A stretch of 64,000 nt of DNA from an uncultured Chitinophaga sp. GTDB lineage: Bacteria; Bacteroidota; Bacteroidia; Bacteroidales; GCA-2748055. Positions within the stretch are counted from its first letter, which is position 1. Every line of letters starts with the position of its first letter. Below are positions 1 through 64,000 of the stretch, in pieces. Below the pieces are notes generated by a model. The model saw only the letters and a program-made list of their open reading frames with translations. It searched no databases and was not told the origin of the DNA. Where the stretch lies: positions 5,564-69,563 of the forward strand of contig CAYGFI010000005.1 of the NCBI GenBank assembly GCA_964349045.1. The letters are read 5' to 3'. Made by a program: the position numbers and the translations under genes.

Positions 1-2002
1 TATCGAGTAATCCGCTCAACATGGTCTCCCCCGGGTCGAGCAGACCGAAGAAATCGTCCGAGACATAAGAAGATGTCGGGCTCAGGCTGTTTTCTGACTG
101 GTATGTAAGGATATAATTATCATCGCTTCCCATAATATTTTTATTATCATAGGTTCCATCACCAAAAAGAAGGAGGTACCGGGGGAGGAGAAGGCTATCG
201 GTTCCTGCCCGGGTATACAGCATTTTCATGAAATTACGGTATGCTCCAATATCCGGGGCTCCTGCAGAAAACTCATTATAAATCATGTCAGATGTTACTA
301 CAAGGACATCAAGCCCGCTTTTTTCGCGCCGGTGCCCTGCCAGTCGCTCAGCCTGATCCAGAAAACCGGGGTGTGTTATGATTACCAGATCCGGCTGTTG
401 CGGGCCATGCAGATTCTGATTCGGAAGATTTCCCAAATCACTTCCCTTTATTACCGGGGCAGGAAAGTTTCCCTTCTCATTAAATGCAATAAACTCCCTG
501 GTAGAATCCGTAGCGACTTTGAAGATAAGGTCCGTCCCGTTAAGATTTCCCTGGATTTTAAGAATTCCGTTCTGATTACTTACATCCCATAGGATAACAT
601 TCGTATTGGCAGAGCTCAGTGTAAACTGTGTAATATATCCGGGTCCGGTAACATTGATATCCCTGAACTCCAGAAAATCAGAATGCATCTGCAGTTTAGC
701 CCGTGCATTAATTATGATATAATCAAGCCATCCTTTCGCGGAACCGTCGGGTTTAATATATTTCAATCGTAGAGAAATATCATCAGATGGAGAACTTATC
801 AGGGATTTTTGCTCTGAGGTAAATCCGTAAATTGATGTGTAATCGCTAAGATTGGCTGCCTGGACAGGAAATGTGGAAATGGTTGCGTTATTATATGTCA
901 TCTGGAATTCAGAGGGTTTAACAGCTTTGGCCATCACCTGTGCTACTATTTCCACAGGCTGATCATATTCAAGTCCGGCTATATTAAAATTGAAAGTCTG
1001 TTGTGTAGTGTTTGCAAAAGGCTCGCCAAACCATTGTTTTCCGCTAAGGAGAACATTTTCGATCTCCTGCTCATGAAATGTCCGGAAATCATAAGAATCT
1101 GAAGACTTATTGGCAACTCCGGCAGGGGCTGTATCATTAAGCGGGAAATCCGGAATGCCCCCGGAAGTTACAAAATACCAGGTAAAATCAGAATAAGGAT
1201 TTTGCATATGCCGGAACATCCCTGAATTGATATCGTAACTCCATTTTACACTTCCTTTGGAATAGAAGAGAATATAATCCCCGGCATTAAAAATCCCGTC
1301 AGCCCCTTTAACCATATGTATCTGCACAGGTTTAAGATCATCCTTCCCACCTTTCCTCGAATCTTCAGGAAGCGCCTCCCCACTCCAGCCAAAGATCCTG
1401 ACATTGGCCGGATCACCAACTGACATGGAGTTGATCTGTTCATAACTAAGTTTATAAATTCCTGATACAGGAACTTTAATTTTATACCAACTGCCTGTTG
1501 AAAGAACAGAGTTTTCAACTGGTAATGATTTTTTAGAACGGATCATACCTTCTGTAACAGCGCCGGAAGATTCCACCCGGATCACAAAACTTTTAAGTCG
1601 TTCCAAACGGCCATTTTCAGGATTTTTCCGAAAAGGGACCAGGTTGATCTGCAGAAAAGGTTTTTTCTGCATATGCTCCAGGGAGTAACTGAAAATCAGG
1701 CTGTCGCTGAAGTTACCCGGAACTGAAGTACCATCAATCAACCCTGGATATGTTTCATATTGCGGATAAACGATGGTCAGACTTACTACCGGGTGTTCCG
1801 GTTTCCATTCAATAAGCTCTGTATAGGAAGGGAAACCTGTTTCTGTGACAGGGCTCACCTCTCCCCGGAATGAAATAAATTCTGAAAAATCAAGGTCTGA
1901 AAGGTCTGCAGCATTATCGAACGGTATGATTCTTTTCATGTGCCACACCTGGGCATGCCCCTGAAACGACAAAAATATAAGGATGATGATTATGAATCTC
2001 AT
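1..2002 (-). CDS. porU: Type IX secretion sortase PorU (C25/gingipain-like peptidase), N-terminal ~667 codons; C-terminus lies beyond the left window edge
   Basis: Absent from the ORF track because it has no stop codon in the window. My own minus-strand translation from the ATG at 2002 reads without stops to position 1. It gives MRFIIIILIFLSFQGHAQ (signal peptide), STGSWYKIKVPVSGIYKLSYEQI, PDLVIITHPGF and YLLLFGDGTYDNK. This motif pattern, and the adjacency to PorP/SprF and gldJ, fit PorU. Confidence 0.7.
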   Translation of the reverse strand, partial: MRFIIIILIFLSFQGHAQVWHMKRIIPFDNAADLSDLDFSEFISFRGEVSPVTETGFPSYTELIEWKPEHPVVSLTIVYPQYETYPGLIDGTSVPGNFSDSLIFSYSLEHMQKKPFLQINLVPFRKNPENGRLERLKSFVIRVESSGAVTEGMIRSKKSLPVENSVLSTGSWYKIKVPVSGIYKLSYEQINSMSVGDPANVRIFGWSGEALPEDSRKGGKDDLKPVQIHMVKGADGIFNAGDYILFYSKGSVKWSYDINSGMFRHMQNPYSDFTWYFVTSGGIPDFPLNDTAPAGVANKSSDSYDFRTFHEQEIENVLLSGKQWFGEPFANTTQQTFNFNIAGLEYDQPVEIVAQVMAKAVKPSEFQMTYNNATISTFPVQAANLSDYTSIYGFTSEQKSLISSPSDDISLRLKYIKPDGSAKGWLDYIIINARAKLQMHSDFLEFRDINVTGPGYITQFTLSSANTNVILWDVSNQNGILKIQGNLNGTDLIFKVATDSTREFIAFNEKGNFPAPVIKGSDLGNLPNQNLHGPQQPDLVIITHPGFLDQAERLAGHRREKSGLDVLVVTSDMIYNEFSAGAPDIGAYRNFMKMLYTRAGTDSLLLPRYLLLFGDGTYDNKNIMGSDDNYILTYQSENSLSPTSSYVSDDFFGLLDPGETMLSGLLD

Positions 2003-2168
2003 TATTTTCTTCTACTTTTAAGTCAATTAGTTTAGGCGTTTATAAAAAAATTACCTTAAAAACGCGTATCAATGTAACATTTCTGTAAGAAAAACGTTTG
2101 CTGAATGAAACGAAATTATTGTTAATTATATTGTTAAAAAAAGAGGCTCAAGATAATCAAATTCTCTG

Positions 2169-3125
2169 ATGCGGAAATTTCAGGTACTCCTTTTAATGGG
2201 TTGTTTTGGATGTATTGCTATAAGCAGCAAGGCACAGGATGTGTTTTATTCTCAGTATTATGCCAACCGCTTATACCTGAATCCTGCATTTGCAGGAATA
2301 GGGAATGAAAAAAGGATCTTTTTAAATTTTCGCAACCAGTACCCCAGGCTGGGAAGTGTATATAACACATACACGGTTTCGTATGATCAGTTTGTAAATA
2401 AATTAAACGGAGGGCTGGGATTTTCACTGAGCAATGATGTTCAGGGATCAGGAGCCATGAGCAAAATGTCTTTTTCGGCGATGTATTCCTACCAGGTCAG
2501 AACCGGAAGATTCCTTTCTTTTTCGGGTGGATTGCAGGCCGGGGGTATAGCAACCATTATAAAAGCGAATGACTTTGAGCTTGAAGATATGAGTGAAAAT
2601 CTTTCAGATGTCACAAAAATCTTCCCTGATTTCGCAACGGGTTTTGCAGCTTTTTACAAAGATTCTTATGGAGGAATTTCAGTATTCCACCTGCTTAAAC
2701 CCTATCAATCTGAAAGCACTCTTGCCGATTCCAGGCTTCCAAGGAAGTTTACATTATTTGCAGGAACTTATATTCCCGTTTACGAAAAAAGATTAGGAAA
2801 AAGAGTTTTACAGTTAAATCCAAACCTGATCTACACACTCCAGAAGAACATGGGGCAATTGGTTTACGGGCTTGAAAGCCTGTATAAAGAGAGTTATGTT
2901 GTGGGAATCTGGCTCCGGCAAAATATAGGTTTAAAATTTTCCGCCCTTATATTATCAGGAGGGCTTTCACTTGATAATATTCGTTTGCGATACAGCTACG
3001 ATTTGCAGTTTTCGCAGCCTTCAGTGCAGATTCCAAGGATGGGTGCAAATGAAATATCTATTATAATTGCATTTGGTGAGAACAAGAAAAATAAATATAA
3101 GACAATAAAATGTCCTAAATTTTAG
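2169..3125 (+). CDS. PorP/SprF-family T9SS outer-membrane protein
   Basis: 318 aa. A signal peptide is followed by QDVFYSQYYANRLYLNPAFAG, the N-terminal signature I associate with the PorP/SprF beta-barrel family. Divergent from porU and directly upstream of gldJ. Confidence 0.65.
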   Translation: MRKFQVLLLMGCFGCIAISSKAQDVFYSQYYANRLYLNPAFAGIGNEKRIFLNFRNQYPRLGSVYNTYTVSYDQFVNKLNGGLGFSLSNDVQGSGAMSKMSFSAMYSYQVRTGRFLSFSGGLQAGGIATIIKANDFELEDMSENLSDVTKIFPDFATGFAAFYKDSYGGISVFHLLKPYQSESTLADSRLPRKFTLFAGTYIPVYEKRLGKRVLQLNPNLIYTLQKNMGQLVYGLESLYKESYVVGIWLRQNIGLKFSALILSGGLSLDNIRLRYSYDLQFSQPSVQIPRMGANEISIIIAFGENKKNKYKTIKCPKF

Positions 3126-3193
3126 TTTTTTTTATGAAATAATATTATTTTTAGTGCAAATTTTGAAATAAAAAGAAAAAAAAGGATAACACT

Positions 3194-4678
3194 ATGAAAA
3201 TCAAGCTGAATCTCCTTTCGGTATTTTTGGTAACAGCCATGGTATTGGCTTCTTGTGGCGGCACTGATCCCGGGTCGACCGGCAATGAATCAACAACTAC
3301 CGGCTGGAAATATAATGACCCCGCCAATGGTGGATTTGCTGTTTCCAAAGCGTCAGAGCAGGTTACCGGTCCGGGTCTCGTATTGATTGAAGGTGGCACA
3401 TTCACCATGGGCAGAGTGCAGGACGACGTAATGTATGAATGGAATGCCGTTCCAAGAAGGGTTACCGTATCATCATTTTATATGGATGAAACAGAGGTCA
3501 GAAATATCGACTACAGGGAATACGTTTACTGGTTAACACGTGTTTTTGGCGACAATAACCGTCAGGTTGTATATAACGCGCTGCCTGATACACTGGTTTG
3601 GAGGGATCCGGTTGCATATAACGAACCCTATGTTGAGTATTATTTCCGGCACCCTGCTTATAACCAATATCCTGTTGTTGGTGTTGACTGGCTGCAATCG
3701 AATGATTACTGCCAATGGCGGACCGACAGGGTTAACGAGAGTGTGATGGTAGATAACGGCTTTATTGAACTGAGTACCGACCAGAAAGACGAAAACAATT
3801 TTAACACCGATGCCTACCTGGCAGGAATTTACCAGCCGGTTATCAGAAATCCTATTGAAAGCCTGAATCCAAACCAGGATTCCCGTATATTATCAATTGA
3901 AGATGGTGTTCTTCTGCCTAAATATCGTCTTCCTTCTGAAGCAGAATGGGAATTTGCAGCCTTTGCCCTTCGCGGAAACACCTCTGAAGAATTGGTATGG
4001 GAACGCAGAGTATACCCGTGGAGCGGACACAACGTAAGAAACGACCAACCTAAAAACCTGGGTGAGATGAGAGCTAACTTTGTAAGAGGTAGCGGAGATA
4101 TGATGGGCCTTGCCGGTAATCTTAACGATGGAGGTTCTATTACTACCCCTGTTAAAGCATTCTGGCCCAATGATTACGGCTTGTATTGTATGGCAGGCAA
4201 CGTTAACGAATGGGTGGCAGATGTATATCGTCCTCTCTCTTTCGAAGATGTCAGTGGTTTTAATCCATACCGCGGTAATCAGTTTGATAAACTTTACAGG
4301 AATGCTGATGGAAATACTGAAATCGACAGCCTTGGAAGACTTCAAAAAGTTCCCATTACTGAAAAAGATGCCGAAGGCCGTTTCAATTACAGGAAATCGG
4401 ATTACCGTAACTACAGGGATGGCGATTTGCAGTCTGCAATGGATGTTCCGGAAAAAGACACCGCAAGTGAAATATACAAGAAAGGCAGCCTGAACATGTA
4501 TGATAAGGAATCCTCACTGATCAATGATAATGTGAGAGTTTACAAAGGGGGATCATGGAAAGACAGGGCTTATTTCCTGAGTCCGGGTACCCGCCGCTTC
4601 CTTCTTGAAACTGAAGCCAGGGACGATATCGGTTTCCGTTGCGCAATGACACGCGTAGGAAGCCCAACCGGATTTTAA
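3194..4678 (+). CDS. gldJ: Gliding motility/T9SS lipoprotein GldJ (FGE-sulfatase-modifying-factor-like fold)
   Basis: 494 aa with lipobox LASCGG. FGE-like fold motifs are present: GGTFTMG, YMDETEVRNIDY, PSEAEWEFAA, GNVNEWV, KGGSW, GFRCA. Adjacency of porU and gldJ is known from Flavobacterium johnsoniae. Confidence 0.7.
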   Translation: MKIKLNLLSVFLVTAMVLASCGGTDPGSTGNESTTTGWKYNDPANGGFAVSKASEQVTGPGLVLIEGGTFTMGRVQDDVMYEWNAVPRRVTVSSFYMDETEVRNIDYREYVYWLTRVFGDNNRQVVYNALPDTLVWRDPVAYNEPYVEYYFRHPAYNQYPVVGVDWLQSNDYCQWRTDRVNESVMVDNGFIELSTDQKDENNFNTDAYLAGIYQPVIRNPIESLNPNQDSRILSIEDGVLLPKYRLPSEAEWEFAAFALRGNTSEELVWERRVYPWSGHNVRNDQPKNLGEMRANFVRGSGDMMGLAGNLNDGGSITTPVKAFWPNDYGLYCMAGNVNEWVADVYRPLSFEDVSGFNPYRGNQFDKLYRNADGNTEIDSLGRLQKVPITEKDAEGRFNYRKSDYRNYRDGDLQSAMDVPEKDTASEIYKKGSLNMYDKESSLINDNVRVYKGGSWKDRAYFLSPGTRRFLLETEARDDIGFRCAMTRVGSPTGF

Positions 4679-4701
4679 TAATGGAACTATACCGTATTAT
4701 A

Positions 4702-4735
4702 AAGGGTGTCTCCAAAAGACACCCTTTTATCTTTT
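4702..4735 (+). terminator. Rho-independent terminator after gldJ
   Basis: Perfect 10-bp stem AAGGGTGTCT / AGACACCCTT with loop CCAAA, followed by TTATCTTTT. Confidence 0.6.
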
Positions 4736-4742
4736 CCTCAAA

Positions 4743-6044
4743 ATGACAATCGAAGATCTATACCACCTTTTTAAAGAATGCCCCGGCATTTCCACCGACT
4801 CCCGTAAACCTGCTCCCGGGTCCATCTTTTTTGCTCTTAAAGGTGAAAACTTCGATGGTAACAAATTTGCCCTTGATGCAGTTCAAAAAGGCTGTTCTTT
4901 TGCTGTAGTTGATGATCCTTCACTTAAAAATCACCCTGAACTGATCTATTTTCAGGATGTCCTCGTTACACTTCAAAATCTTGCAAATTATCACCGTAGT
5001 CAACTGAAAATCCCTGTTATTGGTATTACCGGATCGAATGGGAAAACGACAACCAAAGAACTGACCGCTGCGATATTGAGCCGTAAATATAAGGTATGCG
5101 CCACACAGGGTAACCTTAATAATCATATCGGGGTCCCCCTGACCCTGCTTACTGCAAGTGACCACGATATGGTAATCATTGAGATGGGAGCTAACCATAC
5201 CGGTGAAATAGCAGCCCTGTGCAAAATTGCTAATCCCGGTTTCGGCATCATTACTAATATCGGGAAAGCTCATCTCGGGGGATTTGGATCACCCGAAGAA
5301 GTTATTAAAGCAAAAACAGAACTTTACAATCATCTGGCACAAGTCAGGGGTAAGGTATTCGTAGATTCAGATAATGCACTTTTGCGAAGACTGGTATCAG
5401 AAAAAAATATTGATCCGGTGTTCTATGGAAATGCACCCGGATCTGTCTGCTCAGGTGAGATAAGCGGAAATACTGAATTTTTAGCAGTAAAAGTCCATAT
5501 TTCCGGGTTTAATAATGATCTCTTTATTCAGACTTCACTGGTCGGAAATTATAATCTGAATAATTTGTTAGCCGCTGTATGTATCGGTAAATATTTTGGC
5601 GTTGGTCCGGAAGATATTACTTCAGCCCTTACGGAATATGTTCCGTCCAACAACCGTTCCCAACTGATGGTTACGCAAAATAATAAGATTGTAAATGATG
5701 CCTACAACGCGAATCCAGGCTCCATGGAAAGTTCTATAAGCAACTTTCTTCAAATGAGTGAAGATCTGCCAAAAATGATCATTCTCGGAGATATGCTCGA
5801 ACTGGGAAAGTTCTCCCGTTCAGAACATCAGGCGATTATTGAATTCCTGAAAAGCCGGAACTTTTCCAATGTAATTCTGGTCGGACCAGAGTTCTGCGCG
5901 ATTTCGGAATTATACTCCCTGGCTTGTTTCCATGATGTTGAAGAATTGATTGAACATTTTCGCTCCAATACGGTTAAAGAGCATTCCATCCTCCTTAAAG
6001 GAAGCAGGGGAATAAAACTGGAGAAATTATTGGATGTATTATAA
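4743..6044 (+). CDS. murF: UDP-N-acetylmuramoyl-tripeptide--D-alanyl-D-alanine ligase
   Basis: 433 aa with Mur-ligase P-loop GITGSNGKTTTKE. Domain order and length are typical of MurF. Confidence 0.85.
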   Translation: MTIEDLYHLFKECPGISTDSRKPAPGSIFFALKGENFDGNKFALDAVQKGCSFAVVDDPSLKNHPELIYFQDVLVTLQNLANYHRSQLKIPVIGITGSNGKTTTKELTAAILSRKYKVCATQGNLNNHIGVPLTLLTASDHDMVIIEMGANHTGEIAALCKIANPGFGIITNIGKAHLGGFGSPEEVIKAKTELYNHLAQVRGKVFVDSDNALLRRLVSEKNIDPVFYGNAPGSVCSGEISGNTEFLAVKVHISGFNNDLFIQTSLVGNYNLNNLLAAVCIGKYFGVGPEDITSALTEYVPSNNRSQLMVTQNNKIVNDAYNANPGSMESSISNFLQMSEDLPKMIILGDMLELGKFSRSEHQAIIEFLKSRNFSNVILVGPEFCAISELYSLACFHDVEELIEHFRSNTVKEHSILLKGSRGIKLEKLLDVL

Positions 6045-6087
6045 TCTTCATTCACCGGGTAGATAACCGGGTAAAAATTAAAAGCAA

Positions 6088-6759
6088 ATGGCAAACAAAT
6101 TAATGGATCCGATAGGCAGGTTGATGGGATTACGTTATAAATCGCATCCCTGGCACGGGGTAGACATTGGTCCGGACGCTCCGGAAGTGATAACCTGTTT
6201 CATTGAAATGGTACCCAGGGATACGGTAAAATACGAGGTAGACAAGGTTACGGGTTACCTGAAAATAGACCGTCCCGGTAAATATTCAAACTCGGTTCCT
6301 GCTCTGTATGGATTTATACCTCAGACTTTATCGGGAGATATGGTCGCCAACCTGGCAAGAGAAAAAACCGGTAATAATGAAATTACCGGAGATAACGATC
6401 CGATAGATATCTGTATCCTGACTGAAAAAGAGATCACCCATGGTGACATTCTTGTAAAAGCGCGACCGATAGGCGGTTTTAGAATGATCGATAAAAACCA
6501 GGCAGATGATAAAATTATTGCCGTGCTGAAACATGATGCCATGTATGAATCATTCAACGACGTTTCCGAGGTACCTGAAAAGGTAGTAGAAAGATTAAAA
6601 CATTATTTTCTTACCTATAAGGATCTCCCCGGAAAACCAAGTCAGTGCGAAATAACTCACACCTATGGCAGGGAAGAAGCCCTCGAAGTCATCAATCGCT
6701 CACTGGAAGATTATACAACAAAATTCAAGAATCTGGATAATATTCTTTCGCTGGTTTAA
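6088..6759 (+). CDS. ppa: Inorganic pyrophosphatase (family I)
   Basis: 223 aa with the acidic metal-binding cluster DNDPIDICIL and DDKIIAV. Confidence 0.8.
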   Translation: MANKLMDPIGRLMGLRYKSHPWHGVDIGPDAPEVITCFIEMVPRDTVKYEVDKVTGYLKIDRPGKYSNSVPALYGFIPQTLSGDMVANLAREKTGNNEITGDNDPIDICILTEKEITHGDILVKARPIGGFRMIDKNQADDKIIAVLKHDAMYESFNDVSEVPEKVVERLKHYFLTYKDLPGKPSQCEITHTYGREEALEVINRSLEDYTTKFKNLDNILSLV

Positions 6760-6823
6760 ATGGTCCTGTCAAGGACCTGGTAGCTCTTTGTTACAAAGGA
6801 TCAACAATCCAAAATCCTCATAA

Positions 6824-7861
6824 TCACTGATTAGGATAGATCCAACGCAACGACTGAAACGTATATTTCTTTTTAATAAAGTATTCCTTCACAATACTCC
6901 CCGGAAAAATCTCCCTGTGTTCGTACCTGATGATAAACTGCAATTCAGCTTTTCTGAATTTTTTATAAGCTCTGTAACTTTTATAGAATGAAAGGTGTGC
7001 TCTGAATACAGCAAAAAATTCCCTGAACGAGGCTTTCAGCAGAAAACGAAGAGCCGACACCCAATCAAGGATCAAACGGGCTATTATGATCCTTCCTAAT
7101 AAAACGCCAGGCAGATTTTTATAAAGCAGAAAGAGATTATTTCTGAAATTAAGGAAAGTTTTCCTGGGATTTCCCTGGGGCAAAGTACCTCCCCCGAAAT
7201 GATAAACAAGAGACCGGGGCTCAACCATGATGCGGTAACCGCGATTTTTAAGCCTCCAGCAGAGATCGATTTCTTCCATGTGGGCAAAGAAATGCGGATC
7301 CAATCCCCCCGCGAGTTTATACAAGGGTCCGCGCACCATCAGGCAGGCCCCTGAAGCCCAGAATATATCACGCGGTTTGTTGTACTGACCATAATCTGTT
7401 TCAATACTATCAAAAATCCGTCCCTGGCAGAACGGATAACCATATTTATCGATGAAACCACCTGCCGCTCCTGCATATTCAAAAAGATCCTTACGTTCCG
7501 AGGAGATAATTTTTGGCATGCAGGCAGCCACTAATGGATTTTTATCAAGAAGTCCGATCATCGGATTCAGCCATCCTTCCGTAACTTCAACATCCGAATT
7601 CAAAAGAATTAAATATTCGGCCTCAACCTGCGAAAGCGCACGATTGTATCCTTCAGCAAAGCCATAGTTTTTATCGAGGGAGATAATACTTACTGAAGGA
7701 AATGTGTTCTTCAGGAAAGAAACAGAATCATCGTCTGAACCATTATCTGCTATGATAACTTTAACCCCATCCTGTGCAGAATGCTTTACAACAGAAGGAA
7801 GAAAGCGTTGTAAAAACGATTTCCCGTTCCAGTTTAAAATTACGATGGCTACTTTTAACAT
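6824..7861 (-). CDS. Family 2 glycosyltransferase
   Basis: 345 aa. N-terminal VAIVILNWNG followed by ADNGSDDDS, then LLNSDVEV (DxD-like), with a C-terminal membrane-associated tail. Confidence 0.7.
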   Translation of the reverse strand: MLKVAIVILNWNGKSFLQRFLPSVVKHSAQDGVKVIIADNGSDDDSVSFLKNTFPSVSIISLDKNYGFAEGYNRALSQVEAEYLILLNSDVEVTEGWLNPMIGLLDKNPLVAACMPKIISSERKDLFEYAGAAGGFIDKYGYPFCQGRIFDSIETDYGQYNKPRDIFWASGACLMVRGPLYKLAGGLDPHFFAHMEEIDLCWRLKNRGYRIMVEPRSLVYHFGGGTLPQGNPRKTFLNFRNNLFLLYKNLPGVLLGRIIIARLILDWVSALRFLLKASFREFFAVFRAHLSFYKSYRAYKKFRKAELQFIIRYEHREIFPGSIVKEYFIKKKYTFQSLRWIYPNQ

Positions 7862-7909
7862 GGTATAAAGGTAATAAATGAAACTGCAAAATTATTTGGG
7901 GAAGGAAAT

Positions 7910-8839
7910 CTAAACGCGGGTATTATTCTCAGAGAACCGAAAAATTCCCCGGCTCTCTTCCTTTTCACGCCGCCGGGTAAGCTTCCATCGCCTGTGCGAC
8001 CAAAGCCAGTATTGAGGTTCTTCCCGGATTAACTCTTCGAGCATACCAAAGAATTTTTCCGTAATTTCATGTCCGGGTGATTCCAGGGGATTTTCCTCCA
8101 CAGGGATTAACTCTACACTGTATTTACCTCTTTCTGTTTTTTTAATTTTACCAAACAAAACTACCATATTGAATTGCTTCGCCAGTTTTTCCGGCCCCAG
8201 GTAAACAGCGGTCTGCTGATTCAGGAATGGGATCCAGTATTGTACCTCCTCCCATACGGGCGACTGGTCGACAATGAAAACATTAAAGGTTGGAAGCTTT
8301 TCATTTTTATATTTTATAAGAACTCGCACCACCTCCCTCATACTTACCATCCTGGTTCCGAATTTACCGCGGGTATTGTTTACCAGCTTATCAAATCGCT
8401 TATTATTCAGTGGCTTATACACCCCAATTATTTTATAATTCAGATGAGGCACTATACCCAGGGTCCATTCCCAGTTACAATAATGTGCTCCAACTGCCAC
8501 AACTGATCTGTGAGAATCGCGGTATTTATCTAATATCCCGGGATTTAGCAATTGAATCCTCTGGCCTAGTTGTCCGGGACTCATATGAATCATTTTTACG
8601 CTTTCGACGATCATATCGGCAAAATGCCGGTAAAAAGCTTTTTCAATCGAAAGCCGTTCATTTACAGTTTTTCCGGGAAATGCCAGCCTGATGTTTTCTT
8701 TAACAACTGCAAGTCTGTAACGGATCAGATAATACAATAAATAATATAAGCCATCTGCCATAAAATATAAAACCTTAAATGGCAGTAACGCGATTGAGCG
8801 GAGAATCAGGTATTGAATGTAAAAAGCGATTGCAGACAT
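7910..8839 (-). CDS. Lipid A late acyltransferase-like (LpxL/HtrB family) lysophospholipid acyltransferase
   Basis: 309 aa with an N-terminal transmembrane helix and HYCNWEW, matching the HX4E acyltransferase motif of this family. Confidence 0.65.
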   Translation of the reverse strand: MSAIAFYIQYLILRSIALLPFKVLYFMADGLYYLLYYLIRYRLAVVKENIRLAFPGKTVNERLSIEKAFYRHFADMIVESVKMIHMSPGQLGQRIQLLNPGILDKYRDSHRSVVAVGAHYCNWEWTLGIVPHLNYKIIGVYKPLNNKRFDKLVNNTRGKFGTRMVSMREVVRVLIKYKNEKLPTFNVFIVDQSPVWEEVQYWIPFLNQQTAVYLGPEKLAKQFNMVVLFGKIKKTERGKYSVELIPVEENPLESPGHEITEKFFGMLEELIREEPQYWLWSHRRWKLTRRREKEESRGIFRFSENNTRV

Positions 8840-8848
8840 CTGGGAAGA

Positions 8849-9649
8849 TTAGCGGATCATAATTGTTTTTATATCTTCTAAAAATTCATTAAAAACCAGA
8901 TCGTTTGAAATTACTATTTCTCCCCCGAACAAATAATTATTTCCTCCCCTGAAATCTGAAACCTTCCCTCCTGCCTGCTTAACTATTAGTACCCCGGCAG
9001 CCACATCCCATGGATTCAGACCATATTCGTAGAACGCTTCAAACCTGCCACAGGCAATATAGGCAATATCGGTGGCAGCAGAACCCAGGCGGCGCAGTCC
9101 ATGAGAATTTTCCATGAAAAACCTTACTGTTTCCATGAAGTTTGAGAGATGGGAAAAATCAGTATACGGGAAGCCGGTGGCAATCAGGGAATCATTCACC
9201 TTATCCACTTTGCTGACGTGAATCTCTTTACCGTTCAGGTAGGCTTTACTACCCTTCCATGCATAAAAACACTCATTTAGTCCCATTTCATGCACTACAC
9301 CCAGGATTATCTCTTCGCCTGCCATCAATGCAACGCTTATAGCATATGGAGGCAAACCGTGAATATAATTAGTAGTGCCATCCAGGGGGTCGATGATCCA
9401 ATTGTATTTTTCTCCTCTTTTTGAACTGGTATCTTCTTCAGCGATAAATCCCGATTCAGGAAGCAGATTCGCTAAACCATTAACCAGCATTTCCTCTGCA
9501 GTTTTATCTACATGAGTCACGTAATTGTGCCGGCCTTTAACTTCCACATTCAACTCTATACGTTTATCCAGTTCAATGTTTATAAACGATGCTGTTTTTG
9601 CAACAATAACGCGTACATCCTGGCATAATTTTTCTAAATCCATTGTCAT
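8849..9649 (-). CDS. Inositol monophosphatase family protein
   Basis: 266 aa with IAEE and WIIDPLDGTTNY, the metal-binding signatures of IMPase/SuhB-type phosphatases. Confidence 0.8.
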   Translation of the reverse strand: MTMDLEKLCQDVRVIVAKTASFINIELDKRIELNVEVKGRHNYVTHVDKTAEEMLVNGLANLLPESGFIAEEDTSSKRGEKYNWIIDPLDGTTNYIHGLPPYAISVALMAGEEIILGVVHEMGLNECFYAWKGSKAYLNGKEIHVSKVDKVNDSLIATGFPYTDFSHLSNFMETVRFFMENSHGLRRLGSAATDIAYIACGRFEAFYEYGLNPWDVAAGVLIVKQAGGKVSDFRGGNNYLFGGEIVISNDLVFNEFLEDIKTIMIR

Positions 9650-9654
9650 CGAAA

Positions 9655-11721
9655 CTAATCTTTTACCTTACCGTCACTCATTTTTTTGTAATAATTATAA
9701 AGTTCAACCTGTGATCGTATCGGTCTTTCACCGGCGTGTTTTTTATAATGATTACTTTGTGTTTCATCAATAATCCGGGCTTTCACATTATCCATTAACT
9801 GAATGTCAAGTATATGTTTTAACTCAGCCTGAAGATCTTTATCATATACCGGCGCCGACACTTCAATACGGTTGTCGATGTTACGGGTCATCCAATCGGC
9901 TGAAGAAATGAAATACAGCTCTTCTCCCGCGTTACAGAAAACAAAGATCCGGCTATGCTCCAGGTATTTATCAACAATGCTGATCGCTTCAATGTTTTCG
10001 CTTTGCCCGGGAATTCCGGGAATGATTGAACAGGTACCTCTTACGATCAGCTTAATTTTAACACCTGCATTATTTGCCAGGTATAATTTCCTGACCATGT
10101 CGGTATCTACAATGCTGTTAACTTTCAGAATAATAAATGCAGGCAAACCCTTTTTCGCATTTGAAATTTCCGTGTCAATCAAGGCATTTAACCGTTTTCT
10201 CTGGTAATTCGGAGAAACTATGAGCTCTTTGAAATTATAATTTTTAAAGGTATTATTGAAAAAATCAAAAATTTTCCAGACTTCAGCTGCTATGTATTTA
10301 TCTTTGGTAAGCAGCAACAGATCGGAATAAACATTTGCAGTACCTTCGTGAAAGTTACCGGTTCCAATGGCAGAATAATTTACTGTTCGTCCATGTTCGA
10401 TGCGTGAGATGAGTGTAAGTTTACTATGAACCTTAAGTCCGCGTATACCAAAGGTAACTTTTGCGCCAACCTCTTCAAGTCTCTTTGACCAGAATATATT
10501 GGACTTTTCATCAAACCTTGCCTGAAGTTCAATATTCACACTAACACTCTTTCCGTTAAGAGCGGCATTGATCAGAGCGTTGATCACTGCCGAATCGTTT
10601 GCAACCCGGTACAGGGTAGTTTTGATGGAGGTGACTTTTGGATCCATAGATGCCTCCCTTAACCAGTTAATATAATGATTAAACTTCTGGTAGGGAAAAT
10701 GCAACATCATATCCTTTTCAGTGATTACATCGAAAAGACTCTTTCCGGCATGAATCCTGGGATGATTAAGTGGAGGATGAAAATCGTATTGAAGGTGCTT
10801 TTTGCCCAGGTTAGGAAACTTCATAAAATCCTTGAAGTTATGGTACCGGCCACCCGGTATGAGATTATCATCTTCATGGAGATTAAGTCTTTGAATAAGG
10901 TAATGCAGCAGGTCTTTCGACATCTGTTTATCGTACACGAAACGCACCGGCTGACCTTCGCTGCGTCCCTGCACACTCTGATCAATTTTTTCAAGAAAAC
11001 TTTTCGAGAGATCATTGTCTATATCCAGTTCTGCATCCCTCGTCAACTTTATTGTGTACGCTTCAAAATGGTCAAAATGAAACTGAGAGAAAACGATTTT
11101 CAGACCATACCGGATTACATCATCAAGCAGTATCAGGTATTTCCGGGTCAGGATGGGGAAAAGTAAAAACCTGCCCAGCCTTTCGGTTGGCACTTCAATT
11201 ATAGCGTATTCATTTTCAATTTTCGGATCATGGCTCGTCATCTTTACAGCAAGATAGATGGATCTGTCTTTGAGATTCGGAAACTCCTTAACATTATGCA
11301 ACATAATGGGTGTTAAAACCGGAAGTACCTGTTCAATGAAATAGCGGTGGACAAATTCCTGTTTCTTCCGGGTGAGTTGTTTCTCATCAATAATGATAAT
11401 TCTCTCCTTTTCAAGGTCATTGCGAAGTTCCTGGTAAATGCTTTCAAATTTCTTTTGCTGATGTATTACTATTTGCTGAATCTGGTTGAGAATTTCCTTT
11501 GGCTTTTCCTTGTAGGTTGCACCGGTGCTGGCGGCCACATCGATCATTCTTTTTATGGTTGCAACTCTGACTTTAAAAAATTCATCAAGATTATTCGAGA
11601 ATATTCCCAGGAAACGTATTCTCTCTACCAGAGGCACATTCTGATCAGCAGCTTCCTGTAATACTCTTTCATTAAATGAAAGCCAACTGATCTCTCTGTT
11701 TATAATCTTCTTATTCTTCAT
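9655..11721 (-). CDS. ppk1: Polyphosphate kinase 1
   Basis: 688 aa with N-terminus NREISWLSFNERVLQEA. Two C-terminal PLD-like modules are present (VHSKLTLI, EHSRIFVF). Confidence 0.9.
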   Translation of the reverse strand: MKNKKIINREISWLSFNERVLQEAADQNVPLVERIRFLGIFSNNLDEFFKVRVATIKRMIDVAASTGATYKEKPKEILNQIQQIVIHQQKKFESIYQELRNDLEKERIIIIDEKQLTRKKQEFVHRYFIEQVLPVLTPIMLHNVKEFPNLKDRSIYLAVKMTSHDPKIENEYAIIEVPTERLGRFLLFPILTRKYLILLDDVIRYGLKIVFSQFHFDHFEAYTIKLTRDAELDIDNDLSKSFLEKIDQSVQGRSEGQPVRFVYDKQMSKDLLHYLIQRLNLHEDDNLIPGGRYHNFKDFMKFPNLGKKHLQYDFHPPLNHPRIHAGKSLFDVITEKDMMLHFPYQKFNHYINWLREASMDPKVTSIKTTLYRVANDSAVINALINAALNGKSVSVNIELQARFDEKSNIFWSKRLEEVGAKVTFGIRGLKVHSKLTLISRIEHGRTVNYSAIGTGNFHEGTANVYSDLLLLTKDKYIAAEVWKIFDFFNNTFKNYNFKELIVSPNYQRKRLNALIDTEISNAKKGLPAFIILKVNSIVDTDMVRKLYLANNAGVKIKLIVRGTCSIIPGIPGQSENIEAISIVDKYLEHSRIFVFCNAGEELYFISSADWMTRNIDNRIEVSAPVYDKDLQAELKHILDIQLMDNVKARIIDETQSNHYKKHAGERPIRSQVELYNYYKKMSDGKVKD

Positions 11722-11733
11722 CTGCAGATCATG

Positions 11734-12234
11734 CTAAGAATTATGTGGGGAGTCGAAAAATTCACTGGACAGACATTTTCTGCCAATCCCTTTCCAACTG
11801 TCTGCTTTAAAACGCAGCATTACCAATCCAGCTGTTGGAATATTATCTATATTGAGTCGTGACAGGTAATTTGCCAATTCCGTAAAACCCGGGTTATGCC
11901 CAAAGATCATCAGAGACTTCCGGGAATCATCGGTAGAAGTAATGACTGACATAATTTCCAGGTATTCTGCAAGATAGATATCCTGGTTAATAATAATTTC
12001 ATCAGCAGGAAAATTGAGCACGCGAGAGAAAATGATAGCTGTATGCAATGCACGTGCGGCCGGGCTGCTGATCACAGCATCCGGAAGAATTGCGTTCTTC
12101 AAAACCCGGTTTGCCATTTCATACGCATCTTTAATACCGCGGTCCTTCAGAGGACGGTCGATATCCGATACCGCAGGATAGTCCCAGGTTGATTTACCGT
12201 GACGAACAATAAAAAGTAACTTCTCTTCTGCCAT
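11734..12234 (-). CDS. SixA-type histidine phosphatase family protein
   Basis: 166 aa with the RHGKS catalytic motif near the N-terminus and a second His in GHNPG. Confidence 0.7.
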   Translation of the reverse strand: MAEEKLLFIVRHGKSTWDYPAVSDIDRPLKDRGIKDAYEMANRVLKNAILPDAVISSPAARALHTAIIFSRVLNFPADEIIINQDIYLAEYLEIMSVITSTDDSRKSLMIFGHNPGFTELANYLSRLNIDNIPTAGLVMLRFKADSWKGIGRKCLSSEFFDSPHNS

Positions 12235-12240
12235 AAACGA

Positions 12241-13578
12241 TTACAATAAATTACTGGCCAGATCAGCAAGATAGCTTCGCTCACCTTTAACCAGGTTAAC
12301 ATGAGCAAAGATATCCTGGCCTCTCATTCTGTCAGCAAGATACGATAATCCGTTTGATTTTGTATCGAGATATGGGGAGTCAATTTGGTGAATATCCCCT
12401 GTAAAAATCATTTTCGTTCCCTCTCCTGCCCTGGTAATGATCGTCTTCACTTCATGAGGAGTCAGATTCTGCGCCTCATCCACGATAAAAAATACACGGG
12501 AAAGACTTCTCCCCCTGATATATGCAAGCGGTGTAATTACCAGTTTCTCTGTCTGAAGCATTTCCTCAATTTTGATAAAATCTTTGCTGGAGGTTGTGAA
12601 TTTTTGTTTAATCACAGAAAGATTATCAAACAAAGGCTGCATGTAGGGTTGCATTTTATCATCAATGGTTCCGGGTAGGAAACCCATGTCGCGGTTTGAA
12701 AGTGGGACAACAGGCCGGGCCAGAAATATCTGTACATACATTTTCCTTTGCTGCAGGGCGGCAGCCAGGGCCAGCAGTGTTTTCCCCGTTCCGGCTTTAC
12801 CCGTCAGCGCAACGAGTTGAACTTCGGGCCGCAGCAGAGCATCGAGGGCAAAGGTCTGCTCGGCATTCCGGGGTTCGATACCATACGTTTTTAATTTTTC
12901 CACCCGGTTTATGGCTTTGTTAAAAGGATCGTAATGAGCAAGCGCGCTGACATTGTCATTTTTAAAAATGAAATACTGGTGTGCAATGACCTCCCTTTTA
13001 ATGCCAAATTCCTTTGATGCGACACCTTCAAACTGCTGGTACAACTTGGAAATAGCATCTTTTGATGCGTCTTCAACCACGTCAATCCCTTTGTAGATAT
13101 CCGCAATGTTCTGAACTTTATCATTTTCATAGTCCTGCGACATAATTCCAAGGGATTTGGCTTTCATCCTCAGGTTAATGTCTTTCGTGATCAATACAAC
13201 CGGCCGGTCCTGGAATTTGGTATAAACAAATTCCGTGATGGCCAGAATGCGATGGTCCGGGGTATTTTCCGGGAACGAGTTACGAAGTTTATCGGAAAAA
13301 GGTTTTCCGGTTTCAATCGAGAGTTTTCCCATCCCTTTTCCAAGAGGTAATCCGCCATTGAAAAGTGTGTCGCCGGAAATTTTATCCAGCTCCCTTGTAA
13401 ATTCACGGGCATGATAATTGATCAGGTCGTTTCCTTTTTTGAACTTATCCAGTTCTTCCAGCACGGTGATCGGGACGATAATATCATTTTCCTCAAATTT
13501 ATAAATACACTTGTAATCATGGAGAAGTACGTTGGTGTCAAGAATAAAGATCTTTTTTGCTTTTTTTGCTTTCTTCAT
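12241..13578 (-). CDS. PhoH-like ATPase with N-terminal PIN domain
   Basis: 445 aa with a PIN-like start FILDTNVLLHD. Walker A is GKAGTGKT, followed by FFIVDEAQN (Walker B-like) and the PhoH C-terminal region. Confidence 0.8.
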   Translation of the reverse strand: MKKAKKAKKIFILDTNVLLHDYKCIYKFEENDIIVPITVLEELDKFKKGNDLINYHAREFTRELDKISGDTLFNGGLPLGKGMGKLSIETGKPFSDKLRNSFPENTPDHRILAITEFVYTKFQDRPVVLITKDINLRMKAKSLGIMSQDYENDKVQNIADIYKGIDVVEDASKDAISKLYQQFEGVASKEFGIKREVIAHQYFIFKNDNVSALAHYDPFNKAINRVEKLKTYGIEPRNAEQTFALDALLRPEVQLVALTGKAGTGKTLLALAAALQQRKMYVQIFLARPVVPLSNRDMGFLPGTIDDKMQPYMQPLFDNLSVIKQKFTTSSKDFIKIEEMLQTEKLVITPLAYIRGRSLSRVFFIVDEAQNLTPHEVKTIITRAGEGTKMIFTGDIHQIDSPYLDTKSNGLSYLADRMRGQDIFAHVNLVKGERSYLADLASNLL

Positions 13579-13681
13579 GTATCCGTTTTTTAACTATTTT
13601 TGACAAGGCTAAAATAATCAAATTCCAATCCCTGCTACCGTTGATAACCTGTTCATAACTGCAATTATTTAAATAAAGCTC

Positions 13682-14200
13682 ATGAATTTACTTGATGTAA
13701 TTAAAAAAAGAAGAAGCATAAGAAGCTTTACCGCACAAAAAATTGAAAAAGAAAAAACCGAAGCTCTTCTGCAGGCAGCCATGTATGCGCCTTCTGCTGT
13801 AAACAAACAGCCATGGCATTTTATCGTGATCGATGACCGCCTTATTATGAATGAGATCATGAAAATACATCCTCATTCTAAAATGCTTACAACAGCCAAT
13901 CAATGTATCCTGGTTTGTGGGGATTTAAAACAGCAGCACGATACCGGATATTGGATTACCGATTGCGCCGCGGCAACAGAGAATATACTGCTTGCAGCCA
14001 CCGCATTGGGACTCGGGTCCTGCTGGGTTGGAATTTATCCCCGGGAAGCGAGGATGAACGCGATGAGGGAGATTTTCGACCTTCCAGCCCATGTGGAAGC
14101 CTTTGCCCTCGTGGCTCTTGGTTATCCTGCAGAGGAGAAAAAAACTCCGGAACGATTCCAGCCTGACAAAATTTATTTAAACCAATGGGGAAAGAGTTAA
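13682..14200 (+). CDS. Nitroreductase family protein
   Basis: 172 aa with N-terminal RRSIRSF, PSAVNKQPW, and a size typical of small FMN nitroreductases. Confidence 0.7.
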   Translation: MNLLDVIKKRRSIRSFTAQKIEKEKTEALLQAAMYAPSAVNKQPWHFIVIDDRLIMNEIMKIHPHSKMLTTANQCILVCGDLKQQHDTGYWITDCAAATENILLAATALGLGSCWVGIYPREARMNAMREIFDLPAHVEAFALVALGYPAEEKKTPERFQPDKIYLNQWGKS

Positions 14201-14240
14201 ACGCAGATCCCGCTGTGACTGCGCTTATATAATAAATACC

Positions 14241-15551
14241 ATGAACTATATCCAAACCGTAGACTACCTTTTCTCCCACCTGCCTCTTTTCCATAGAACA
14301 GGACCCGCTGCCTACAAAGCTAATCTCGATAATACACATGCCCTGGATGAGTTTTTTGGCCATCCTCACCACTCCTTTAAAACGGTTCACGTGGCCGGAA
14401 CCAATGGCAAAGGTTCGGTTTCGCATATGCTTGCGGCAATTTTGCAGACGGCAGGATATAAAACAGGATTATTCACCAGCCCCCACCTTGTTGATTTCCG
14501 TGAAAGAATGCGTGTAAATGGCATCATGATCACAGAGGACTATGTTTGCCGTTTCGTGGAAGAAAACTTCGGTCTGATTGAAAAAATCAAACCCTCTTTT
14601 TTCGAACTGACAACCCTCATGGCTTTTTGTTATTTTGCCGATTCAAACGTTGATATCGCTGTAATTGAAACAGGAATGGGTGGCAGGCTTGATTCATCCA
14701 ATATCATTACCCCGATTGTTTCGGTAATTACCAATATTGGTCTTGACCATACTCAGTTCCTCGGCAATTCGCTTGAATTGATTGCCGCTGAGAAGGCCGG
14801 AATTATTAAAAAAAATGTTCCCGTGGTTATTGGAGAATGGCAAAAGGAAACTGCAGGGGTTTTTAAAACTTTCGCGGAAAATATGCATGCCGGTCTTTTT
14901 TATGCTTCGGAAAAGTACACCGTACAGTCAACATTTCAGAATCTGAACCGCAAACAGATCATGATGGTCCGTAGTGGAGAAAATCTTATTTACGATGCGC
15001 TTGCTGTGGATCTTCTGGGGTTTTATCAGAAAAAAAATGTTGCAAGCGTACTTCAGACGGTCGATTGCCTGAAAGAGGCCGCTATTTATATTTCGAGGGA
15101 GGCGATTTACGAAGGATTTCAGGATGTTACTCCGATAACCGGATTACGGGGACGATGGGAAACTATCGGCCACAATCCCCTGACCATTTGCGATGTAGGG
15201 CACAATGCCGGTGGAATATATGAAGTAGTTGAGCAGATCTGTCACACACCTTACCAAAGACTACATTTTGTTTTTGGTATGGTTAGTGATAAGGATCCAA
15301 AAAGTGTACTTTCACTATTGCCTAAAGAGGCAATATATTATTTTACAAAAGCAGATATCCCAAGAGCGCTTGATCCGGGAATTCTCCTGCAAACCTCAAA
15401 ATCATTTGGACTAACAGGCGAATCCTTTCCTGACACAATTACAGCCTGTGAAGTCGCCCGGTCATCAGCAAACAGGGAAGACCTAGTTTTTATAGCAGGT
15501 AGTACTTTTGTCGTTGCGGAAGTATTAAAGCGCTTTCCTAGAGGGTTCTAA
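14241..15551 (+). CDS. folC: Bifunctional folylpolyglutamate synthase / dihydrofolate synthase
   Basis: 436 aa with P-loop HVAGTNGKGS, ITNIGLDH, and a Mur-ligase-type architecture. Confidence 0.85.
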   Translation: MNYIQTVDYLFSHLPLFHRTGPAAYKANLDNTHALDEFFGHPHHSFKTVHVAGTNGKGSVSHMLAAILQTAGYKTGLFTSPHLVDFRERMRVNGIMITEDYVCRFVEENFGLIEKIKPSFFELTTLMAFCYFADSNVDIAVIETGMGGRLDSSNIITPIVSVITNIGLDHTQFLGNSLELIAAEKAGIIKKNVPVVIGEWQKETAGVFKTFAENMHAGLFYASEKYTVQSTFQNLNRKQIMMVRSGENLIYDALAVDLLGFYQKKNVASVLQTVDCLKEAAIYISREAIYEGFQDVTPITGLRGRWETIGHNPLTICDVGHNAGGIYEVVEQICHTPYQRLHFVFGMVSDKDPKSVLSLLPKEAIYYFTKADIPRALDPGILLQTSKSFGLTGESFPDTITACEVARSSANREDLVFIAGSTFVVAEVLKRFPRGF

Positions 15552-15591
15552 GTAAACAGGTGGAAATCTCTCTTTTAAATAAATCCTGATT

Positions 15592-15828
15592 TTGTCAGAT
15601 GGATATGGCGCTTTTATTATATATTTGACAGATACACCTGACAATAGTAATAAACTTTTTCAATTTTCGGTACCAGGAATAAACTCCGTTGACACCACCT
15701 TCCAACGGTATTTATGGAATAGAATTAACTGGAACAATCGACTGATTTCTATAACCGGAGCAAGGGGTGTGGGTAAAACAACCATGCTATTAAGATCAAT
15801 CTTTTTACTACTTTTGCCGTTGATTTAG
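15592..15828 (+). pseudogene. Truncated AAA-family ATPase gene remnant (N-terminal ~78 codons only)
   Basis: The ORF begins at TTG, contains Walker A ITGARGVGKTTML and stops 13 codons later. Intact ATPases with this type of N-terminus are several hundred aa long. It lies directly upstream of the tRNA-associated tandem repeat. Confidence 0.4.
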
Positions 15829-15920
15829 GTTTTTAGGTTATATTAAAATTTAAAAAATATCACAAGTTTCATTTTTATCCAAACCAACCTGATAGGCTAA
15901 TAGTCTAAAAGCCTGTCAAA

Positions 15921-16126
15921 GGAGAGATGCCGGAGAGGTCGATTAACCATCGCTGAAGCTACGGTTAATGAAAATGAGGCAGTCTCAAAAACTAATGTAG
16001 TGTTCTTAAATTAATAGCGTTCAGGAGAGATGCCGGAGTGGTCGATTAACCATCGCTGAAGCTACGGTCAATGAAATTGAGGCAGTCTCAAAAACTGATG
16101 TAGTGTTCTTAAATTAATAGCGTTCA
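15921..16126 (+). repeat. Two tandem 103-bp units, each starting with the first ~22 nt of the downstream tRNA-Ser and containing a degenerate anticodon-arm-like segment
   Basis: Unit 1 is 15921-16023 and unit 2 is 16024-16126; they differ at 4 positions. Both begin GGAGAGATGCCGGAG(A/T)GGTCGA, as the tRNA does at 16127. Both contain GGCAGTCTCAAAAACT, compared with GGCAGTCTCGAAAACT in the tRNA. No T-arm or acceptor 3' strand is present. Confidence 0.85.
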
Positions 16127-16214
16127 GGAGAGATGCCGGAGTGGTCGAACGGGGCAGTCTCGAAAACTGTTGTCCCGCTTCGCGGGACCGGGGGTTCGAA
16201 TCCCTTTCTCTCCG
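16127..16214 (+). tRNA. tRNA-Ser (anticodon CGA)
   Basis: Hand-folded. The acceptor stem is GGAGAGA/TCTCTCC with discriminator G. The anticodon stem is GCAGT/ACTGT with loop CTCGAAA. The long variable arm is GTCCCGC-TTC-GCGGGAC, and a T-loop TTCGAAT is present. CCA is not encoded. Confidence 0.85.
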
Positions 16215-16245
16215 CCTTCGGCGGACACAGTCCGCAATCAAAAAG

Positions 16246-16270
16246 CCCGGGTGCGCAGCACCGGGTTTTT
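16246..16270 (+). terminator. Rho-independent terminator after tRNA-Ser
   Basis: The stem CCCGGGTGC / GCACCGGG has 8 bp with one bulge and a 3-nt loop, followed by TTTTT. It is preceded by a second small hairpin, GCGGAC-ACA-GTCCGC, at 16221-16235. Confidence 0.6.
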
Positions 16271-16443
16271 ATATTTAAAGACCGTTGAAAGCGAAGCTTT
16301 CATAAGAGATTTAAATGTAAAAACCCAATGCGACCGGAGGGAGCACGGGCTTTTTGATTGAAGCCTCCCCTATCAGTCGATCACGATCCGCCATAGGCTG
16401 AGAGTAATCCCTCTTTTATCATTCAAATACTACTGTAAAGAAC

Positions 16444-16460
16444 TTGCGTTTACGTAAACA
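16444..16460. promoter_or_regulatory. Candidate LacI-family operator (autoregulatory), partial version of the 20-bp palindrome found at 27344 and 32383
   Basis: TTGCGTTTACGTAAACA sits ~143 bp upstream of the LacI-family gene. Its left half is identical to that of the two full sites. The core GTTTACGTAAAC is a perfect 12-bp palindrome. Confidence 0.4.
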
Positions 16461-16602
16461 TGCTGGAAATAAATTGTTTCTTATATCTTTGTATAAATAC
16501 AAAGAATATGAAACCCAAATGTGCTTCGAACATAAAAACTTATTAATGTAATTCCCTGATATTTGGGTTCCATCAGGCCATTAAAAAATAAACTATATTC
16601 TG

Positions 16603-17655
16603 ATGAAAAAGAATACTCCCGATGGAGTAAAGAAAATAGCCCTCCTGGCAGGAGTTTCCATAGGGACGGTTGATCGGGTTCTGCACAACCGGGGAAGGGT
16701 ATCCTTAGCCACCCAGCAAAAGGTTAATGAAATCATAAAGCAGATAAATTATAAACCGAATATTCTGGCGCGTTCGCTGGCTACCAGCAAAAAAAGAACC
16801 GTAGCAATACTTATCCCGGAACCAAAGGAAGATGCATATTGGGAGCAAGTTTATGATGGGGCAATGGATTCTTTAGCAAAATGTGAACAGTTTAGTATTT
16901 TAATAAAGATGTATTTTTTTAATAACAGGAATTCCTTTGATGCCGCTGCCGGGGAAATATTGAAAAGCCGTCCCGACGGATTAATTATGGCGCCAATCTT
17001 TCTTGAAGAAGGGATGTCGCTTTTCAATGAATGCAATTCAGCTTCCATCCCGGTGATTATGTTCAACACCAGCATACCCTTCACCCAACCTTTGAGTTTT
17101 ATTGGCACTGATTCCTTTCAAAGTGGCATGGCAGCTGCAGAGTTGCTCAATCTGACAGCTTCGGATAAGGGCATATTTGCCATATTGCATTTTGATGAAG
17201 AATTAAAAAATGCCCCGCACATGCTGGAGAAAGAACGGGGATTTCTTACCTATTTGAAAAAGGAATGCAAAGGCAGGGAATATATTTCCGTGACAATGAA
17301 TAATCAACGACAATATTATTACAGTCAGATACAGAGAATGTTTGAGCAAAACCAGATTTCCGGTATTTTCGTTAGTACCTCCAAAGCTCACCGGATTGGA
17401 TCATACCTGCAAAAAGAGAATATTAAGGGAGTACGCCTTGTGGGATATGATCTTGTCCCAAAAAACATTGATCTTATGAAAGCAGGAATTATCGACTTTC
17501 TTATCAATCAGAATCCTAAACGACAGGTACAACAAAGTATAAATTCCGTTCGGAATTATCTTCTATACAAGGAAAATATAGATCAAAAAAAGTTATTCCC
17601 AATAGAAATAATCATAAAAAGTAACCTTTCAACCTACCTGGATCCGGAAATTTAA
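16603..17655 (+). CDS. LacI family transcriptional regulator
   Basis: 350 aa. The N-terminal HTH is IALLAGVSIGTVDRVLHNRGRVS...YKPNILARSLA, followed by a periplasmic-binding-protein-like sugar-binding core. Confidence 0.85.
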   Translation: MKKNTPDGVKKIALLAGVSIGTVDRVLHNRGRVSLATQQKVNEIIKQINYKPNILARSLATSKKRTVAILIPEPKEDAYWEQVYDGAMDSLAKCEQFSILIKMYFFNNRNSFDAAAGEILKSRPDGLIMAPIFLEEGMSLFNECNSASIPVIMFNTSIPFTQPLSFIGTDSFQSGMAAAELLNLTASDKGIFAILHFDEELKNAPHMLEKERGFLTYLKKECKGREYISVTMNNQRQYYYSQIQRMFEQNQISGIFVSTSKAHRIGSYLQKENIKGVRLVGYDLVPKNIDLMKAGIIDFLINQNPKRQVQQSINSVRNYLLYKENIDQKKLFPIEIIIKSNLSTYLDPEI

Positions 17656-17721
17656 CAGGAAGTTATTCGGTTCTGAAAAAAACAAAATATTGTGTCAGTC
17701 ACGTACAATTCTTGTGGCTCA

Positions 17722-19773
17722 TCACCTTGAAATTTGAATGACCTGTGTCCGAAGGGCAGGAATTGTAAGAAACAATTGGTTGTCATCGGATTTTACAGCT
17801 TGATTACTCACCATTTCAACAACTGAATATTTTCCTGAAATTTTAAGTTCAGCAAGGTCAAGTGTAATAATGCACTTTACATCTTCATTTTCATTGTTTC
17901 TGACGGTAAAAAAGAGTTCTGATGTTTCTCCAAAACGTTCAATTCGTATTGTCTCCAAATTACATCTGGCACCGGTAACCGGCTCCCATCCCGCTCCGGC
18001 AATCTGCTTAATGACAGGTATGTACTTTTTAAAAAACGGACGTCCATTTTCAATTTTAGTCTTGTCTTCCCAATAAGGATCGTTCGAGGCATCCACACTG
18101 AAAAATGAGGGGAAGAAACCATAAGCCAGCAGTTTTTCGAAATATAATTCATATCCTTTGTAAGGAGATTCTGTAAATGCCTTATCATTTAAACCTTCAT
18201 TCAATAGAAATACTATCGGTTTCTGAAAAGAAATAGCCCTTTTAAAATCTAGTGCCTCAGAATTATGGGCATCTGTTGAGTACCAGCTCAATTCGGCTCC
18301 AAACAAATCCAGGTTAGCCGCGGCAAATGGATTCCATCCATGCCCGTTACCCATGGCCAGTTTTCCCTGGGAGTGCATCTCATCAGCAATTTTCTTCATA
18401 AACTCAAATTCAGAGCTAAAATTCCAGATTGCAGGTTTCAATGCATCTGCGGAAAAAGTAAGAGGATAATCAGTATGCTTATAGTGTTCATCGCGGTAGT
18501 TCAAATCATGGTGCCAGTTCCATTCCATTGAATCAAAATAAATTCCATCTGCATTCATTTTCATCGCGGGCCGGATTTCAGTCTGTAAAACATACTGATA
18601 CCGGTTATATCCTGAAAGATCCGGATCACAGTTTGTAGTAATGCTTACGGCCCATCCCGAACTGAACCATGGAGTTTCGAGTCTCCGCATCTGCCATCGT
18701 CCGTTCTTATCATCGGTTGCACTGTTACGAATGTACTCCCTGTGGTTATTGGGTATCATCTTATCTGATATAAGAGTATCGTAAGGTATTTGTTTGGTGA
18801 GGATAGGTAATTGAATATCCCAGGGTTCAGTATATTGAAAACTCAGTACACCTGTTCCTTTATCGGATAAAATATTAGGCGTTTTTACACCATCCTTTAT
18901 ATCAAAACTATTCCAGGAAGTTTCGTGAAAGGCGAATCCAAAATCCTCCCATTCAGAAATAGAACGGAGTGATGTAAAAGGGAGCCAGGTTCCTTCATTT
19001 ACCACTCTCTTTTTAAAAGGTTCAGGATAAATGGTATAATAATGTTTGAGAGCTGCTCTCATTCCCCAATTTCCATTAAACGTAAACTGGCACAACTTAA
19101 AAAAAGCCCGGTTTGGGAATTTTTCGGTCAGGGGACTTGTTGCAATATCAAATTCCGCGAATAATCCCTTTTCAATTGCAGCGCCCAGGCGATAAACTAT
19201 TGGGAGCGTCAGATCAATTCCGATTCCTTTTCCCTCATTATCAATACCTACAGCACAAAGCGGGTAAAATGACATAGTTCCCATCCCAACAGCATCTCCA
19301 TATCCACCATCGTATAAACTTTCGCCATTGAATGATCCATCCGGAGGCAAAACAGTAGCAATTGGAACAGTGTCATAATAACTCTTACCAGGCTTCATTT
19401 CTTCCGATTTTTCCAATCCACGGAACCACTTCCAGTTATTTCCCTTCATTGGGAAAATTATTCGAAGAGTTATACATGAACTACCCGGATCGAGGTATTC
19501 CAATTCTCCATTTACTTCAAAAAAATTTCCCCTGTCAATTTCGTGAATCACAACCTGGTAAAGATTATTTCGATACTGTGTTATCCTGGCATTCGGGCTA
19601 ATCTTTACATCGAATATTTCAAGATTTGTAGGCTGATTGTCAGGCTTATCCGGTTGCATGTACTCAACCTGAATGGGATTATTATAAACATGGTTTTCAG
19701 CAAATGTTGTGAAGCAACTTAAGAAAATTCCAAAGAACAATACGCTGGTTTTAAATACTTTGCAATTAAACAT
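17722..19773 (-). CDS. Secreted protein of unknown function (candidate novel glycan-active enzyme)
   Basis: 683 aa with a signal peptide (FFGIFLSCFTTFA). I recognise no family signature. It is the last gene of the SusC/SusD string. Confidence 0.5.
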   Translation of the reverse strand: MFNCKVFKTSVLFFGIFLSCFTTFAENHVYNNPIQVEYMQPDKPDNQPTNLEIFDVKISPNARITQYRNNLYQVVIHEIDRGNFFEVNGELEYLDPGSSCITLRIIFPMKGNNWKWFRGLEKSEEMKPGKSYYDTVPIATVLPPDGSFNGESLYDGGYGDAVGMGTMSFYPLCAVGIDNEGKGIGIDLTLPIVYRLGAAIEKGLFAEFDIATSPLTEKFPNRAFFKLCQFTFNGNWGMRAALKHYYTIYPEPFKKRVVNEGTWLPFTSLRSISEWEDFGFAFHETSWNSFDIKDGVKTPNILSDKGTGVLSFQYTEPWDIQLPILTKQIPYDTLISDKMIPNNHREYIRNSATDDKNGRWQMRRLETPWFSSGWAVSITTNCDPDLSGYNRYQYVLQTEIRPAMKMNADGIYFDSMEWNWHHDLNYRDEHYKHTDYPLTFSADALKPAIWNFSSEFEFMKKIADEMHSQGKLAMGNGHGWNPFAAANLDLFGAELSWYSTDAHNSEALDFKRAISFQKPIVFLLNEGLNDKAFTESPYKGYELYFEKLLAYGFFPSFFSVDASNDPYWEDKTKIENGRPFFKKYIPVIKQIAGAGWEPVTGARCNLETIRIERFGETSELFFTVRNNENEDVKCIITLDLAELKISGKYSVVEMVSNQAVKSDDNQLFLTIPALRTQVIQISR

Positions 19774-19928
19774 AATAGTATCTTTTTAACAATTTAGTTT
19801 AATAATAATTCATTGCATGATTAGAATGCAAACCATGTCTGCATTATCAACAATATAACAACCACTTGTTCATGTTCTAAGGATAAAGATGCTTTCAATG
19901 AAGCTCCCGGATACATGAGGTAAAACTA

Positions 19929-19958
19929 AGTGTCTTCTCCTTGCCAGGAGAAGGCACT
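19929..19958 (-). terminator. Candidate terminator hairpin downstream of the PKD lipoprotein gene
   Basis: 12-bp stem AGTGTCTTCTCC / GGAGAAGGCACT with one mismatch and loop TTGCCA. On the minus strand it is followed by a weak T-rich run (TAGTTTTA). Confidence 0.4.
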
Positions 19959-20007
19959 CAATTAGTTTACAGGCAGTCTTTTATCAGAATGATGTCGTAC
20001 GAAGTAT

Positions 20008-20862
20008 TTACAGTGGAAATTGGATAAATTGGGAATCACCAGCCTGATTAACGGGTATAGATCCGATCTGACTCCAGCCGCCATCACTTTCCACAATCGC
20101 AAAATTCACTAACTTGTTAAGGGTTCCAAGCCCATCTCTCTTTATTGCAAACTCAATTGCTTTATTTCCATCGTTATTATTAAATTCTGAGAAATTAATA
20201 ACATCCCCAAAAGTGAAAACCGGATTCCAACTCCAGTCATTACCGGGGCCAACATGTGCATAAACATCACCCCAACCATAAGCTACGGAACCTTCACACA
20301 GGAAATCTGCCCCTGAACCGGCCGGATACATCCAGCTTTTTAATCCTGTTTCCGGATTATTATCGGAATCAAGGTATAAGTCAATAACCGCAAGGTTAAA
20401 ATCGGAAGTCCCTTCCAGGTAGAAATTCAGGTAACCGGCTGAAGCAAATGTCTTAATAGCGAGAAGTGTGCCTCCCGTGCCTGCTTCATTTTCGTGGGTA
20501 TATTCCACATATGCCCAGTCTGTGAAATCACCATCAATTTTAATATTCGGTCCTATTATTAAAACTGTATCTGTAAAAGTGCTTGTAACGTCCTGGTTCA
20601 TGGCGTTCAAGGTAACAAGAAATTGCCCTTTCTTCGGGAACACATGAAGCGGATTAGCCATTGTAGAACCTTCACTTTCGTCTCCAAAGTCCCATTCATA
20701 ACTGGTTGCGTTGGTTGAAAAGTTAGTGAAATTCACCTTAAATCCATCAGCGATATAGCTGAATACTGCTTTAGTGGTATCGGAAGTATCGTCCTTTTCA
20801 CATGAAAGAACAATAAATAGCGATAAAACTGTACCCAATAAAATCCATTTAATTTTTTTCAT
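20008..20862 (-). CDS. PKD-domain surface lipoprotein (SusE/F-position glycan-binding candidate)
   Basis: 284 aa with lipobox VLSCEKDD. A PKD signature is present (FTNFSTNATSYEWDFGDES...VTLNA). The C-terminal domain begins IKIDGDFTDW. Confidence 0.6.
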   Translation of the reverse strand: MKKIKWILLGTVLSLFIVLSCEKDDTSDTTKAVFSYIADGFKVNFTNFSTNATSYEWDFGDESEGSTMANPLHVFPKKGQFLVTLNAMNQDVTSTFTDTVLIIGPNIKIDGDFTDWAYVEYTHENEAGTGGTLLAIKTFASAGYLNFYLEGTSDFNLAVIDLYLDSDNNPETGLKSWMYPAGSGADFLCEGSVAYGWGDVYAHVGPGNDWSWNPVFTFGDVINFSEFNNNDGNKAIEFAIKRDGLGTLNKLVNFAIVESDGGWSQIGSIPVNQAGDSQFIQFPL

Positions 20863-20914
20863 ATCGTTCAGTGTTTTAATCGTTAGTTATTAAGTTAATA
20901 AACCCATGTTTAAG

Positions 20915-22282
20915 TTACTTTGCAGCAATTTTTAGCTGGTGTTTTAAATTATTCAATCCGCTTGTCTGGTCCCAGGTATCGGTATTTGCCAGTCGGATCA
21001 TGTATTCAATTCTGTTTTTCAGGGATTCCGATTGATCAGTAATCTCGAGATACAGATCATAATCGCCCTGAGGAATTCCTGTTAATTTTAAAAGTTTATT
21101 TATTGTAAGTAATCCATTCGGTTTACAGTCGCGTATATCGACAGGCAATTCAATCCTGTAATTAGTACCTGATGTAGTGTTTTTAAATACCAGGTTAGTG
21201 ATTTTATAGTTATAAAGTGGCGCATAACCCTTGTTAGTCAGGGAGAATTCAAATATATAATCCAATCCTTCTGTTACTTGCTTAGGAAATTTGGCATTCA
21301 CCAGAACCAACCTGTACCCAAGATTTCGCTGGAACTCATTAAAGCATCCTGCATTTCTCCATACATTAAGTACCGGTTGATACCAATCGAGGTTGAGATA
21401 AGTCCACTTTAAGAGCTTCATTTCGTTCTGGCCTGTAATGCATCCCGGGTATTCTCCTACCGGAGGGCAGGTTTCACCACCTGTAGGAACAAAAAGAGCC
21501 TCCTGACTAATGTAGTATTTATCTGCCTCGATATTGGAATAAGTTCCATAATCAGTACCTCCGGCAAGGAAGCAATCATTATGATGTCCAATTCTGGCAC
21601 TGTAATCGCCGGTATACGCTATGGAAGCATCTAAAGGAGCTATTGACTCAACAATCTGCTGTTTTGCTCCCGGTGTGCGAACCTGAACCATTATTTCGAC
21701 AGGTAAAACACTGAGAAGTTTGTAAAGAAATTCTCTTTCGTTTTCTATGGTTGCGAGACCGTTGCTCGAGCTGTGCCATTCGCCCCAGGCGCCAATGAAT
21801 CCGGCCTGCATAAACGCAATTACATCCTTGTTTTGTTCGAAAACAGGTTGAAGCTGATCGAGATGTTGTTTAATAACAGCCAAAGAAGCGTCTGTACCGC
21901 TCATATCATCGGTATATCCAAAGCGTAAAATACATTTCATGCCGGCTTCACGAAGTATATTCATGTCGGTTATTATCAGCTGGAGTTGATTTTCGCTGAT
22001 AGCTTGTTCTTTAAAATTTTCAAGGTAATAGAACCTGTGCACCAAAGTAATATTAAAATCTTTTTGAGATTTAAGCCATACCAGGTTCAGGTTATTTCCT
22101 TCGGAATGGACTTCCGCAAAATGCATAAAACCCCTTTCCGGATTCGGAAAGATATCCAGAGACTGCTCATATTGAATGGTGCTAATATTCTTATTTGCAT
22201 CCTCTCCATCTGGTTTATTACAACCAGTAATAAAAGAAAACAATATGCACACAAGGAATAAATAAAACAGATATTTCACCAT
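20915..22282 (-). CDS. DUF4874/DUF4832-type putative glycoside hydrolase lipoprotein
   Basis: 455 aa with lipobox ITGCNK. The motifs NPERGFMHF, GFIGAWGEWHSS and HHNDCF are those I associate with the DUF4874 plus DUF4832 TIM-barrel-like family. Confidence 0.5.
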   Translation of the reverse strand: MVKYLFYLFLVCILFSFITGCNKPDGEDANKNISTIQYEQSLDIFPNPERGFMHFAEVHSEGNNLNLVWLKSQKDFNITLVHRFYYLENFKEQAISENQLQLIITDMNILREAGMKCILRFGYTDDMSGTDASLAVIKQHLDQLQPVFEQNKDVIAFMQAGFIGAWGEWHSSSNGLATIENEREFLYKLLSVLPVEIMVQVRTPGAKQQIVESIAPLDASIAYTGDYSARIGHHNDCFLAGGTDYGTYSNIEADKYYISQEALFVPTGGETCPPVGEYPGCITGQNEMKLLKWTYLNLDWYQPVLNVWRNAGCFNEFQRNLGYRLVLVNAKFPKQVTEGLDYIFEFSLTNKGYAPLYNYKITNLVFKNTTSGTNYRIELPVDIRDCKPNGLLTINKLLKLTGIPQGDYDLYLEITDQSESLKNRIEYMIRLANTDTWDQTSGLNNLKHQLKIAAK

Positions 22283-22406
22283 TATAAGGTATTAGTTTTT
22301 GAAGGCGCTCCTGAATTTATTACGATTAACCTGTATTAAATTTTAAATATTTACCGGGTCATTAATAAGATTTCCTGGCAGAATGTTTATCTATCTTTCA
22401 GTTTAA

Positions 22407-22447
22407 GGAAGCAGGAAGAAAACACGAAATGTTAAAATCCTGCTTCC
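22407..22447 (-). other. Intra-operon stem-loop just downstream of susD-like gene
   Basis: Perfect 10-bp inverted repeat GGAAGCAGGA / TCCTGCTTCC separated by 21 nt. No clear U-tract follows. Confidence 0.35.
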
Positions 22448-22455
22448 TCACACAA

Positions 22456-23925
22456 TTAGTTATAACCTGGATTTTGCAGGAACAATCCCTTTCCTTCACT
22501 TATGTTCTGTAAGGAGAATGGAAATACTAATTTATAATCGTTGGCATAGGTCGACAATGTTTGTTCTATACAACGCGACACCAGCTTTCCATGTCTTATA
22601 AGATCAGCACGATATTGTCCGTTTTCGCACCAGTATTCATGACTTCGTTCAATAAGGATCAAATCATTAAAAGCATCAGGATCGCTATAATCCGCCAGCA
22701 ATTTATCTTCCAGGCCTGCCCTCCTGCGAATAACATTAACCAGTTCCATTGCTTCAGCATCAGGTCCTGTCAGGTTATTGATAGCTTCGGCTTTTGACAA
22801 CAAAACATCCGCATATCTGTATTGAATAATGTCGACTGTAGATAAACCTGTAGTTCTGGCATCATCCTGATTCATTTTTAAGGGAATCGGGCCCAGGTCA
22901 ATATTTGTACCCGGATTGCTTCTGTTATAAACAATTCCATCTGAACCTGTATATTCGGCTATTAACATGGTTTTTCTTAAATCAGCAGGTTCAAATGAAT
23001 CATAAAAGTACCAGGTGCTCTGAACAGTTGACCAGCCTCCCCAGGTAGCAGGATAGTTCGAAGGCAGCACCATGAGTTGCCATTGATTTTCGCTGGTTCC
23101 ATCATAGTCGCACGGAATTGCCCAGATAACTTCTTTACTGCTTCTTGCACCATTAAGTCCCCACATACCCACATAGTCGTCTTCAATCTCGTAGTAACCC
23201 ATTTGAATGATTTCATCGCAGAGGGTTTTGACTTTACCCCATTTTTTCTCGTGCAGATTTAATCGTACCTGAACCATTTTCGCAAGTCCTTTACTAAACC
23301 TGCCGTACTCAACTGCATCAGGGGCAGGCAGATCAATTGCAGCAGCGATGAGATCGTTTTCAATAAACGCCACCATTTCTTCATTCGTTAGTCTCGCCAG
23401 AGGCTTTTCTTCCATGGGTTTTTTCAACACTTCAATAGGAGCAATCACGATAGGCCCATATAGGTCGAATAAGTCATAAGCAAGAAGTCCGCGGGCACAA
23501 CGAACCTCAGCAATAGCGTTCTTTTTGAGTTCATCGCTTACCTTTGATTCGTTAATCAGATCGATAGTAAGCGTCATACGACTAATCTTATTGTAAAACC
23601 TATCATAGAAATACGTAACCCCTGTATTGGTAGGATAAAAATTAAGCAGATGTGCATCCAGTTGAACACCGTATTTCCCTGAAAGGATCTCAGTGGTAGC
23701 GTCACAAACAAACATAAGTCCTCTTTCGGAAGTTGAATTAATACCATCCCACCATGCTCCCCTTAACGGGTAATAGCAGGCGTTAACCATTGCCTGTATA
23801 TCGGCTTCCGATTGAGGGAATATACTTGGATTAATTTCCGAATAATCAATAGGTTCCAGATCCTTAGTACACCCACCCAGGATGAGGGCTGATGCTATAC
23901 AAATCATTATTTTTTTCATTTTCAT
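22456..23925 (-). CDS. SusD/RagB family nutrient-binding outer-membrane lipoprotein
   Basis: 489 aa with lipobox LGGCTKD. TPR-like SusD features are present and it lies immediately downstream of a SusC-type gene. Confidence 0.85.
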   Translation of the reverse strand: MKMKKIMICIASALILGGCTKDLEPIDYSEINPSIFPQSEADIQAMVNACYYPLRGAWWDGINSTSERGLMFVCDATTEILSGKYGVQLDAHLLNFYPTNTGVTYFYDRFYNKISRMTLTIDLINESKVSDELKKNAIAEVRCARGLLAYDLFDLYGPIVIAPIEVLKKPMEEKPLARLTNEEMVAFIENDLIAAAIDLPAPDAVEYGRFSKGLAKMVQVRLNLHEKKWGKVKTLCDEIIQMGYYEIEDDYVGMWGLNGARSSKEVIWAIPCDYDGTSENQWQLMVLPSNYPATWGGWSTVQSTWYFYDSFEPADLRKTMLIAEYTGSDGIVYNRSNPGTNIDLGPIPLKMNQDDARTTGLSTVDIIQYRYADVLLSKAEAINNLTGPDAEAMELVNVIRRRAGLEDKLLADYSDPDAFNDLILIERSHEYWCENGQYRADLIRHGKLVSRCIEQTLSTYANDYKLVFPFSLQNISEGKGLFLQNPGYN

Positions 23926-23948
23926 ATCTTTTCTTTTTAACAGGTTTA

Positions 23949-26900
23949 TTAGAATGTGATATTCAATCCCATTGTATAGGTTTTAACATTGGGATAGGCG
24001 GCAGTATAAGAATCCGTTTCAGGATCAACTCCTGTATAAGGAGTAAGCACGAAAAGGTTCTGTGCACCTATGTGAATATTGGCTTCCTGTAAAATTCCAC
24101 CAAACCATTTATGTGGAAGGTTATATCCGAGGGAGACATTTTGCAGCCTGACAAACCATGCGTCTTGCAGAAAGAAATCTCCTCCACCGTAGGGTGACCA
24201 TCCATAGTACGAACTAGGATGAGTAGTTGAAGGGTTCGTAGGAGTCCAACGGTCTTTTACGGTTTTAAGTGCATTATAACCATAAGTATAAATTCCTTCA
24301 GCGCTGACACCATAAACTGCATAATTGGGATCAGCCAGTTTACGACCAAACATTCCGTTTATGTCGATATTTAAACTAAAGTTCTTATAGGTGAATATAT
24401 TGGTAAAGCCTACAATTAAGCTGGGATCGGATGTTCCCAGTAATTTTGTATCGGCATCATCAATAATTCCATCTGGTTTTCCCATCCTTAAAAAAAGGCC
24501 GTTTTCATCAACCACCGGGTTTCCAAGGTTATCGCGCTCGTACCCATCAATGTCTGCGATTTTAATAGATCCCGGTTTAAGTTCCGGCTGGGAAGGAATA
24601 ACTTCTCCGGTTTGCATTATGCCATCGGATACCCTGGAATACATAGCCCGGATCGGATCGTCAATACTTTGATATACAGCAGGTTTCCAGTCATCAGCTC
24701 TCTTCAGCCAATTATCTTTAAACCTTGAGAAAGTGGCCAGTGTTTTCCATTGAAAATTATCCTGTTTCACATTGTGTGTGATGACAGTAAATTCAAAACC
24801 CTGACTCTGTGTTTCACCAACGTTTGCCATAACTCCATTTATTTCATGATAGGAATTAATTGGCTTCCAGGCAAGCAGATCCGAAATCACCCTTTGGTAA
24901 ATTTCCAATGAACCATTAATCCTATCCTTAAATAAACTATAATCAATTCCAAAATTGGCTTCTGTGGTAGTTTCCCATTTCAGATCAGGATTCTCCAACC
25001 TCGACAGGGAAACACCGATATTTTTCACTTCATCGCCTGAGAGATATGCCGGATAAGCGCTATAGGCAGCAAAAGCATTGCTTCCGATTGATGCATTACC
25101 GGTTTCTCCATAGCTCAACCTGAGCTTTAACTGGGACACCACACTTTTCATTTCTGTGAAAAACGATTCCTCGGCAATATTCCAGCCAACTGCTACTGAT
25201 GGGAATGTTCCCCACTTATTATTTCTTGCAAAAACACTGGCGCCATCTGTACGAATTGTAAAGGTGAAAAGGTATCTGTCATTAAAAATGTAATTTAACC
25301 GTCCGAAATAGGATGCGATCAGATTCTCCTGACCTGAGGATGATACACTTTTTGTACCGCTTCCGGAGTTTAAATTATTCCAGAGGAAAGCATCCGAAAT
25401 AAAACCTGTATTACCACTGCTGCTAAAACCATCAACAAATTTTTCTTTCGAAACCCCTGCTAATAGATTAAAGCTGTGTCCGCTACTAAAAACCTTTGAA
25501 TAATTGGTTGTTCCTTCTATCAGATAATCATTTTTATCAATTTCCGAAATAGAAGCTTTACCATTTTCAAGTGCGCCATGTAAAGTAGTTTTGGGAAGGT
25601 ATGTCCACCTGTTGGTGAGGCCCCTGTCCATGCCTGCTTTAAGTTTTATTACCAGGCCTTTTACGGGTGTGAAATCCATAAATGTATTTACCATTGTTCT
25701 TTCAACTCTTCCTAAATCAGTGATTGTAAGCAAGGAATAAGGATTTGGCTGAAGTGATAATTGTGGATTTAACGGATAATTCCCGTCATCATCAATAGCC
25801 CTGATGTGAGGTCCTTGCTGTATAGCCGCCCTTATGATTCCTGAGTTTTCATACTGGTCGCCACCCAGTGAGCTATTGGTGTTATCAATACGGCTGGCTG
25901 AAAAATTGAACCCTAGTTTTAAATACTTATTTAAATCCTGATCAATATTTCCCCTGACAGTATACCTGTCGAATCCCGAATTTTTAATTACACCCTGATG
26001 ATTGTAATAGTTTCCGGACAAGAGGAATCTTGTAGCCTTGTTTCCTCCGGCAACTGAAATATTATGTTGTTGGATTGTCCCGTCGCGGGTTACCAGTTCT
26101 AACCAATCTGTTCCTCTTCCAACGTTATTAATAGCATTTTGGGTATAAAGCTTATAAAAATCGCCTCCTACCGGGTTAGCTTTAGCTTCATCGAGGGTTC
26201 TTGATCCCCAGGGAGTAACATTGTTACTAAAAAGCCATTGTTCCCATGCAGCTTCATTACGAACCTGCATCCACTCATTAAGAGGGAGGACATCAAATTG
26301 ATCATTATACCTTTGAAGTGCATATGATGTTGAGTATTGTACAATTGGTTTACCTTCCATTCCTCTTTTTGTTGTAATCAGGATAACCCCATGAGCAGCC
26401 CTTGATCCATAGATTGATGTAGCGCTTGCATCTTTCAGCACTTCTACAGACTCAATGTCATTTGGATTGAATGAACCCAGGATACTTTGTGTCCCTGCCT
26501 GATACCTGCCACCACTAGCGGGCTGCAGCAATTCAGTAATTGGAAAACCATCAACAACTATCAGTGGTGCGTTACTTGCATTTATCGAACCTGCTCCTCT
26601 CACAAGAATATCAATACCACCTCCTGGTTGCGCACTGTTTTCCCTAATCATAAGCCCGGCTGCCTTTCCTTTAAGCAAATGTCCAATGTCGGAGTTGGAT
26701 GACAGATTGATATCGGCTGTTTTTACTGATGAAATAGCCCCTGTTAAATCTCTCTTTTTCATTTTCCCATATCCGACAACTACCAATTCAGATAATGATT
26801 GTATATCAGAAATAAGAATTACATCAACAACTGAGGAATTTCCAATGGTTACTTCCTGAGGAACATAACCAATGAAAGAAATAACCAGAATCAGAGCATC

Positions 26901-27167
26901 ATCAGGTACTGTTAATTTGTAATTGCCGTTAACATCAGTTATTGTTCCGATTGTAGTACCTTTAACTGTAACATTTGCTCCTGTTAAAGGGTCGCCGTTT
27001 TCATCCGTAATTTTCCCGGTGATAGTCCTTTCAATATAAGATTTATTCCTTTCATTATTTTTCTTTTCTCCCGATACTGTCGCGGCATAACTGCGCGTAC
27101 TGAGAAAAATTGCACAAACCAAAACAAGGATAATGGCTTTATGCATGGTTTTTAGTAGTTTCATCAT
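23949..27167 (-). CDS. SusC/RagA family TonB-dependent outer-membrane transporter
   Basis: 1072 aa with a CarboxypepD_reg-like N-domain (ITGKITDENGDPLTGANVTVKG) and a TonB box/plug region (SELVVVGYG). The C-terminus ends in ...GLNITF. Confidence 0.9.
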   Translation of the reverse strand: MMKLLKTMHKAIILVLVCAIFLSTRSYAATVSGEKKNNERNKSYIERTITGKITDENGDPLTGANVTVKGTTIGTITDVNGNYKLTVPDDALILVISFIGYVPQEVTIGNSSVVDVILISDIQSLSELVVVGYGKMKKRDLTGAISSVKTADINLSSNSDIGHLLKGKAAGLMIRENSAQPGGGIDILVRGAGSINASNAPLIVVDGFPITELLQPASGGRYQAGTQSILGSFNPNDIESVEVLKDASATSIYGSRAAHGVILITTKRGMEGKPIVQYSTSYALQRYNDQFDVLPLNEWMQVRNEAAWEQWLFSNNVTPWGSRTLDEAKANPVGGDFYKLYTQNAINNVGRGTDWLELVTRDGTIQQHNISVAGGNKATRFLLSGNYYNHQGVIKNSGFDRYTVRGNIDQDLNKYLKLGFNFSASRIDNTNSSLGGDQYENSGIIRAAIQQGPHIRAIDDDGNYPLNPQLSLQPNPYSLLTITDLGRVERTMVNTFMDFTPVKGLVIKLKAGMDRGLTNRWTYLPKTTLHGALENGKASISEIDKNDYLIEGTTNYSKVFSSGHSFNLLAGVSKEKFVDGFSSSGNTGFISDAFLWNNLNSGSGTKSVSSSGQENLIASYFGRLNYIFNDRYLFTFTIRTDGASVFARNNKWGTFPSVAVGWNIAEESFFTEMKSVVSQLKLRLSYGETGNASIGSNAFAAYSAYPAYLSGDEVKNIGVSLSRLENPDLKWETTTEANFGIDYSLFKDRINGSLEIYQRVISDLLAWKPINSYHEINGVMANVGETQSQGFEFTVITHNVKQDNFQWKTLATFSRFKDNWLKRADDWKPAVYQSIDDPIRAMYSRVSDGIMQTGEVIPSQPELKPGSIKIADIDGYERDNLGNPVVDENGLFLRMGKPDGIIDDADTKLLGTSDPSLIVGFTNIFTYKNFSLNIDINGMFGRKLADPNYAVYGVSAEGIYTYGYNALKTVKDRWTPTNPSTTHPSSYYGWSPYGGGDFFLQDAWFVRLQNVSLGYNLPHKWFGGILQEANIHIGAQNLFVLTPYTGVDPETDSYTAAYPNVKTYTMGLNITF

Positions 27168-27343
27168 AGGTAGTAGTTTAGGATAATTAATTTAAAACTT
27201 ATTTTTATCAAAAATGACAGATTAAGCTAATAAATATTTTACCAGGATTTTACAAAATGAAAAAAATAAATGAACCTTTTGTTTCTATATTTTTTAAATT
27301 CTACAGTTGTATTGTCGAATGGAAGGCAATGGATAAATTCAAA

Positions 27344-27363
27344 TTGCGTTTACGTTAACGCAA
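27344..27363. promoter_or_regulatory. Candidate LacI-family operator upstream of the SusC/SusD operon
   Basis: TTGCGTTTACGTTAACGCAA is a 20-bp palindrome with 9 of 10 half-site matches and a central CG. It lies 177 bp upstream of the SusC start. The same 25 nt (TTGCGTTTACGTTAACGCAAATATA) recur at 32383. Confidence 0.55.
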
Positions 27364-27442
27364 ATATAGCTGAAATAATCTATTTTCCAAATATTCTCAA
27401 TGCTTTTTTCATTCGTATATAATTTATTTTAATGGTCTGGCT

Positions 27443-27473
27443 GCCTGTCAAGCTTCAGCGGGAGAACCCCCAT
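27443..27473. repeat. Short GC-rich intergenic repeat element, copy 1
   Basis: GCCTGTCAAGCTTCAGCGGGAGAACCCCCAT resembles 29636-29666. It is followed by the 10-bp direct repeats TGTTTTCATT (27485-27494 and 27523-27532), which flank the perfect hairpin TCCCGA-TAAA-TCGGGA (27500-27515). Confidence 0.5.
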
Positions 27474-27653
27474 GTTGCTGATTTTGTTTTCATTGTGTTT
27501 CCCGATAAATCGGGACAAGTTGTGTTTTCATTACATGGTGATTTCATCGTCCAAGTATTTAATTTTTCAATATTTAAAAAGGAAGCTTGGTGTTACTTCC
27601 TTGTACCCCTAAGTCCACTATCGACTCCGAAAAAGCAATCCATTTCTGTCTGC

Positions 27654-28658
27654 TCAAATGTACCATAGATTTAGATATTCAAGGACAATTTCTTTCATTT
27701 TCATAAAAATAATATCCTGTCTGTAAACGGTAGTATAGTGACTAAGGGAGGGACTTCCTGTTCTATTGACATGTTCACCAATAAGACCGTCAGAAAACAT
27801 TCTCAAAGCTTTTTCAGCTCCTGTAATTTTTACTGTATTTTTAATCATCTCTTCCAAAAGAAATGGTGTGCTGTCTCTTTCAAGAGATGTCCAGATATTA
27901 ACTTTTGCGATACCATCCCTGAAAAGATTAATTATCTGATCATTTCCAACTGAAGATGTACCATGTAAAACCAACTTTGGACCCGTTTTTCCACTTATCT
28001 TCCTGGCCAGTTCATCGTGATATTTTAAATCTGCCTGGCTTGCTCTATGCTCAGTTCCAAGATTGGCTACAATAAAATCTGCCCGGGTTTCAGTCAGGTA
28101 TTTTAAGGCAAGCGCCGGAGTGGTAAGCTGACTTTTATCATCTCCTGTGGCATCCACAATTTCATCACATGCACCTTCAATAACTATCTTATCTCCATTC
28201 CTTTCAACAAATGCTGCTGTTTTGGCGATATTCTCTTCGAATGGCAGTGCAGATGCATCATACATAATCATTGAAAAACGGTTCATATCCCATTGAAGCA
28301 AAGGCTCATCCAGGTCCCACTGGGTGTGATCAAGATGAATCATTACCTTTAATCTTTCAAATGGTGAACCCTTAGCTGTCAGGACTTCTATATCTGCAAG
28401 GAAAAGCTTTAACCCGATGTCCCAGAGTTTTGTATGAGTATAGTTAACCGATTGACTGCGATGACTGTATTGGTTTGTAATAGCAATGGTAATTGGAATA
28501 TCAGGTTGATTGATTTTTTTACTATACTCCAGGGTAGCTGCCAAAATGGCTTCAGTTGTAGTAAGGTTTTCAGTTCCAAATGCAGGAATTACCCATCTTC
28601 TCCGGGCCGCATCTGAATAGATCTCCAATACATGATTTCTTTCAAGAATCAGTGGCAT
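27654..28658 (-). CDS. Class II (metal-dependent) ketose-bisphosphate aldolase family protein
   Basis: 334 aa with VIPAFGTENLTTTEA, HLDH, MYDAS, LGTEHR and LVLHGTS, the colinear signatures of the class II FBA/tagatose-bisphosphate aldolase family. No signal peptide. Confidence 0.65.
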   Translation of the reverse strand: MPLILERNHVLEIYSDAARRRWVIPAFGTENLTTTEAILAATLEYSKKINQPDIPITIAITNQYSHRSQSVNYTHTKLWDIGLKLFLADIEVLTAKGSPFERLKVMIHLDHTQWDLDEPLLQWDMNRFSMIMYDASALPFEENIAKTAAFVERNGDKIVIEGACDEIVDATGDDKSQLTTPALALKYLTETRADFIVANLGTEHRASQADLKYHDELARKISGKTGPKLVLHGTSSVGNDQIINLFRDGIAKVNIWTSLERDSTPFLLEEMIKNTVKITGAEKALRMFSDGLIGEHVNRTGSPSLSHYTTVYRQDIIFMKMKEIVLEYLNLWYI

Positions 28659-28718
28659 ATTATTTTTCTTTTTTTTTGTTTAATCTGATTAATGTTTAAT
28701 AACCGGTAAGTTAAATAA

Positions 28719-29588
28719 TCACAATGTTTCCTGTACTATTTTCCATTTACATTCCCAACTGAATACTTTGTCAGGTTCAACACTTAGGTAGACGCCGTCA
28801 TTATATGTGGACTCAAGGTTTGAATTGGTTCCGGGAACCGGTTCAAATGCGCATTCGCATCTTTCAAGCCCTTGCTCAGCAGGATATCCGGAATTATTCC
28901 ACCAGACCCCAAGTGTAGGAAATACCTTATGATCAAAACTCATCTTAAGTTTCAGTTTATTTTGATAACTCAGGATAATGAAACCATCATTCAGCTCACT
29001 CAGAAACAGCATTTGGAAATTTCCGGGTTTGATCTTCAACAGCTGATCATTTAGATCTGATGAATTAACAATCGATGTGAGTTTTAAATTCTCTCTTTCA
29101 AAAACAGTTTTAAATCCAGGAACATCAACCTTTGTAATATCACCCAAGGGCATTAATGGATGAATTACATGAATAAAGTCCAATGATTTTCCGGTCTTAT
29201 TTTCGATATCAAATTTCCAGTTAACTGAAGATTTTAAAAATTCAAGTGTCCTGGTAAATCTTACATTTGGCTCATCGCATTCTGTCGAACAGATGAGTCT
29301 ATGACCTTCCACCTTTACATCCCATTTCAGCCAGCATAATTGACCATGGTCGCGGATAAAAAAGTTTTCAACCGGATGTTTGCAGGCTGAAACCGAAGGA
29401 AAACAATCATCGTATCCATATACCGGTCTCGTTTCGTACTCTCCATAATCCTTAACGGGAGCCTTAAAAGCAAGTGGTTTGGTTGTCAGCAAATCAAATC
29501 CCGCGTACCTTAACACAGATATTCTGGCTCCATCATCGGGTATGCATTCAATCTGCCAGTCTTCGAAATTTATATTTATTGTTTTCAT
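28719..29588 (-). CDS. Aldose 1-epimerase (galactose mutarotase-like) family protein
   Basis: 289 aa with GARISVL, YGYDDCFP, DHGQLCW and FEPVPG, which resemble the mutarotase-like fold motifs. No signal peptide. Confidence 0.45.
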   Translation of the reverse strand: MKTININFEDWQIECIPDDGARISVLRYAGFDLLTTKPLAFKAPVKDYGEYETRPVYGYDDCFPSVSACKHPVENFFIRDHGQLCWLKWDVKVEGHRLICSTECDEPNVRFTRTLEFLKSSVNWKFDIENKTGKSLDFIHVIHPLMPLGDITKVDVPGFKTVFERENLKLTSIVNSSDLNDQLLKIKPGNFQMLFLSELNDGFIILSYQNKLKLKMSFDHKVFPTLGVWWNNSGYPAEQGLERCECAFEPVPGTNSNLESTYNDGVYLSVEPDKVFSWECKWKIVQETL

Positions 29589-29635
29589 GAGAAAATATTT
29601 GAGCTATGTTATTGTATATTAAGTTGTTTCTCATA

Positions 29636-29666
29636 GCCTGTCCCGCTTGAGCGGGAGAACCCTCAT
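29636..29666. repeat. Short GC-rich intergenic repeat element, copy 2
   Basis: GCCTGTCCCGCTTGAGCGGGAGAACCCTCAT includes the perfect hairpin TCCCGC-TTGA-GCGGGA (29641-29656). AACCCTCAT (29658-29666) pairs with ATGAGGGTT (29700-29708). Confidence 0.5.
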
Positions 29667-29711
29667 ATATTTTCATGTCCTTGTTGTGTACATCAGTGCA
29701 TGAGGGTTTCA

Positions 29712-31091
29712 TTACAATGCAATTGCTTTAATACCCGTAAGCTCACAAAACGCCTTTAATTCCTCGTAAAGGTGTTTTCCATAGCCCAGGCAAGCATATT
29801 CATTGTTCCATGATTGCAACAATTCGTCAATATTACAATGTGCCTTTACAAAACCATGTGGCCAGAATGGAATCCCGCATTCATTTTTCCGTTTTTCAAT
29901 ATCTGCAGCAGGTGGTTCGAAAATGCTGCAACGTGTGATTACCATCTCAAACTGACCATTATTTCTTCCCAGTCGTGCAAGGACTCCCTCACCAACCTTA
30001 CAGACCAATTTTATTGACAAACCACCTGCTTCACCTTCAGTAGGAATACCATGTTCTGCAAACCCGGCAGGACCCAGTTTGCCTGCCAGAGATGGCGGAC
30101 ATGCACCATCACCAATAATTTTAATTTCATTATTGGATTTGTCAATATGTTGTAAATCGCCATAATAAACAGGCTGAGTGCTTAAATCTGTAAGGCATTT
30201 AACTGTCATGGCTGTATTAAAGTCGCCCAGGGTTGATGTCCCCAATCCGGATTCCAATATCATGCTTTGTGCAAAACATGTTGCACTATAATCATCACCT
30301 AAGCCAGGAAATGATTGGATTGTATAGAAATCCCATTCGTTTTTCTTTACCAGTTTTTCTATTGCCAGGTATATACGAATTGATTTGTCAGACGTGTCAT
30401 TATCAGGAATTGGTTCAACAAAATACTTTTGCATTTTACCTTTAGCCTGGCCTATTTCCTCTTTAGTAATGGCATTGGCAGTTTTTAATAACTCAGTTGT
30501 GTCCCTTGAGTCTATATCAATTCCAAATACTTTCATCCATTGCGAGGGATCAGCCACCCCGCATGTCTGACCCATACCTCTTCCTCCAAATGTACCTATT
30601 GTGGTCATATTCAATGAATTTTTCATTGCGCTGGCTCTGCAATAAGATACAATTTTCTCTATTTCGAGTGGATCAGTAAAACTTCCATAAACAAACCGGT
30701 GCTTAACACCGATTTCTTTCATAGCGCCCTGCAGAACCAATCCGCCCACGGGTCTCCAACCCTGGCTACCCGGATTTGTCCAGAGAACAATCCCTTTCCC
30801 AGACATGGCAAAATCCCTGATTGCTCCTATCATATTTGCCGCCCATACCCAGGTACCTGAAAATAATACTACAGCATCAATATCATCCTGTTTCTTAAAT
30901 TTATCAAAACAGATCCTGGCTTCCTGTTTGGTGGCTACCACGATATCATGCTGTTCAACTTCTATACCGGCACTGACAAGAGCCAGCTTTGAATTATTAA
31001 CAAGATTGTTGTCAATAAATGGTGTTCCCATTGGATCTTTTAAACCATCCTTATGTACACCGTAAACTATAAAACCTACTTTAGTCTTCAT
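29712..31091 (-). CDS. L-fucose/L-arabinose isomerase family protein
   Basis: 459 aa and cytoplasmic. The overall length and the N-terminal Rossmann-like KVGFIVYG...DAVVLF pattern resemble the sugar isomerase family. The assignment rests on recollection of that family pattern only. Confidence 0.45.
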   Translation of the reverse strand: MKTKVGFIVYGVHKDGLKDPMGTPFIDNNLVNNSKLALVSAGIEVEQHDIVVATKQEARICFDKFKKQDDIDAVVLFSGTWVWAANMIGAIRDFAMSGKGIVLWTNPGSQGWRPVGGLVLQGAMKEIGVKHRFVYGSFTDPLEIEKIVSYCRASAMKNSLNMTTIGTFGGRGMGQTCGVADPSQWMKVFGIDIDSRDTTELLKTANAITKEEIGQAKGKMQKYFVEPIPDNDTSDKSIRIYLAIEKLVKKNEWDFYTIQSFPGLGDDYSATCFAQSMILESGLGTSTLGDFNTAMTVKCLTDLSTQPVYYGDLQHIDKSNNEIKIIGDGACPPSLAGKLGPAGFAEHGIPTEGEAGGLSIKLVCKVGEGVLARLGRNNGQFEMVITRCSIFEPPAADIEKRKNECGIPFWPHGFVKAHCNIDELLQSWNNEYACLGYGKHLYEELKAFCELTGIKAIAL

Positions 31092-31104
31092 TATTTTATT
31101 ATTT

Positions 31105-32196
31105 TTAATATGGAGGTAATTTATCCTTTAGAGTTATTTCCAGTGATGGAATTATTTTTAATATATTTTTATAATAGATTTTTTTAAGTACCTCCCCCGG
31201 CAATCCAATTCCGCATATTGGCCAACGTGCCCTTTGAAAAGTCCCGTCATAATCGGGTGCATAAAAGGATTCATCAAAAGTTTCAAGAAACCTGAAATAG
31301 CAGCGGTACATGTCAATTGAACTATCAATATTTGCCGGCATGTCGGTTCCAAAAATTATCCTGTCCTGGTGTTTTATGAATAATTCCCTCGTGGAATAAG
31401 GCTGTCTTCCCAGTTCATCCATCCTTGCCGAAAAGTCGATATAAACATTAGGATTTTCATCAAGGAGGGTTGAAACATATTGAATATTTTCAGGATAATT
31501 TGCGACATGCGGTAAGATAAATGTCGTTTCAGGATGACGCTTAATAAGATTATTCCTTCTGGTGAGGAGTTCAATTTTCCGGGGAAATTTTTTGTCATGA
31601 AAATTCCATGAAGGATATTTTAACAAGGAATCATAATGTTCGTTTTCCAAAGTCATAGGTTCGAAGAATCCGGAAGGATCAGCCTGATGCATCAAAACAG
31701 GAATCTTTAACCTTCCTGCCTCATTCCAGATCGGGGCAAGCCTGATATCATCAATATTAATAAGTTCACCTTTAGAATCCCGGAATAATAGTCCAAGTTC
31801 TTTTAATATTTTTAAACCTTTTGCCCCTGAATTAACATGTTCATTAAGTACTTCAATACTATTTTTAACAAACAGTTCCGGGTTGTCAAAAAGTGGTTCT
31901 TTCACCGGACGACCAAAATCGGCCATGGTAAACCCGTAGAATCGTCCGGGATATTTATTATAGCAGTTGTTAAAGAAATCGGAGATATTTCCAGGTTTTA
32001 TAGTATAACCTCCGTCTGAGAACTCCAGTTTAACATTACAGGTAAGGTCACAATAGGAAATAACTCCGACTTCATCCATGGTGCGAATTACTTTTTCCAC
32101 CTGCCAATCCCCCCAGAGATGATTATGTGCATCTATTACAGGAAAAGCCGCTTTTTGAGGGATGTGATCTTCTTTTATAAGAAATGTCTTTCCCAT
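31105..32196 (-). CDS. Amidohydrolase-2 family metal-dependent hydrolase
   Basis: 363 aa with the HxH metal motif VIDAHNHLW and a distal FGTDMP Asp motif. No signal peptide. Confidence 0.6.
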   Translation of the reverse strand: MGKTFLIKEDHIPQKAAFPVIDAHNHLWGDWQVEKVIRTMDEVGVISYCDLTCNVKLEFSDGGYTIKPGNISDFFNNCYNKYPGRFYGFTMADFGRPVKEPLFDNPELFVKNSIEVLNEHVNSGAKGLKILKELGLLFRDSKGELINIDDIRLAPIWNEAGRLKIPVLMHQADPSGFFEPMTLENEHYDSLLKYPSWNFHDKKFPRKIELLTRRNNLIKRHPETTFILPHVANYPENIQYVSTLLDENPNVYIDFSARMDELGRQPYSTRELFIKHQDRIIFGTDMPANIDSSIDMYRCYFRFLETFDESFYAPDYDGTFQRARWPICGIGLPGEVLKKIYYKNILKIIPSLEITLKDKLPPY

Positions 32197-32382
32197 TATT
32201 ATATTTTAAAAGATTTGAAATGCTTAAAAGCCATAGCGATTCATAATAATGAACAATCCTTCCCCAAATATAATGGTTTCAAACATTACGCTATTTGATT
32301 TTATTATTTATCGCATATTTAAAAGTAGCATTTCCTTCTTTGAAAACTCAACCGGTCAAATTGAAATTAAGCAGAAGGTTTT

Positions 32383-32402
32383 TTGCGTTTACGTTAACGC
32401 AA
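32383..32402. promoter_or_regulatory. Candidate LacI-family operator in the divergent promoter region between the amidohydrolase operon and GH26
   Basis: TTGCGTTTACGTTAACGCAA is identical to the site at 27344-27363. It lies 187 bp from the minus-strand start (32196) and about 200 bp from the plus-strand start (32598). Confidence 0.55.
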
Positions 32403-32597
32403 ATATACAGGAATTTTTTAATCTGCGATATCTCGGCGATAATTATTTTTATATTTGAATGGTAATTCATTATTTTATAACATACGTAAATTAATTTTTA
32501 TATACAGGTATTCTATTATTTACAATCACATGCAAATATTAGTTGATTCGGATCTGGTATAATCCTTTGATTATAGAAACAAACAAATAATTCAGCC

Positions 32598-33707
32598 ATG
32601 CAAACTAAAATGCAAACGGGAATTACGATTCTCATTATGATTCTTGCCTGTTCCTGTTCGGGTAAAACGGAAATTCAACTTGTCGACTCCAACGCAACAG
32701 CCTCAACAAAAGAAATGTATCAAAGAATTGTTAGTTCGACAAAACAGGGCATTCTTGTTGGGCATCAGGATGCCACTGCCTATGGGGTCGGCTGGAAATT
32801 TGAAGAAGGGAAAACTACAAGTGATATTGAAATGGTATGTGGAGATTATCCTGCCCTATATGGCTGGGATATCGGGCATATTGAAAACGACAGTGAGCAT
32901 AATCTCGATACGGTGAATTTTAAACTGATGAGGCAATTAATAACAGATGCACACGAGCGGGGTGGTATTTCAACCATAAGCTGGCATGCTGACAATCCGG
33001 TTACAGGTGAAAGTGCGTGGAGCGAAAAAGAAACGGTAAAATTCATTCTGGGTGACGAAAAAAACAAGGCGAAGTTTATTGAATGGCTTGATAAAGTTTC
33101 CGTTTTTCTTAATTCACTTAAAGACAAAAAAGGTGAACCTATTCCCGTCATCTTCCGGCCCTGGCATGAATGGACCGGAGGCTGGTTCTGGTGGGGAACT
33201 CCTCATTCGACCCCTGAAGAATTTATTGAATTATGGAAACTTACAGTGGAGACTCTGCGCGATAAAAACGGTGTCCATAATGTACTATATGCCTTTACCT
33301 CAGGCTCTATAAAAAATAAGGAGGAATTTATGGCTAAATATCCGGGAAGTGATTATGTTGATATCATTGGATTTGACACCTACATGTATAAGGGCAATAT
33401 AGAAGGATACTCAAAAAACATGCAGGAAAACCTGCTTTTGTTTCGGGAAATGGCGCAATCTGAAAATAAACTTTTTGCCGTAACTGAAACGGGTTTTGAA
33501 GGAATTCCAAGTGAAAGCTGGTACTCGGAAGTTGTATTCCCTTTGATCAGGGAAAGCGGGATTTCCTGGATCTTATTCTGGCGAAACGCGAACACAAAAC
33601 ATCATTACGCGCCCTATCCCGGGCATATCAGCGCGGAGGATTTTAAGACTTTCTATGATTTTCCGGAAACTTTGTTTGAGAATGATTTTACGGAAATTTC
33701 AAAATAG
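32598..33707 (+). CDS. Glycoside hydrolase family 26 (beta-mannanase-like) lipoprotein
   Basis: 369 aa with lipobox LACSCSG. FRPWHEWTGGWFWWG is the GH26 acid/base region and FAVTETGFEG the nucleophile region. Confidence 0.8.
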   Translation: MQTKMQTGITILIMILACSCSGKTEIQLVDSNATASTKEMYQRIVSSTKQGILVGHQDATAYGVGWKFEEGKTTSDIEMVCGDYPALYGWDIGHIENDSEHNLDTVNFKLMRQLITDAHERGGISTISWHADNPVTGESAWSEKETVKFILGDEKNKAKFIEWLDKVSVFLNSLKDKKGEPIPVIFRPWHEWTGGWFWWGTPHSTPEEFIELWKLTVETLRDKNGVHNVLYAFTSGSIKNKEEFMAKYPGSDYVDIIGFDTYMYKGNIEGYSKNMQENLLLFREMAQSENKLFAVTETGFEGIPSESWYSEVVFPLIRESGISWILFWRNANTKHHYAPYPGHISAEDFKTFYDFPETLFENDFTEISK

Positions 33708-33845
33708 CAAGGTTTCGCGCAAAATCGTACACGACACAATGTAAAATATAATCCATACCTTCTAATAACTTTATGTTTCCTGCGTCTTTGCGTGAAAAAG
33801 AACCGAAATATACCGAGATACTATCCTGAAAAAACGAGATTGAAA

Positions 33846-35066
33846 ATGTCAACCAATATGAATCGTATAAAAAATAAGATACTCTTACTTAAACCACAGT
33901 TCCTTGAAATCCTGGAGCAAAATATTCTGAAATACTGGTTCACCAGGACACCTGACAATGAAAACGGGGGTTTTTATGGACATCTGAATTCTGAAAATGA
34001 AGTTGTAAAAGATGCCAATAAGGGAGTTATTCTGAACACACGAATACTCTGGTCTTTCTCGGCTGGATATAGTTTTCTCAGATCAAGTGAATATAAACTC
34101 ATGGCTGAAAGAGCATATTCATATATTTCAGAATTTTTCCTCGATAAAAAGTTTGGGGGTGCTTACTGGGAACTCGATTTTAAAGGAAGGCCTGTAAACA
34201 CAAGAAAGCAGGTTTATGCCCAGGCATTTGCCATTTATTCATTTGTGGAATATTACAAAATCGCGAAAGACCAGGATATTCTCAACAAGGCTATCGAAAT
34301 CTATTCACTTATTGAAAAACACAGCCTGGACAAGACCCTCAACGGGTATATTGATGCTTTTGGAGAGGACTGGTCAGAAATCGAGGACCTCAGGCTGAGT
34401 GAAAAGGACCTGAATGCCCCAAAGACCATGAATACTCATTTACATATTCTTGAAGCATATACAAATCTTTACAGGGTTTGGAAAGATGATAACCTTAGAT
34501 TGTCATTGCAGAATCTGATCACCCTTTTTATCGACAAATTTATCGATGAAAGAGGCCACCTGGTTTTATTTTTCGACAATGAATGGAACAAGATAGATGA
34601 TTATTGTTCGTATGGACATGATATTGAATTTTCATGGCTTCTTACAGAAGCTGCTCAGGTACTCGGCAATCCAGGTCTGATTTCAACCACCCGTAAAACG
34701 GCAGTGAGAATAACCGAACTTACCCAATTAGAGGGTATGAAAAAAGGTGGAGGGGTGATGTATGAGTATAATTATAAAAATAATGAATCGGATACGGATA
34801 AGCACTGGTGGGTTCAGGCAGAAGCGCTTGTAGGCTTTTTTAATGCTTACCAGATCAGTGGAAATGAAAAATATCTCGGTTCAGTTCTTCAACTCTGGGA
34901 ATTTATTGACACAACCCTTGTTGATCACGAGAATGGTGAGTGGTTCTGGAAAGTTGATGAGAACGGGAAAGTTTATCCGGGTATGGAAAAGGCGGGATTC
35001 TGGAAATGTCCTTACCATAATTCAAGAGCTATGTTAGAGTTGCTTGAAAGAACAGGATTTTCCTGA
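33846..35066 (+). CDS. N-acylglucosamine 2-epimerase (AGE) superfamily protein (cellobiose/mannobiose 2-epimerase or mannose isomerase-like)
   Basis: The ORF track starts at GTG 33792; I prefer ATG 33846 (MSTNMNRIK...). It has (alpha/alpha)6-barrel family features: ILKYWF...DNENGGFYG, HLHILEAY, GHDIEFSWLL, KCPYHNSRA. Confidence 0.7.
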   Translation: MSTNMNRIKNKILLLKPQFLEILEQNILKYWFTRTPDNENGGFYGHLNSENEVVKDANKGVILNTRILWSFSAGYSFLRSSEYKLMAERAYSYISEFFLDKKFGGAYWELDFKGRPVNTRKQVYAQAFAIYSFVEYYKIAKDQDILNKAIEIYSLIEKHSLDKTLNGYIDAFGEDWSEIEDLRLSEKDLNAPKTMNTHLHILEAYTNLYRVWKDDNLRLSLQNLITLFIDKFIDERGHLVLFFDNEWNKIDDYCSYGHDIEFSWLLTEAAQVLGNPGLISTTRKTAVRITELTQLEGMKKGGGVMYEYNYKNNESDTDKHWWVQAEALVGFFNAYQISGNEKYLGSVLQLWEFIDTTLVDHENGEWFWKVDENGKVYPGMEKAGFWKCPYHNSRAMLELLERTGFS

Positions 35067-35122
35067 AATCCGAAATTATCCTGATAGTGATAGAATAGGG
35101 AAGATAAAAATCCCGCGATACT

Positions 35123-37051
35123 CTATTCAAAGTATTTAATGTACCAGTTATCCGGGTTTAGCAGGTGAATATAGATCTGATCGTATTTGCCATCGTGATA
35201 TTTCGATGCAACTTTTTTTGCCAGGAATGAAGGATCTTTTCTTCTATTTGCAACACGCATGAGGTCGTAGAATCGCTCTCCTTCAAAGGCAAGTTCCCTG
35301 GCCCGTTCATTCATGATCTCCTCTTCGATGAAGGCCTGTTTGGCTGCAAAATTTCCTGTAAGGTCTTTATAACCAAGAATCTTATTCGTAAAAGGATCAT
35401 GGATATATTGGATATTATTTGCCTTTATCGCATCGTACTGTCTTCCAAGTCCCACTCTTCCCCTAACTCCCATTTGAGGCCTTGTGACGCTTGAACTGTA
35501 ATTGCTGCCATTATTTACTATATTCAATGCATTATTGGGACGGGCACTAATCAGACCGTTTTGTTCGAATGCCCAATAAGTATACAATTCGGCTAAATAT
35601 AAATGAATAGAAGCAGCACGATATACTATAAAGTTAGCATCCCATGCATATCGACCCTCCAGACCATCTTTACCAACGGAGTATTTGAAGACAATTGTAT
35701 CAACTCCATCCATAACTGCATTCGCATTTCTATTATCACCATCGGCTTTAAGAAAAAGCATTCTAATATAATCCTCAGGAGGCAGGACATCTCCGTTTTT
35801 AATGTAGAGATAGGAAGTACCAAACCCCCTGGCGAAATCACTGGGGATTCCGGCAAATATCATTTCGGATTCGGAAGGTTTTACAAAATCTTCGCTTATT
35901 ATTTGATTCCGCCAGATAGTCTCCCAATTCGTAATTGCCCATGCAGTTGGCTTTAGCATATACTTTTGCATTGTAAAGGGTTCAAAAAATGACTGCAATT
36001 CATTTTGTTGAAAGTTTGCCTTATTAAACCAAATTGTATAAATATGTTCGCGATTGTCGATACCTGTGAAAATATTCCTCCAGTTGTTATTGTAAAGGCC
36101 ACCACTAAAAGCATCATCAAGCTGGTACCTTAAGTTTTCAGTTGGATTATAAATAATCTGACTGAAATGGTTTTGAGCATTTACAAAGTCCCCTTGTTCC
36201 AGGTACATAATACCAAGCAGTGCGTGCATGGCATAGGGATTCCAGGTAGTTACCTCCCAGGTAACATCATTATTATTGAAAGCGTGGTTAACGCCGACAG
36301 CTTTGACCTCCTTTTCAAGTTGATTGGTAAAATAATCAATTACCAGATACTGATCAAAATACTTTTTTTCCAGAGATATTATTCTGTGCTCAGGAGTCCA
36401 TGATGAGTCTTTGGTATATGATGTCAGTATGCCATTATGATAGGCCAGATTATTATACCCATCAGGACCGAAAACAATATAAGTACTATCGATATAAGGT
36501 CCGGATGAATTGATATAACTCTCAACCTTTTCTATAGTATTTAATGATTCATGGATAAATGGCACTTTACCATAAATTCGCACAGCATTAAAATAAGCCC
36601 AGGCTCTCATACAAAGTGCCTCACCGTAAAGCTTGTCATAGTTTGAAGGTGCAATGCTTTTGTCAAGAACTTCAGGATGTTTGGTTTGGAGTACCCGTAT
36701 AAAATTATTACAGGCTGCAATTAGTTTAAAGAAATTGGTAGGTGAGGCATATTTGTTGGTTTTGGAAACATTAAAATTGTAGATTTCCACAAGGTCAGCA
36801 TCTGCATTTGGCGTTATAGTCAGAAGATCACCGCGAAGCTCTCCCAGGACAAGGATTTGTTCAACCAACTGTTGCTGAAGTCCATAAAGACCCATTTCCA
36901 CAGAACGATATTCATACCAGTCTTTAAATAGCTTATCTTCTGTGATATTTATTTCCTGCACGGGATTCAGGAAATCCTCACAAGAAGATAGCAGTATAAT
37001 TGCACTCAGAAGGGGAATCACTAATTGAAAATATTTTCTTTTACGGCTCAT
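35123..37051 (-). CDS. SusD/RagB family lipoprotein
   Basis: The ORF track extends to 37177 and overlaps the SusC stop. The internal ATG at 37051 gives MSRKRKYFQLVIPLLSAIILLSSCEDF, a lipoprotein signal, so that start is preferred. Confidence 0.8.
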   Translation of the reverse strand: MSRKRKYFQLVIPLLSAIILLSSCEDFLNPVQEINITEDKLFKDWYEYRSVEMGLYGLQQQLVEQILVLGELRGDLLTITPNADADLVEIYNFNVSKTNKYASPTNFFKLIAACNNFIRVLQTKHPEVLDKSIAPSNYDKLYGEALCMRAWAYFNAVRIYGKVPFIHESLNTIEKVESYINSSGPYIDSTYIVFGPDGYNNLAYHNGILTSYTKDSSWTPEHRIISLEKKYFDQYLVIDYFTNQLEKEVKAVGVNHAFNNNDVTWEVTTWNPYAMHALLGIMYLEQGDFVNAQNHFSQIIYNPTENLRYQLDDAFSGGLYNNNWRNIFTGIDNREHIYTIWFNKANFQQNELQSFFEPFTMQKYMLKPTAWAITNWETIWRNQIISEDFVKPSESEMIFAGIPSDFARGFGTSYLYIKNGDVLPPEDYIRMLFLKADGDNRNANAVMDGVDTIVFKYSVGKDGLEGRYAWDANFIVYRAASIHLYLAELYTYWAFEQNGLISARPNNALNIVNNGSNYSSSVTRPQMGVRGRVGLGRQYDAIKANNIQYIHDPFTNKILGYKDLTGNFAAKQAFIEEEIMNERARELAFEGERFYDLMRVANRRKDPSFLAKKVASKYHDGKYDQIYIHLLNPDNWYIKYFE

Positions 37052-37070
37052 ATCTTTTATTATGAAAATG

Positions 37071-40000
37071 TTATAAACCAATTTTAATACCCGCGATAAA
37101 TTGGCGGGGCTGAGGAGATTGTCCATAGTCAACCCCCTGGTGGATTTGGGAGAAGGAATAACCGAATTCAGGATCATACCCGAGGTATCTGGAACTGGTA
37201 AAGATATTATTCACTGAAACATAGAATTCCGCGTTCCTGAAAGCCAGAAATTGCTCTGGAATAGTATAGCTTAAAGTTATATTTTTCACCCTAAGATAAG
37301 AACCATCCTCAATCCAGCGGGTCGAAAAAGCAGAGTTCCCTACTGGGTCTCCCCACAATGCCCGAGGCACATCAGTTTTCTGACCTTCATACTGCCAGCG
37401 ATTTAAGACAGCAATACTTTGATTCTCAAGTCCGGTCATTTGCTCATTCAAATAACGGATGTAATTAAAAACCTCGTTACCGGAAATAAATTGAAGAATT
37501 GTACTAAACCTGAATCTCTTAAAAGTAAAGGCATTGGTAAGTCCTCCAAAAAAATCAGGCATGGACGAACCAATTGTTGTTTTGTCAAAACTGTTAATGA
37601 CGCCGTCAGGAGTACCGTTTGGGCCTGAACGGTCTTCATAAATTGCATCTCCTGCCTTGTAACGGATATATTTGTCATTAACAAGATTGGCTGCATTTGC
37701 TTCGGCATTTGTTGAATATACACCTTTAAATACAAATCCGTAAAAGCTGTTTGCAGGTGCTCCGATTTTATTAATGATATCAGCACCTTGTATCTTTGTA
37801 ACAAGACTTCCTCCTTTTATCTCGGTAACTTTATTGCTAAAGGTTGAGAGATTGGCCTGAATATCCCATTTAAAGGATTGCATATCTACCATCCGAATAA
37901 AAGTGCTAAATTCCCAGCCTTTGTTTTCCATTTCACCGGAATTTTCATTTCGAAGGTTATACCCCAGATAGGCTTCTACAGGACTAAAAATTAACATGTT
38001 TTCAGTTTTCGACTGGAAAACATCAAAGCTAAAGTTTACCCGGTTACCAAGCAGTGCAAAATCAACACCTGTGTTAATCTGTTTAACTGTTTCGTAGGTG
38101 AGTTTTTCATTAGGCAGCAAGGCAGGATAAAGGCCAACAGTTGTGCGGAATTTTACAGCCTGGTAATAATTCGTTGCGCTCGATTCACCGATATCATCAT
38201 TCCCGGTCTTTCCCATTGACACCCTCACTTTCAAATCTTCAAGCCAGGAAACATTTTTCAGAAATTTCTCACCTGAAATTCTCCAGGCAAGCCCGCCGGA
38301 ATAGAAAAATCCAAATGGGGAACTGCTGATCAAAAACGTGTTTGCTGCATTGTCACCAACTCTCGATGATCCGTCCAGGGAAACACTTCCTGTAAAAAGG
38401 TACCTGTCTTTGAAAGAATACAAAAAGTACTCGTAATATGACATCCAGTTCCATATCCTGTTATCTCCTCCAATTTCACGCAGGTTATCTTTTCCATCAC
38501 TTATTGTTGTATATTGATCATTTGGGTGCGCATTTTTAGTTAAACCCCAATCAAGCTGAAACTGGTTTGCCTGAATATTAACACCGGTACTTGATGAGAT
38601 CTTGTGGTCTTTCCCGAAAGACTTTCTGAAGCTGAGATAGGTATTATTATAAAATGTACGAAGGTCATTATTCGTGGATTTAGATACATTTATCGCTTCC
38701 ATATTGTAATAGTGTTCCATACCATGATTAGGCATGAAAATTTGTTCCTTTAATACATTATAAGAAAGGCTGAACTTACTAACAGCAATAAGGCTTTTAT
38801 TTATCCTGGATTCAAAATCAAGAGATGAAATAAAATTGTAATTGCCGTTTCTCGCCTTAAAATTATTTATTGTCGCCAGTGGGTTACTCACTCCTATATC
38901 GTCTACCTCTGCCAGTATTTTTAATAAATTGCCATCAATATCGTATTGGAAAGGATTAAGCAGCGGGGATTTGGCGAGACTACTATGAATGGGACTCGTT
39001 TCTTTAATTGTTGCAGCCTCCTTTAAAGATGAGAGGCTGTAATTAAGTGAAACACCTGCATTCATTTTTAACCAGGTAAAAATATTAAGCCTGCTTACAA
39101 AGCGGAGGTTATATCCCTTGTAATCGGTGTTTTTAATTATACCCTTACTATCAAGATATCCAAAGGAAAGCCCATAACGCGCAATTTCATCTCCTCCTTT
39201 AACCTTGATATTCACATTCGAAAAGTAGGAGTTGTCAAATATCTGTCGCTGCCAGTTTGTATTGTGTTGATAATCAATATAATTATCATCCTCAGGAGTT
39301 AGGAATAAACTGGGGTATTCTTTCTGTAAAGTCTCTTCAAATTTACCTGAAGAATACAGAACTTCACTCATAAGGGTTCTATGCTGTTCTCCGCTCATTT
39401 GCGGAATAAGATTCGCAGGCTTCAGGGAATATCCGCTCCGAAGATCGAAATCTATGGTGGTTTGAGTCACACTTGGGTCAAGTGTTTCAATAAGGATAAG
39501 ACCGTTTGATGCTTTCGAACCATAAGCAGCTGTAATACTCGGATCTTTGATTACCGTAGTTGTGGAAATATCAAGTGGGTTTATACCCAGCAAAGGGTTA
39601 TAGGCAAATCCGGAAAGATTAGAATTGAAAATCCCATGATTAATAAGAGGGATTCCGTCCACGATATATAATGGCTGGTTGGAAGAATTAATTGAATTAA
39701 TCCCGCGTATAGTTGTAATAGCGCCGCTGGAAGGCATTCCAGACCTATTCACAACATCCATACCCGATACTCTGCCCTGCATATACTGATCAACTGTAAT
39801 TGCATTGGAATGTCGTATATCCTGAGTGTTTAAACTCGTGAATGCGGTAATGATGTTCCTTCTGGGAATAAGCTGGGAAAGGATATTAACGGGGTCATCA
39901 CCAGATACAACGTCACCGGAAGTAAGGTATATTTTCAATTCTGTACGATTATTGAGGTAAATACGCTTCATTTTATAATGATCCACAGGTGAAATGATGA

Positions 40001-40397
40001 TCCAGTCACTACCGGAGCCGGATGCCAGTTCAAACTCACCCGTTTCATTTGTCTCAACCGGTATTTCACTGCTGCCTTCAATACTGATGGATACATTGGC
40101 AAGAGGGATATTGGAATCGGATAATATTATTCCTTTAATGGATTTAATTTCCTGACCCTTAGAAGGCTGAATACTTGCAAGCTGTAAAAATGATGCAATA
40201 AGCAGGATTTGCACCGGAAGAGTTGCCGATAGAAAATGAATCTTCCGGCCCCTGGATTGTTGCTTTCTTTCAAACAAATCAATAACAAAAGAAGAAAGCA
40301 CTTGAGGGTATAACCTGACTTTTCTATAAATTCCCAACATTTTCAGCGAATTTTTAAAGTGATAATAAAAACTTATTATGTCGAAAGGGCTTTTCAT
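37071..40397 (-). CDS. SusC/RagA family TonB-dependent transporter
   Basis: 1108-aa ORF with a CarboxypepD_reg-like domain (IKGIILSDSNIPLANVSISIEG), a plug (TTIRGINSINSSNQPLYIVDGIP) and a terminal ...GIKIGL. The true start is uncertain because the signal-like segment KIHFLSATLPVQILLIASFLQLA begins about 60 aa into the ORF. Confidence 0.8.
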   Translation of the reverse strand: MKSPFDIISFYYHFKNSLKMLGIYRKVRLYPQVLSSFVIDLFERKQQSRGRKIHFLSATLPVQILLIASFLQLASIQPSKGQEIKSIKGIILSDSNIPLANVSISIEGSSEIPVETNETGEFELASGSGSDWIIISPVDHYKMKRIYLNNRTELKIYLTSGDVVSGDDPVNILSQLIPRRNIITAFTSLNTQDIRHSNAITVDQYMQGRVSGMDVVNRSGMPSSGAITTIRGINSINSSNQPLYIVDGIPLINHGIFNSNLSGFAYNPLLGINPLDISTTTVIKDPSITAAYGSKASNGLILIETLDPSVTQTTIDFDLRSGYSLKPANLIPQMSGEQHRTLMSEVLYSSGKFEETLQKEYPSLFLTPEDDNYIDYQHNTNWQRQIFDNSYFSNVNIKVKGGDEIARYGLSFGYLDSKGIIKNTDYKGYNLRFVSRLNIFTWLKMNAGVSLNYSLSSLKEAATIKETSPIHSSLAKSPLLNPFQYDIDGNLLKILAEVDDIGVSNPLATINNFKARNGNYNFISSLDFESRINKSLIAVSKFSLSYNVLKEQIFMPNHGMEHYYNMEAINVSKSTNNDLRTFYNNTYLSFRKSFGKDHKISSSTGVNIQANQFQLDWGLTKNAHPNDQYTTISDGKDNLREIGGDNRIWNWMSYYEYFLYSFKDRYLFTGSVSLDGSSRVGDNAANTFLISSSPFGFFYSGGLAWRISGEKFLKNVSWLEDLKVRVSMGKTGNDDIGESSATNYYQAVKFRTTVGLYPALLPNEKLTYETVKQINTGVDFALLGNRVNFSFDVFQSKTENMLIFSPVEAYLGYNLRNENSGEMENKGWEFSTFIRMVDMQSFKWDIQANLSTFSNKVTEIKGGSLVTKIQGADIINKIGAPANSFYGFVFKGVYSTNAEANAANLVNDKYIRYKAGDAIYEDRSGPNGTPDGVINSFDKTTIGSSMPDFFGGLTNAFTFKRFRFSTILQFISGNEVFNYIRYLNEQMTGLENQSIAVLNRWQYEGQKTDVPRALWGDPVGNSAFSTRWIEDGSYLRVKNITLSYTIPEQFLAFRNAEFYVSVNNIFTSSRYLGYDPEFGYSFSQIHQGVDYGQSPQPRQFIAGIKIGL

Positions 40398-40430
40398 TCC
40401 TGGTTAATGTTTATTCAAAGTAAATTGATT

Positions 40431-41963
40431 TTATTGAGGAATAAATTCAATATAGTCCAGTGATAGTCCGTTATTAAGAACTTTACCCGGCCCAATATAT
40501 TCGAACTTAATTCTGGTTTCACCATATTGAGTTAAGTTTTCAACATAGCAGTCGATTATATTAAAGCCGTTTTTTGTGGCAAACCTCTTTCCGGTGACAC
40601 TTGTATAAACGTTTTTCATTAAAACATAATAATAATAGTCAAAATTCTTAACCTTCACATTATTAACATAAATGTTATATATACCTCCCCGATTGGTATT
40701 GGTGCCCATTACCATCAGGTATTTTCTGGGGAAGATGTTATCAATATTAAACTCAACTGTATATATACCCGAATAGCCTTTATCAAAGTTTACGGTTAAT
40801 ACAGTGTCATTGGAAGCAACCGGCACCAGTTCCTTCAACGGTGCGTAAGAAGCATTACTTATAATGCTTACATTTCCTAACCAAGCATACCGGTTAACAC
40901 CAATTTCTTTCAGGAGATCTTCACCCTCAAACCTCATCTTTGTGGCAAACAGTGTATCGGGAACAATAAAGTTGGCATAATTATATGCATAGCCGTTGCT
41001 GCAAATCGCCTTGTCAGCAACTTCGTATTTGATTATGATACTGTCGCCAAGTATGTTTTTCATCTTTATTGTATCCCTCGATGTTTTAATAGTAAATTCA
41101 ACAGGTTCAACCATATTTTCAAATACACCATATTTAAGCAGATATGGCATTAAAACCTTTTTTTGCCAGACGATGGAAATATCCCTGTAATCAGTAAAAT
41201 TTCCACCCAGAGAACCAGCCATGACTGTAAGCGCATTATTATAATCCTCTTCTCTTGGGAACACCAGGGTTGCTGTCTTGAATCGAGACTCTTTACTTAC
41301 AGGAAAAAATTCCTCCTCAAACTTGTTGTATTTTATCGAAACAGTATCGTAAATAGTATTCCCATCCTCATCAAAATACAATGGCCTGCTTAATTCTTTA
41401 TCAATGATTATTGAATCCTGGCTATCAATGTAGCTTTTCAAAACCGGATTAGTAGCTGAAATGTATTCGTAAAGATTGGGTTTAGGAATTGCCACCTGAT
41501 TCATTTTGAAGTATTTTCCATTAAGGTAGAGGGGACTTTCAAAATCCAGCACAATATCGTCAAATCTGGCAGGACTAACAGAATTATCAAAAAGAGCAAA
41601 TTTCTTATTAAAAGTCTCAATTTTTCGTTTTCCCTTAACATTTCCCGACTGGATAAAAAAGTTTGAAATATGGTATGCAATATACCCGGCAGTGATGCTG
41701 TCCGAGGATGGAAGCTGATTAAATGCATAGTTAGTCGGAGCAAAAACTGAATAGGTATTACTTTTAAGAAAAAGGGTATCGTATTTATATTTCTTAATAT
41801 ATTGTACGAGAATGGATAAATCCTTATCATTCTGTAAGGAATCCCAAACATTTGCATTAATAGATGTAACAGTCGTATTATAATGATCTTCCCATTCATT
41901 ATTAGTACAACCGAAAAGTACACTCAGTAATACAATTACTGCTATTCCGATTTTACGTTTCAT
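40431..41963 (-). CDS. Lipoprotein with two FAS1 (fasciclin) domains and a C-terminal CBM-like beta-sandwich region
   Basis: Start taken at the internal ATG 41963 (MKRKIGIAVIVLLSVLFGCTNNEW). FAS1 marks are YSVFAPTNYAFNQL and SNGYAYNYANFIVP. The C-terminal region runs from MRFEGEDLL to GLSLDYIEFIPQ. Confidence 0.6.
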   Translation of the reverse strand: MKRKIGIAVIVLLSVLFGCTNNEWEDHYNTTVTSINANVWDSLQNDKDLSILVQYIKKYKYDTLFLKSNTYSVFAPTNYAFNQLPSSDSITAGYIAYHISNFFIQSGNVKGKRKIETFNKKFALFDNSVSPARFDDIVLDFESPLYLNGKYFKMNQVAIPKPNLYEYISATNPVLKSYIDSQDSIIIDKELSRPLYFDEDGNTIYDTVSIKYNKFEEEFFPVSKESRFKTATLVFPREEDYNNALTVMAGSLGGNFTDYRDISIVWQKKVLMPYLLKYGVFENMVEPVEFTIKTSRDTIKMKNILGDSIIIKYEVADKAICSNGYAYNYANFIVPDTLFATKMRFEGEDLLKEIGVNRYAWLGNVSIISNASYAPLKELVPVASNDTVLTVNFDKGYSGIYTVEFNIDNIFPRKYLMVMGTNTNRGGIYNIYVNNVKVKNFDYYYYVLMKNVYTSVTGKRFATKNGFNIIDCYVENLTQYGETRIKFEYIGPGKVLNNGLSLDYIEFIPQ

Positions 41964-41974
41964 TCTGCTAATAT

Positions 41975-43621
41975 TTATATAGGTTCGAATCGAACATAAT
42001 CCCACCAAAACAGGCCCGGTATCAGCGATTTAATCTGGATTGTGTGCTCTGCATACTTTACAAAATTAATAGGGCCCAATTTAACCTCCCTGATAGACCA
42101 GTCCGCACTACCGCCGGTAGACAAGTCTACCAGTCCTCCCATCTTTTTACCATCAATACTTACTTCCACGATAGCATTTAGAGCGTTGAAGATATTAGCA
42201 CTTAACCAGACAGTATATAATCCCTGCACAATTTTTGGAACAGTATAGGTAATAGTAAAGTCACCATTAATAAGTAAATAATCGCCATAAACCCCTGAAC
42301 CGTAAAAATCAGGGTCACTTACAAAGAAAAGATCAGCACCTGAATATTTCACATTAAATAAGGACAAAGAATCCTCAATTAAAAACTCATTGTAGGGTTC
42401 TGTCCTGAATTTATTAAAAAGGGGTTCTTCATAAAATGAAAAATACATATTAGCCCTGGACGGTTGTTTCTGTTCTAAGATCTGATCAATAAAATGAATA
42501 ACTCCGCTTTGAGTAAGAACATTACTCTCATCATAATAAAAACCGATATAATTAATAATAGTAGTATCAAGGCCGTTAATTATCGTATCAAAATTTTGTT
42601 TTCCCTTATTGATTGCTATATCGAGTCCTTTTCCGTCTATCAGGAGCGGAATTTCAGAATAGGTTGTGTAATTAGTGATCACATCCCCAAAATCATCAAG
42701 AAATCGGGTATCTGTAAGTATATGGTATCTCAAGTATCCATTTAAGGGGTTGGTTATATTCGTGAAATCCGAATTTCCTGGACTGATCAGGTTTGCCAGG
42801 TCTTCAAATGAATATATATTCATCCTGTTATAGACAGAGTCCGGTTCAATCAATATGGTGAATGCACGGGCCACTGTATTCTCATCCTTTGTGTTCAGAT
42901 CAAGGGTTGTTTTAAGACCGGCTGCATCAATTGCCTCTTTGAAAATTGAAAACTCCGGATGTTGTTCAATCCAGTCGTAAGTAGTGTAAACTATTGGTAT
43001 CAGGGTGCTGCTTATAACATTGATATATCCGTTTGATAATTCAATATCCTGCAATACCACCGGAGCTTGATTATTGATTTTATAGTAGGAAGTATCAGGT
43101 TCGATTACAAAACTAACCGTCAGCCTGTCGCCTGAAAGAGTATATTCCGGTAATGCACCAAAAGGAAAATCATCAGTACTGATGCTCATATCCACGATGT
43201 GGTACCTGCCCAGGATATAAACATAGGCTGTGTCGGCAAGCAAATCCTCGAGTGAAGTGAATTTTCCGCTCTCCTGGATAAATTTATCAATAGCGGCATT
43301 ATCGGGAAGAAATAAAGTATAACCGGTGTTGTTTGGATTATATGCGCTCAGCATTTTGGAAGCCTTCCCTGTTTCCAGAATTCTCAGAAAACTGGAATAC
43401 TTTTCCTTGTTAAGAACTATATAATCATAAATAGTTAATTTGTCCTGGTCCTCAAAATTTGCAACTACTGGTTCTTTATCACAGGAAAATAGACTTAAAA
43501 TAATTATTAAAGCAACAAGTGTTTCAAAAATCAAATTAAGGAGGGATCTCAAATTTAATCCGGCACAACAGCGATCTGTCATACTCTTTTTGTTGAACTG
43601 TATTTTTTCGAATTCTATCAT
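41975..43621 (-). CDS. Lipoprotein with two FAS1 (fasciclin) domains and a C-terminal CBM-like region
   Basis: Start taken at ATG 43621 (MIEFEKIQ...LSLFSCDKEP), just after the SusD stop. FAS1 marks are YTLFLPDNAAIDKF, NGYINVISSTLIP and SGVIHFIDQIL. The C-terminus ends LFWWDYVRFEPI. Confidence 0.6.
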   Translation of the reverse strand: MIEFEKIQFNKKSMTDRCCAGLNLRSLLNLIFETLVALIIILSLFSCDKEPVVANFEDQDKLTIYDYIVLNKEKYSSFLRILETGKASKMLSAYNPNNTGYTLFLPDNAAIDKFIQESGKFTSLEDLLADTAYVYILGRYHIVDMSISTDDFPFGALPEYTLSGDRLTVSFVIEPDTSYYKINNQAPVVLQDIELSNGYINVISSTLIPIVYTTYDWIEQHPEFSIFKEAIDAAGLKTTLDLNTKDENTVARAFTILIEPDSVYNRMNIYSFEDLANLISPGNSDFTNITNPLNGYLRYHILTDTRFLDDFGDVITNYTTYSEIPLLIDGKGLDIAINKGKQNFDTIINGLDTTIINYIGFYYDESNVLTQSGVIHFIDQILEQKQPSRANMYFSFYEEPLFNKFRTEPYNEFLIEDSLSLFNVKYSGADLFFVSDPDFYGSGVYGDYLLINGDFTITYTVPKIVQGLYTVWLSANIFNALNAIVEVSIDGKKMGGLVDLSTGGSADWSIREVKLGPINFVKYAEHTIQIKSLIPGLFWWDYVRFEPI

Positions 43622-43634
43622 ATTTTTACAAATC

Positions 43635-45155
43635 CTAAAAGTTATAATAGGGATTTTGAACAAGGGCTTTATTGCGCTCAAGTTCCGTGTCATAAATAGG
43701 CATGTACCAGCCAAGCGGATTATTTAGCTTGGTAGCCAGGACCCTTTTCTGTGTTGAAGGAACATTTAAAACAATAATTTCAATTAATTTACTTTTACGT
43801 TTATAATCATTTCTCCGCCCCATCCTGAGAAGATCGAACCATCGTTTACCTTCAAATGCCAATTCCCGTGCGCGTTCATCTAGTATAGCATCTTCAAATG
43901 TACTTGCAGAATTTGGCAGATCCAATAATTGAACATTAGCTCTTTCGCGGATATCATTAAGAATTGCAAGGGCTTCCGGGAATCTGTTAATTTGGGATAA
44001 TGCTTCAGCTTTCATTAAATAGACATCTGCTAAACGATAAATGATCCAGTTTGCGCTGCTTGCCTCTATTCCTGACCTTACTGATTTTCCGTCAGGCCTC
44101 TGTCCAACATACTTCCAGATAATATAATTATTCTCGCCAATTTTGGCAATAGATTTATCCTCTCCGCGGTTGGGCTCCCGTTTTGAGGCTTGCTGAGTAA
44201 ACTCATTTGCAAAAATTTCAAGAGCCCGTTGACTGGGATCATAATTATTACTGTATTGCTGAGTCATTCCATAAATGTGGTTCCTTTGATTTAAAGCATC
44301 ATCAAAAAAGAATTCGAAAATTGTCTCCTTGCTTACCGGGTCCGTTTGCGGATAGTAATTTTCAAACCAGTCCGAACCCTCCAGGAGATGATGTTTGTTC
44401 AAAGCTATTAAGTTGTTAACCTGGGATATACATGCCTCGTAATCAGAAGGATCTGAAGAACCCGAGGCTTTCCAAAGGTAGATATCAGCCAGAAGAGCAT
44501 AAATTGCAGCTTTTGTAGCACGGCTTTTAACTTCCCTTAATGTTGGATATCCATCAATAGTTGCCCAGTTGATGGATTGTTTCAGATCAATTATCATTTG
44601 ATCCAGCACATCATCACCATCAGTTTTTGAAAGGTATAATTCAGCATCGTCGGTTGATGTTGGCATAAGTACAAGGGGTACATCTCTGAAAACTCTCACC
44701 AGGTAAAAATAGGCAAGGCTGCGGAGAAAATAGGCTTCCGATAAATAACCTTTGAGCTGGTAATCAGAGAAGGTGTTATCTATTTCTTTAACCTGCGGGG
44801 CAAAACTTATTACCTCATTGCAGAAATTAATAATCTTATAAAAACCAGTCCAGTTACAAAGGCCATTTTCAGGGTAAATATTACTTTCCATGACCTTTTT
44901 TTCATCCCCCGATGTATTAAAGTCTGATTTTACCAGGTCACCGCGTATTTCCCCATAAATAAAAAATAAGTTATCCATTTGCCCAAATGAGGTATACGCT
45001 CCCATTAATACAGCCTGAACATCTTCCTTGGTCTTCCAGAATTCTTCCCTGATGAGCCCCTGAGGTGGAATGAGAGCCATCCAGTCTTCGCATGCAAACT
45101 GAACACTTAGTAGGGTTAATATAAGAATTAGCTTCGCTTTTGTTTTCATCATCAT
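43635..45155 (-). CDS. SusD/RagB family lipoprotein
   Basis: 506 aa with signal LLSVQFACEDW. It has the SusD-like C-terminal region (ERARELAFEGKRWFDLLR) and lies downstream of a SusC gene. Confidence 0.85.
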   Translation of the reverse strand: MMMKTKAKLILILTLLSVQFACEDWMALIPPQGLIREEFWKTKEDVQAVLMGAYTSFGQMDNLFFIYGEIRGDLVKSDFNTSGDEKKVMESNIYPENGLCNWTGFYKIINFCNEVISFAPQVKEIDNTFSDYQLKGYLSEAYFLRSLAYFYLVRVFRDVPLVLMPTSTDDAELYLSKTDGDDVLDQMIIDLKQSINWATIDGYPTLREVKSRATKAAIYALLADIYLWKASGSSDPSDYEACISQVNNLIALNKHHLLEGSDWFENYYPQTDPVSKETIFEFFFDDALNQRNHIYGMTQQYSNNYDPSQRALEIFANEFTQQASKREPNRGEDKSIAKIGENNYIIWKYVGQRPDGKSVRSGIEASSANWIIYRLADVYLMKAEALSQINRFPEALAILNDIRERANVQLLDLPNSASTFEDAILDERARELAFEGKRWFDLLRMGRRNDYKRKSKLIEIIVLNVPSTQKRVLATKLNNPLGWYMPIYDTELERNKALVQNPYYNF

Positions 45156-45271
45156 TTAATATATTTTTTAGCAGCCAGATGGAACAATTATTTTATAAAT
45201 TTCTTTCATAAAGTCGGTGTTCGAATAACATGTGGGTTTCATTTTTGCCATTCCTTAAAAGTTCACATTAA

Positions 45272-48200
45272 TTAAAATCCGATTGATGCTGTAAATGTTA
45301 CCATCCTTGACGGGGGAGTTCTGGCATTATCAACCCCGATCCAGAACGGGTCGGTAGCATCCTGGCTAACTTCCGGGTCCTGTCCTGAATAATTGGTAAA
45401 AGTCATCAGTTTACGTCCGCTTAATGCCAGAGTTAATGACCTAAGGTTCAGTTTATTGCATATCGACTGAGGGAGCCTGTATCCGATCATTACATTAAGC
45501 AGTCTCAGGTAATCTCCTTTCTCAACATACCGGTCAGACCCGAGATTGTTAGCCGGATTATACAAATATGCCCGCGGTAGCATAGCTTTTTCATCCTGCC
45601 CCTGGACTCTCCATCTTCGCAATACAGCTTTACTCTGATTATTCTTGTCATTCATTCCTTCAGTCGATATGGCTACTCCATTAATAATATCAAAACCGAG
45701 GCGATAATGAAAACCGCATGAAACCTCCCAGCTTTTATATTTAGCCGAGGTTCCGTAACCGCCAATAAAATCCGGATTGGAGTCCCCAATATAGACCACG
45801 TCATTCAGATCGATTTTGCCATCGTGATTTATATCCTGATACCTGGCATCACCACCTTTGAATTTATAAGTACCGAGGTAAGTCATGGGAATAGGTGAAC
45901 CATTGTTATCATAAAGAATGTTTCCATCAGCATCACGTGCCATGGCATCTGCATCGGTCGGATAAACACCTAAATACCTGAATCCGAAGAAGGAACCCAT
46001 GGCTTGTCCTTGTTCAACCCTTCGGGGATATTCACCGTTGCCAATGGATGTAGATTTTTCTACATTAAAATTATCAGGAAGCCTGGTAAATGTGTTGATG
46101 TTTTGCGAAGAGTTGAAATAAACGGACCACCTGAAATCCTTTTTGCGGATAAGTTTAATGTCAAACATCAATTCCCAACCCCTGTTTTCCAGTTCACCTC
46201 CATTAAGTAACAGGAGTTTGTCGAAGCCTGATGAACCTGGAATTGGGTAATCCTTAAATAGAAGGTTTGATGTAGTCTTTTTATAAAGATCACCTTCCAA
46301 ATACATACGGTCCTTAAACAAATTAAATTCTATGCCAAGGTCAGTAGAACTAATGCTTTCCCATTTGAGGTTATTCAACTGGATTTGAGTAGGGACAACG
46401 GCTGTCAGGTTCATATAACTACTGGGATAAGGAGAACCATAAGTGGCAAATCGTGCATAAGGTGAACCAGGTTGACGTCCGGCGGTTCCCCAACTGGCAC
46501 GCAGCATACTTTCACCCAGAAAGCTAAGACTTTTAAAAAAGTTTTCATCCGAAAACCTCCACCCAACTGCAACTCCCTTGAAAACACCCCAACGGTTATT
46601 TGCTCCAAATGACGAACTTGCATCTGCCCTTGCAATAGTTTGAAGCATATAGCGATCCTTAAATTTATAGTTTAAATTCATAAGGGCACCTAATTCCCTC
46701 GTTTCCTGGGAACCTGTACCGATCCATCCAATCTGAGGATTAACGGAAGGATCCTGGATATCCGTACTCGGTGACTTAAGACTCTGGACGTACTGGTATT
46801 CCCAACCACTCTGAATGGTAACCCAGGTAAGAGCGCCTGAAAATATATGGTCTTTAGATTTAAAAGGTGAATCAAAAGCAAGCTGTGTTTCGGTATTGAT
46901 GGCAGAAGAGAGACCGTTGTTTTCATCTGCCCTGTTGATCTCCCATTCCAGCCAATCAAGTCCGATTGCATTGTATGGCAGGAAAGAATTTGCCTTATTT
47001 CCTGTATATTGGAACGATACAGTTTCCCTGAAAGTAATCTTATCCAGGATTTTGTAACGCAGAATAAATGTGTTATTCAGGGAATTACTGAGAACATCAT
47101 TTTTTCCAAGATTAGCAACAGCAACAGGATTAAAATAATTAAATCCACTACCCTGGTAACTGTTAATCGGGTTGAAATATTCACCGGTAAGTTTTCCATC
47201 GGCATCATGCTCCCAGATGCTCATATTGGGAGCTTTGATATAGGCCATTTCACGAATGTTCATACCCTGTGGCCTGCTATATACTATATAATTACCATCG
47301 GTTCTATTATTGGTGTAATTAAACTGTACAGAAAATAAAAGATTCCTCGAAAGAAAATAGTCGAGGTTAACGCGTGTTGAAAATCGTTTTGAACTGGTAT
47401 TTATGGTAGTACCCCCTTCATCTACATAACTTAATGATGTGAAATACCTTGTTTTCTGCCCCCCTCCTGAGATATTAAAATAATGGTCATTAGTTACAGA
47501 ATTCTGGGTTATTGCGCCTATCCAGTCAGTATTAGCGGAGTAGTTGTAAAAATCAACATAATCTTTATCATAGGCAATTTCTGAGGGAACTTTAAAGACC
47601 CCGTAGTTATTATGCCATTCTTCAAGCTGAAGCATAATATACTCATCGCCATTCAACATTGGGATTGGCGGGGGCTGATAATTAATACTGGTTTTATAGG
47701 AGTAATCGAATTGCACTTTTCCAAGGCGTCCTTTAAATGTTTCAATAATCAATACCCCGTCTGCTCCCTTTGACCCGTAAACGGCAGTAGAGGCTGCATC
47801 CTTTAGTACTTCAATCGATTTAATGTCCTGTAAAGCAATATTGACAAGGTTGCCGATATCCTCCGCATCAGCTGAACTCAGATCAAAACTGCCAGGTACG
47901 GAAAATTGAGGAATACCGTCAACGACGATCAGTGGTTTGTTATTTCCCATGGAGCTAATTCCACGGATAACAATCTGTGCCCCGGATCCGGGATCACCGG
48001 AAGCGCTGATGATATCAAGTCCGCTGACCTTTCCCTGCAAGGCATCAGAAGCGGAAGATACGCCCATCTCTTTCATATCCAGCAAATCAACCTTAACAGA
48101 TGATGAAGCATTATCCCGCTCATCGATATTGGTAAGGCTGTGACTTGATTTCGCCTTGACAGCAATAACGACTTCCTCCAATTCGAAATTGGTTTCAGCT

Positions 48201-48502
48201 AAATCAATACTCATAGGTTGTGTCGGATCAGGTATCACCTCCTTAGTTTCATAACCGATAAGGCTGATTTTAAGGATGTTATTAATATTTTTCATTTCAA
48301 GAATGAAGTCTCCGTTCACATTACAAATAGTCCCGTTTATAATACGGTCCTCTTTATCATACTCAATAATGTTTGCACCAATAATACCAAGCTTGTTATT
48401 ATCGATAACCCTTCCCCTGATTATGACCTTTTGCTGTGCTATGGCTGTTACAAAACCAAATATTGCAATTATAAGCAGGATAGTTTTTTTGAATTCTTTC
48501 AT
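45272..48502 (-). CDS. SusC/RagA family TonB-dependent transporter
   Basis: Start taken at the internal ATG 48502 (MKEFKKTILLIIAIFGFVTAIAQQ), which avoids overlap with the upstream gene. Plug region is VIRGISSMGNNKPLIVVDGIP and the terminal residues are ...FTASIGF. Confidence 0.85.
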   Translation of the reverse strand: MKEFKKTILLIIAIFGFVTAIAQQKVIIRGRVIDNNKLGIIGANIIEYDKEDRIINGTICNVNGDFILEMKNINNILKISLIGYETKEVIPDPTQPMSIDLAETNFELEEVVIAVKAKSSHSLTNIDERDNASSSVKVDLLDMKEMGVSSASDALQGKVSGLDIISASGDPGSGAQIVIRGISSMGNNKPLIVVDGIPQFSVPGSFDLSSADAEDIGNLVNIALQDIKSIEVLKDAASTAVYGSKGADGVLIIETFKGRLGKVQFDYSYKTSINYQPPPIPMLNGDEYIMLQLEEWHNNYGVFKVPSEIAYDKDYVDFYNYSANTDWIGAITQNSVTNDHYFNISGGGQKTRYFTSLSYVDEGGTTINTSSKRFSTRVNLDYFLSRNLLFSVQFNYTNNRTDGNYIVYSRPQGMNIREMAYIKAPNMSIWEHDADGKLTGEYFNPINSYQGSGFNYFNPVAVANLGKNDVLSNSLNNTFILRYKILDKITFRETVSFQYTGNKANSFLPYNAIGLDWLEWEINRADENNGLSSAINTETQLAFDSPFKSKDHIFSGALTWVTIQSGWEYQYVQSLKSPSTDIQDPSVNPQIGWIGTGSQETRELGALMNLNYKFKDRYMLQTIARADASSSFGANNRWGVFKGVAVGWRFSDENFFKSLSFLGESMLRASWGTAGRQPGSPYARFATYGSPYPSSYMNLTAVVPTQIQLNNLKWESISSTDLGIEFNLFKDRMYLEGDLYKKTTSNLLFKDYPIPGSSGFDKLLLLNGGELENRGWELMFDIKLIRKKDFRWSVYFNSSQNINTFTRLPDNFNVEKSTSIGNGEYPRRVEQGQAMGSFFGFRYLGVYPTDADAMARDADGNILYDNNGSPIPMTYLGTYKFKGGDARYQDINHDGKIDLNDVVYIGDSNPDFIGGYGTSAKYKSWEVSCGFHYRLGFDIINGVAISTEGMNDKNNQSKAVLRRWRVQGQDEKAMLPRAYLYNPANNLGSDRYVEKGDYLRLLNVMIGYRLPQSICNKLNLRSLTLALSGRKLMTFTNYSGQDPEVSQDATDPFWIGVDNARTPPSRMVTFTASIGF

Positions 48503-48545
48503 TTCGTTCACAAATCTTAGTTTAATAATCAATTTATCGAACAAA

Positions 48546-50867
48546 CTATTGAGTATCCGATTCATTTACCAAAAGGACCTTGTCAATCTGGTGAATAACA
48601 GCGTTGGAAATGACATTGGGGAATACTTCCAGTCCCCCTACCCCCTCTGAAGTAACAAGTTTCCTTACCGTAATAATATTGGTATTGGGTGATTCAGGAA
48701 TAGCTATGTAATCTGAACCTGACAGACCCGGGATATTTATTTCATCAACACCGGGATTTATATATACCTTGGTGAAGATAGTTGTAAAGGGTGTGGATTT
48801 TTCATCAATCCTGGTAGTCTCATAATATTTTGCAGGCTTATTTCCGTCAGTAAAAATCATGTCTCCCTGTATAAAATGGAAAAGAAGAAATTGCTTAAGA
48901 TCCGGAACACTCATTGTATCTACCTGATATTCAGTTAAAGCTGCCACACTTGGTATAAATACGGTATAAAATTCATTGTCGGAAATGAATTTATAAGTGT
49001 AAAGTTTGTCGTTTGTCAAACCAGCTTTTTTAAGCAGATTGTGAAAATAAGGAAAGGAAGTTGAAATTTTCTGAAATAAATCAACAGATGCAAAATTGAA
49101 CCAGTTTGAAATATTATAGGTAATCCCGTTATCAGCATTTGTGCTTATTTGTTTGGGAAAAACATTTACTTGCTCTTCTCCGCTGTAACCTATAGTTGAA
49201 GGAGCCGTTCCGCTTACCTCACCTGTTTCGTTGTTAAAAATTAAAAAATTCCCGGCAAGATTTCGGATAAACTCTTTTTTCGCGATTCCATTTGGAATTT
49301 CTACACCTATATGATTAAGAATCAACCTACGTAGCTCATTTGTCGATAACGAAATTTCCTGAAACTGGTCCCCCGATGTCTGAAAAAGCGAAAACCGGTC
49401 ATTAATCGGATTATATATAAGGGAGGAATCAAACCGCAGGTTTAAATCCGATTCCGCATAAAGTAAATAATTATTAGATTCTTTTTTTAGTGCAGGCAAT
49501 AAGCCTGTTTTTTCAATGGCATACATAGCAATTGAATAACCCCGCTGAAGGTAAATAGGCCCGGTAATGCTCTTAAATGCCCGGGGAACTATCATTTTAT
49601 TTACGCCAATGAAACTGCAATTGCTTCCAAATTCCTTATGAATTATGGTCGAAGGATCAACATATATTATATCTTTCTCACCATTATAAAATCCTTTATA
49701 GAAATCAGAAGGATAAATTGCATTGTAAGACATTTGCGTATTTGCCATCATTCTTTTTATATGAAGAGGAGTCTCTTTTAATGACCCCCAATTATCGGGA
49801 CCGGCAATATATTCACTGATGAATGCATCAAATGCATCATTGGTAGGAGCTATCAACCCATGATGATAGCGGATAGAAACATTACCCGGTAATCCGACTG
49901 TCCCCAATGGAGCTTTTGTTTGCTCATTCGTAATGTTAAATGCCAGTTTTGGAAAGCTTATGTCAAAAAGGGAATCTACCGTATATCCAAGGTCTGCTCC
50001 TGGTTGTGCGATAGTTCTTTCCCGGTTATAAAGGAATTCCGGAAATATATCAACCAGGTCAAGGAACTTACTGTAAGAAATGTCATCATTCTTTGTGCTG
50101 AGAATCTGGTAAGCGTTTTTAAGTGGTTCAATCACCCTGTCAATTACATGGATAAACCCGTTTTCAGCAAAAATGTCACCGGTAATTATTTTCCCACTGA
50201 CAAAGTAAATATCATTCGGACTATCAAAAGGCCTTTCAAAATAGAAAGTAAAATCATTCGAGCTAAGATCGAAAATGTTAAAGTACTCATTGTAAAAAAC
50301 CGGTGCATATTTTCTGGAATCAGTTGCCTGTCGTCTGTACCAGTCAGTGAGAAGTGTGTCAACAATAGCAATCACCTTGTTTTCATTGACCTTAACCCCA
50401 TATTTCGGGTCCTTATCACGCAACAAAGTTTCCCTTTTAAAACCTTTGGGCTTGTCGTTATTTATGTCAGTTGAATCGATCCATCCATGCACATCCAGGG
50501 ATCTGAGCTGGAGTTTACTCCAGGGATTCTGCACAATATGAAATTTAACAATACGGTTTAATTCGTCAGGTGGAATATCTGTAACAGAGTTATATCCGGG
50601 ATGAGACTGCAAATATAGTGTAAAGGCATCATTGTCCGGGGCAAATACAGTATAACTCCCTGAAGTATTAATAATAGTGTCATAACCGGTTATTTCCAGG
50701 CACCGGGCAAACTGAGAAAGTTCAGGACGAGACTTAATCTGGATAAACAACTTTCCTGCGAGCCAGTCAGGACGGGCATATTTGTCAGAAAGTTCAAGGT
50801 CTTCTTTGCAACTGATAATGCTTGCAAACAACAATGCAAGAAACAATAATTTTTTGATTCGAATCAT
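48546..50867 (-). CDS. Multi-FAS1 (about four fasciclin domains) lipoprotein, first gene of the string
   Basis: 773 aa with lipobox ASIISCKED. Repeated FAS1 marks are YTVFAPDNDAFTLY, LIAPTNDAFDAF, YTVFIPSVAAL and NAVIHQIDKVLL. Confidence 0.65.
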   Translation of the reverse strand: MIRIKKLLFLALLFASIISCKEDLELSDKYARPDWLAGKLFIQIKSRPELSQFARCLEITGYDTIINTSGSYTVFAPDNDAFTLYLQSHPGYNSVTDIPPDELNRIVKFHIVQNPWSKLQLRSLDVHGWIDSTDINNDKPKGFKRETLLRDKDPKYGVKVNENKVIAIVDTLLTDWYRRQATDSRKYAPVFYNEYFNIFDLSSNDFTFYFERPFDSPNDIYFVSGKIITGDIFAENGFIHVIDRVIEPLKNAYQILSTKNDDISYSKFLDLVDIFPEFLYNRERTIAQPGADLGYTVDSLFDISFPKLAFNITNEQTKAPLGTVGLPGNVSIRYHHGLIAPTNDAFDAFISEYIAGPDNWGSLKETPLHIKRMMANTQMSYNAIYPSDFYKGFYNGEKDIIYVDPSTIIHKEFGSNCSFIGVNKMIVPRAFKSITGPIYLQRGYSIAMYAIEKTGLLPALKKESNNYLLYAESDLNLRFDSSLIYNPINDRFSLFQTSGDQFQEISLSTNELRRLILNHIGVEIPNGIAKKEFIRNLAGNFLIFNNETGEVSGTAPSTIGYSGEEQVNVFPKQISTNADNGITYNISNWFNFASVDLFQKISTSFPYFHNLLKKAGLTNDKLYTYKFISDNEFYTVFIPSVAALTEYQVDTMSVPDLKQFLLFHFIQGDMIFTDGNKPAKYYETTRIDEKSTPFTTIFTKVYINPGVDEINIPGLSGSDYIAIPESPNTNIITVRKLVTSEGVGGLEVFPNVISNAVIHQIDKVLLVNESDTQ

Positions 50868-51300
50868 TTTATTCGTTTCTAATAGTAGTTTGAGGTACGT
50901 TAAAAACAGAGCTTGTGGAGTTGTTTCAAAAGTACTAAATTTTGTTTAAATCCAAATCGATTGAAATATATAAATCTGCTTACCTATTAATTACTTTTTT
51001 AAATATTTAAGATATTTTAAAGTAGGACAAGTTATTATTTCATCACCAACAAAAAGTTCCTGTACTATTATATTCTTGTGTCATCAATATAGTAATGAAT
51101 AGCCAAAATAAGGAAACAATTAAATATGATAGTCCGAGCAGATTACCCAGATCATACATTATTTTAACATTTTTTTAACAACATTTATTTATTTCCATTT
51201 TGCTTTAAAAGGAATTCTTTGAGTAGTTAAAAATAAACTGTATTTATTTATTGTGAAATGAACAAAATGGACTATAATTTGCACAAAATGGATAAAGTAA
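50868..51300 (-). repeat. Left arm of a mirror-image paralogous upstream region (upstream of the fasciclin/SusCD string)
   Basis: The reverse complement is colinear with 52451-52910. The best block is 51123-51171 against 52599-52647, 49 nt with 3 mismatches. Confidence 0.8.
51256..51293 (-). promoter_or_regulatory. Candidate AraC-family operator: two direct repeats with 21-bp phasing
   Basis: The minus strand reads ATCCATTTTGTGCAAATTATAGTCCATTTTGTTCATTT. The unit TCCATTTTGT occurs at 51292-51283 and again at 51271-51262. Confidence 0.45.
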
Positions 51301-51541
51301 AGTGTGTTGGTCAGGAGATTCAAAATGCCAATTGAACGAAGCCAGGATCTCTCATTGCGGGAATACAAAATATATCAATAGTTAAGTCAAACTCACTGAT
51401 ATTGAAAACAATGTACGTAAAACATATTGAAATATTTCCTGGAAACCTAACACATCATTTTAACCTTTCCGGAAAAATATTAGCATTTTGCAATTTACCC
51501 TTTCAAAAACCTATCTTTGAGAATAATTACCCGATAAATCC

Positions 51542-52444
51542 ATGGAAGATTTCTTCAAATACCTTACTCCCGGTGAAGAAGATATTGGTTGGGGACTTTA
51601 CCTGAATGTTGTAGGTAAAACCATTATTCCGCCAGGACTGATTTATCCCAGTATCGATCACCCCAGCGGTTATTTTTTCACTTGGGACAAGGGACGGGTT
51701 CTTCATGAATACCAGATCGTATATATTTCAGAAGGCGATGGGATCTTTGAAGATGAAACCGGCGAATTCCCTATTAAAGCAGGATCGCTACTAATTCTGC
51801 AGCCTGGAAGATGGCATCGGTATAAACCGGACCCGGGTAAAGGATGGACAGAAAGTTATGTTGGATTTAATGGTCTTTCGGCAAATTTAATGTTTACCAA
51901 TCCTCAACTTACTCTTATAAAACCCGTTGTCCATATTGGTAACCGTGAGGAATTCATTGACACGTATTATAAAATATTCAGATTTGCACAAGCTGAAAAG
52001 CCTGGATTCCAACAGATTACTGCAGGTATGGTAATGAAACTCCTGGGATATCTTATTTCAATTGAAAAAAGACTTGATTTCTCGGAGAAAAGAATCGAGA
52101 AAATCATAGAAAAAGCATGTTTTCTCATAAGAGAAAATATTGAAAAGGAAATTGATTTTAAACAGTATGCAGATGAGAACTGTGTAGCATATTCCTATTT
52201 CAGAAGAATGTTTAAAATGTATACCGGATTACCCCCGGCTAAATATCATCTTGACCTTAAGATCATCAGGAGCCGTGAATTATTGCTTTCAACTGATAAA
52301 ATAATCAAGGAAATCTGCAATGAAGTTGGATTTGAATCAACTTATTATTTCAGCAGACTATTTAAAAAAAAAACAGGTATTTCTCCTTCCCTCTTCAGAA
52401 CTTCGGCCAATAATCAAAAAGGGCAGAAAAAAATTATTCGGTGA
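51542..52444 (+). CDS. AraC family transcriptional regulator (N-terminal cupin-like sensor, C-terminal double HTH)
   Basis: 300 aa. The C-terminus (YFRRMFKMYTGLPPAKYHLDLKI...ICNEVGFESTYYFSRLFKKKTGISPSLFR) is the AraC/XylS HTH signature. Confidence 0.85.
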   Translation: MEDFFKYLTPGEEDIGWGLYLNVVGKTIIPPGLIYPSIDHPSGYFFTWDKGRVLHEYQIVYISEGDGIFEDETGEFPIKAGSLLILQPGRWHRYKPDPGKGWTESYVGFNGLSANLMFTNPQLTLIKPVVHIGNREEFIDTYYKIFRFAQAEKPGFQQITAGMVMKLLGYLISIEKRLDFSEKRIEKIIEKACFLIRENIEKEIDFKQYADENCVAYSYFRRMFKMYTGLPPAKYHLDLKIIRSRELLLSTDKIIKEICNEVGFESTYYFSRLFKKKTGISPSLFRTSANNQKGQKKIIR

Positions 52445-52450
52445 TTTCCG

Positions 52451-52910
52451 TTATTTAGTCATTTTGTGCAAACTTTGGTTCACTTTGTTCATTTAACTTG
52501 ACCTTAACGTATCCTAATTTTACCTGTTCTAAGGATTACGTTAAGATGTAAATGAAAATAAATATATAAAAATCATTATCTGTATATATTCCCATAATAA
52601 TGTTAAAATAGTGTATGATCTGGGTAATCTGCTCGAACAATCATATTAAAATGTTTGTTTATTTTGGATAATCATTTAATATGTAATGGCATAAAAGAAT
52701 AAATACATTTTCACTTTTTGTTTGGTATGTAATAATTTCATATCCTTGCTTAAAATTTCTTTGATAATTGTAATTAATTGATTTGCAGTTTAAAATATAT
52801 TTATTAGGTGAACTAATAATTTCATAGCATGTTTTTTTATTTGGATTTTGTTTTTAGCTGTTTTAATATTGTTTATCCTTAAATATTTTACTAATCCTAA
52901 ACTGATAATT
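52451..52910 (+). repeat. Right arm of the mirror-image paralogous upstream region (upstream of the LTD/T9SS protein gene)
   Basis: Colinear with the reverse complement of 50868-51300. It also contains an arm-specific hairpin, CTTAACGTATCCT ... AGGATTACGTTAAG, at about 52503-52546. Confidence 0.8.
52458..52495 (+). promoter_or_regulatory. Candidate AraC-family operator: two direct repeats with 21-bp phasing
   Basis: GTCATTTTGT lies at 52458-52467 and TTCACTTTGT at 52479-52488, followed by TCATTT. The sequence is homologous to 51256-51293. Confidence 0.45.
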
Positions 52911-55900
52911 ATGAAGACAAAACTACTATTGATTGTTCTTCTTATGGTTGCCGGGATTCTGAATGCCCAGGATACCATAAGAACTCTTGTGATTACGGAG
53001 TACAGGGGTGATGATTCACGTCAAAACTTCGTTGAAATCAGCAATGTTGGTACAACAACATTAAACCTTGCTAATTTTCAGATTGGAACCGTTTCTCCCT
53101 GGAGTACTCCGATAGAAAGAGGCAATCTGCGAAAAGCATGGAATTTAATAGGGAATACACCCTGGCCATTTACAGTAGTGCTTCGGTTGCCGGAAAAAAA
53201 TCTTGCTCCCGGTAAATCTTTTACTATCGGTCCATTGTACGACTGGAACCCTGAAGCATTTAACAGGGGAGACCCAAGAGGCATCCGGGTCATGAACAAA
53301 AAGGAATGGTGGACCCTTGCAGACATTCAGGCCCATTTTCCTGAAAACCCGAAGCAGCCAGACCCTACAGATAGTGCAAATATCTGGCACCGTCTGATTG
53401 ATCAGTGGGGCGGCGCTTATGGTATATACCTCGCACAGTATCTTTCACCAACCGACTCTGTTGTAATTGATTTGGTGAATGTTTATGAATGGGATGCCGA
53501 TGGCACAAGAGATGAGAGTCCTCATGATGTGGCAGGTGTTACCCATGCTACAAGAACTGCTACACTTATTCGCAAGTTCAGCGTGAAGAAAGGGAATCTT
53601 GATTTTCTGAAAGCAGCCGGACTTGATTATACCGACTCCGAATGGATACCCATTCCCCATCTTACCGGCGGCTGGGAACCTCATCGGTCCTTGTTCTGGA
53701 CTGCTGGTAACCATGGAGATTATAATTTGGACGAAGCAACACTTACCTCAAATACTGTTGATATAAACTGGACCAACCATGTTCTTACGGTTCCCTGGGG
53801 TGTAAGGAGAGACGATTCACTTATGTACCAGTTTAACCGTAAACCCGGTTTAGCTTGGCATTTTGATTATGCCCCGTCATCTGTCGATTCTGCATTCTAT
53901 TCTCTCAGAACCGGTGATGCCATGACTATTTATGCCTGTGGAAATGATGTGGATATTATTAAATTTGATATTGTTGTTTCTCCTCCTACAGCTGGTGAAA
54001 ACAGGGTTGTACCTAAAAAGATGGGAAATTTACATGGATATTTCTCCCTTGGTCCACCCAGCTGGGTAGTAACTGATAAGGTTCCCGGCATGGATACCAT
54101 TCAGGAGATTCCCTTTGGAATCCGGTCGGATACCCTGCTCAAATATCTCGAAAAAGCTCCCGAAGCAAACTGGGAATTCGAATGGGTTGACGGTAATGTC
54201 AGGACAGATCTACAGACCGGTGATATCCTGAAAGTTACAGCCAAGAATGCAAGCGTAAAGAGATACTATATTAAGCCAAATAAAATCCAGAAAAGCCATA
54301 ATGCTAACCTGGCCTCTATCACCTGGCCTGATATTCCTGAATTCTATAAAGGTCTCTATGGGTGGGTTGGTGATACTATTCCAACTTTCGCGACCAGCAA
54401 AACCGAATACATTCTCCAGGTTCCCCTCGATGTAACTGGTATACCTGCTTTGGTTGGGAAAACACAGAATATCAATGCACAACTTGAGGTTGACAGGGCT
54501 AAAAATTTAACCGGATCTAATGCAGACAAAACGGTTACATTTACAGTTACGGCCCAGGATGATACCACTATAATGGTATACAAGGTTCAGCTCGAAAAAG
54601 AAAAAGACCTATCCAATATTCAACCCTGGGTGGGAAAACCATTTATTTCACAATTTGTCTGGATGAATGATTTCCGCAATACTTTTCTTGAAGTAGTAAA
54701 TCCGGGAACCGAACCTCTTGATTTAAGTAATTATATGATCGTTTCCGGGTATGCTGCCAATCCGGCTGACGCCATCAGACAAGCCGCAGGAACCGGTGAT
54801 TTTGCCGAAAGGTATAGAAAATATATCCCAGGCTATAAATGGGTACCGGAAGCTGATTGGGCAACAAAACCAGGCATCGCTCAACCGGATGTAAATATTG
54901 ATCCGATTGTTCAGGCTGGAGATGTCTTTGTTTTGGCTCAAATTTACTGGGATAGTCCGGATGGAAGCGCTCCTACTTTCATAAAGCCTCAGGTTGATCT
55001 TGATTTAGCGAATAACCCATGGGATGAACCATTAGCACAGTGGTCATCTCTTGAAATGTGGTTTGGAAAAGTCTATTTATTCGAAATCCTGAACGATTCT
55101 GTTAAAACAGGAAAAAAACCTGCAACAGATCCGAATGATTTTGAACTTCTTGACTGCTTTGCCGATAATGCCGGACAATGGAATGTTGGAGGTATTCCTG
55201 CAGGTCAAACCTTTGGTTATACCAGAAAGCCGGAAGTTTATCTAGGCAATCCTGTTATTGGAGGCTCATTTGGTACAACAGAAGAGAATAGTGAATGGGT
55301 AATGCTTAATGAAGCCCGGCTGCAGGCAAAAGGTTACCCCTGGCCAAACTGGAGAGCCTATACCTGTGAAGGTATTGGTTCTCACTTCATGAAGGCTTAT
55401 ACCGGCTATATGTCCATTGTTGGATCAAATGCCTACAAAGTTTCTGAAGGTTACACCAATGCAGAGACCATCAGAGGGATCGTAACCGGAACCACTGTAT
55501 CAGATTTTCTTGCTGCTTTATCAAAAGTAGATGAAGGTCAAACCCTGACAGTAAAAAGAGCTGGTGTTGCTGTTCTATCAACTTCTGCACTTGTAAATGG
55601 AGATGTTCTTGAAGTGGTTTCCGCTGACGCAGTTAATACAACCAAATACACTCTTGAAGTTACTGCCGGTGGTTTACCCGATAACGCGGTTCTTACTTCA
55701 ACTCAATATACAATTGCAATTACGGGTGCAACCGGAACAATATCAGGTTTTGATTATAGTGTACCCTTAAGGACAATTGTTGAAAATGTTGTAGTTCCTG
55801 ATGGTGCAACATTCAATGTTATAGACGGAAACAATGCATACGTGCCCCTTATGATCCTGAATTATGATACCATTTTGGTGGCTGTCCGGGTAAATTCCAA

Positions 55901-56735
55901 TACATATTTTGAAGTAATAGCTGAAAACGGAACTACCAAGATTGTTTACCAGCTGATACCAAACATGATGAACAGCGGTGCATTTGTAACCTCCAATGTT
56001 TTTACTGTAAACCATTCGGCTTCACTCATATCTGATGTTCCTGATGGTGCCGGAGTATATGGTTTTATGAAGTATATTATACCTGCTCCAGGTGCAACAG
56101 TTAAACTGATTGATAAACTTGGTTATGAAAGGACCATGGGTAATATCTATGTAGACGACCGGATTTTAGTTACTTCTGAAGATGGTCTGACAACCAAGAT
56201 ATATTATCTGAAGGTTTTACGTGAAATATCCAATTACCTTGCATATGTATTATCCGATATCTATGCTGTTGATCAGATAGGGTATACAATTACAGGTGAT
56301 TTCAGTGTTGCAACCACTGTAAGCAGCTTCCTCGCAAACCTTATCCCCGCTGAAGGAGCTACAATGAAGGTAACAAACGCTGCTGGTGTTCAACAAACCG
56401 GCAACATGGCGGTTGGTAATTTACTTGTTGTTTCTGCAGGTGATGGTATTACCACGGTAACCTATTCACTTGAAGTTGGAACAAGTGTACGCAATATCAA
56501 CGCTGGTTCAATAAATGTTTATCCAAACCCGAGTAACGGAATGATCTATGTCTCCGGCCTCGAAACAGGACACAGGGTAGCCGTTACCAATATGCTGGGT
56601 CAGAGATTGATTGACAGGGAAGTTAAACAGAACATCGAAATGTTCAACCTGGAAGGTCAGTCTGGCGGAGTTTATTTCATAACTGTTAATAACGGAAACC
56701 AGGTTGTAGGTCGCTACAAACTGATTCTGCAATAA
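52911..56735 (+). CDS. Large T9SS-secreted protein with two lamin-tail-domain-like modules, a cadherin-like beta-sandwich and repeated ~75-aa modules; C-terminal T9SS sorting domain
   Basis: Start taken at ATG 52911 (MKTKLLLIVLLMVAGILNAQ). LTD-like segments are LVITEYRGDDSRQNFVEISNVGTTTLNLANFQI and NTFLEVVNPGTEPLDLSNYMIV. The CTD is INVYPNPSNGMIYV...GGVYFITVNN...YKLILQ. Confidence 0.6.
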   Translation: MKTKLLLIVLLMVAGILNAQDTIRTLVITEYRGDDSRQNFVEISNVGTTTLNLANFQIGTVSPWSTPIERGNLRKAWNLIGNTPWPFTVVLRLPEKNLAPGKSFTIGPLYDWNPEAFNRGDPRGIRVMNKKEWWTLADIQAHFPENPKQPDPTDSANIWHRLIDQWGGAYGIYLAQYLSPTDSVVIDLVNVYEWDADGTRDESPHDVAGVTHATRTATLIRKFSVKKGNLDFLKAAGLDYTDSEWIPIPHLTGGWEPHRSLFWTAGNHGDYNLDEATLTSNTVDINWTNHVLTVPWGVRRDDSLMYQFNRKPGLAWHFDYAPSSVDSAFYSLRTGDAMTIYACGNDVDIIKFDIVVSPPTAGENRVVPKKMGNLHGYFSLGPPSWVVTDKVPGMDTIQEIPFGIRSDTLLKYLEKAPEANWEFEWVDGNVRTDLQTGDILKVTAKNASVKRYYIKPNKIQKSHNANLASITWPDIPEFYKGLYGWVGDTIPTFATSKTEYILQVPLDVTGIPALVGKTQNINAQLEVDRAKNLTGSNADKTVTFTVTAQDDTTIMVYKVQLEKEKDLSNIQPWVGKPFISQFVWMNDFRNTFLEVVNPGTEPLDLSNYMIVSGYAANPADAIRQAAGTGDFAERYRKYIPGYKWVPEADWATKPGIAQPDVNIDPIVQAGDVFVLAQIYWDSPDGSAPTFIKPQVDLDLANNPWDEPLAQWSSLEMWFGKVYLFEILNDSVKTGKKPATDPNDFELLDCFADNAGQWNVGGIPAGQTFGYTRKPEVYLGNPVIGGSFGTTEENSEWVMLNEARLQAKGYPWPNWRAYTCEGIGSHFMKAYTGYMSIVGSNAYKVSEGYTNAETIRGIVTGTTVSDFLAALSKVDEGQTLTVKRAGVAVLSTSALVNGDVLEVVSADAVNTTKYTLEVTAGGLPDNAVLTSTQYTIAITGATGTISGFDYSVPLRTIVENVVVPDGATFNVIDGNNAYVPLMILNYDTILVAVRVNSNTYFEVIAENGTTKIVYQLIPNMMNSGAFVTSNVFTVNHSASLISDVPDGAGVYGFMKYIIPAPGATVKLIDKLGYERTMGNIYVDDRILVTSEDGLTTKIYYLKVLREISNYLAYVLSDIYAVDQIGYTITGDFSVATTVSSFLANLIPAEGATMKVTNAAGVQQTGNMAVGNLLVVSAGDGITTVTYSLEVGTSVRNINAGSINVYPNPSNGMIYVSGLETGHRVAVTNMLGQRLIDREVKQNIEMFNLEGQSGGVYFITVNNGNQVVGRYKLILQ

Positions 56736-56752
56736 CATTTTTCTAAACTAAA

Positions 56753-56792
56753 AAAGAGGCTGTCTCTGCATGGAGACGGCCTCTTTCTTTTT
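56753..56792 (+). terminator. Rho-independent terminator after the LTD/T9SS protein gene
   Basis: Stem AAGAGGCTGTCTC / GAGACGGCCTCTT with one mismatch and loop TGCATG, followed by TCTTTTT. Confidence 0.6.
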
Positions 56793-56898
56793 GAATGCTT
56801 TGCAGATTTTGTTTTTACAATTCACCTGCACATCAATACCTACCCGAAAATATATCCCTGCAGGAATTGGTAAATAAAAATTTAAAACAGATATAAAA

Positions 56899-59001
56899 AT
56901 GGGATCGGTCATTTCACGAACATTTCGATTTTCTCTTTTATTCCTGATCCTGGTCAGTGCCATTCTTATGGTAACCTCAGGTCAGAATATGCCTGTCCAA
57001 AAAACAGAAGGAGAAATAATTCTGACACAAAACTCTCCATTGGTTGGCGCCATTCGATGGGATGGATGGGTTGGAAACAAAGGATCCTGGCAAATAGGTC
57101 CAATAGTGGAACGCACACTGGGGCCTTCTAAATTTCACTACAGGGCGCCCTTTTTTAGCATTGTAACCGGCAAGGACTCCATTTCAATTGACGGCACAAC
57201 CCAGGAAATCATGGATAAGGAGATTGTCTTTGCAACGGAGGCAGGTATTGATTACTGGGCATACTGCTGGTATCCCGATGGATGTGGATTGGAATTAGCC
57301 CGAAAATTGCACCAGACCAGTATACTTGCCAACGATGTAAAGTGGTGTGTAATTTTAGGAACCTTCGAGGTAAATGTATTAAATAATTATGGTGCCTCTC
57401 TGGTTAATGATTTTGCCCGTGAAAACTATCAGAAGGTATTAGGTGGCCGCCCATTAATTTACCTGTATAGCAGCGATTTAACCAGGGCAGGCCTGGATAA
57501 GTTAAGAGCAATGACTATTGCAAAAAATTTAAAAACACCTTATGTTGTAGTAATGGCATGGGATGCAGCTTCAGCGGCAGACTATTGTCAGGTCATCGGT
57601 GCCGATGCAATAAGCAGCTATGCTGCCCTGGGAAATAATAATCGTCCTTTTACTGAAGTAATTCCCCCCCAAAGTAAGGCAAATTGGGAAAAATTTGCTG
57701 CAAAAAAAGAAGTTGTTCCCTGGGTTTGCACAGGATGGAATGCTAAACCCCGTATGGAAAGCGAAAATCCATGGAGTTCTTACTATTCGGATGCAACAAA
57801 CTGCCAGGATGCGACCGCAAATGATATAAAAGATTTTTTGCTATCAGCAATTGATTGGACAGTTTCTCACAGGAGTAAGGTTGTTGCAAATACCCTGATC
57901 ATGTATGCCTGGAATGAACACGATGAAGGCTATGGTGCAATTTGTCCTACACTTGGAACAGACGGGATGCCAGATACCGAAAGACTCGATTCGGTTAGAG
58001 TGGCACTTCAGGGAAGAATGAAAGATACCATCATAATCAGGTCGTTTCAACTGAATGTTGTGGTAAAAGATGTTGAATTGAATAGTCCAATAAGTGATGC
58101 AAGGGTAATGATTAATAAGGATACCGTGATTTCTGATCAGGAAGGAATCTCTTATTACAACAGTGTACCTGAAAATTTTGTTTTGAGTATTGAAAATGAC
58201 AAATATCTGCCTGTTACCAGAAGATCTATCTCTGTAAATAGTGATACAACTCTCATCTTTTATCTTATTCAACGCGGTTTTAATGTATCCCTCACCCTGA
58301 TGGATAATAAAACTCATGAACCATTCTGGGGTGCCCGTGTAACTGTTGATTCAAATACTCAGGTAACAGATGGATCCGGCCAGGTATTATTTTCTCTGAG
58401 GAGTGGCACCTATGAGTATACCATAAATAAAATTTCCTATCAGGTTGAAACCGGAAATATCTCTATTACTTCAGATACCAGTATAATCTTCTACCTGACT
58501 CAAACCCATGCTGAGGCCAAATTCCGGTTGTATGACGGCCTGACGCCCCTGAATAACGCAATCATAAAGGTAAATAGTGATTCTCTTTTGACAAACGCTA
58601 TTGGAATAGCGCTGTTTAAACTACTCCCGCTGAATTATTTATATTCGTATTCTATCATAAAAGAAGGTTATAATAGTAATTATGGAGAGTTTTTTCTGAG
58701 TAAAGATACATTGATTGACATTTCTGCGGAAAGAAATAACCTGGGTTCTGAACTTTTATTAAACCCACACAATATGAAATTATGGCCCAATCCGGCGTCC
58801 GGATTCCTTCACTGCTCCTTTCCTACAAGGTTTTTAAACAGTACTTTCATAATTACTGATATGGCTGGAAATGAAATTTATTCAGTTGTATTGAATGAGA
58901 CAGAATTTAGTTTAAGTCTGAGGGATTTCCATTCGGGCACGTATTTCCTTCGGGTAATCTCAGATTATAATTATACAGGTATTCTTATTATCAGTAAATG
59001 A
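56899..59001 (+). CDS. T9SS-secreted putative glycoside hydrolase: GH99-like-superfamily catalytic domain, three CarboxypepD_reg-like repeats and a T9SS C-terminal sorting domain
   Basis: 700 aa. Residues ~45-370 are a close paralog of the 62132-63211 product. Three ~75-aa repeats each end in ...SDT.LIFYL. The CTD is LWPNPASGFLHC...SGTYFLRVIS. Confidence 0.55.
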   Translation: MGSVISRTFRFSLLFLILVSAILMVTSGQNMPVQKTEGEIILTQNSPLVGAIRWDGWVGNKGSWQIGPIVERTLGPSKFHYRAPFFSIVTGKDSISIDGTTQEIMDKEIVFATEAGIDYWAYCWYPDGCGLELARKLHQTSILANDVKWCVILGTFEVNVLNNYGASLVNDFARENYQKVLGGRPLIYLYSSDLTRAGLDKLRAMTIAKNLKTPYVVVMAWDAASAADYCQVIGADAISSYAALGNNNRPFTEVIPPQSKANWEKFAAKKEVVPWVCTGWNAKPRMESENPWSSYYSDATNCQDATANDIKDFLLSAIDWTVSHRSKVVANTLIMYAWNEHDEGYGAICPTLGTDGMPDTERLDSVRVALQGRMKDTIIIRSFQLNVVVKDVELNSPISDARVMINKDTVISDQEGISYYNSVPENFVLSIENDKYLPVTRRSISVNSDTTLIFYLIQRGFNVSLTLMDNKTHEPFWGARVTVDSNTQVTDGSGQVLFSLRSGTYEYTINKISYQVETGNISITSDTSIIFYLTQTHAEAKFRLYDGLTPLNNAIIKVNSDSLLTNAIGIALFKLLPLNYLYSYSIIKEGYNSNYGEFFLSKDTLIDISAERNNLGSELLLNPHNMKLWPNPASGFLHCSFPTRFLNSTFIITDMAGNEIYSVVLNETEFSLSLRDFHSGTYFLRVISDYNYTGILIISK

Positions 59002-59238
59002 TAAGTTTCCAAATTAACTGGAATGATTGATCAAAAATTTTTGTTCGACGAAAATTAGACATAATACCAAAGCTCTATCATTTTTATTATAGGAATTACC
59101 TTATTCCAGAGAAAGAAAAGCCCTCAAACCCGGGGTAGTGCTTGTCACGCCTTGCGGGAGGTTGGGGAGGGGAATTAAGAATAATTTCTATAAAAAAGTC
59201 GCTCTTGAGGTACAAAAACAATTAAATTAATCCAAATT

Positions 59239-59270
59239 GTTCATTTAGTGTAAACTAAAGTTCATTTTGT
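59239..59270 (+). promoter_or_regulatory. Candidate AraC-family operator upstream of the sulfatase gene
   Basis: GTTCATTTAGT lies at 59239-59249 and GTTCATTTTGT at 59260-59270. The spacing is 21 bp and the site is ~150 bp upstream of ATG 59416. The unit is the same as in the two arms flanking the AraC gene. Confidence 0.4.
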
Positions 59271-59415
59271 CTATTTTACAATGAATTAAATTACCATAAA
59301 TTTACTTTTGCCAGGGATAAATTTCAATTTGAGAAGTTCATGACTTACATTTCTTTTAGCAAAAGGATCAACCATAAAACTCAGAATAGCCCAAATTTCA
59401 CCAATCCTAAATCTG

Positions 59416-60816
59416 ATGATGATTAAATCTTGCTTAAATCTAAATCGAAGTACATCAGCTTTAATCCTGTTCTCAGGGCTTTCATTATCAGGATGCGTCA
59501 AAGAGGATCCGTTAAAACCCAATTTTTTGATCATCCTTACAGATGATTTAACCTACCGTGCCCTGGGCTATAATAATGAACTGGTAAAAACACCTAATCT
59601 TGATAAGCTTGCCCGCCAGGGTATCATTTTTGACCGCGCTTATATTTCCACACCAGTATGTGCTGCAAGCAGGGCAAGTATGTTAACCGGACTTTATCCG
59701 CAGACAAATGGCACTGTGGCCTTAGATACAAAGTCATTTATCAAAAATATTGTTCAGGAAAAAAGGTTCAAAACATTACCCCAGGTTCTGAATGAAGCTG
59801 GTTATAAAAGTTATTTTAGCGGGAAGTCTCATTTAGGAGATCCCAAAGATTACGGATTTCATTTCGGAAAAGAAACTCCTGATTATGATGATAAAACAGC
59901 ATTTGAGGATGTATACGGATTTATCGATTCACCAGAATTCGGACAAAAACCATTTTTACTATGGCTTGCTGTAAGGCAACCCCATGTGCCACTTAAGCCG
60001 GAAGAGAAATGGCTTAAACTTTATTCAGAAACAAATTTCCCCATAGAAAAGAATTTTTTGAAGGAACCTCCTTCAGAAAGTTTTTATAACCAGGGCCTTC
60101 CTGGTGAAAATTTCTACCGGGATTCTGATTACACTGATAATTATAAAAATTTACCGGCCGGCCCTCCACGACCTGTTGAAGTCATCCGTGAATTTACCAA
60201 AGCGTACTACGCTACAATAAGTCATCTCGACTTTCAGATTGGTGAATTAATTGATCAGCTTCAATCCAAAAACCTGTTCGAAAATACAGTATTGATTTTT
60301 TTATCCGATAATGGGTATTTTTTAGGGAACCATGGTCTAGGCAACAAATTAACCATGCACGAAGAGTCAGTCCGTGTTCCGATGTTTATTTATTGGGATA
60401 AACTCCCTAAAACCAATATTCACTCGGATGCACTTGTCTCGAGCGTGGATGTATTTCCTACCATTCTTGACCTGGCTGGAATAGATATACCTGATTATCT
60501 TCAGGGGATTTCATTAAAGCCCTTGCTTGCAAATCCCTCGATGCAACTGAATGAATATGTTGCCAGTGAAAGTGTTGGAGTAGGAGGAGAATTGGGTTTA
60601 GGGCACAGAATGATCGTGAAGGATAAATGGAAATATATTCTGTCGGATACGGGAGACGAGGCACTTTTTTATTTAGAGGATGATCTTTATGAAATTGACA
60701 ACCTGATAGATGACATACAACACCAGGGGGAGGTCTTTAAATTAAAAGCTTTTTTGATAGATTGGAAAAACAAAACCGGAGACAATAAAGATATTCCTGT
60801 CGGAATGCCCAAATAA
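59416..60816 (+). CDS. Sulfatase (formylglycine-dependent, Cys-type) lipoprotein
   Basis: 466 aa with lipobox LSLSGCVKED. It has LIILTDDL and the active-site signature PVCAASRASMLTG (C-x-A-x-R variant). Confidence 0.8.
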   Translation: MMIKSCLNLNRSTSALILFSGLSLSGCVKEDPLKPNFLIILTDDLTYRALGYNNELVKTPNLDKLARQGIIFDRAYISTPVCAASRASMLTGLYPQTNGTVALDTKSFIKNIVQEKRFKTLPQVLNEAGYKSYFSGKSHLGDPKDYGFHFGKETPDYDDKTAFEDVYGFIDSPEFGQKPFLLWLAVRQPHVPLKPEEKWLKLYSETNFPIEKNFLKEPPSESFYNQGLPGENFYRDSDYTDNYKNLPAGPPRPVEVIREFTKAYYATISHLDFQIGELIDQLQSKNLFENTVLIFLSDNGYFLGNHGLGNKLTMHEESVRVPMFIYWDKLPKTNIHSDALVSSVDVFPTILDLAGIDIPDYLQGISLKPLLANPSMQLNEYVASESVGVGGELGLGHRMIVKDKWKYILSDTGDEALFYLEDDLYEIDNLIDDIQHQGEVFKLKAFLIDWKNKTGDNKDIPVGMPK

Positions 60817-60884
60817 CAAAAAAGCGTACAATATATTTCAATATTATTGTATGCTTTAATATTTTTACATTAAATACTTACATT

Positions 60885-62114
60885 ATGAAATCGCAACTAT
60901 TGACTTTCGCATTTTTAACCCTTCTTGTATCCTGCAAACCTGGCAAAAAAGTCAATCAGGAGCCGGATAAAATCACTGTTGCCTCTTACTATTTTCCCAA
61001 CTACCATATCAGGGGGGGCGACCATCTCCCTATCAGCAAACAAGCAGTTCTTGATAATAAGTCAGAGTGGGAATTAGTAAAAAATGCAAAGCCACGCTTT
61101 GAGGGCCATCAGCAGCCAAAAGTTCCGGCATGGGGTTACACCGATGAAAAAGATCCTGCTGTAATGGCAATGAAAATTGAAGCTGCTTCCGAATATGGAG
61201 TCGATGTTTTTATTTTTGACTGGTACAACTACAACGGCCAGCCATTTTTAAACCAGTGTCTTGACGAGGGATTCCTGAAAGCTGAAAATACAGACAAGTT
61301 GAAGTTTGCCCTGATGTGGGCCAACCATGACTGGAAAGATCTTTTCCCCTGTAATGAAGGCAACCTTGGTGAACTGCCGGTAATGTATGAAGGAATGGTT
61401 GCAGCTGATGCTTTTGATAAGCTTGGAAATGAAATTATCCGCGACTATTTTACAAAACCAAACTACTGGTTAATTGATGGTAAACCCTATTTTTCCATTT
61501 ATGACGTAACAGAATTTATTGAAGGATTTGGAAGTATGGAGGCTGCAAAAGAAGCAATGGAAAACATGAACGAAAAAGCTATTGCAGCAGGGCTTAAGGG
61601 GATTCACTGGAACCTTGTTGCCTGGGGCAATCCAATATTACCCGGACAAAAAGTACCTTCAAGTATTCCGGAGCTCATTACAAAACTCGGTTTTAATTCT
61701 GCTACTTCTTATGTATGGATTCATCATGTTCAGTTACCTGAGGTGCAAAACGATTATAATACTGCACGGGAAAAATATTTTACCCATTGGGATAAAGCAA
61801 AAGAAGAATATGGAGTACCCTACTTCCCGAATGTTTCCATGGGATGGGATTCTTCTCCCCGTACAAACCAGGAAATGGGATGGAAACATACATCGGGATA
61901 TCCTTACACAGGGATACTGGTAAATAATACACCTGAAAACTTCAAAGAAGCACTACAACTGACAAAAGCCAGATTGCTTTCAGACCCTGATGGTCCGCGC
62001 ATATTTAACATCAACTGCTGGAATGAATGGACCGAGGGAAGCTACCTTGAACCAGATACTATTAACGGTATGGCATATTTAGAATCTATTAAGGAAGTAT
62101 TTAAAAGCAATTGA
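60885..62114 (+). CDS. GH99-like domain (WbsX-family) protein, lipoprotein
   Basis: 409 aa with lipobox LLVSCKPG. Family marks are VASYYFPNYH...SEWELVKNAKPRFEGHQQPKVP...GVDVFIFDWYNY...INCWNEWTEGSYLEPD. Confidence 0.6.
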   Translation: MKSQLLTFAFLTLLVSCKPGKKVNQEPDKITVASYYFPNYHIRGGDHLPISKQAVLDNKSEWELVKNAKPRFEGHQQPKVPAWGYTDEKDPAVMAMKIEAASEYGVDVFIFDWYNYNGQPFLNQCLDEGFLKAENTDKLKFALMWANHDWKDLFPCNEGNLGELPVMYEGMVAADAFDKLGNEIIRDYFTKPNYWLIDGKPYFSIYDVTEFIEGFGSMEAAKEAMENMNEKAIAAGLKGIHWNLVAWGNPILPGQKVPSSIPELITKLGFNSATSYVWIHHVQLPEVQNDYNTAREKYFTHWDKAKEEYGVPYFPNVSMGWDSSPRTNQEMGWKHTSGYPYTGILVNNTPENFKEALQLTKARLLSDPDGPRIFNINCWNEWTEGSYLEPDTINGMAYLESIKEVFKSN

Positions 62115-62131
62115 TTATTAATCAGATCAAT

Positions 62132-63211
62132 ATGGAAAATATTAAAGACAAAATCCTCTTGCTGTTTGCTTTTACTGTCTTGTCATATGGCACAGGATGC
62201 AACCATGCAACAAAGGAACCTGAAAAAATTATTGTTGGTGCAATTCGCTGGGATGGCTGGGTTGGGGAAAAAGGTTCATGGCAGATTGGCCCGATTCTGG
62301 AACGAACAATGGGACCGGAGAGATTTCATTACAGGGCGCCATTTTTCAGTAAAGTTCTTGGAAAAGATTCCATTTCAATAGATGGAACCAGCCAGGAAAT
62401 TATGGATATGGAAATTGCCTACGCAAAAGATGCCGGGATTGATTACTGGGCCTATTGTTATTATCCCGATGGTTGTGGACTTGAACTTGCCAGGAAACTT
62501 CACCAGACAAGTAACTATTCAAATGATATAAACTGGTGTGCCATTTTAGGGGCTTCAATCGCTGCTGATTCAACCATGGATTATAGTAAAAGTCTGGTAT
62601 CTGATTTCGCAAAGGAGAACTATCAGAAAGTGTCAGATGGGCGACCCTTGATTTATTTACTTCATGGAAGTAACATAAGCAGGGCTGAAATCGACCAGCT
62701 GCGGACAATGTGTATTGAAAGCAATCTGAAAAATCCTTACGTTGTGGCAATGGAATGGAGTGCTGATCTCGCTTCAGAATATTGTGATAAATTAGGAGCC
62801 GATGCCATCAGTTGTTATGCCACGCTGGGAAAAGACACCAGACCTTTCGCAGAAATAATTCCACCCCAAAGTTTAATACTCTGGGAATCCTATGCAACAA
62901 AAAAGGCAGTGGTTCCATGGGTTAGCACCGGTTGGAATGCAAAACCCCGGATGGATAGTCCAAACCCATGGACTAAATATTATGCTGATTCAACAAATTG
63001 CCAGGACGCGACTCCTGAAGATATCAGGAACTTTCTGCATACAGCAATAAAATGGACCCAATCGAACCGAAATGCTACCGTTGCAAACACTATTCTCATG
63101 TATGCCTGGAATGAACATGATGAAGGCTACGGGGCTATTTGTCCGACACTTGGGAAAGATGGAAAGCCAAACACCGAAAGACTTAATGCGGTTAAGGACG
63201 CACTGAAATAA
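62132..63211 (+). CDS. Lipoprotein paralog of the 56899 catalytic domain (distant GH99-like superfamily, putative glycoside hydrolase)
   Basis: The ORF track starts at TTG 62111, overlapping the upstream stop; ATG 62132 gives MENIKDKILLLFAFTVLSYGTGCNH, a lipoprotein signal. By eye about two-thirds of residues are identical to the 56899 protein over ~330 aa (IRWDGWVG.KGSWQIGP, GIDYWAYC.YPDGCGLELARKLHQTS, MYAWNEHDEGYGAICPTLG). Confidence 0.55.
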   Translation: MENIKDKILLLFAFTVLSYGTGCNHATKEPEKIIVGAIRWDGWVGEKGSWQIGPILERTMGPERFHYRAPFFSKVLGKDSISIDGTSQEIMDMEIAYAKDAGIDYWAYCYYPDGCGLELARKLHQTSNYSNDINWCAILGASIAADSTMDYSKSLVSDFAKENYQKVSDGRPLIYLLHGSNISRAEIDQLRTMCIESNLKNPYVVAMEWSADLASEYCDKLGADAISCYATLGKDTRPFAEIIPPQSLILWESYATKKAVVPWVSTGWNAKPRMDSPNPWTKYYADSTNCQDATPEDIRNFLHTAIKWTQSNRNATVANTILMYAWNEHDEGYGAICPTLGKDGKPNTERLNAVKDALK

Positions 63212-63300
63212 TAAACCGTTTCTGCAATCACTGATTCGGCCTGAACTATTTCAAGAGGTCCCTACTTCTGCCCTGAAACTGAAAATATGAAAAACAGGTA

Positions 63301-64000
63301 ATGAAAAAGACTTACTTCCATGCAGCATTAAGCTTGTTTTCGCTGTTTATTGCAATCCTATTTCTTTGTTCATGTACATTTTCCAATAGTGAAACTCTCC
63401 CTGTTCAGAGCAGGTTTACATCTGCTCCTGACCTGAAAAGCCTGGCAGAAAGCTTTATTTCACCCCCGGACCATACCCGCGCCTGGGTATATTGGTATGT
63501 GATGGATGGCAATCTTACCTGCGAAGGGATTAAAGCTGACCTGGAAGCCATGAAACGCGCAGGAATTGGCGGAGCCATCCTACTCGAGGTGGACCAGAAT
63601 GTTCCCCAGGGTAAAACTTTGATGATGAGTCAGGAGTGGGTAGATCACTTTAAGTTTATCCACGAGGAAGCAATTCGTCTTGGGATAGAAATAACACTGA
63701 ATTCGGGTCCGGGTTGGACAGGCAGTGGAGGTCCCTGGGTGAAACCTGCAGATGCCATGCACTTCATAGTAGCAGATACCATCTCAATAAAGGGCGGGGG
63801 GTTTGTAAAAGTGCAACTGCCACAGGCCAAACCACTGGAGCCTTACTTTTCGTGGGTTTACAAAATAACACCCGGGATGGACTCCGTCAGAAAAAACTAC
63901 TATACGGATCTGTTTACCCTGGCGTATCCAAAACCTGAAAATGGTTTATCTAGAATTCCAAATATTGCCAGCAAAGCGATGTATACACCCGATGGTTATA
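63301..64000 (+). CDS. Secreted glycoside hydrolase, N-terminal part (GH106-like/rhamnosidase-type N-terminus); continues past the right edge
   Basis: Not in the ORF track because it has no stop in the window. My translation from ATG 63301 gives MKKTYFHAALSLFSLFIAILFLCSC...FISPPDHTRAWVYWYVMDGNLTCEGIKADLEAMKRAGIGGAILLEV...SGPGWTGSGGPWVKP. I recall this pattern from Bacteroidota glycosyl hydrolases of that type. Confidence 0.45.
   Translation, partial: MKKTYFHAALSLFSLFIAILFLCSCTFSNSETLPVQSRFTSAPDLKSLAESFISPPDHTRAWVYWYVMDGNLTCEGIKADLEAMKRAGIGGAILLEVDQNVPQGKTLMMSQEWVDHFKFIHEEAIRLGIEITLNSGPGWTGSGGPWVKPADAMHFIVADTISIKGGGFVKVQLPQAKPLEPYFSWVYKITPGMDSVRKNYYTDLFTLAYPKPENGLSRIPNIASKAMYTPDGY

Follow-up and report, generated by a model that had tools for sequence, protein, structure and literature searches.

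Gene content of the locus

The window analysed here, a stretch of 64,000 nucleotides from an uncultured Chitinophaga sp., ends in a row of plus-strand genes that encode two paralogous proteins (paralog 1 and paralog 2), a WbsX-like/GH99-like protein and a sulfatase (Table 1). Two SusC/SusD pairs (35123-48565), an AraC regulator and then enzyme genes give the locus the make-up of a PUL, and the SusC/SusD pairs are likely its uptake machinery. In the 1274-aa secreted protein, no catalytic domain was recognised, and solved structures match its sorting domain only.

Genes past the window end, and the gene call of the 1274-aa secreted protein, were taken from the source-contig record; over 11,869 bp this record and the window have the same sequence. 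Directly downstream of paralog 2 lies a GH106 gene, which encodes 1003 aa at full length (PF17132, E 1.9e-40 for the fragment and 6.3e-171 for the full protein). It is followed by the rhamnose mutarotase gene rhaM and two further PF14307-type genes. The preliminary description had counted three members of one GH99-like superfamily; their shared homology holds, but the count was too low, as the locus carries at least five PF14307-type members, three in the window and two just beyond its end. An alternative TTG start of paralog 2 at 62111 would give a 4-nt overlap with the stop of the preceding gene.

Table 1 Features of the locus and their positions in the window
Feature	Position (nt)	Strand	Position (aa)	Remarks
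Two SusC/SusD-like pairs and three fasciclin-domain proteins	35123..50867	-		interleaved; Plug, SusD_RagB and Fasciclin Pfam
SusC/SusD-like pair 1	45272-48565 / 43635-45155	-
SusC/SusD-like pair 2	37071-40397 / 35123-37177	-
AraC-family regulator	51542..52444	+		PF12833, PF00165, PF02311; heads the plus-strand gene row, divergent from the SusC/SusD genes
Secreted protein	52911..56735	+		1274 aa; lamin-tail PF00932, T9SS sorting PF18962
Terminator-like hairpin	56753-56786			15 bp; after the 52911..56735 gene
Paralog 1	56899..59001	+		700 aa; open reading frame at these coordinates
Paralog 1, GH99-like (beta/alpha)8 domain	57028-58014	+	~44-372
Paralog 1, CarboxypepD_reg-like repeats	58027-58734	+	377-612	three of ~78 aa
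Paralog 1, type-A T9SS C-terminal sorting domain	58780-58971	+	628-691
Paralog 1, motifs 1 / 2 / 3 / 4 core			49-59 / 115-128 / 276-285 / 339-344
Paralog 1, N-E-H-D-E-G motif	57913..57930	+	339-344	predicted catalytic pair Glu340 and Glu343
S1 sulfatase, formylglycine-dependent	59416..60816	+		466 aa; PF00884 E 2.3e-53
Sulfatase, formylglycine motif C-A-A-S-R	59659-59673	+	82-86
WbsX-like / GH99-like protein	60885..62114	+		409 aa; open reading frame at these coordinates; lipoprotein-type signal
WbsX-like protein, motifs 1 / 2 / 3 / 4 core			30-41 / 104-118 / 317-326 / 380-385
WbsX-like protein, N-E-W-T-E-G motif	62022..62039	+	380-385	candidate residues Glu381 and Glu384
Paralog 2	62132..63211	+		359 aa; open reading frame at these coordinates; one GH99-like (beta/alpha)8 domain, preceded by a lipoprotein-type signal
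Paralog 2, motifs 1 / 2 / 3 / 4 core			35-45 / 101-114 / 264-273 / 327-332
Paralog 2, N-E-H-D-E-G motif	63110..63127	+	327-332	candidate residues Glu328 and Glu331
GH106 alpha-L-rhamnosidase, N-terminal 233 aa	63301..64000	+		cut by the window end; lipoprotein-type signal (...FLCSC)

The first ~372 aa of paralog 1 and the whole of paralog 2 share 228/360 identities (63%, E 8e-174; BLASTP, aa 14-371 of paralog 1), close to the two-thirds estimated by eye for the N-terminal ~330 aa. The duplication is old, as each paralog has a higher identity to proteins from other organisms (73-80%) than to its partner. Homologs at 45-47% identity already go by the NCBI name 'glycoside hydrolase family 99-like domain-containing protein'. 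The reported fusion of paralog 1 to three CarboxypepD_reg-like repeats and a T9SS domain is borne out by profile matches to the repeats (PF13620, E 4.5e-10) and the sorting domain (PF18962, 30.3 bits, cut-off 27; TIGR04183, 30.8 bits, cut-off 23), and the three repeats match one another pairwise (E 1e-10, 4e-6 and 3e-6).

All three proteins bear predicted export signals. Paralog 1 starts with the hydrophobic stretch MGSVISRTFRFSLLFLILVSAILMVTSG, which reads by eye as a Sec-type signal that lacks a lipobox Cys, and this signal together with an above-threshold sorting domain marks it as putative type-A cargo of the T9SS. Two further T9SS-tailed proteins are encoded at the locus. Lipoprotein-type signals are seen in paralog 2 (...SYGTGC, Cys23), in the WbsX-like protein (...LLVSC, Cys17, kept in 90% or more of the 41 homologs) and in the sulfatase (...LSLSGC, Cys27). 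The paralogs are thus predicted, as first proposed, to be routed to different compartments, paralog 1 by Sec and the T9SS and paralog 2 by its lipoprotein-type signal.

Homology and predicted fold of the three proteins

The 60885-62114 product, first described as WbsX/GH99-like, is a full-length member of PF14307 (Glyco_tran_WbsX), scoring 155.3 bits where the gathering threshold is 25.1 (E 3.7e-45; match to profile positions 24-350 of 350). Paralog 2 falls under this threshold (20.5 bits, E 3.7e-4) and paralog 1 gives no PF14307 match at E<=0.1; on the HMM of the paralog family it scores 517 bits. Across that family, 47 of 53 members match PF14307 at E<0.01 (best 2.6e-10). Profile searches, which could have placed the paralogs in an unrelated known family, return PF14307 as the sole Pfam family that matches their catalytic domain. 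An hhalign comparison of the 53-sequence paralog-family alignment with a 41-sequence WbsX-like alignment joins the two families over 268 columns (probability 99.1%, E 1.4e-18), and the two types separate cleanly on their own HMMs (~500 vs 20-60 bits).

Paralog 1, paralog 2 and the WbsX-like protein are therefore homologous. Judged by these profile comparisons, the paralogs are remote relatives of PF14307 and not threshold members. It had been suggested that they may form an unclassified glycoside hydrolase family; a hydrolase-type reading is supported, but the paralogs are a divergent subfamily of the PF14307/GH99-like assemblage and not a separate, unknown superfamily. Among relatives, added discoidin, ricin-B, T9SS or Tat-signal segments speak for an extracytoplasmic location.

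Four colinear motifs had been reported to link the paralogs with the WbsX-like protein, and each of these strings is found, in colinear order, in the three proteins; paralog 2 departs from the strings given for the pair by one residue in motif 2 (CYYPDG) and one in motif 3 (VSTGW). Motifs 2, 3 and 4 pair as described in the significant default local hhalign alignment of 268 columns, but motif 1 lies outside it. Setting -mact 0 or -glob extends the alignment over the full length (333 columns), and KIIVGAIRWDGW then stands opposite KITVASYYFPNY, with low confidence per column. In the predicted barrels, both motif 1 stretches make up beta-strand 1 (E34-39 in paralog 2, E31-36 in the WbsX-like protein).

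Motif 4 contains the acidic residues that were proposed as catalytic candidates. The Glu pair is invariant in the 53 paralog-family sequences (E328/E331 in paralog 2) and in the 41 WbsX-like homologs (Glu381 and Glu384), and the two pairs align with each other in both the local and the end-to-end hhalign comparison. The NEWTEG of the WbsX-like profile aligns with the NEWHEG of BxGH99 (4ad1 chain residues 322-345), and this sequence alignment thus places the two Glu at BxGH99 E333/E336. In the AF2 model of paralog 2, N-E-H-D-E-G stands immediately past predicted strand beta-8 (aa 320-324). Both families thus share an invariant N-E-x-x-E-G that follows the predicted eighth strand and aligns with E333/E336 of GH99. 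PULs often encode surface glycan-binding proteins, and paralog 1, with its extra beta-sandwich repeats and predicted surface location, invites the thought that at least one of the three is descended from an enzyme but now binds glycans without catalysis. The invariance of both motif Glu and of ~30 further positions across 53 diverse sequences, both window paralogs included, and likewise in the WbsX-like family, makes this very improbable.

The AF2 models of paralog 2 (pLDDT 93) and of the WbsX-like protein (pLDDT 83.6) each consist of eight strand/helix units. Their top solved fold matches in Foldseek are GH99 (E 5.2e-10) for the former and GH99/MANEA (E 2.7e-10) for the latter, with 4ad0, 4ad5 and 6zdf as the top matches (TM 0.5-0.65). 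The TIM barrel with conserved carboxylates expected for such enzymes is thus predicted for both, as an eight-stranded (beta/alpha)8 fold nearest to GH99. At the sequence level the similarity to GH99 is remote: identity is 13-15%, the WbsX-like protein matches PF16317 (GH99) at 17.2 bits (E 0.003), under the 33-bit threshold, the paralogs give no PF16317 match, and the WbsX-like profile reaches E 0.018 against PDB GH99 chains. Because of this remoteness, GH99-like chemistry is an extrapolation.

The Pfam name of PF14307, 'Glycosyltransferase WbsX', raises the possibility that these are glycosyltransferases or transglycosylases that build or remodel a cell-surface polysaccharide instead of degrading food. 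The protein that gave the family its name carries an O-antigen glycosyltransferase annotation, and wbsX-annotated genes occur in O-antigen clusters of the Wzm/Wzt type; one such cluster also has dTDP-L-rhamnose genes. However, this O-antigen role is annotation only in the literature found. The predicted fold is a GH-type TIM barrel and not GT-A, GT-B or GT-C, and the neighbours (SusC/D, sulfatase, exo-glycosidase, mutarotase) form a catabolic set. All three proteins carry export signals, one as T9SS cargo, and nucleotide sugars are absent outside the cytoplasm. We give a biosynthetic role hardly any weight.

Partner genes and a proposed function

Neighbour genes in 83 related loci were grouped by unsupervised clustering; the counts are raw frequencies. 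GH106 is the commonest CAZyme in these neighbourhoods (10/83 loci, plus five with a GH106-like protein), and sulfatases come next (9/83); AraC-type regulators occur in 12/83. Many related loci, mostly outside Bacteroidota, have no GH106 within 10 kb. When loci were sampled from the WbsX-like side, GH106 adjoined in 3/3, one of which also has two GH78 rhamnosidases, and a Chitinophagaceae PUL is made up of SusC/D together with six PF14307-type and two GH106 genes. The paralogs had been proposed to act with the adjacent sulfatase. This link is plausible, since sulfatases recur in the related loci, but the GH106 alpha-L-rhamnosidase is the stronger partner.

The sulfatase itself appears, by sequence, nearest to a rhamnose sulfatase among solved structures. 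Its best solved relative, 6HR5 (S1_25), matches over the full length with an identical CAASR motif (E 3.5e-46); S1_11 (E 2.5e-42) and S1_7 (E 1.3e-41) follow by a small margin, which makes S1_25 a tentative subfamily. In the system of 6HR5, desulfation is followed by exo-rhamnosidase action (PMC9096561).

These partners bear on whether the proteins are true GH99 equivalents, that is, endo-alpha-mannosidases or mannanases acting on alpha-mannan or another mannose-containing, not rhamnose-containing, glycan. The top fold matches of both models and the N-E-W-x-E-G motif speak for such an activity. The gene context points away from mannan: no alpha-mannosidase family (GH92, GH76, GH125, GH38) was found at this locus or in those related loci that were inspected, and what recurs beside these genes is GH106, GH78, rhaM and a sulfatase closest to a rhamnose sulfatase. 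With the remote identity and the below-threshold PF16317 score, we regard mannan-directed activity as improbable.

It is somewhat easier to imagine, though still unlikely, that the proteins are PUL glycoside hydrolases whose target in a mixed glycan is a linkage other than that of rhamnose (e.g. uronic acid, galactose, xylose or arabinose), while GH106 removes rhamnose caps only. Related loci join several PF14307-type genes with GH127, GH140-like, GH28, GH2, GH27, SASA and DUF4185, and such mixed partners argue for complex heteroglycans and varied specificities. A single locus can hold as many as six divergent PF14307-type genes. Since GH127, GH140-like, GH28 and SASA genes stand in for GH106 in some related loci, the PF14307 assemblage probably spans several specificities. 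However, some PULs hold PF14307-type genes, GH106/GH78 and SusC/D only, which leaves few other sugars to explain. A GH99 mechanism would also need an axial 2-OH trans to the leaving group, which alpha-L-rhamnosides should offer and most other candidates should not.

Together, our results suggest that the three genes probably encode extracytoplasmic, retaining GH99-like (PF14307) TIM-barrel glycosidases of a Bacteroidota PUL for a sulfated, rhamnose-containing glycan. We then propose a model in which catalysis would be retaining and GH99-like. On the cell surface or in the medium, the T9SS-exported paralog 1 may make the first cuts in the polymer, with its three beta-sandwich repeats serving as spacer or binding modules. 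Fragments would be taken in by the SusC/SusD pairs, and the putative lipoproteins (paralog 2, the WbsX-like enzyme, the S1 sulfatase and the GH106 exo-rhamnosidase) could complete the breakdown, after which the rhamnose mutarotase would pass L-rhamnose into catabolism. Since WbsX-like and paralog-type genes stay adjacent in most Bacteroidota loci (21/31 side by side), it is tempting to speculate that the two types differ in job, for example in linkage or in endo versus exo action.

We found no published characterisation of these proteins in the literature. The family is widespread, no published activity test of it was found, and its repeated pairing with rhamnose-releasing enzymes yields a testable guess at the glycan digested.

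Comparison with known systems

GH99 (PF16317; the endo-alpha-1,2-mannosidases/mannanases BtGH99, BxGH99 and human MANEA) shares the (beta/alpha)8 barrel with the proteins described here. It also shares the N-E-W-x-E-G motif past strand beta-8 with the WbsX-like protein, with weaker colinear matches to the WbsX-like profile around strands 2-4. GH99 enzymes act as endo-alpha-1,2-mannosidases or mannanases with retention via a 1,2-anhydro sugar, and Bacteroidota members are PUL enzymes, such as BT3862 in a yeast-mannan PUL; the partner enzymes here are rhamnosidases and a sulfatase instead of mannosidases. The alpha-1,3-glucanases of GH71 (Agn1, AnGH71C) are the second-best solved fold group (E 1e-6 to 1e-4); they show lower structural and sequence similarity than GH99, and faint Pfam GH71 matches appear only in some relatives.

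PF14307, whose members NCBI names 'glycoside hydrolase family 99-like domain-containing protein' or 'glycosyltransferase WbsX family protein', has the paralog family as a remote sister. Its Pfam name implies a glycosyltransferase, a poor fit to the exported PUL proteins here; in the published literature we found neither a measured activity of any PF14307 member nor an assignment of PF14307 to a CAZy family. The 6HR5 system differs from the locus in that the sulfatase here is a separate, putative lipoprotein, the rhamnosidase is GH106 and not GH78, and no ulvan lyase was seen at the locus. Common to both is a scheme in which desulfation comes first and an exo-rhamnosidase acts next.

Gene organization of the locus

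The genes from 51542 to the window end all run in the same direction on the plus strand, and three of them encode PF14307-type proteins (Pfam Glyco_tran_WbsX): paralog 1, the WbsX-like protein and paralog 2. The window belongs to the ENA contig ERZ27247837:k141_1208014 (overlap 11,869 bp, zero mismatches), on which the row continues with a complete GH106 gene, the L-rhamnose mutarotase gene rhaM and two further PF14307-type genes. The locus is a polysaccharide utilization locus (PUL) with at least five GH99-like genes; the preliminary description counted three superfamily members, which holds for the window but not for the whole locus. Upstream, on the other strand, two SusC/SusD pairs are interleaved with fasciclin-domain proteins, an unusual accessory set for a PUL.

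Features of the locus in the window and past its end
Feature	Position	Strand	Match or remark
SusC/SusD, DUF4874+DUF4832 protein, PKD protein	20008-27167		further carbohydrate gene group
GH26, GlcNAc-2-epimerase-like gene	32598-35066		further carbohydrate gene group
Two SusC/SusD pairs, three fasciclin-domain proteins (773, 579, 525 aa)	35123-50867	-	
AraC-type regulator	51542-52444	+	
Lamin-tail/T9SS protein, 1274 aa	52911-56735	+	
Terminator-like hairpin	56753-56786		strong; 15 pairs, then T-run
Paralog 1, 700 aa	56899-59001	+	
S1 sulfatase	59416-60816	+	
WbsX-like protein, 409 aa	60885-62114	+	
Paralog 2, 359 aa	62132-63211	+	
Antisense ORF	62400-62750	-	inside paralog 2 gene
GH106 alpha-L-rhamnosidase	63301 to window end	+	cut by window end
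Complete GH106, 1003 aa	first past window end		E 6e-171
L-rhamnose mutarotase rhaM	after GH106		E 2e-30
URO-D-like gene	after rhaM		PF01208, E 5e-18
Fourth PF14307 gene, WbsX-like type	after first URO-D-like gene		E 3.8e-41
Second URO-D-like gene	after fourth PF14307 gene		PF01208, E 5e-25
PhyH-type dioxygenase	after second URO-D-like gene		E 1.7e-33
Small T9SS protein	after PhyH-type dioxygenase		
Fifth PF14307-type gene, divergent paralog type	after small T9SS protein		155 bits, partial product

The N-terminal signal of paralog 1 is hydrophobic and has no lipobox cysteine. The protein further contains three internal repeats of ~78 aa (pairwise E 1e-10, 4e-6 and 3e-6; PF13620, E 4.5e-10) and a type-A T9SS sorting domain, which exceeds both curated thresholds. 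Lipoprotein-type signals are found in paralog 2 (…SYGTGC), the sulfatase (…LSLSGC), GH106 (…FLCSC) and the WbsX-like protein (…LLVSC), in which the cysteine is present in at least 90% of homologs. These features agree with the earlier proposal that the two paralogs are routed to different compartments, as far as sorting signals predict it.

The best solved relative of the sulfatase is 6HR5 (E 3.5e-46), with a whole-length alignment and an identical CAASR formylglycine motif. Because the margin to the next PDB matches (E 2.5e-42 and 1.3e-41) is small, this match suggests the sulfatase subfamily but does not establish it.

Several further observations concern the gene row. The stretch that separates the two further carbohydrate gene groups holds an aldolase, an amidohydrolase and an isomerase-like gene. 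Lamin-tail is the only recognisable domain of the 1274-aa T9SS cargo protein, which has no relative among the 89 related loci; in a search for a hidden catalytic domain, only the sorting domain matched solved structures. The terminator-like hairpin follows this gene, just before paralog 1. A sigma-70 promoter scan, ill-suited to Bacteroidota, gave 34 sites, fewer than the mean of 42 in shuffled sequence. The database protein of paralog 2 starts at ATG 62132, but with TTG 62111 as an alternative start the gene would share 4 nt with the end of the WbsX-like gene, stop codon included; the equivalent pair in the related locus L001 (8781-10004 and 10001-11116) also overlaps by 4 nt, which hints at translational coupling. 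The two URO-D-like genes and the PhyH-type gene, interleaved with the fourth PF14307 gene, occupy 14510-19261 of L088, the stretch of that ENA contig that overlaps the window (window-equivalent 66641-71392), and one idea is that they may remove O-methyl groups from sugars.

Relatedness of the three proteins and likeness to GH99

Over 360 residues the two paralogs share 63% identity (E 8e-174), close to the two-thirds estimated before, and the WbsX-like protein, as its described marks had indicated, is a full-length PF14307 match (E 3.7e-45). On the same model paralog 2 reaches 20.5 bits, under the cut-off of 25.1, and paralog 1 has no match. A direct BLASTP comparison of the WbsX-like protein with paralog 2 is marginal (E 0.001), with motifs 3 and 4 already paired. 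None of the three proteins has an NCBIfam model, and searching the PDB by sequence with either paralog 2 or the WbsX-like protein returned nothing usable.

We built family alignments around the paralogs (A1, 53 sequences) and around the WbsX-like protein (A2, 41 sequences). Aligned with hhalign, A1 and A2 are linked with a probability of 99.1% (E 1.4e-18, 268 columns). Each of the three proteins has all four motifs proposed to be shared, in colinear order; the profile-profile alignment pairs motifs 2, 3 and 4, whereas motif 1 is not covered under the local default settings. Run with -mact 0 or -glob, hhalign extends to 333 columns and KIIVGAIRWDGW pairs with KITVASYYFPNY (motif 1) at low column confidence, and both stretches form the first strand of the predicted barrels. 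PF14307 is matched at E<0.01 by 47 of the 53 paralog-family members, and type-specific HMMs separate the types cleanly (300-750 bits for the own type, 20-60 bits for the other). Because of the hhalign link, these PF14307 matches and the separable HMMs, we place the paralogs in the PF14307 assemblage as a divergent branch of their own and not as an unrelated family. On the whole, the analysis bears out what was described earlier and backs its interpretation in corrected form: the suggested unclassified glycoside hydrolase family is uncharacterised, but it is a PF14307 subfamily instead of a separate family.

In its catalytic domain, paralog 1 shares 73-78% identity with proteins from other organisms, two of which (P0052 and P0089) carry the same tail of repeats plus sorting domain; for paralog 2 the identity to proteins elsewhere (P0002, P0006 and P0007) is 70-80%. 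Since each paralog is closer to proteins elsewhere than to its partner, a recent duplication was rejected, and the duplication is old. The related contig L003 has the same order of T9SS paralog, WbsX-like gene, lipoprotein paralog and GH106, without the sulfatase. An apparent neighbour family at 45 loci was discarded because it is the antisense ORF within paralog-type genes, which most likely arises from conservation of the sense frame and is not a gene.

AlphaFold models of paralog 2 (pLDDT 93.0) and the WbsX-like protein (pLDDT 83.6) each contain eight strand/helix units. In Foldseek searches against the PDB, both models match GH99 endo-alpha-mannosidases/mannanases first (BtGH99, BxGH99 and human MANEA; E 5e-10 for paralog 2 and 3e-10 for the WbsX-like protein, TM 0.5-0.65, 13-15% identity), followed by GH71 alpha-1,3-glucanases, and no solved structure in this library is closer than GH99. 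The models thus support the predicted GH99-like barrel. The A2 profile matches GH99 chains weakly, in colinear pieces (E 0.018). In the best piece, ...NCWNEWTEGSYLEP is aligned with ...TSFNEWHEGSQIEP (4ad1 residues 322-345), and the two glutamates fall at E333 and E336, the catalytic pair of BxGH99; PDB titles among the Foldseek matches include E333Q and E336Q variants. Both glutamates, E381/E384 in the WbsX-like family and E328/E331 in the paralog family, are invariant per family and directly follow the eighth strand, which strengthens the case for the acidic residues of NEHDEG/NEWTEG as catalytic candidates. Their spatial arrangement we infer from the alignment.

Distribution and gene neighbours

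Among species-representative genomes, the paralog type was counted at 530 or more places, with carriers in Bacteroidota, Paenibacillus/Cohnella, Verrucomicrobiota, Planctomycetota, Armatimonadota, Hydrogenedentota and Streptomyces. Its profile finds 985 cluster representatives at E<=1e-30 among 1.84 billion, and up to 3529 depending on the E-value cut-off; the WbsX-like query alone matched 6113 proteins. Paralog-type proteins often carry discoidin or ricin-type modules, Tat signals or T9SS tails as fusions. A WbsX-like and a paralog-type gene are direct neighbours in 24 of 81 loci; among Bacteroidota loci the figure is 21 of 31.

When the neighbours lying within 10 kb at 83 loci were all clustered without supervision, the raw counts were 167 further PF14307-type proteins, AraC regulators at 12 loci, SusC at 11, SusD at 10, GH106 at 10 (plus five with a GH106-like protein) and sulfatases at nine. 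The adjacent sulfatase had been proposed as the partner; sulfatases do recur, but GH106 and rhaM are the main partners. One Chitinophagaceae PUL has the order GH106, FecR, SusC, SusD, six PF14307-type genes, GH106. GH106 is also adjacent in all three loci picked solely for a close WbsX-like homolog: the first, carrying a protein that NCBI names from Parabacteroides goldsteinii, has three PF14307 genes alternating with two GH106, the second (Proteiniphilum) has GH106 and two GH78 rhamnosidases, and the third is from Sphingobacterium.

Other loci combine five or six PF14307-type genes with GH127, GH140-like, GH28, SASA and DUF4185 genes. The related locus L004 (1-21125) and the 59-kb ENA contig of the related protein P0023 have two GH127-like and two GH140-like (DUF5060 + Apiosidase) genes and SusD in this set, which suggests a different, more complex substrate for other PF14307 branches. 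The PF14307 assemblage probably spans several specificities. A 473-477-aa protein with weak Fucose_iso_C/Arabinose_Iso_C matches lies directly beside PF14307-type genes at six loci in different phyla (L001 11113-12534; L092 14422-15855; also L037, L067, L078 and L082); the Fucose_iso_C-like window gene 29712-31091 is a distant relative (20% identity, E 8e-6) and was rejected as its ortholog.

A candidate pathway of glycan breakdown and its relation to known enzymes

The PUL combines three homologous GH99-like barrels, which have export signals and a conserved glutamate pair, with GH106, rhaM and a rhamnose-sulfatase-like enzyme. GH99 enzymes work through neighbouring-group participation: the substrate's own 2-OH, which must be axial and trans to the leaving group, takes part, and a 1,2-anhydro sugar forms as the intermediate. 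On stereochemical grounds, alpha-L-rhamnosides, the 6-deoxy mirror image of alpha-D-mannosides, would meet this requirement, and endo-alpha-L-rhamnanase activity of PF14307-type proteins is therefore chemically plausible and fits the gene context.

We then propose a working model. The three PF14307-type proteins would act as retaining glycosidases. The T9SS form, paralog 1, would attack the polymer outside the cell and SusC/D would take in the fragments; the lipoprotein forms, the sulfatase and GH106 would complete the breakdown, and rhaM would pass L-rhamnose to catabolism. It is tempting to extend this to PF14307 as a whole, both types being an uncharacterised family of endo-alpha-L-rhamnanases with the GH99 mechanism, and we hold this broader reading as tentative and rather doubtful. 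Under it, these enzymes would cut backbones of L-rhamnans or sulfated rhamnans, with bacterial cell-wall rhamnopolysaccharides and algal and cyanobacterial rhamnan sulfates as candidate targets, and the pair of WbsX-like and paralog-type genes with GH106 would form the core of a widespread 'rhamnan PUL'.

If the rhamnose link is true, these proteins would supply the missing endo-enzyme with which bacteria in soil, freshwater, gut and sea degrade rhamnans and sulfated rhamnose-rich glycans, and the unusual GH99 epoxide mechanism would reach a second sugar. The value of the finding lies in a concrete, testable function hypothesis for a large orphan family, for which the locus offers a ready set of secreted form, lipoprotein form, sister-family enzyme, sulfatase and exo-rhamnosidase.

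Searches of the literature on PF14307, WbsX, GH99-like proteins, endo-rhamnosidase and rhamnanase found no biochemical characterisation of the family. The name 'WbsX' was found there solely for a protein annotated as an O-antigen glycosyltransferase, in Wzm/Wzt clusters and in one case with dTDP-L-rhamnose genes alongside, and this label does not fit exported PF14307 proteins in catabolic loci. The link of PF14307 to the GH99 superfamily is already known, because in NCBI both types have homologs annotated as 'glycoside hydrolase family 99-like domain-containing protein' or 'glycosyltransferase WbsX family protein'; the three proteins are fresh members of a known yet uncharacterised kind. Rhamnose-cleaving enzymes characterised so far are, to our knowledge, exo-rhamnosidases (GH78 and GH106), lyases and phage tailspikes. 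Sequence membership in GH99 failed because PF16317, the Pfam model for this CAZy family, stays below threshold, and the likeness of PF14307-type proteins to GH99 is one of fold and motif.
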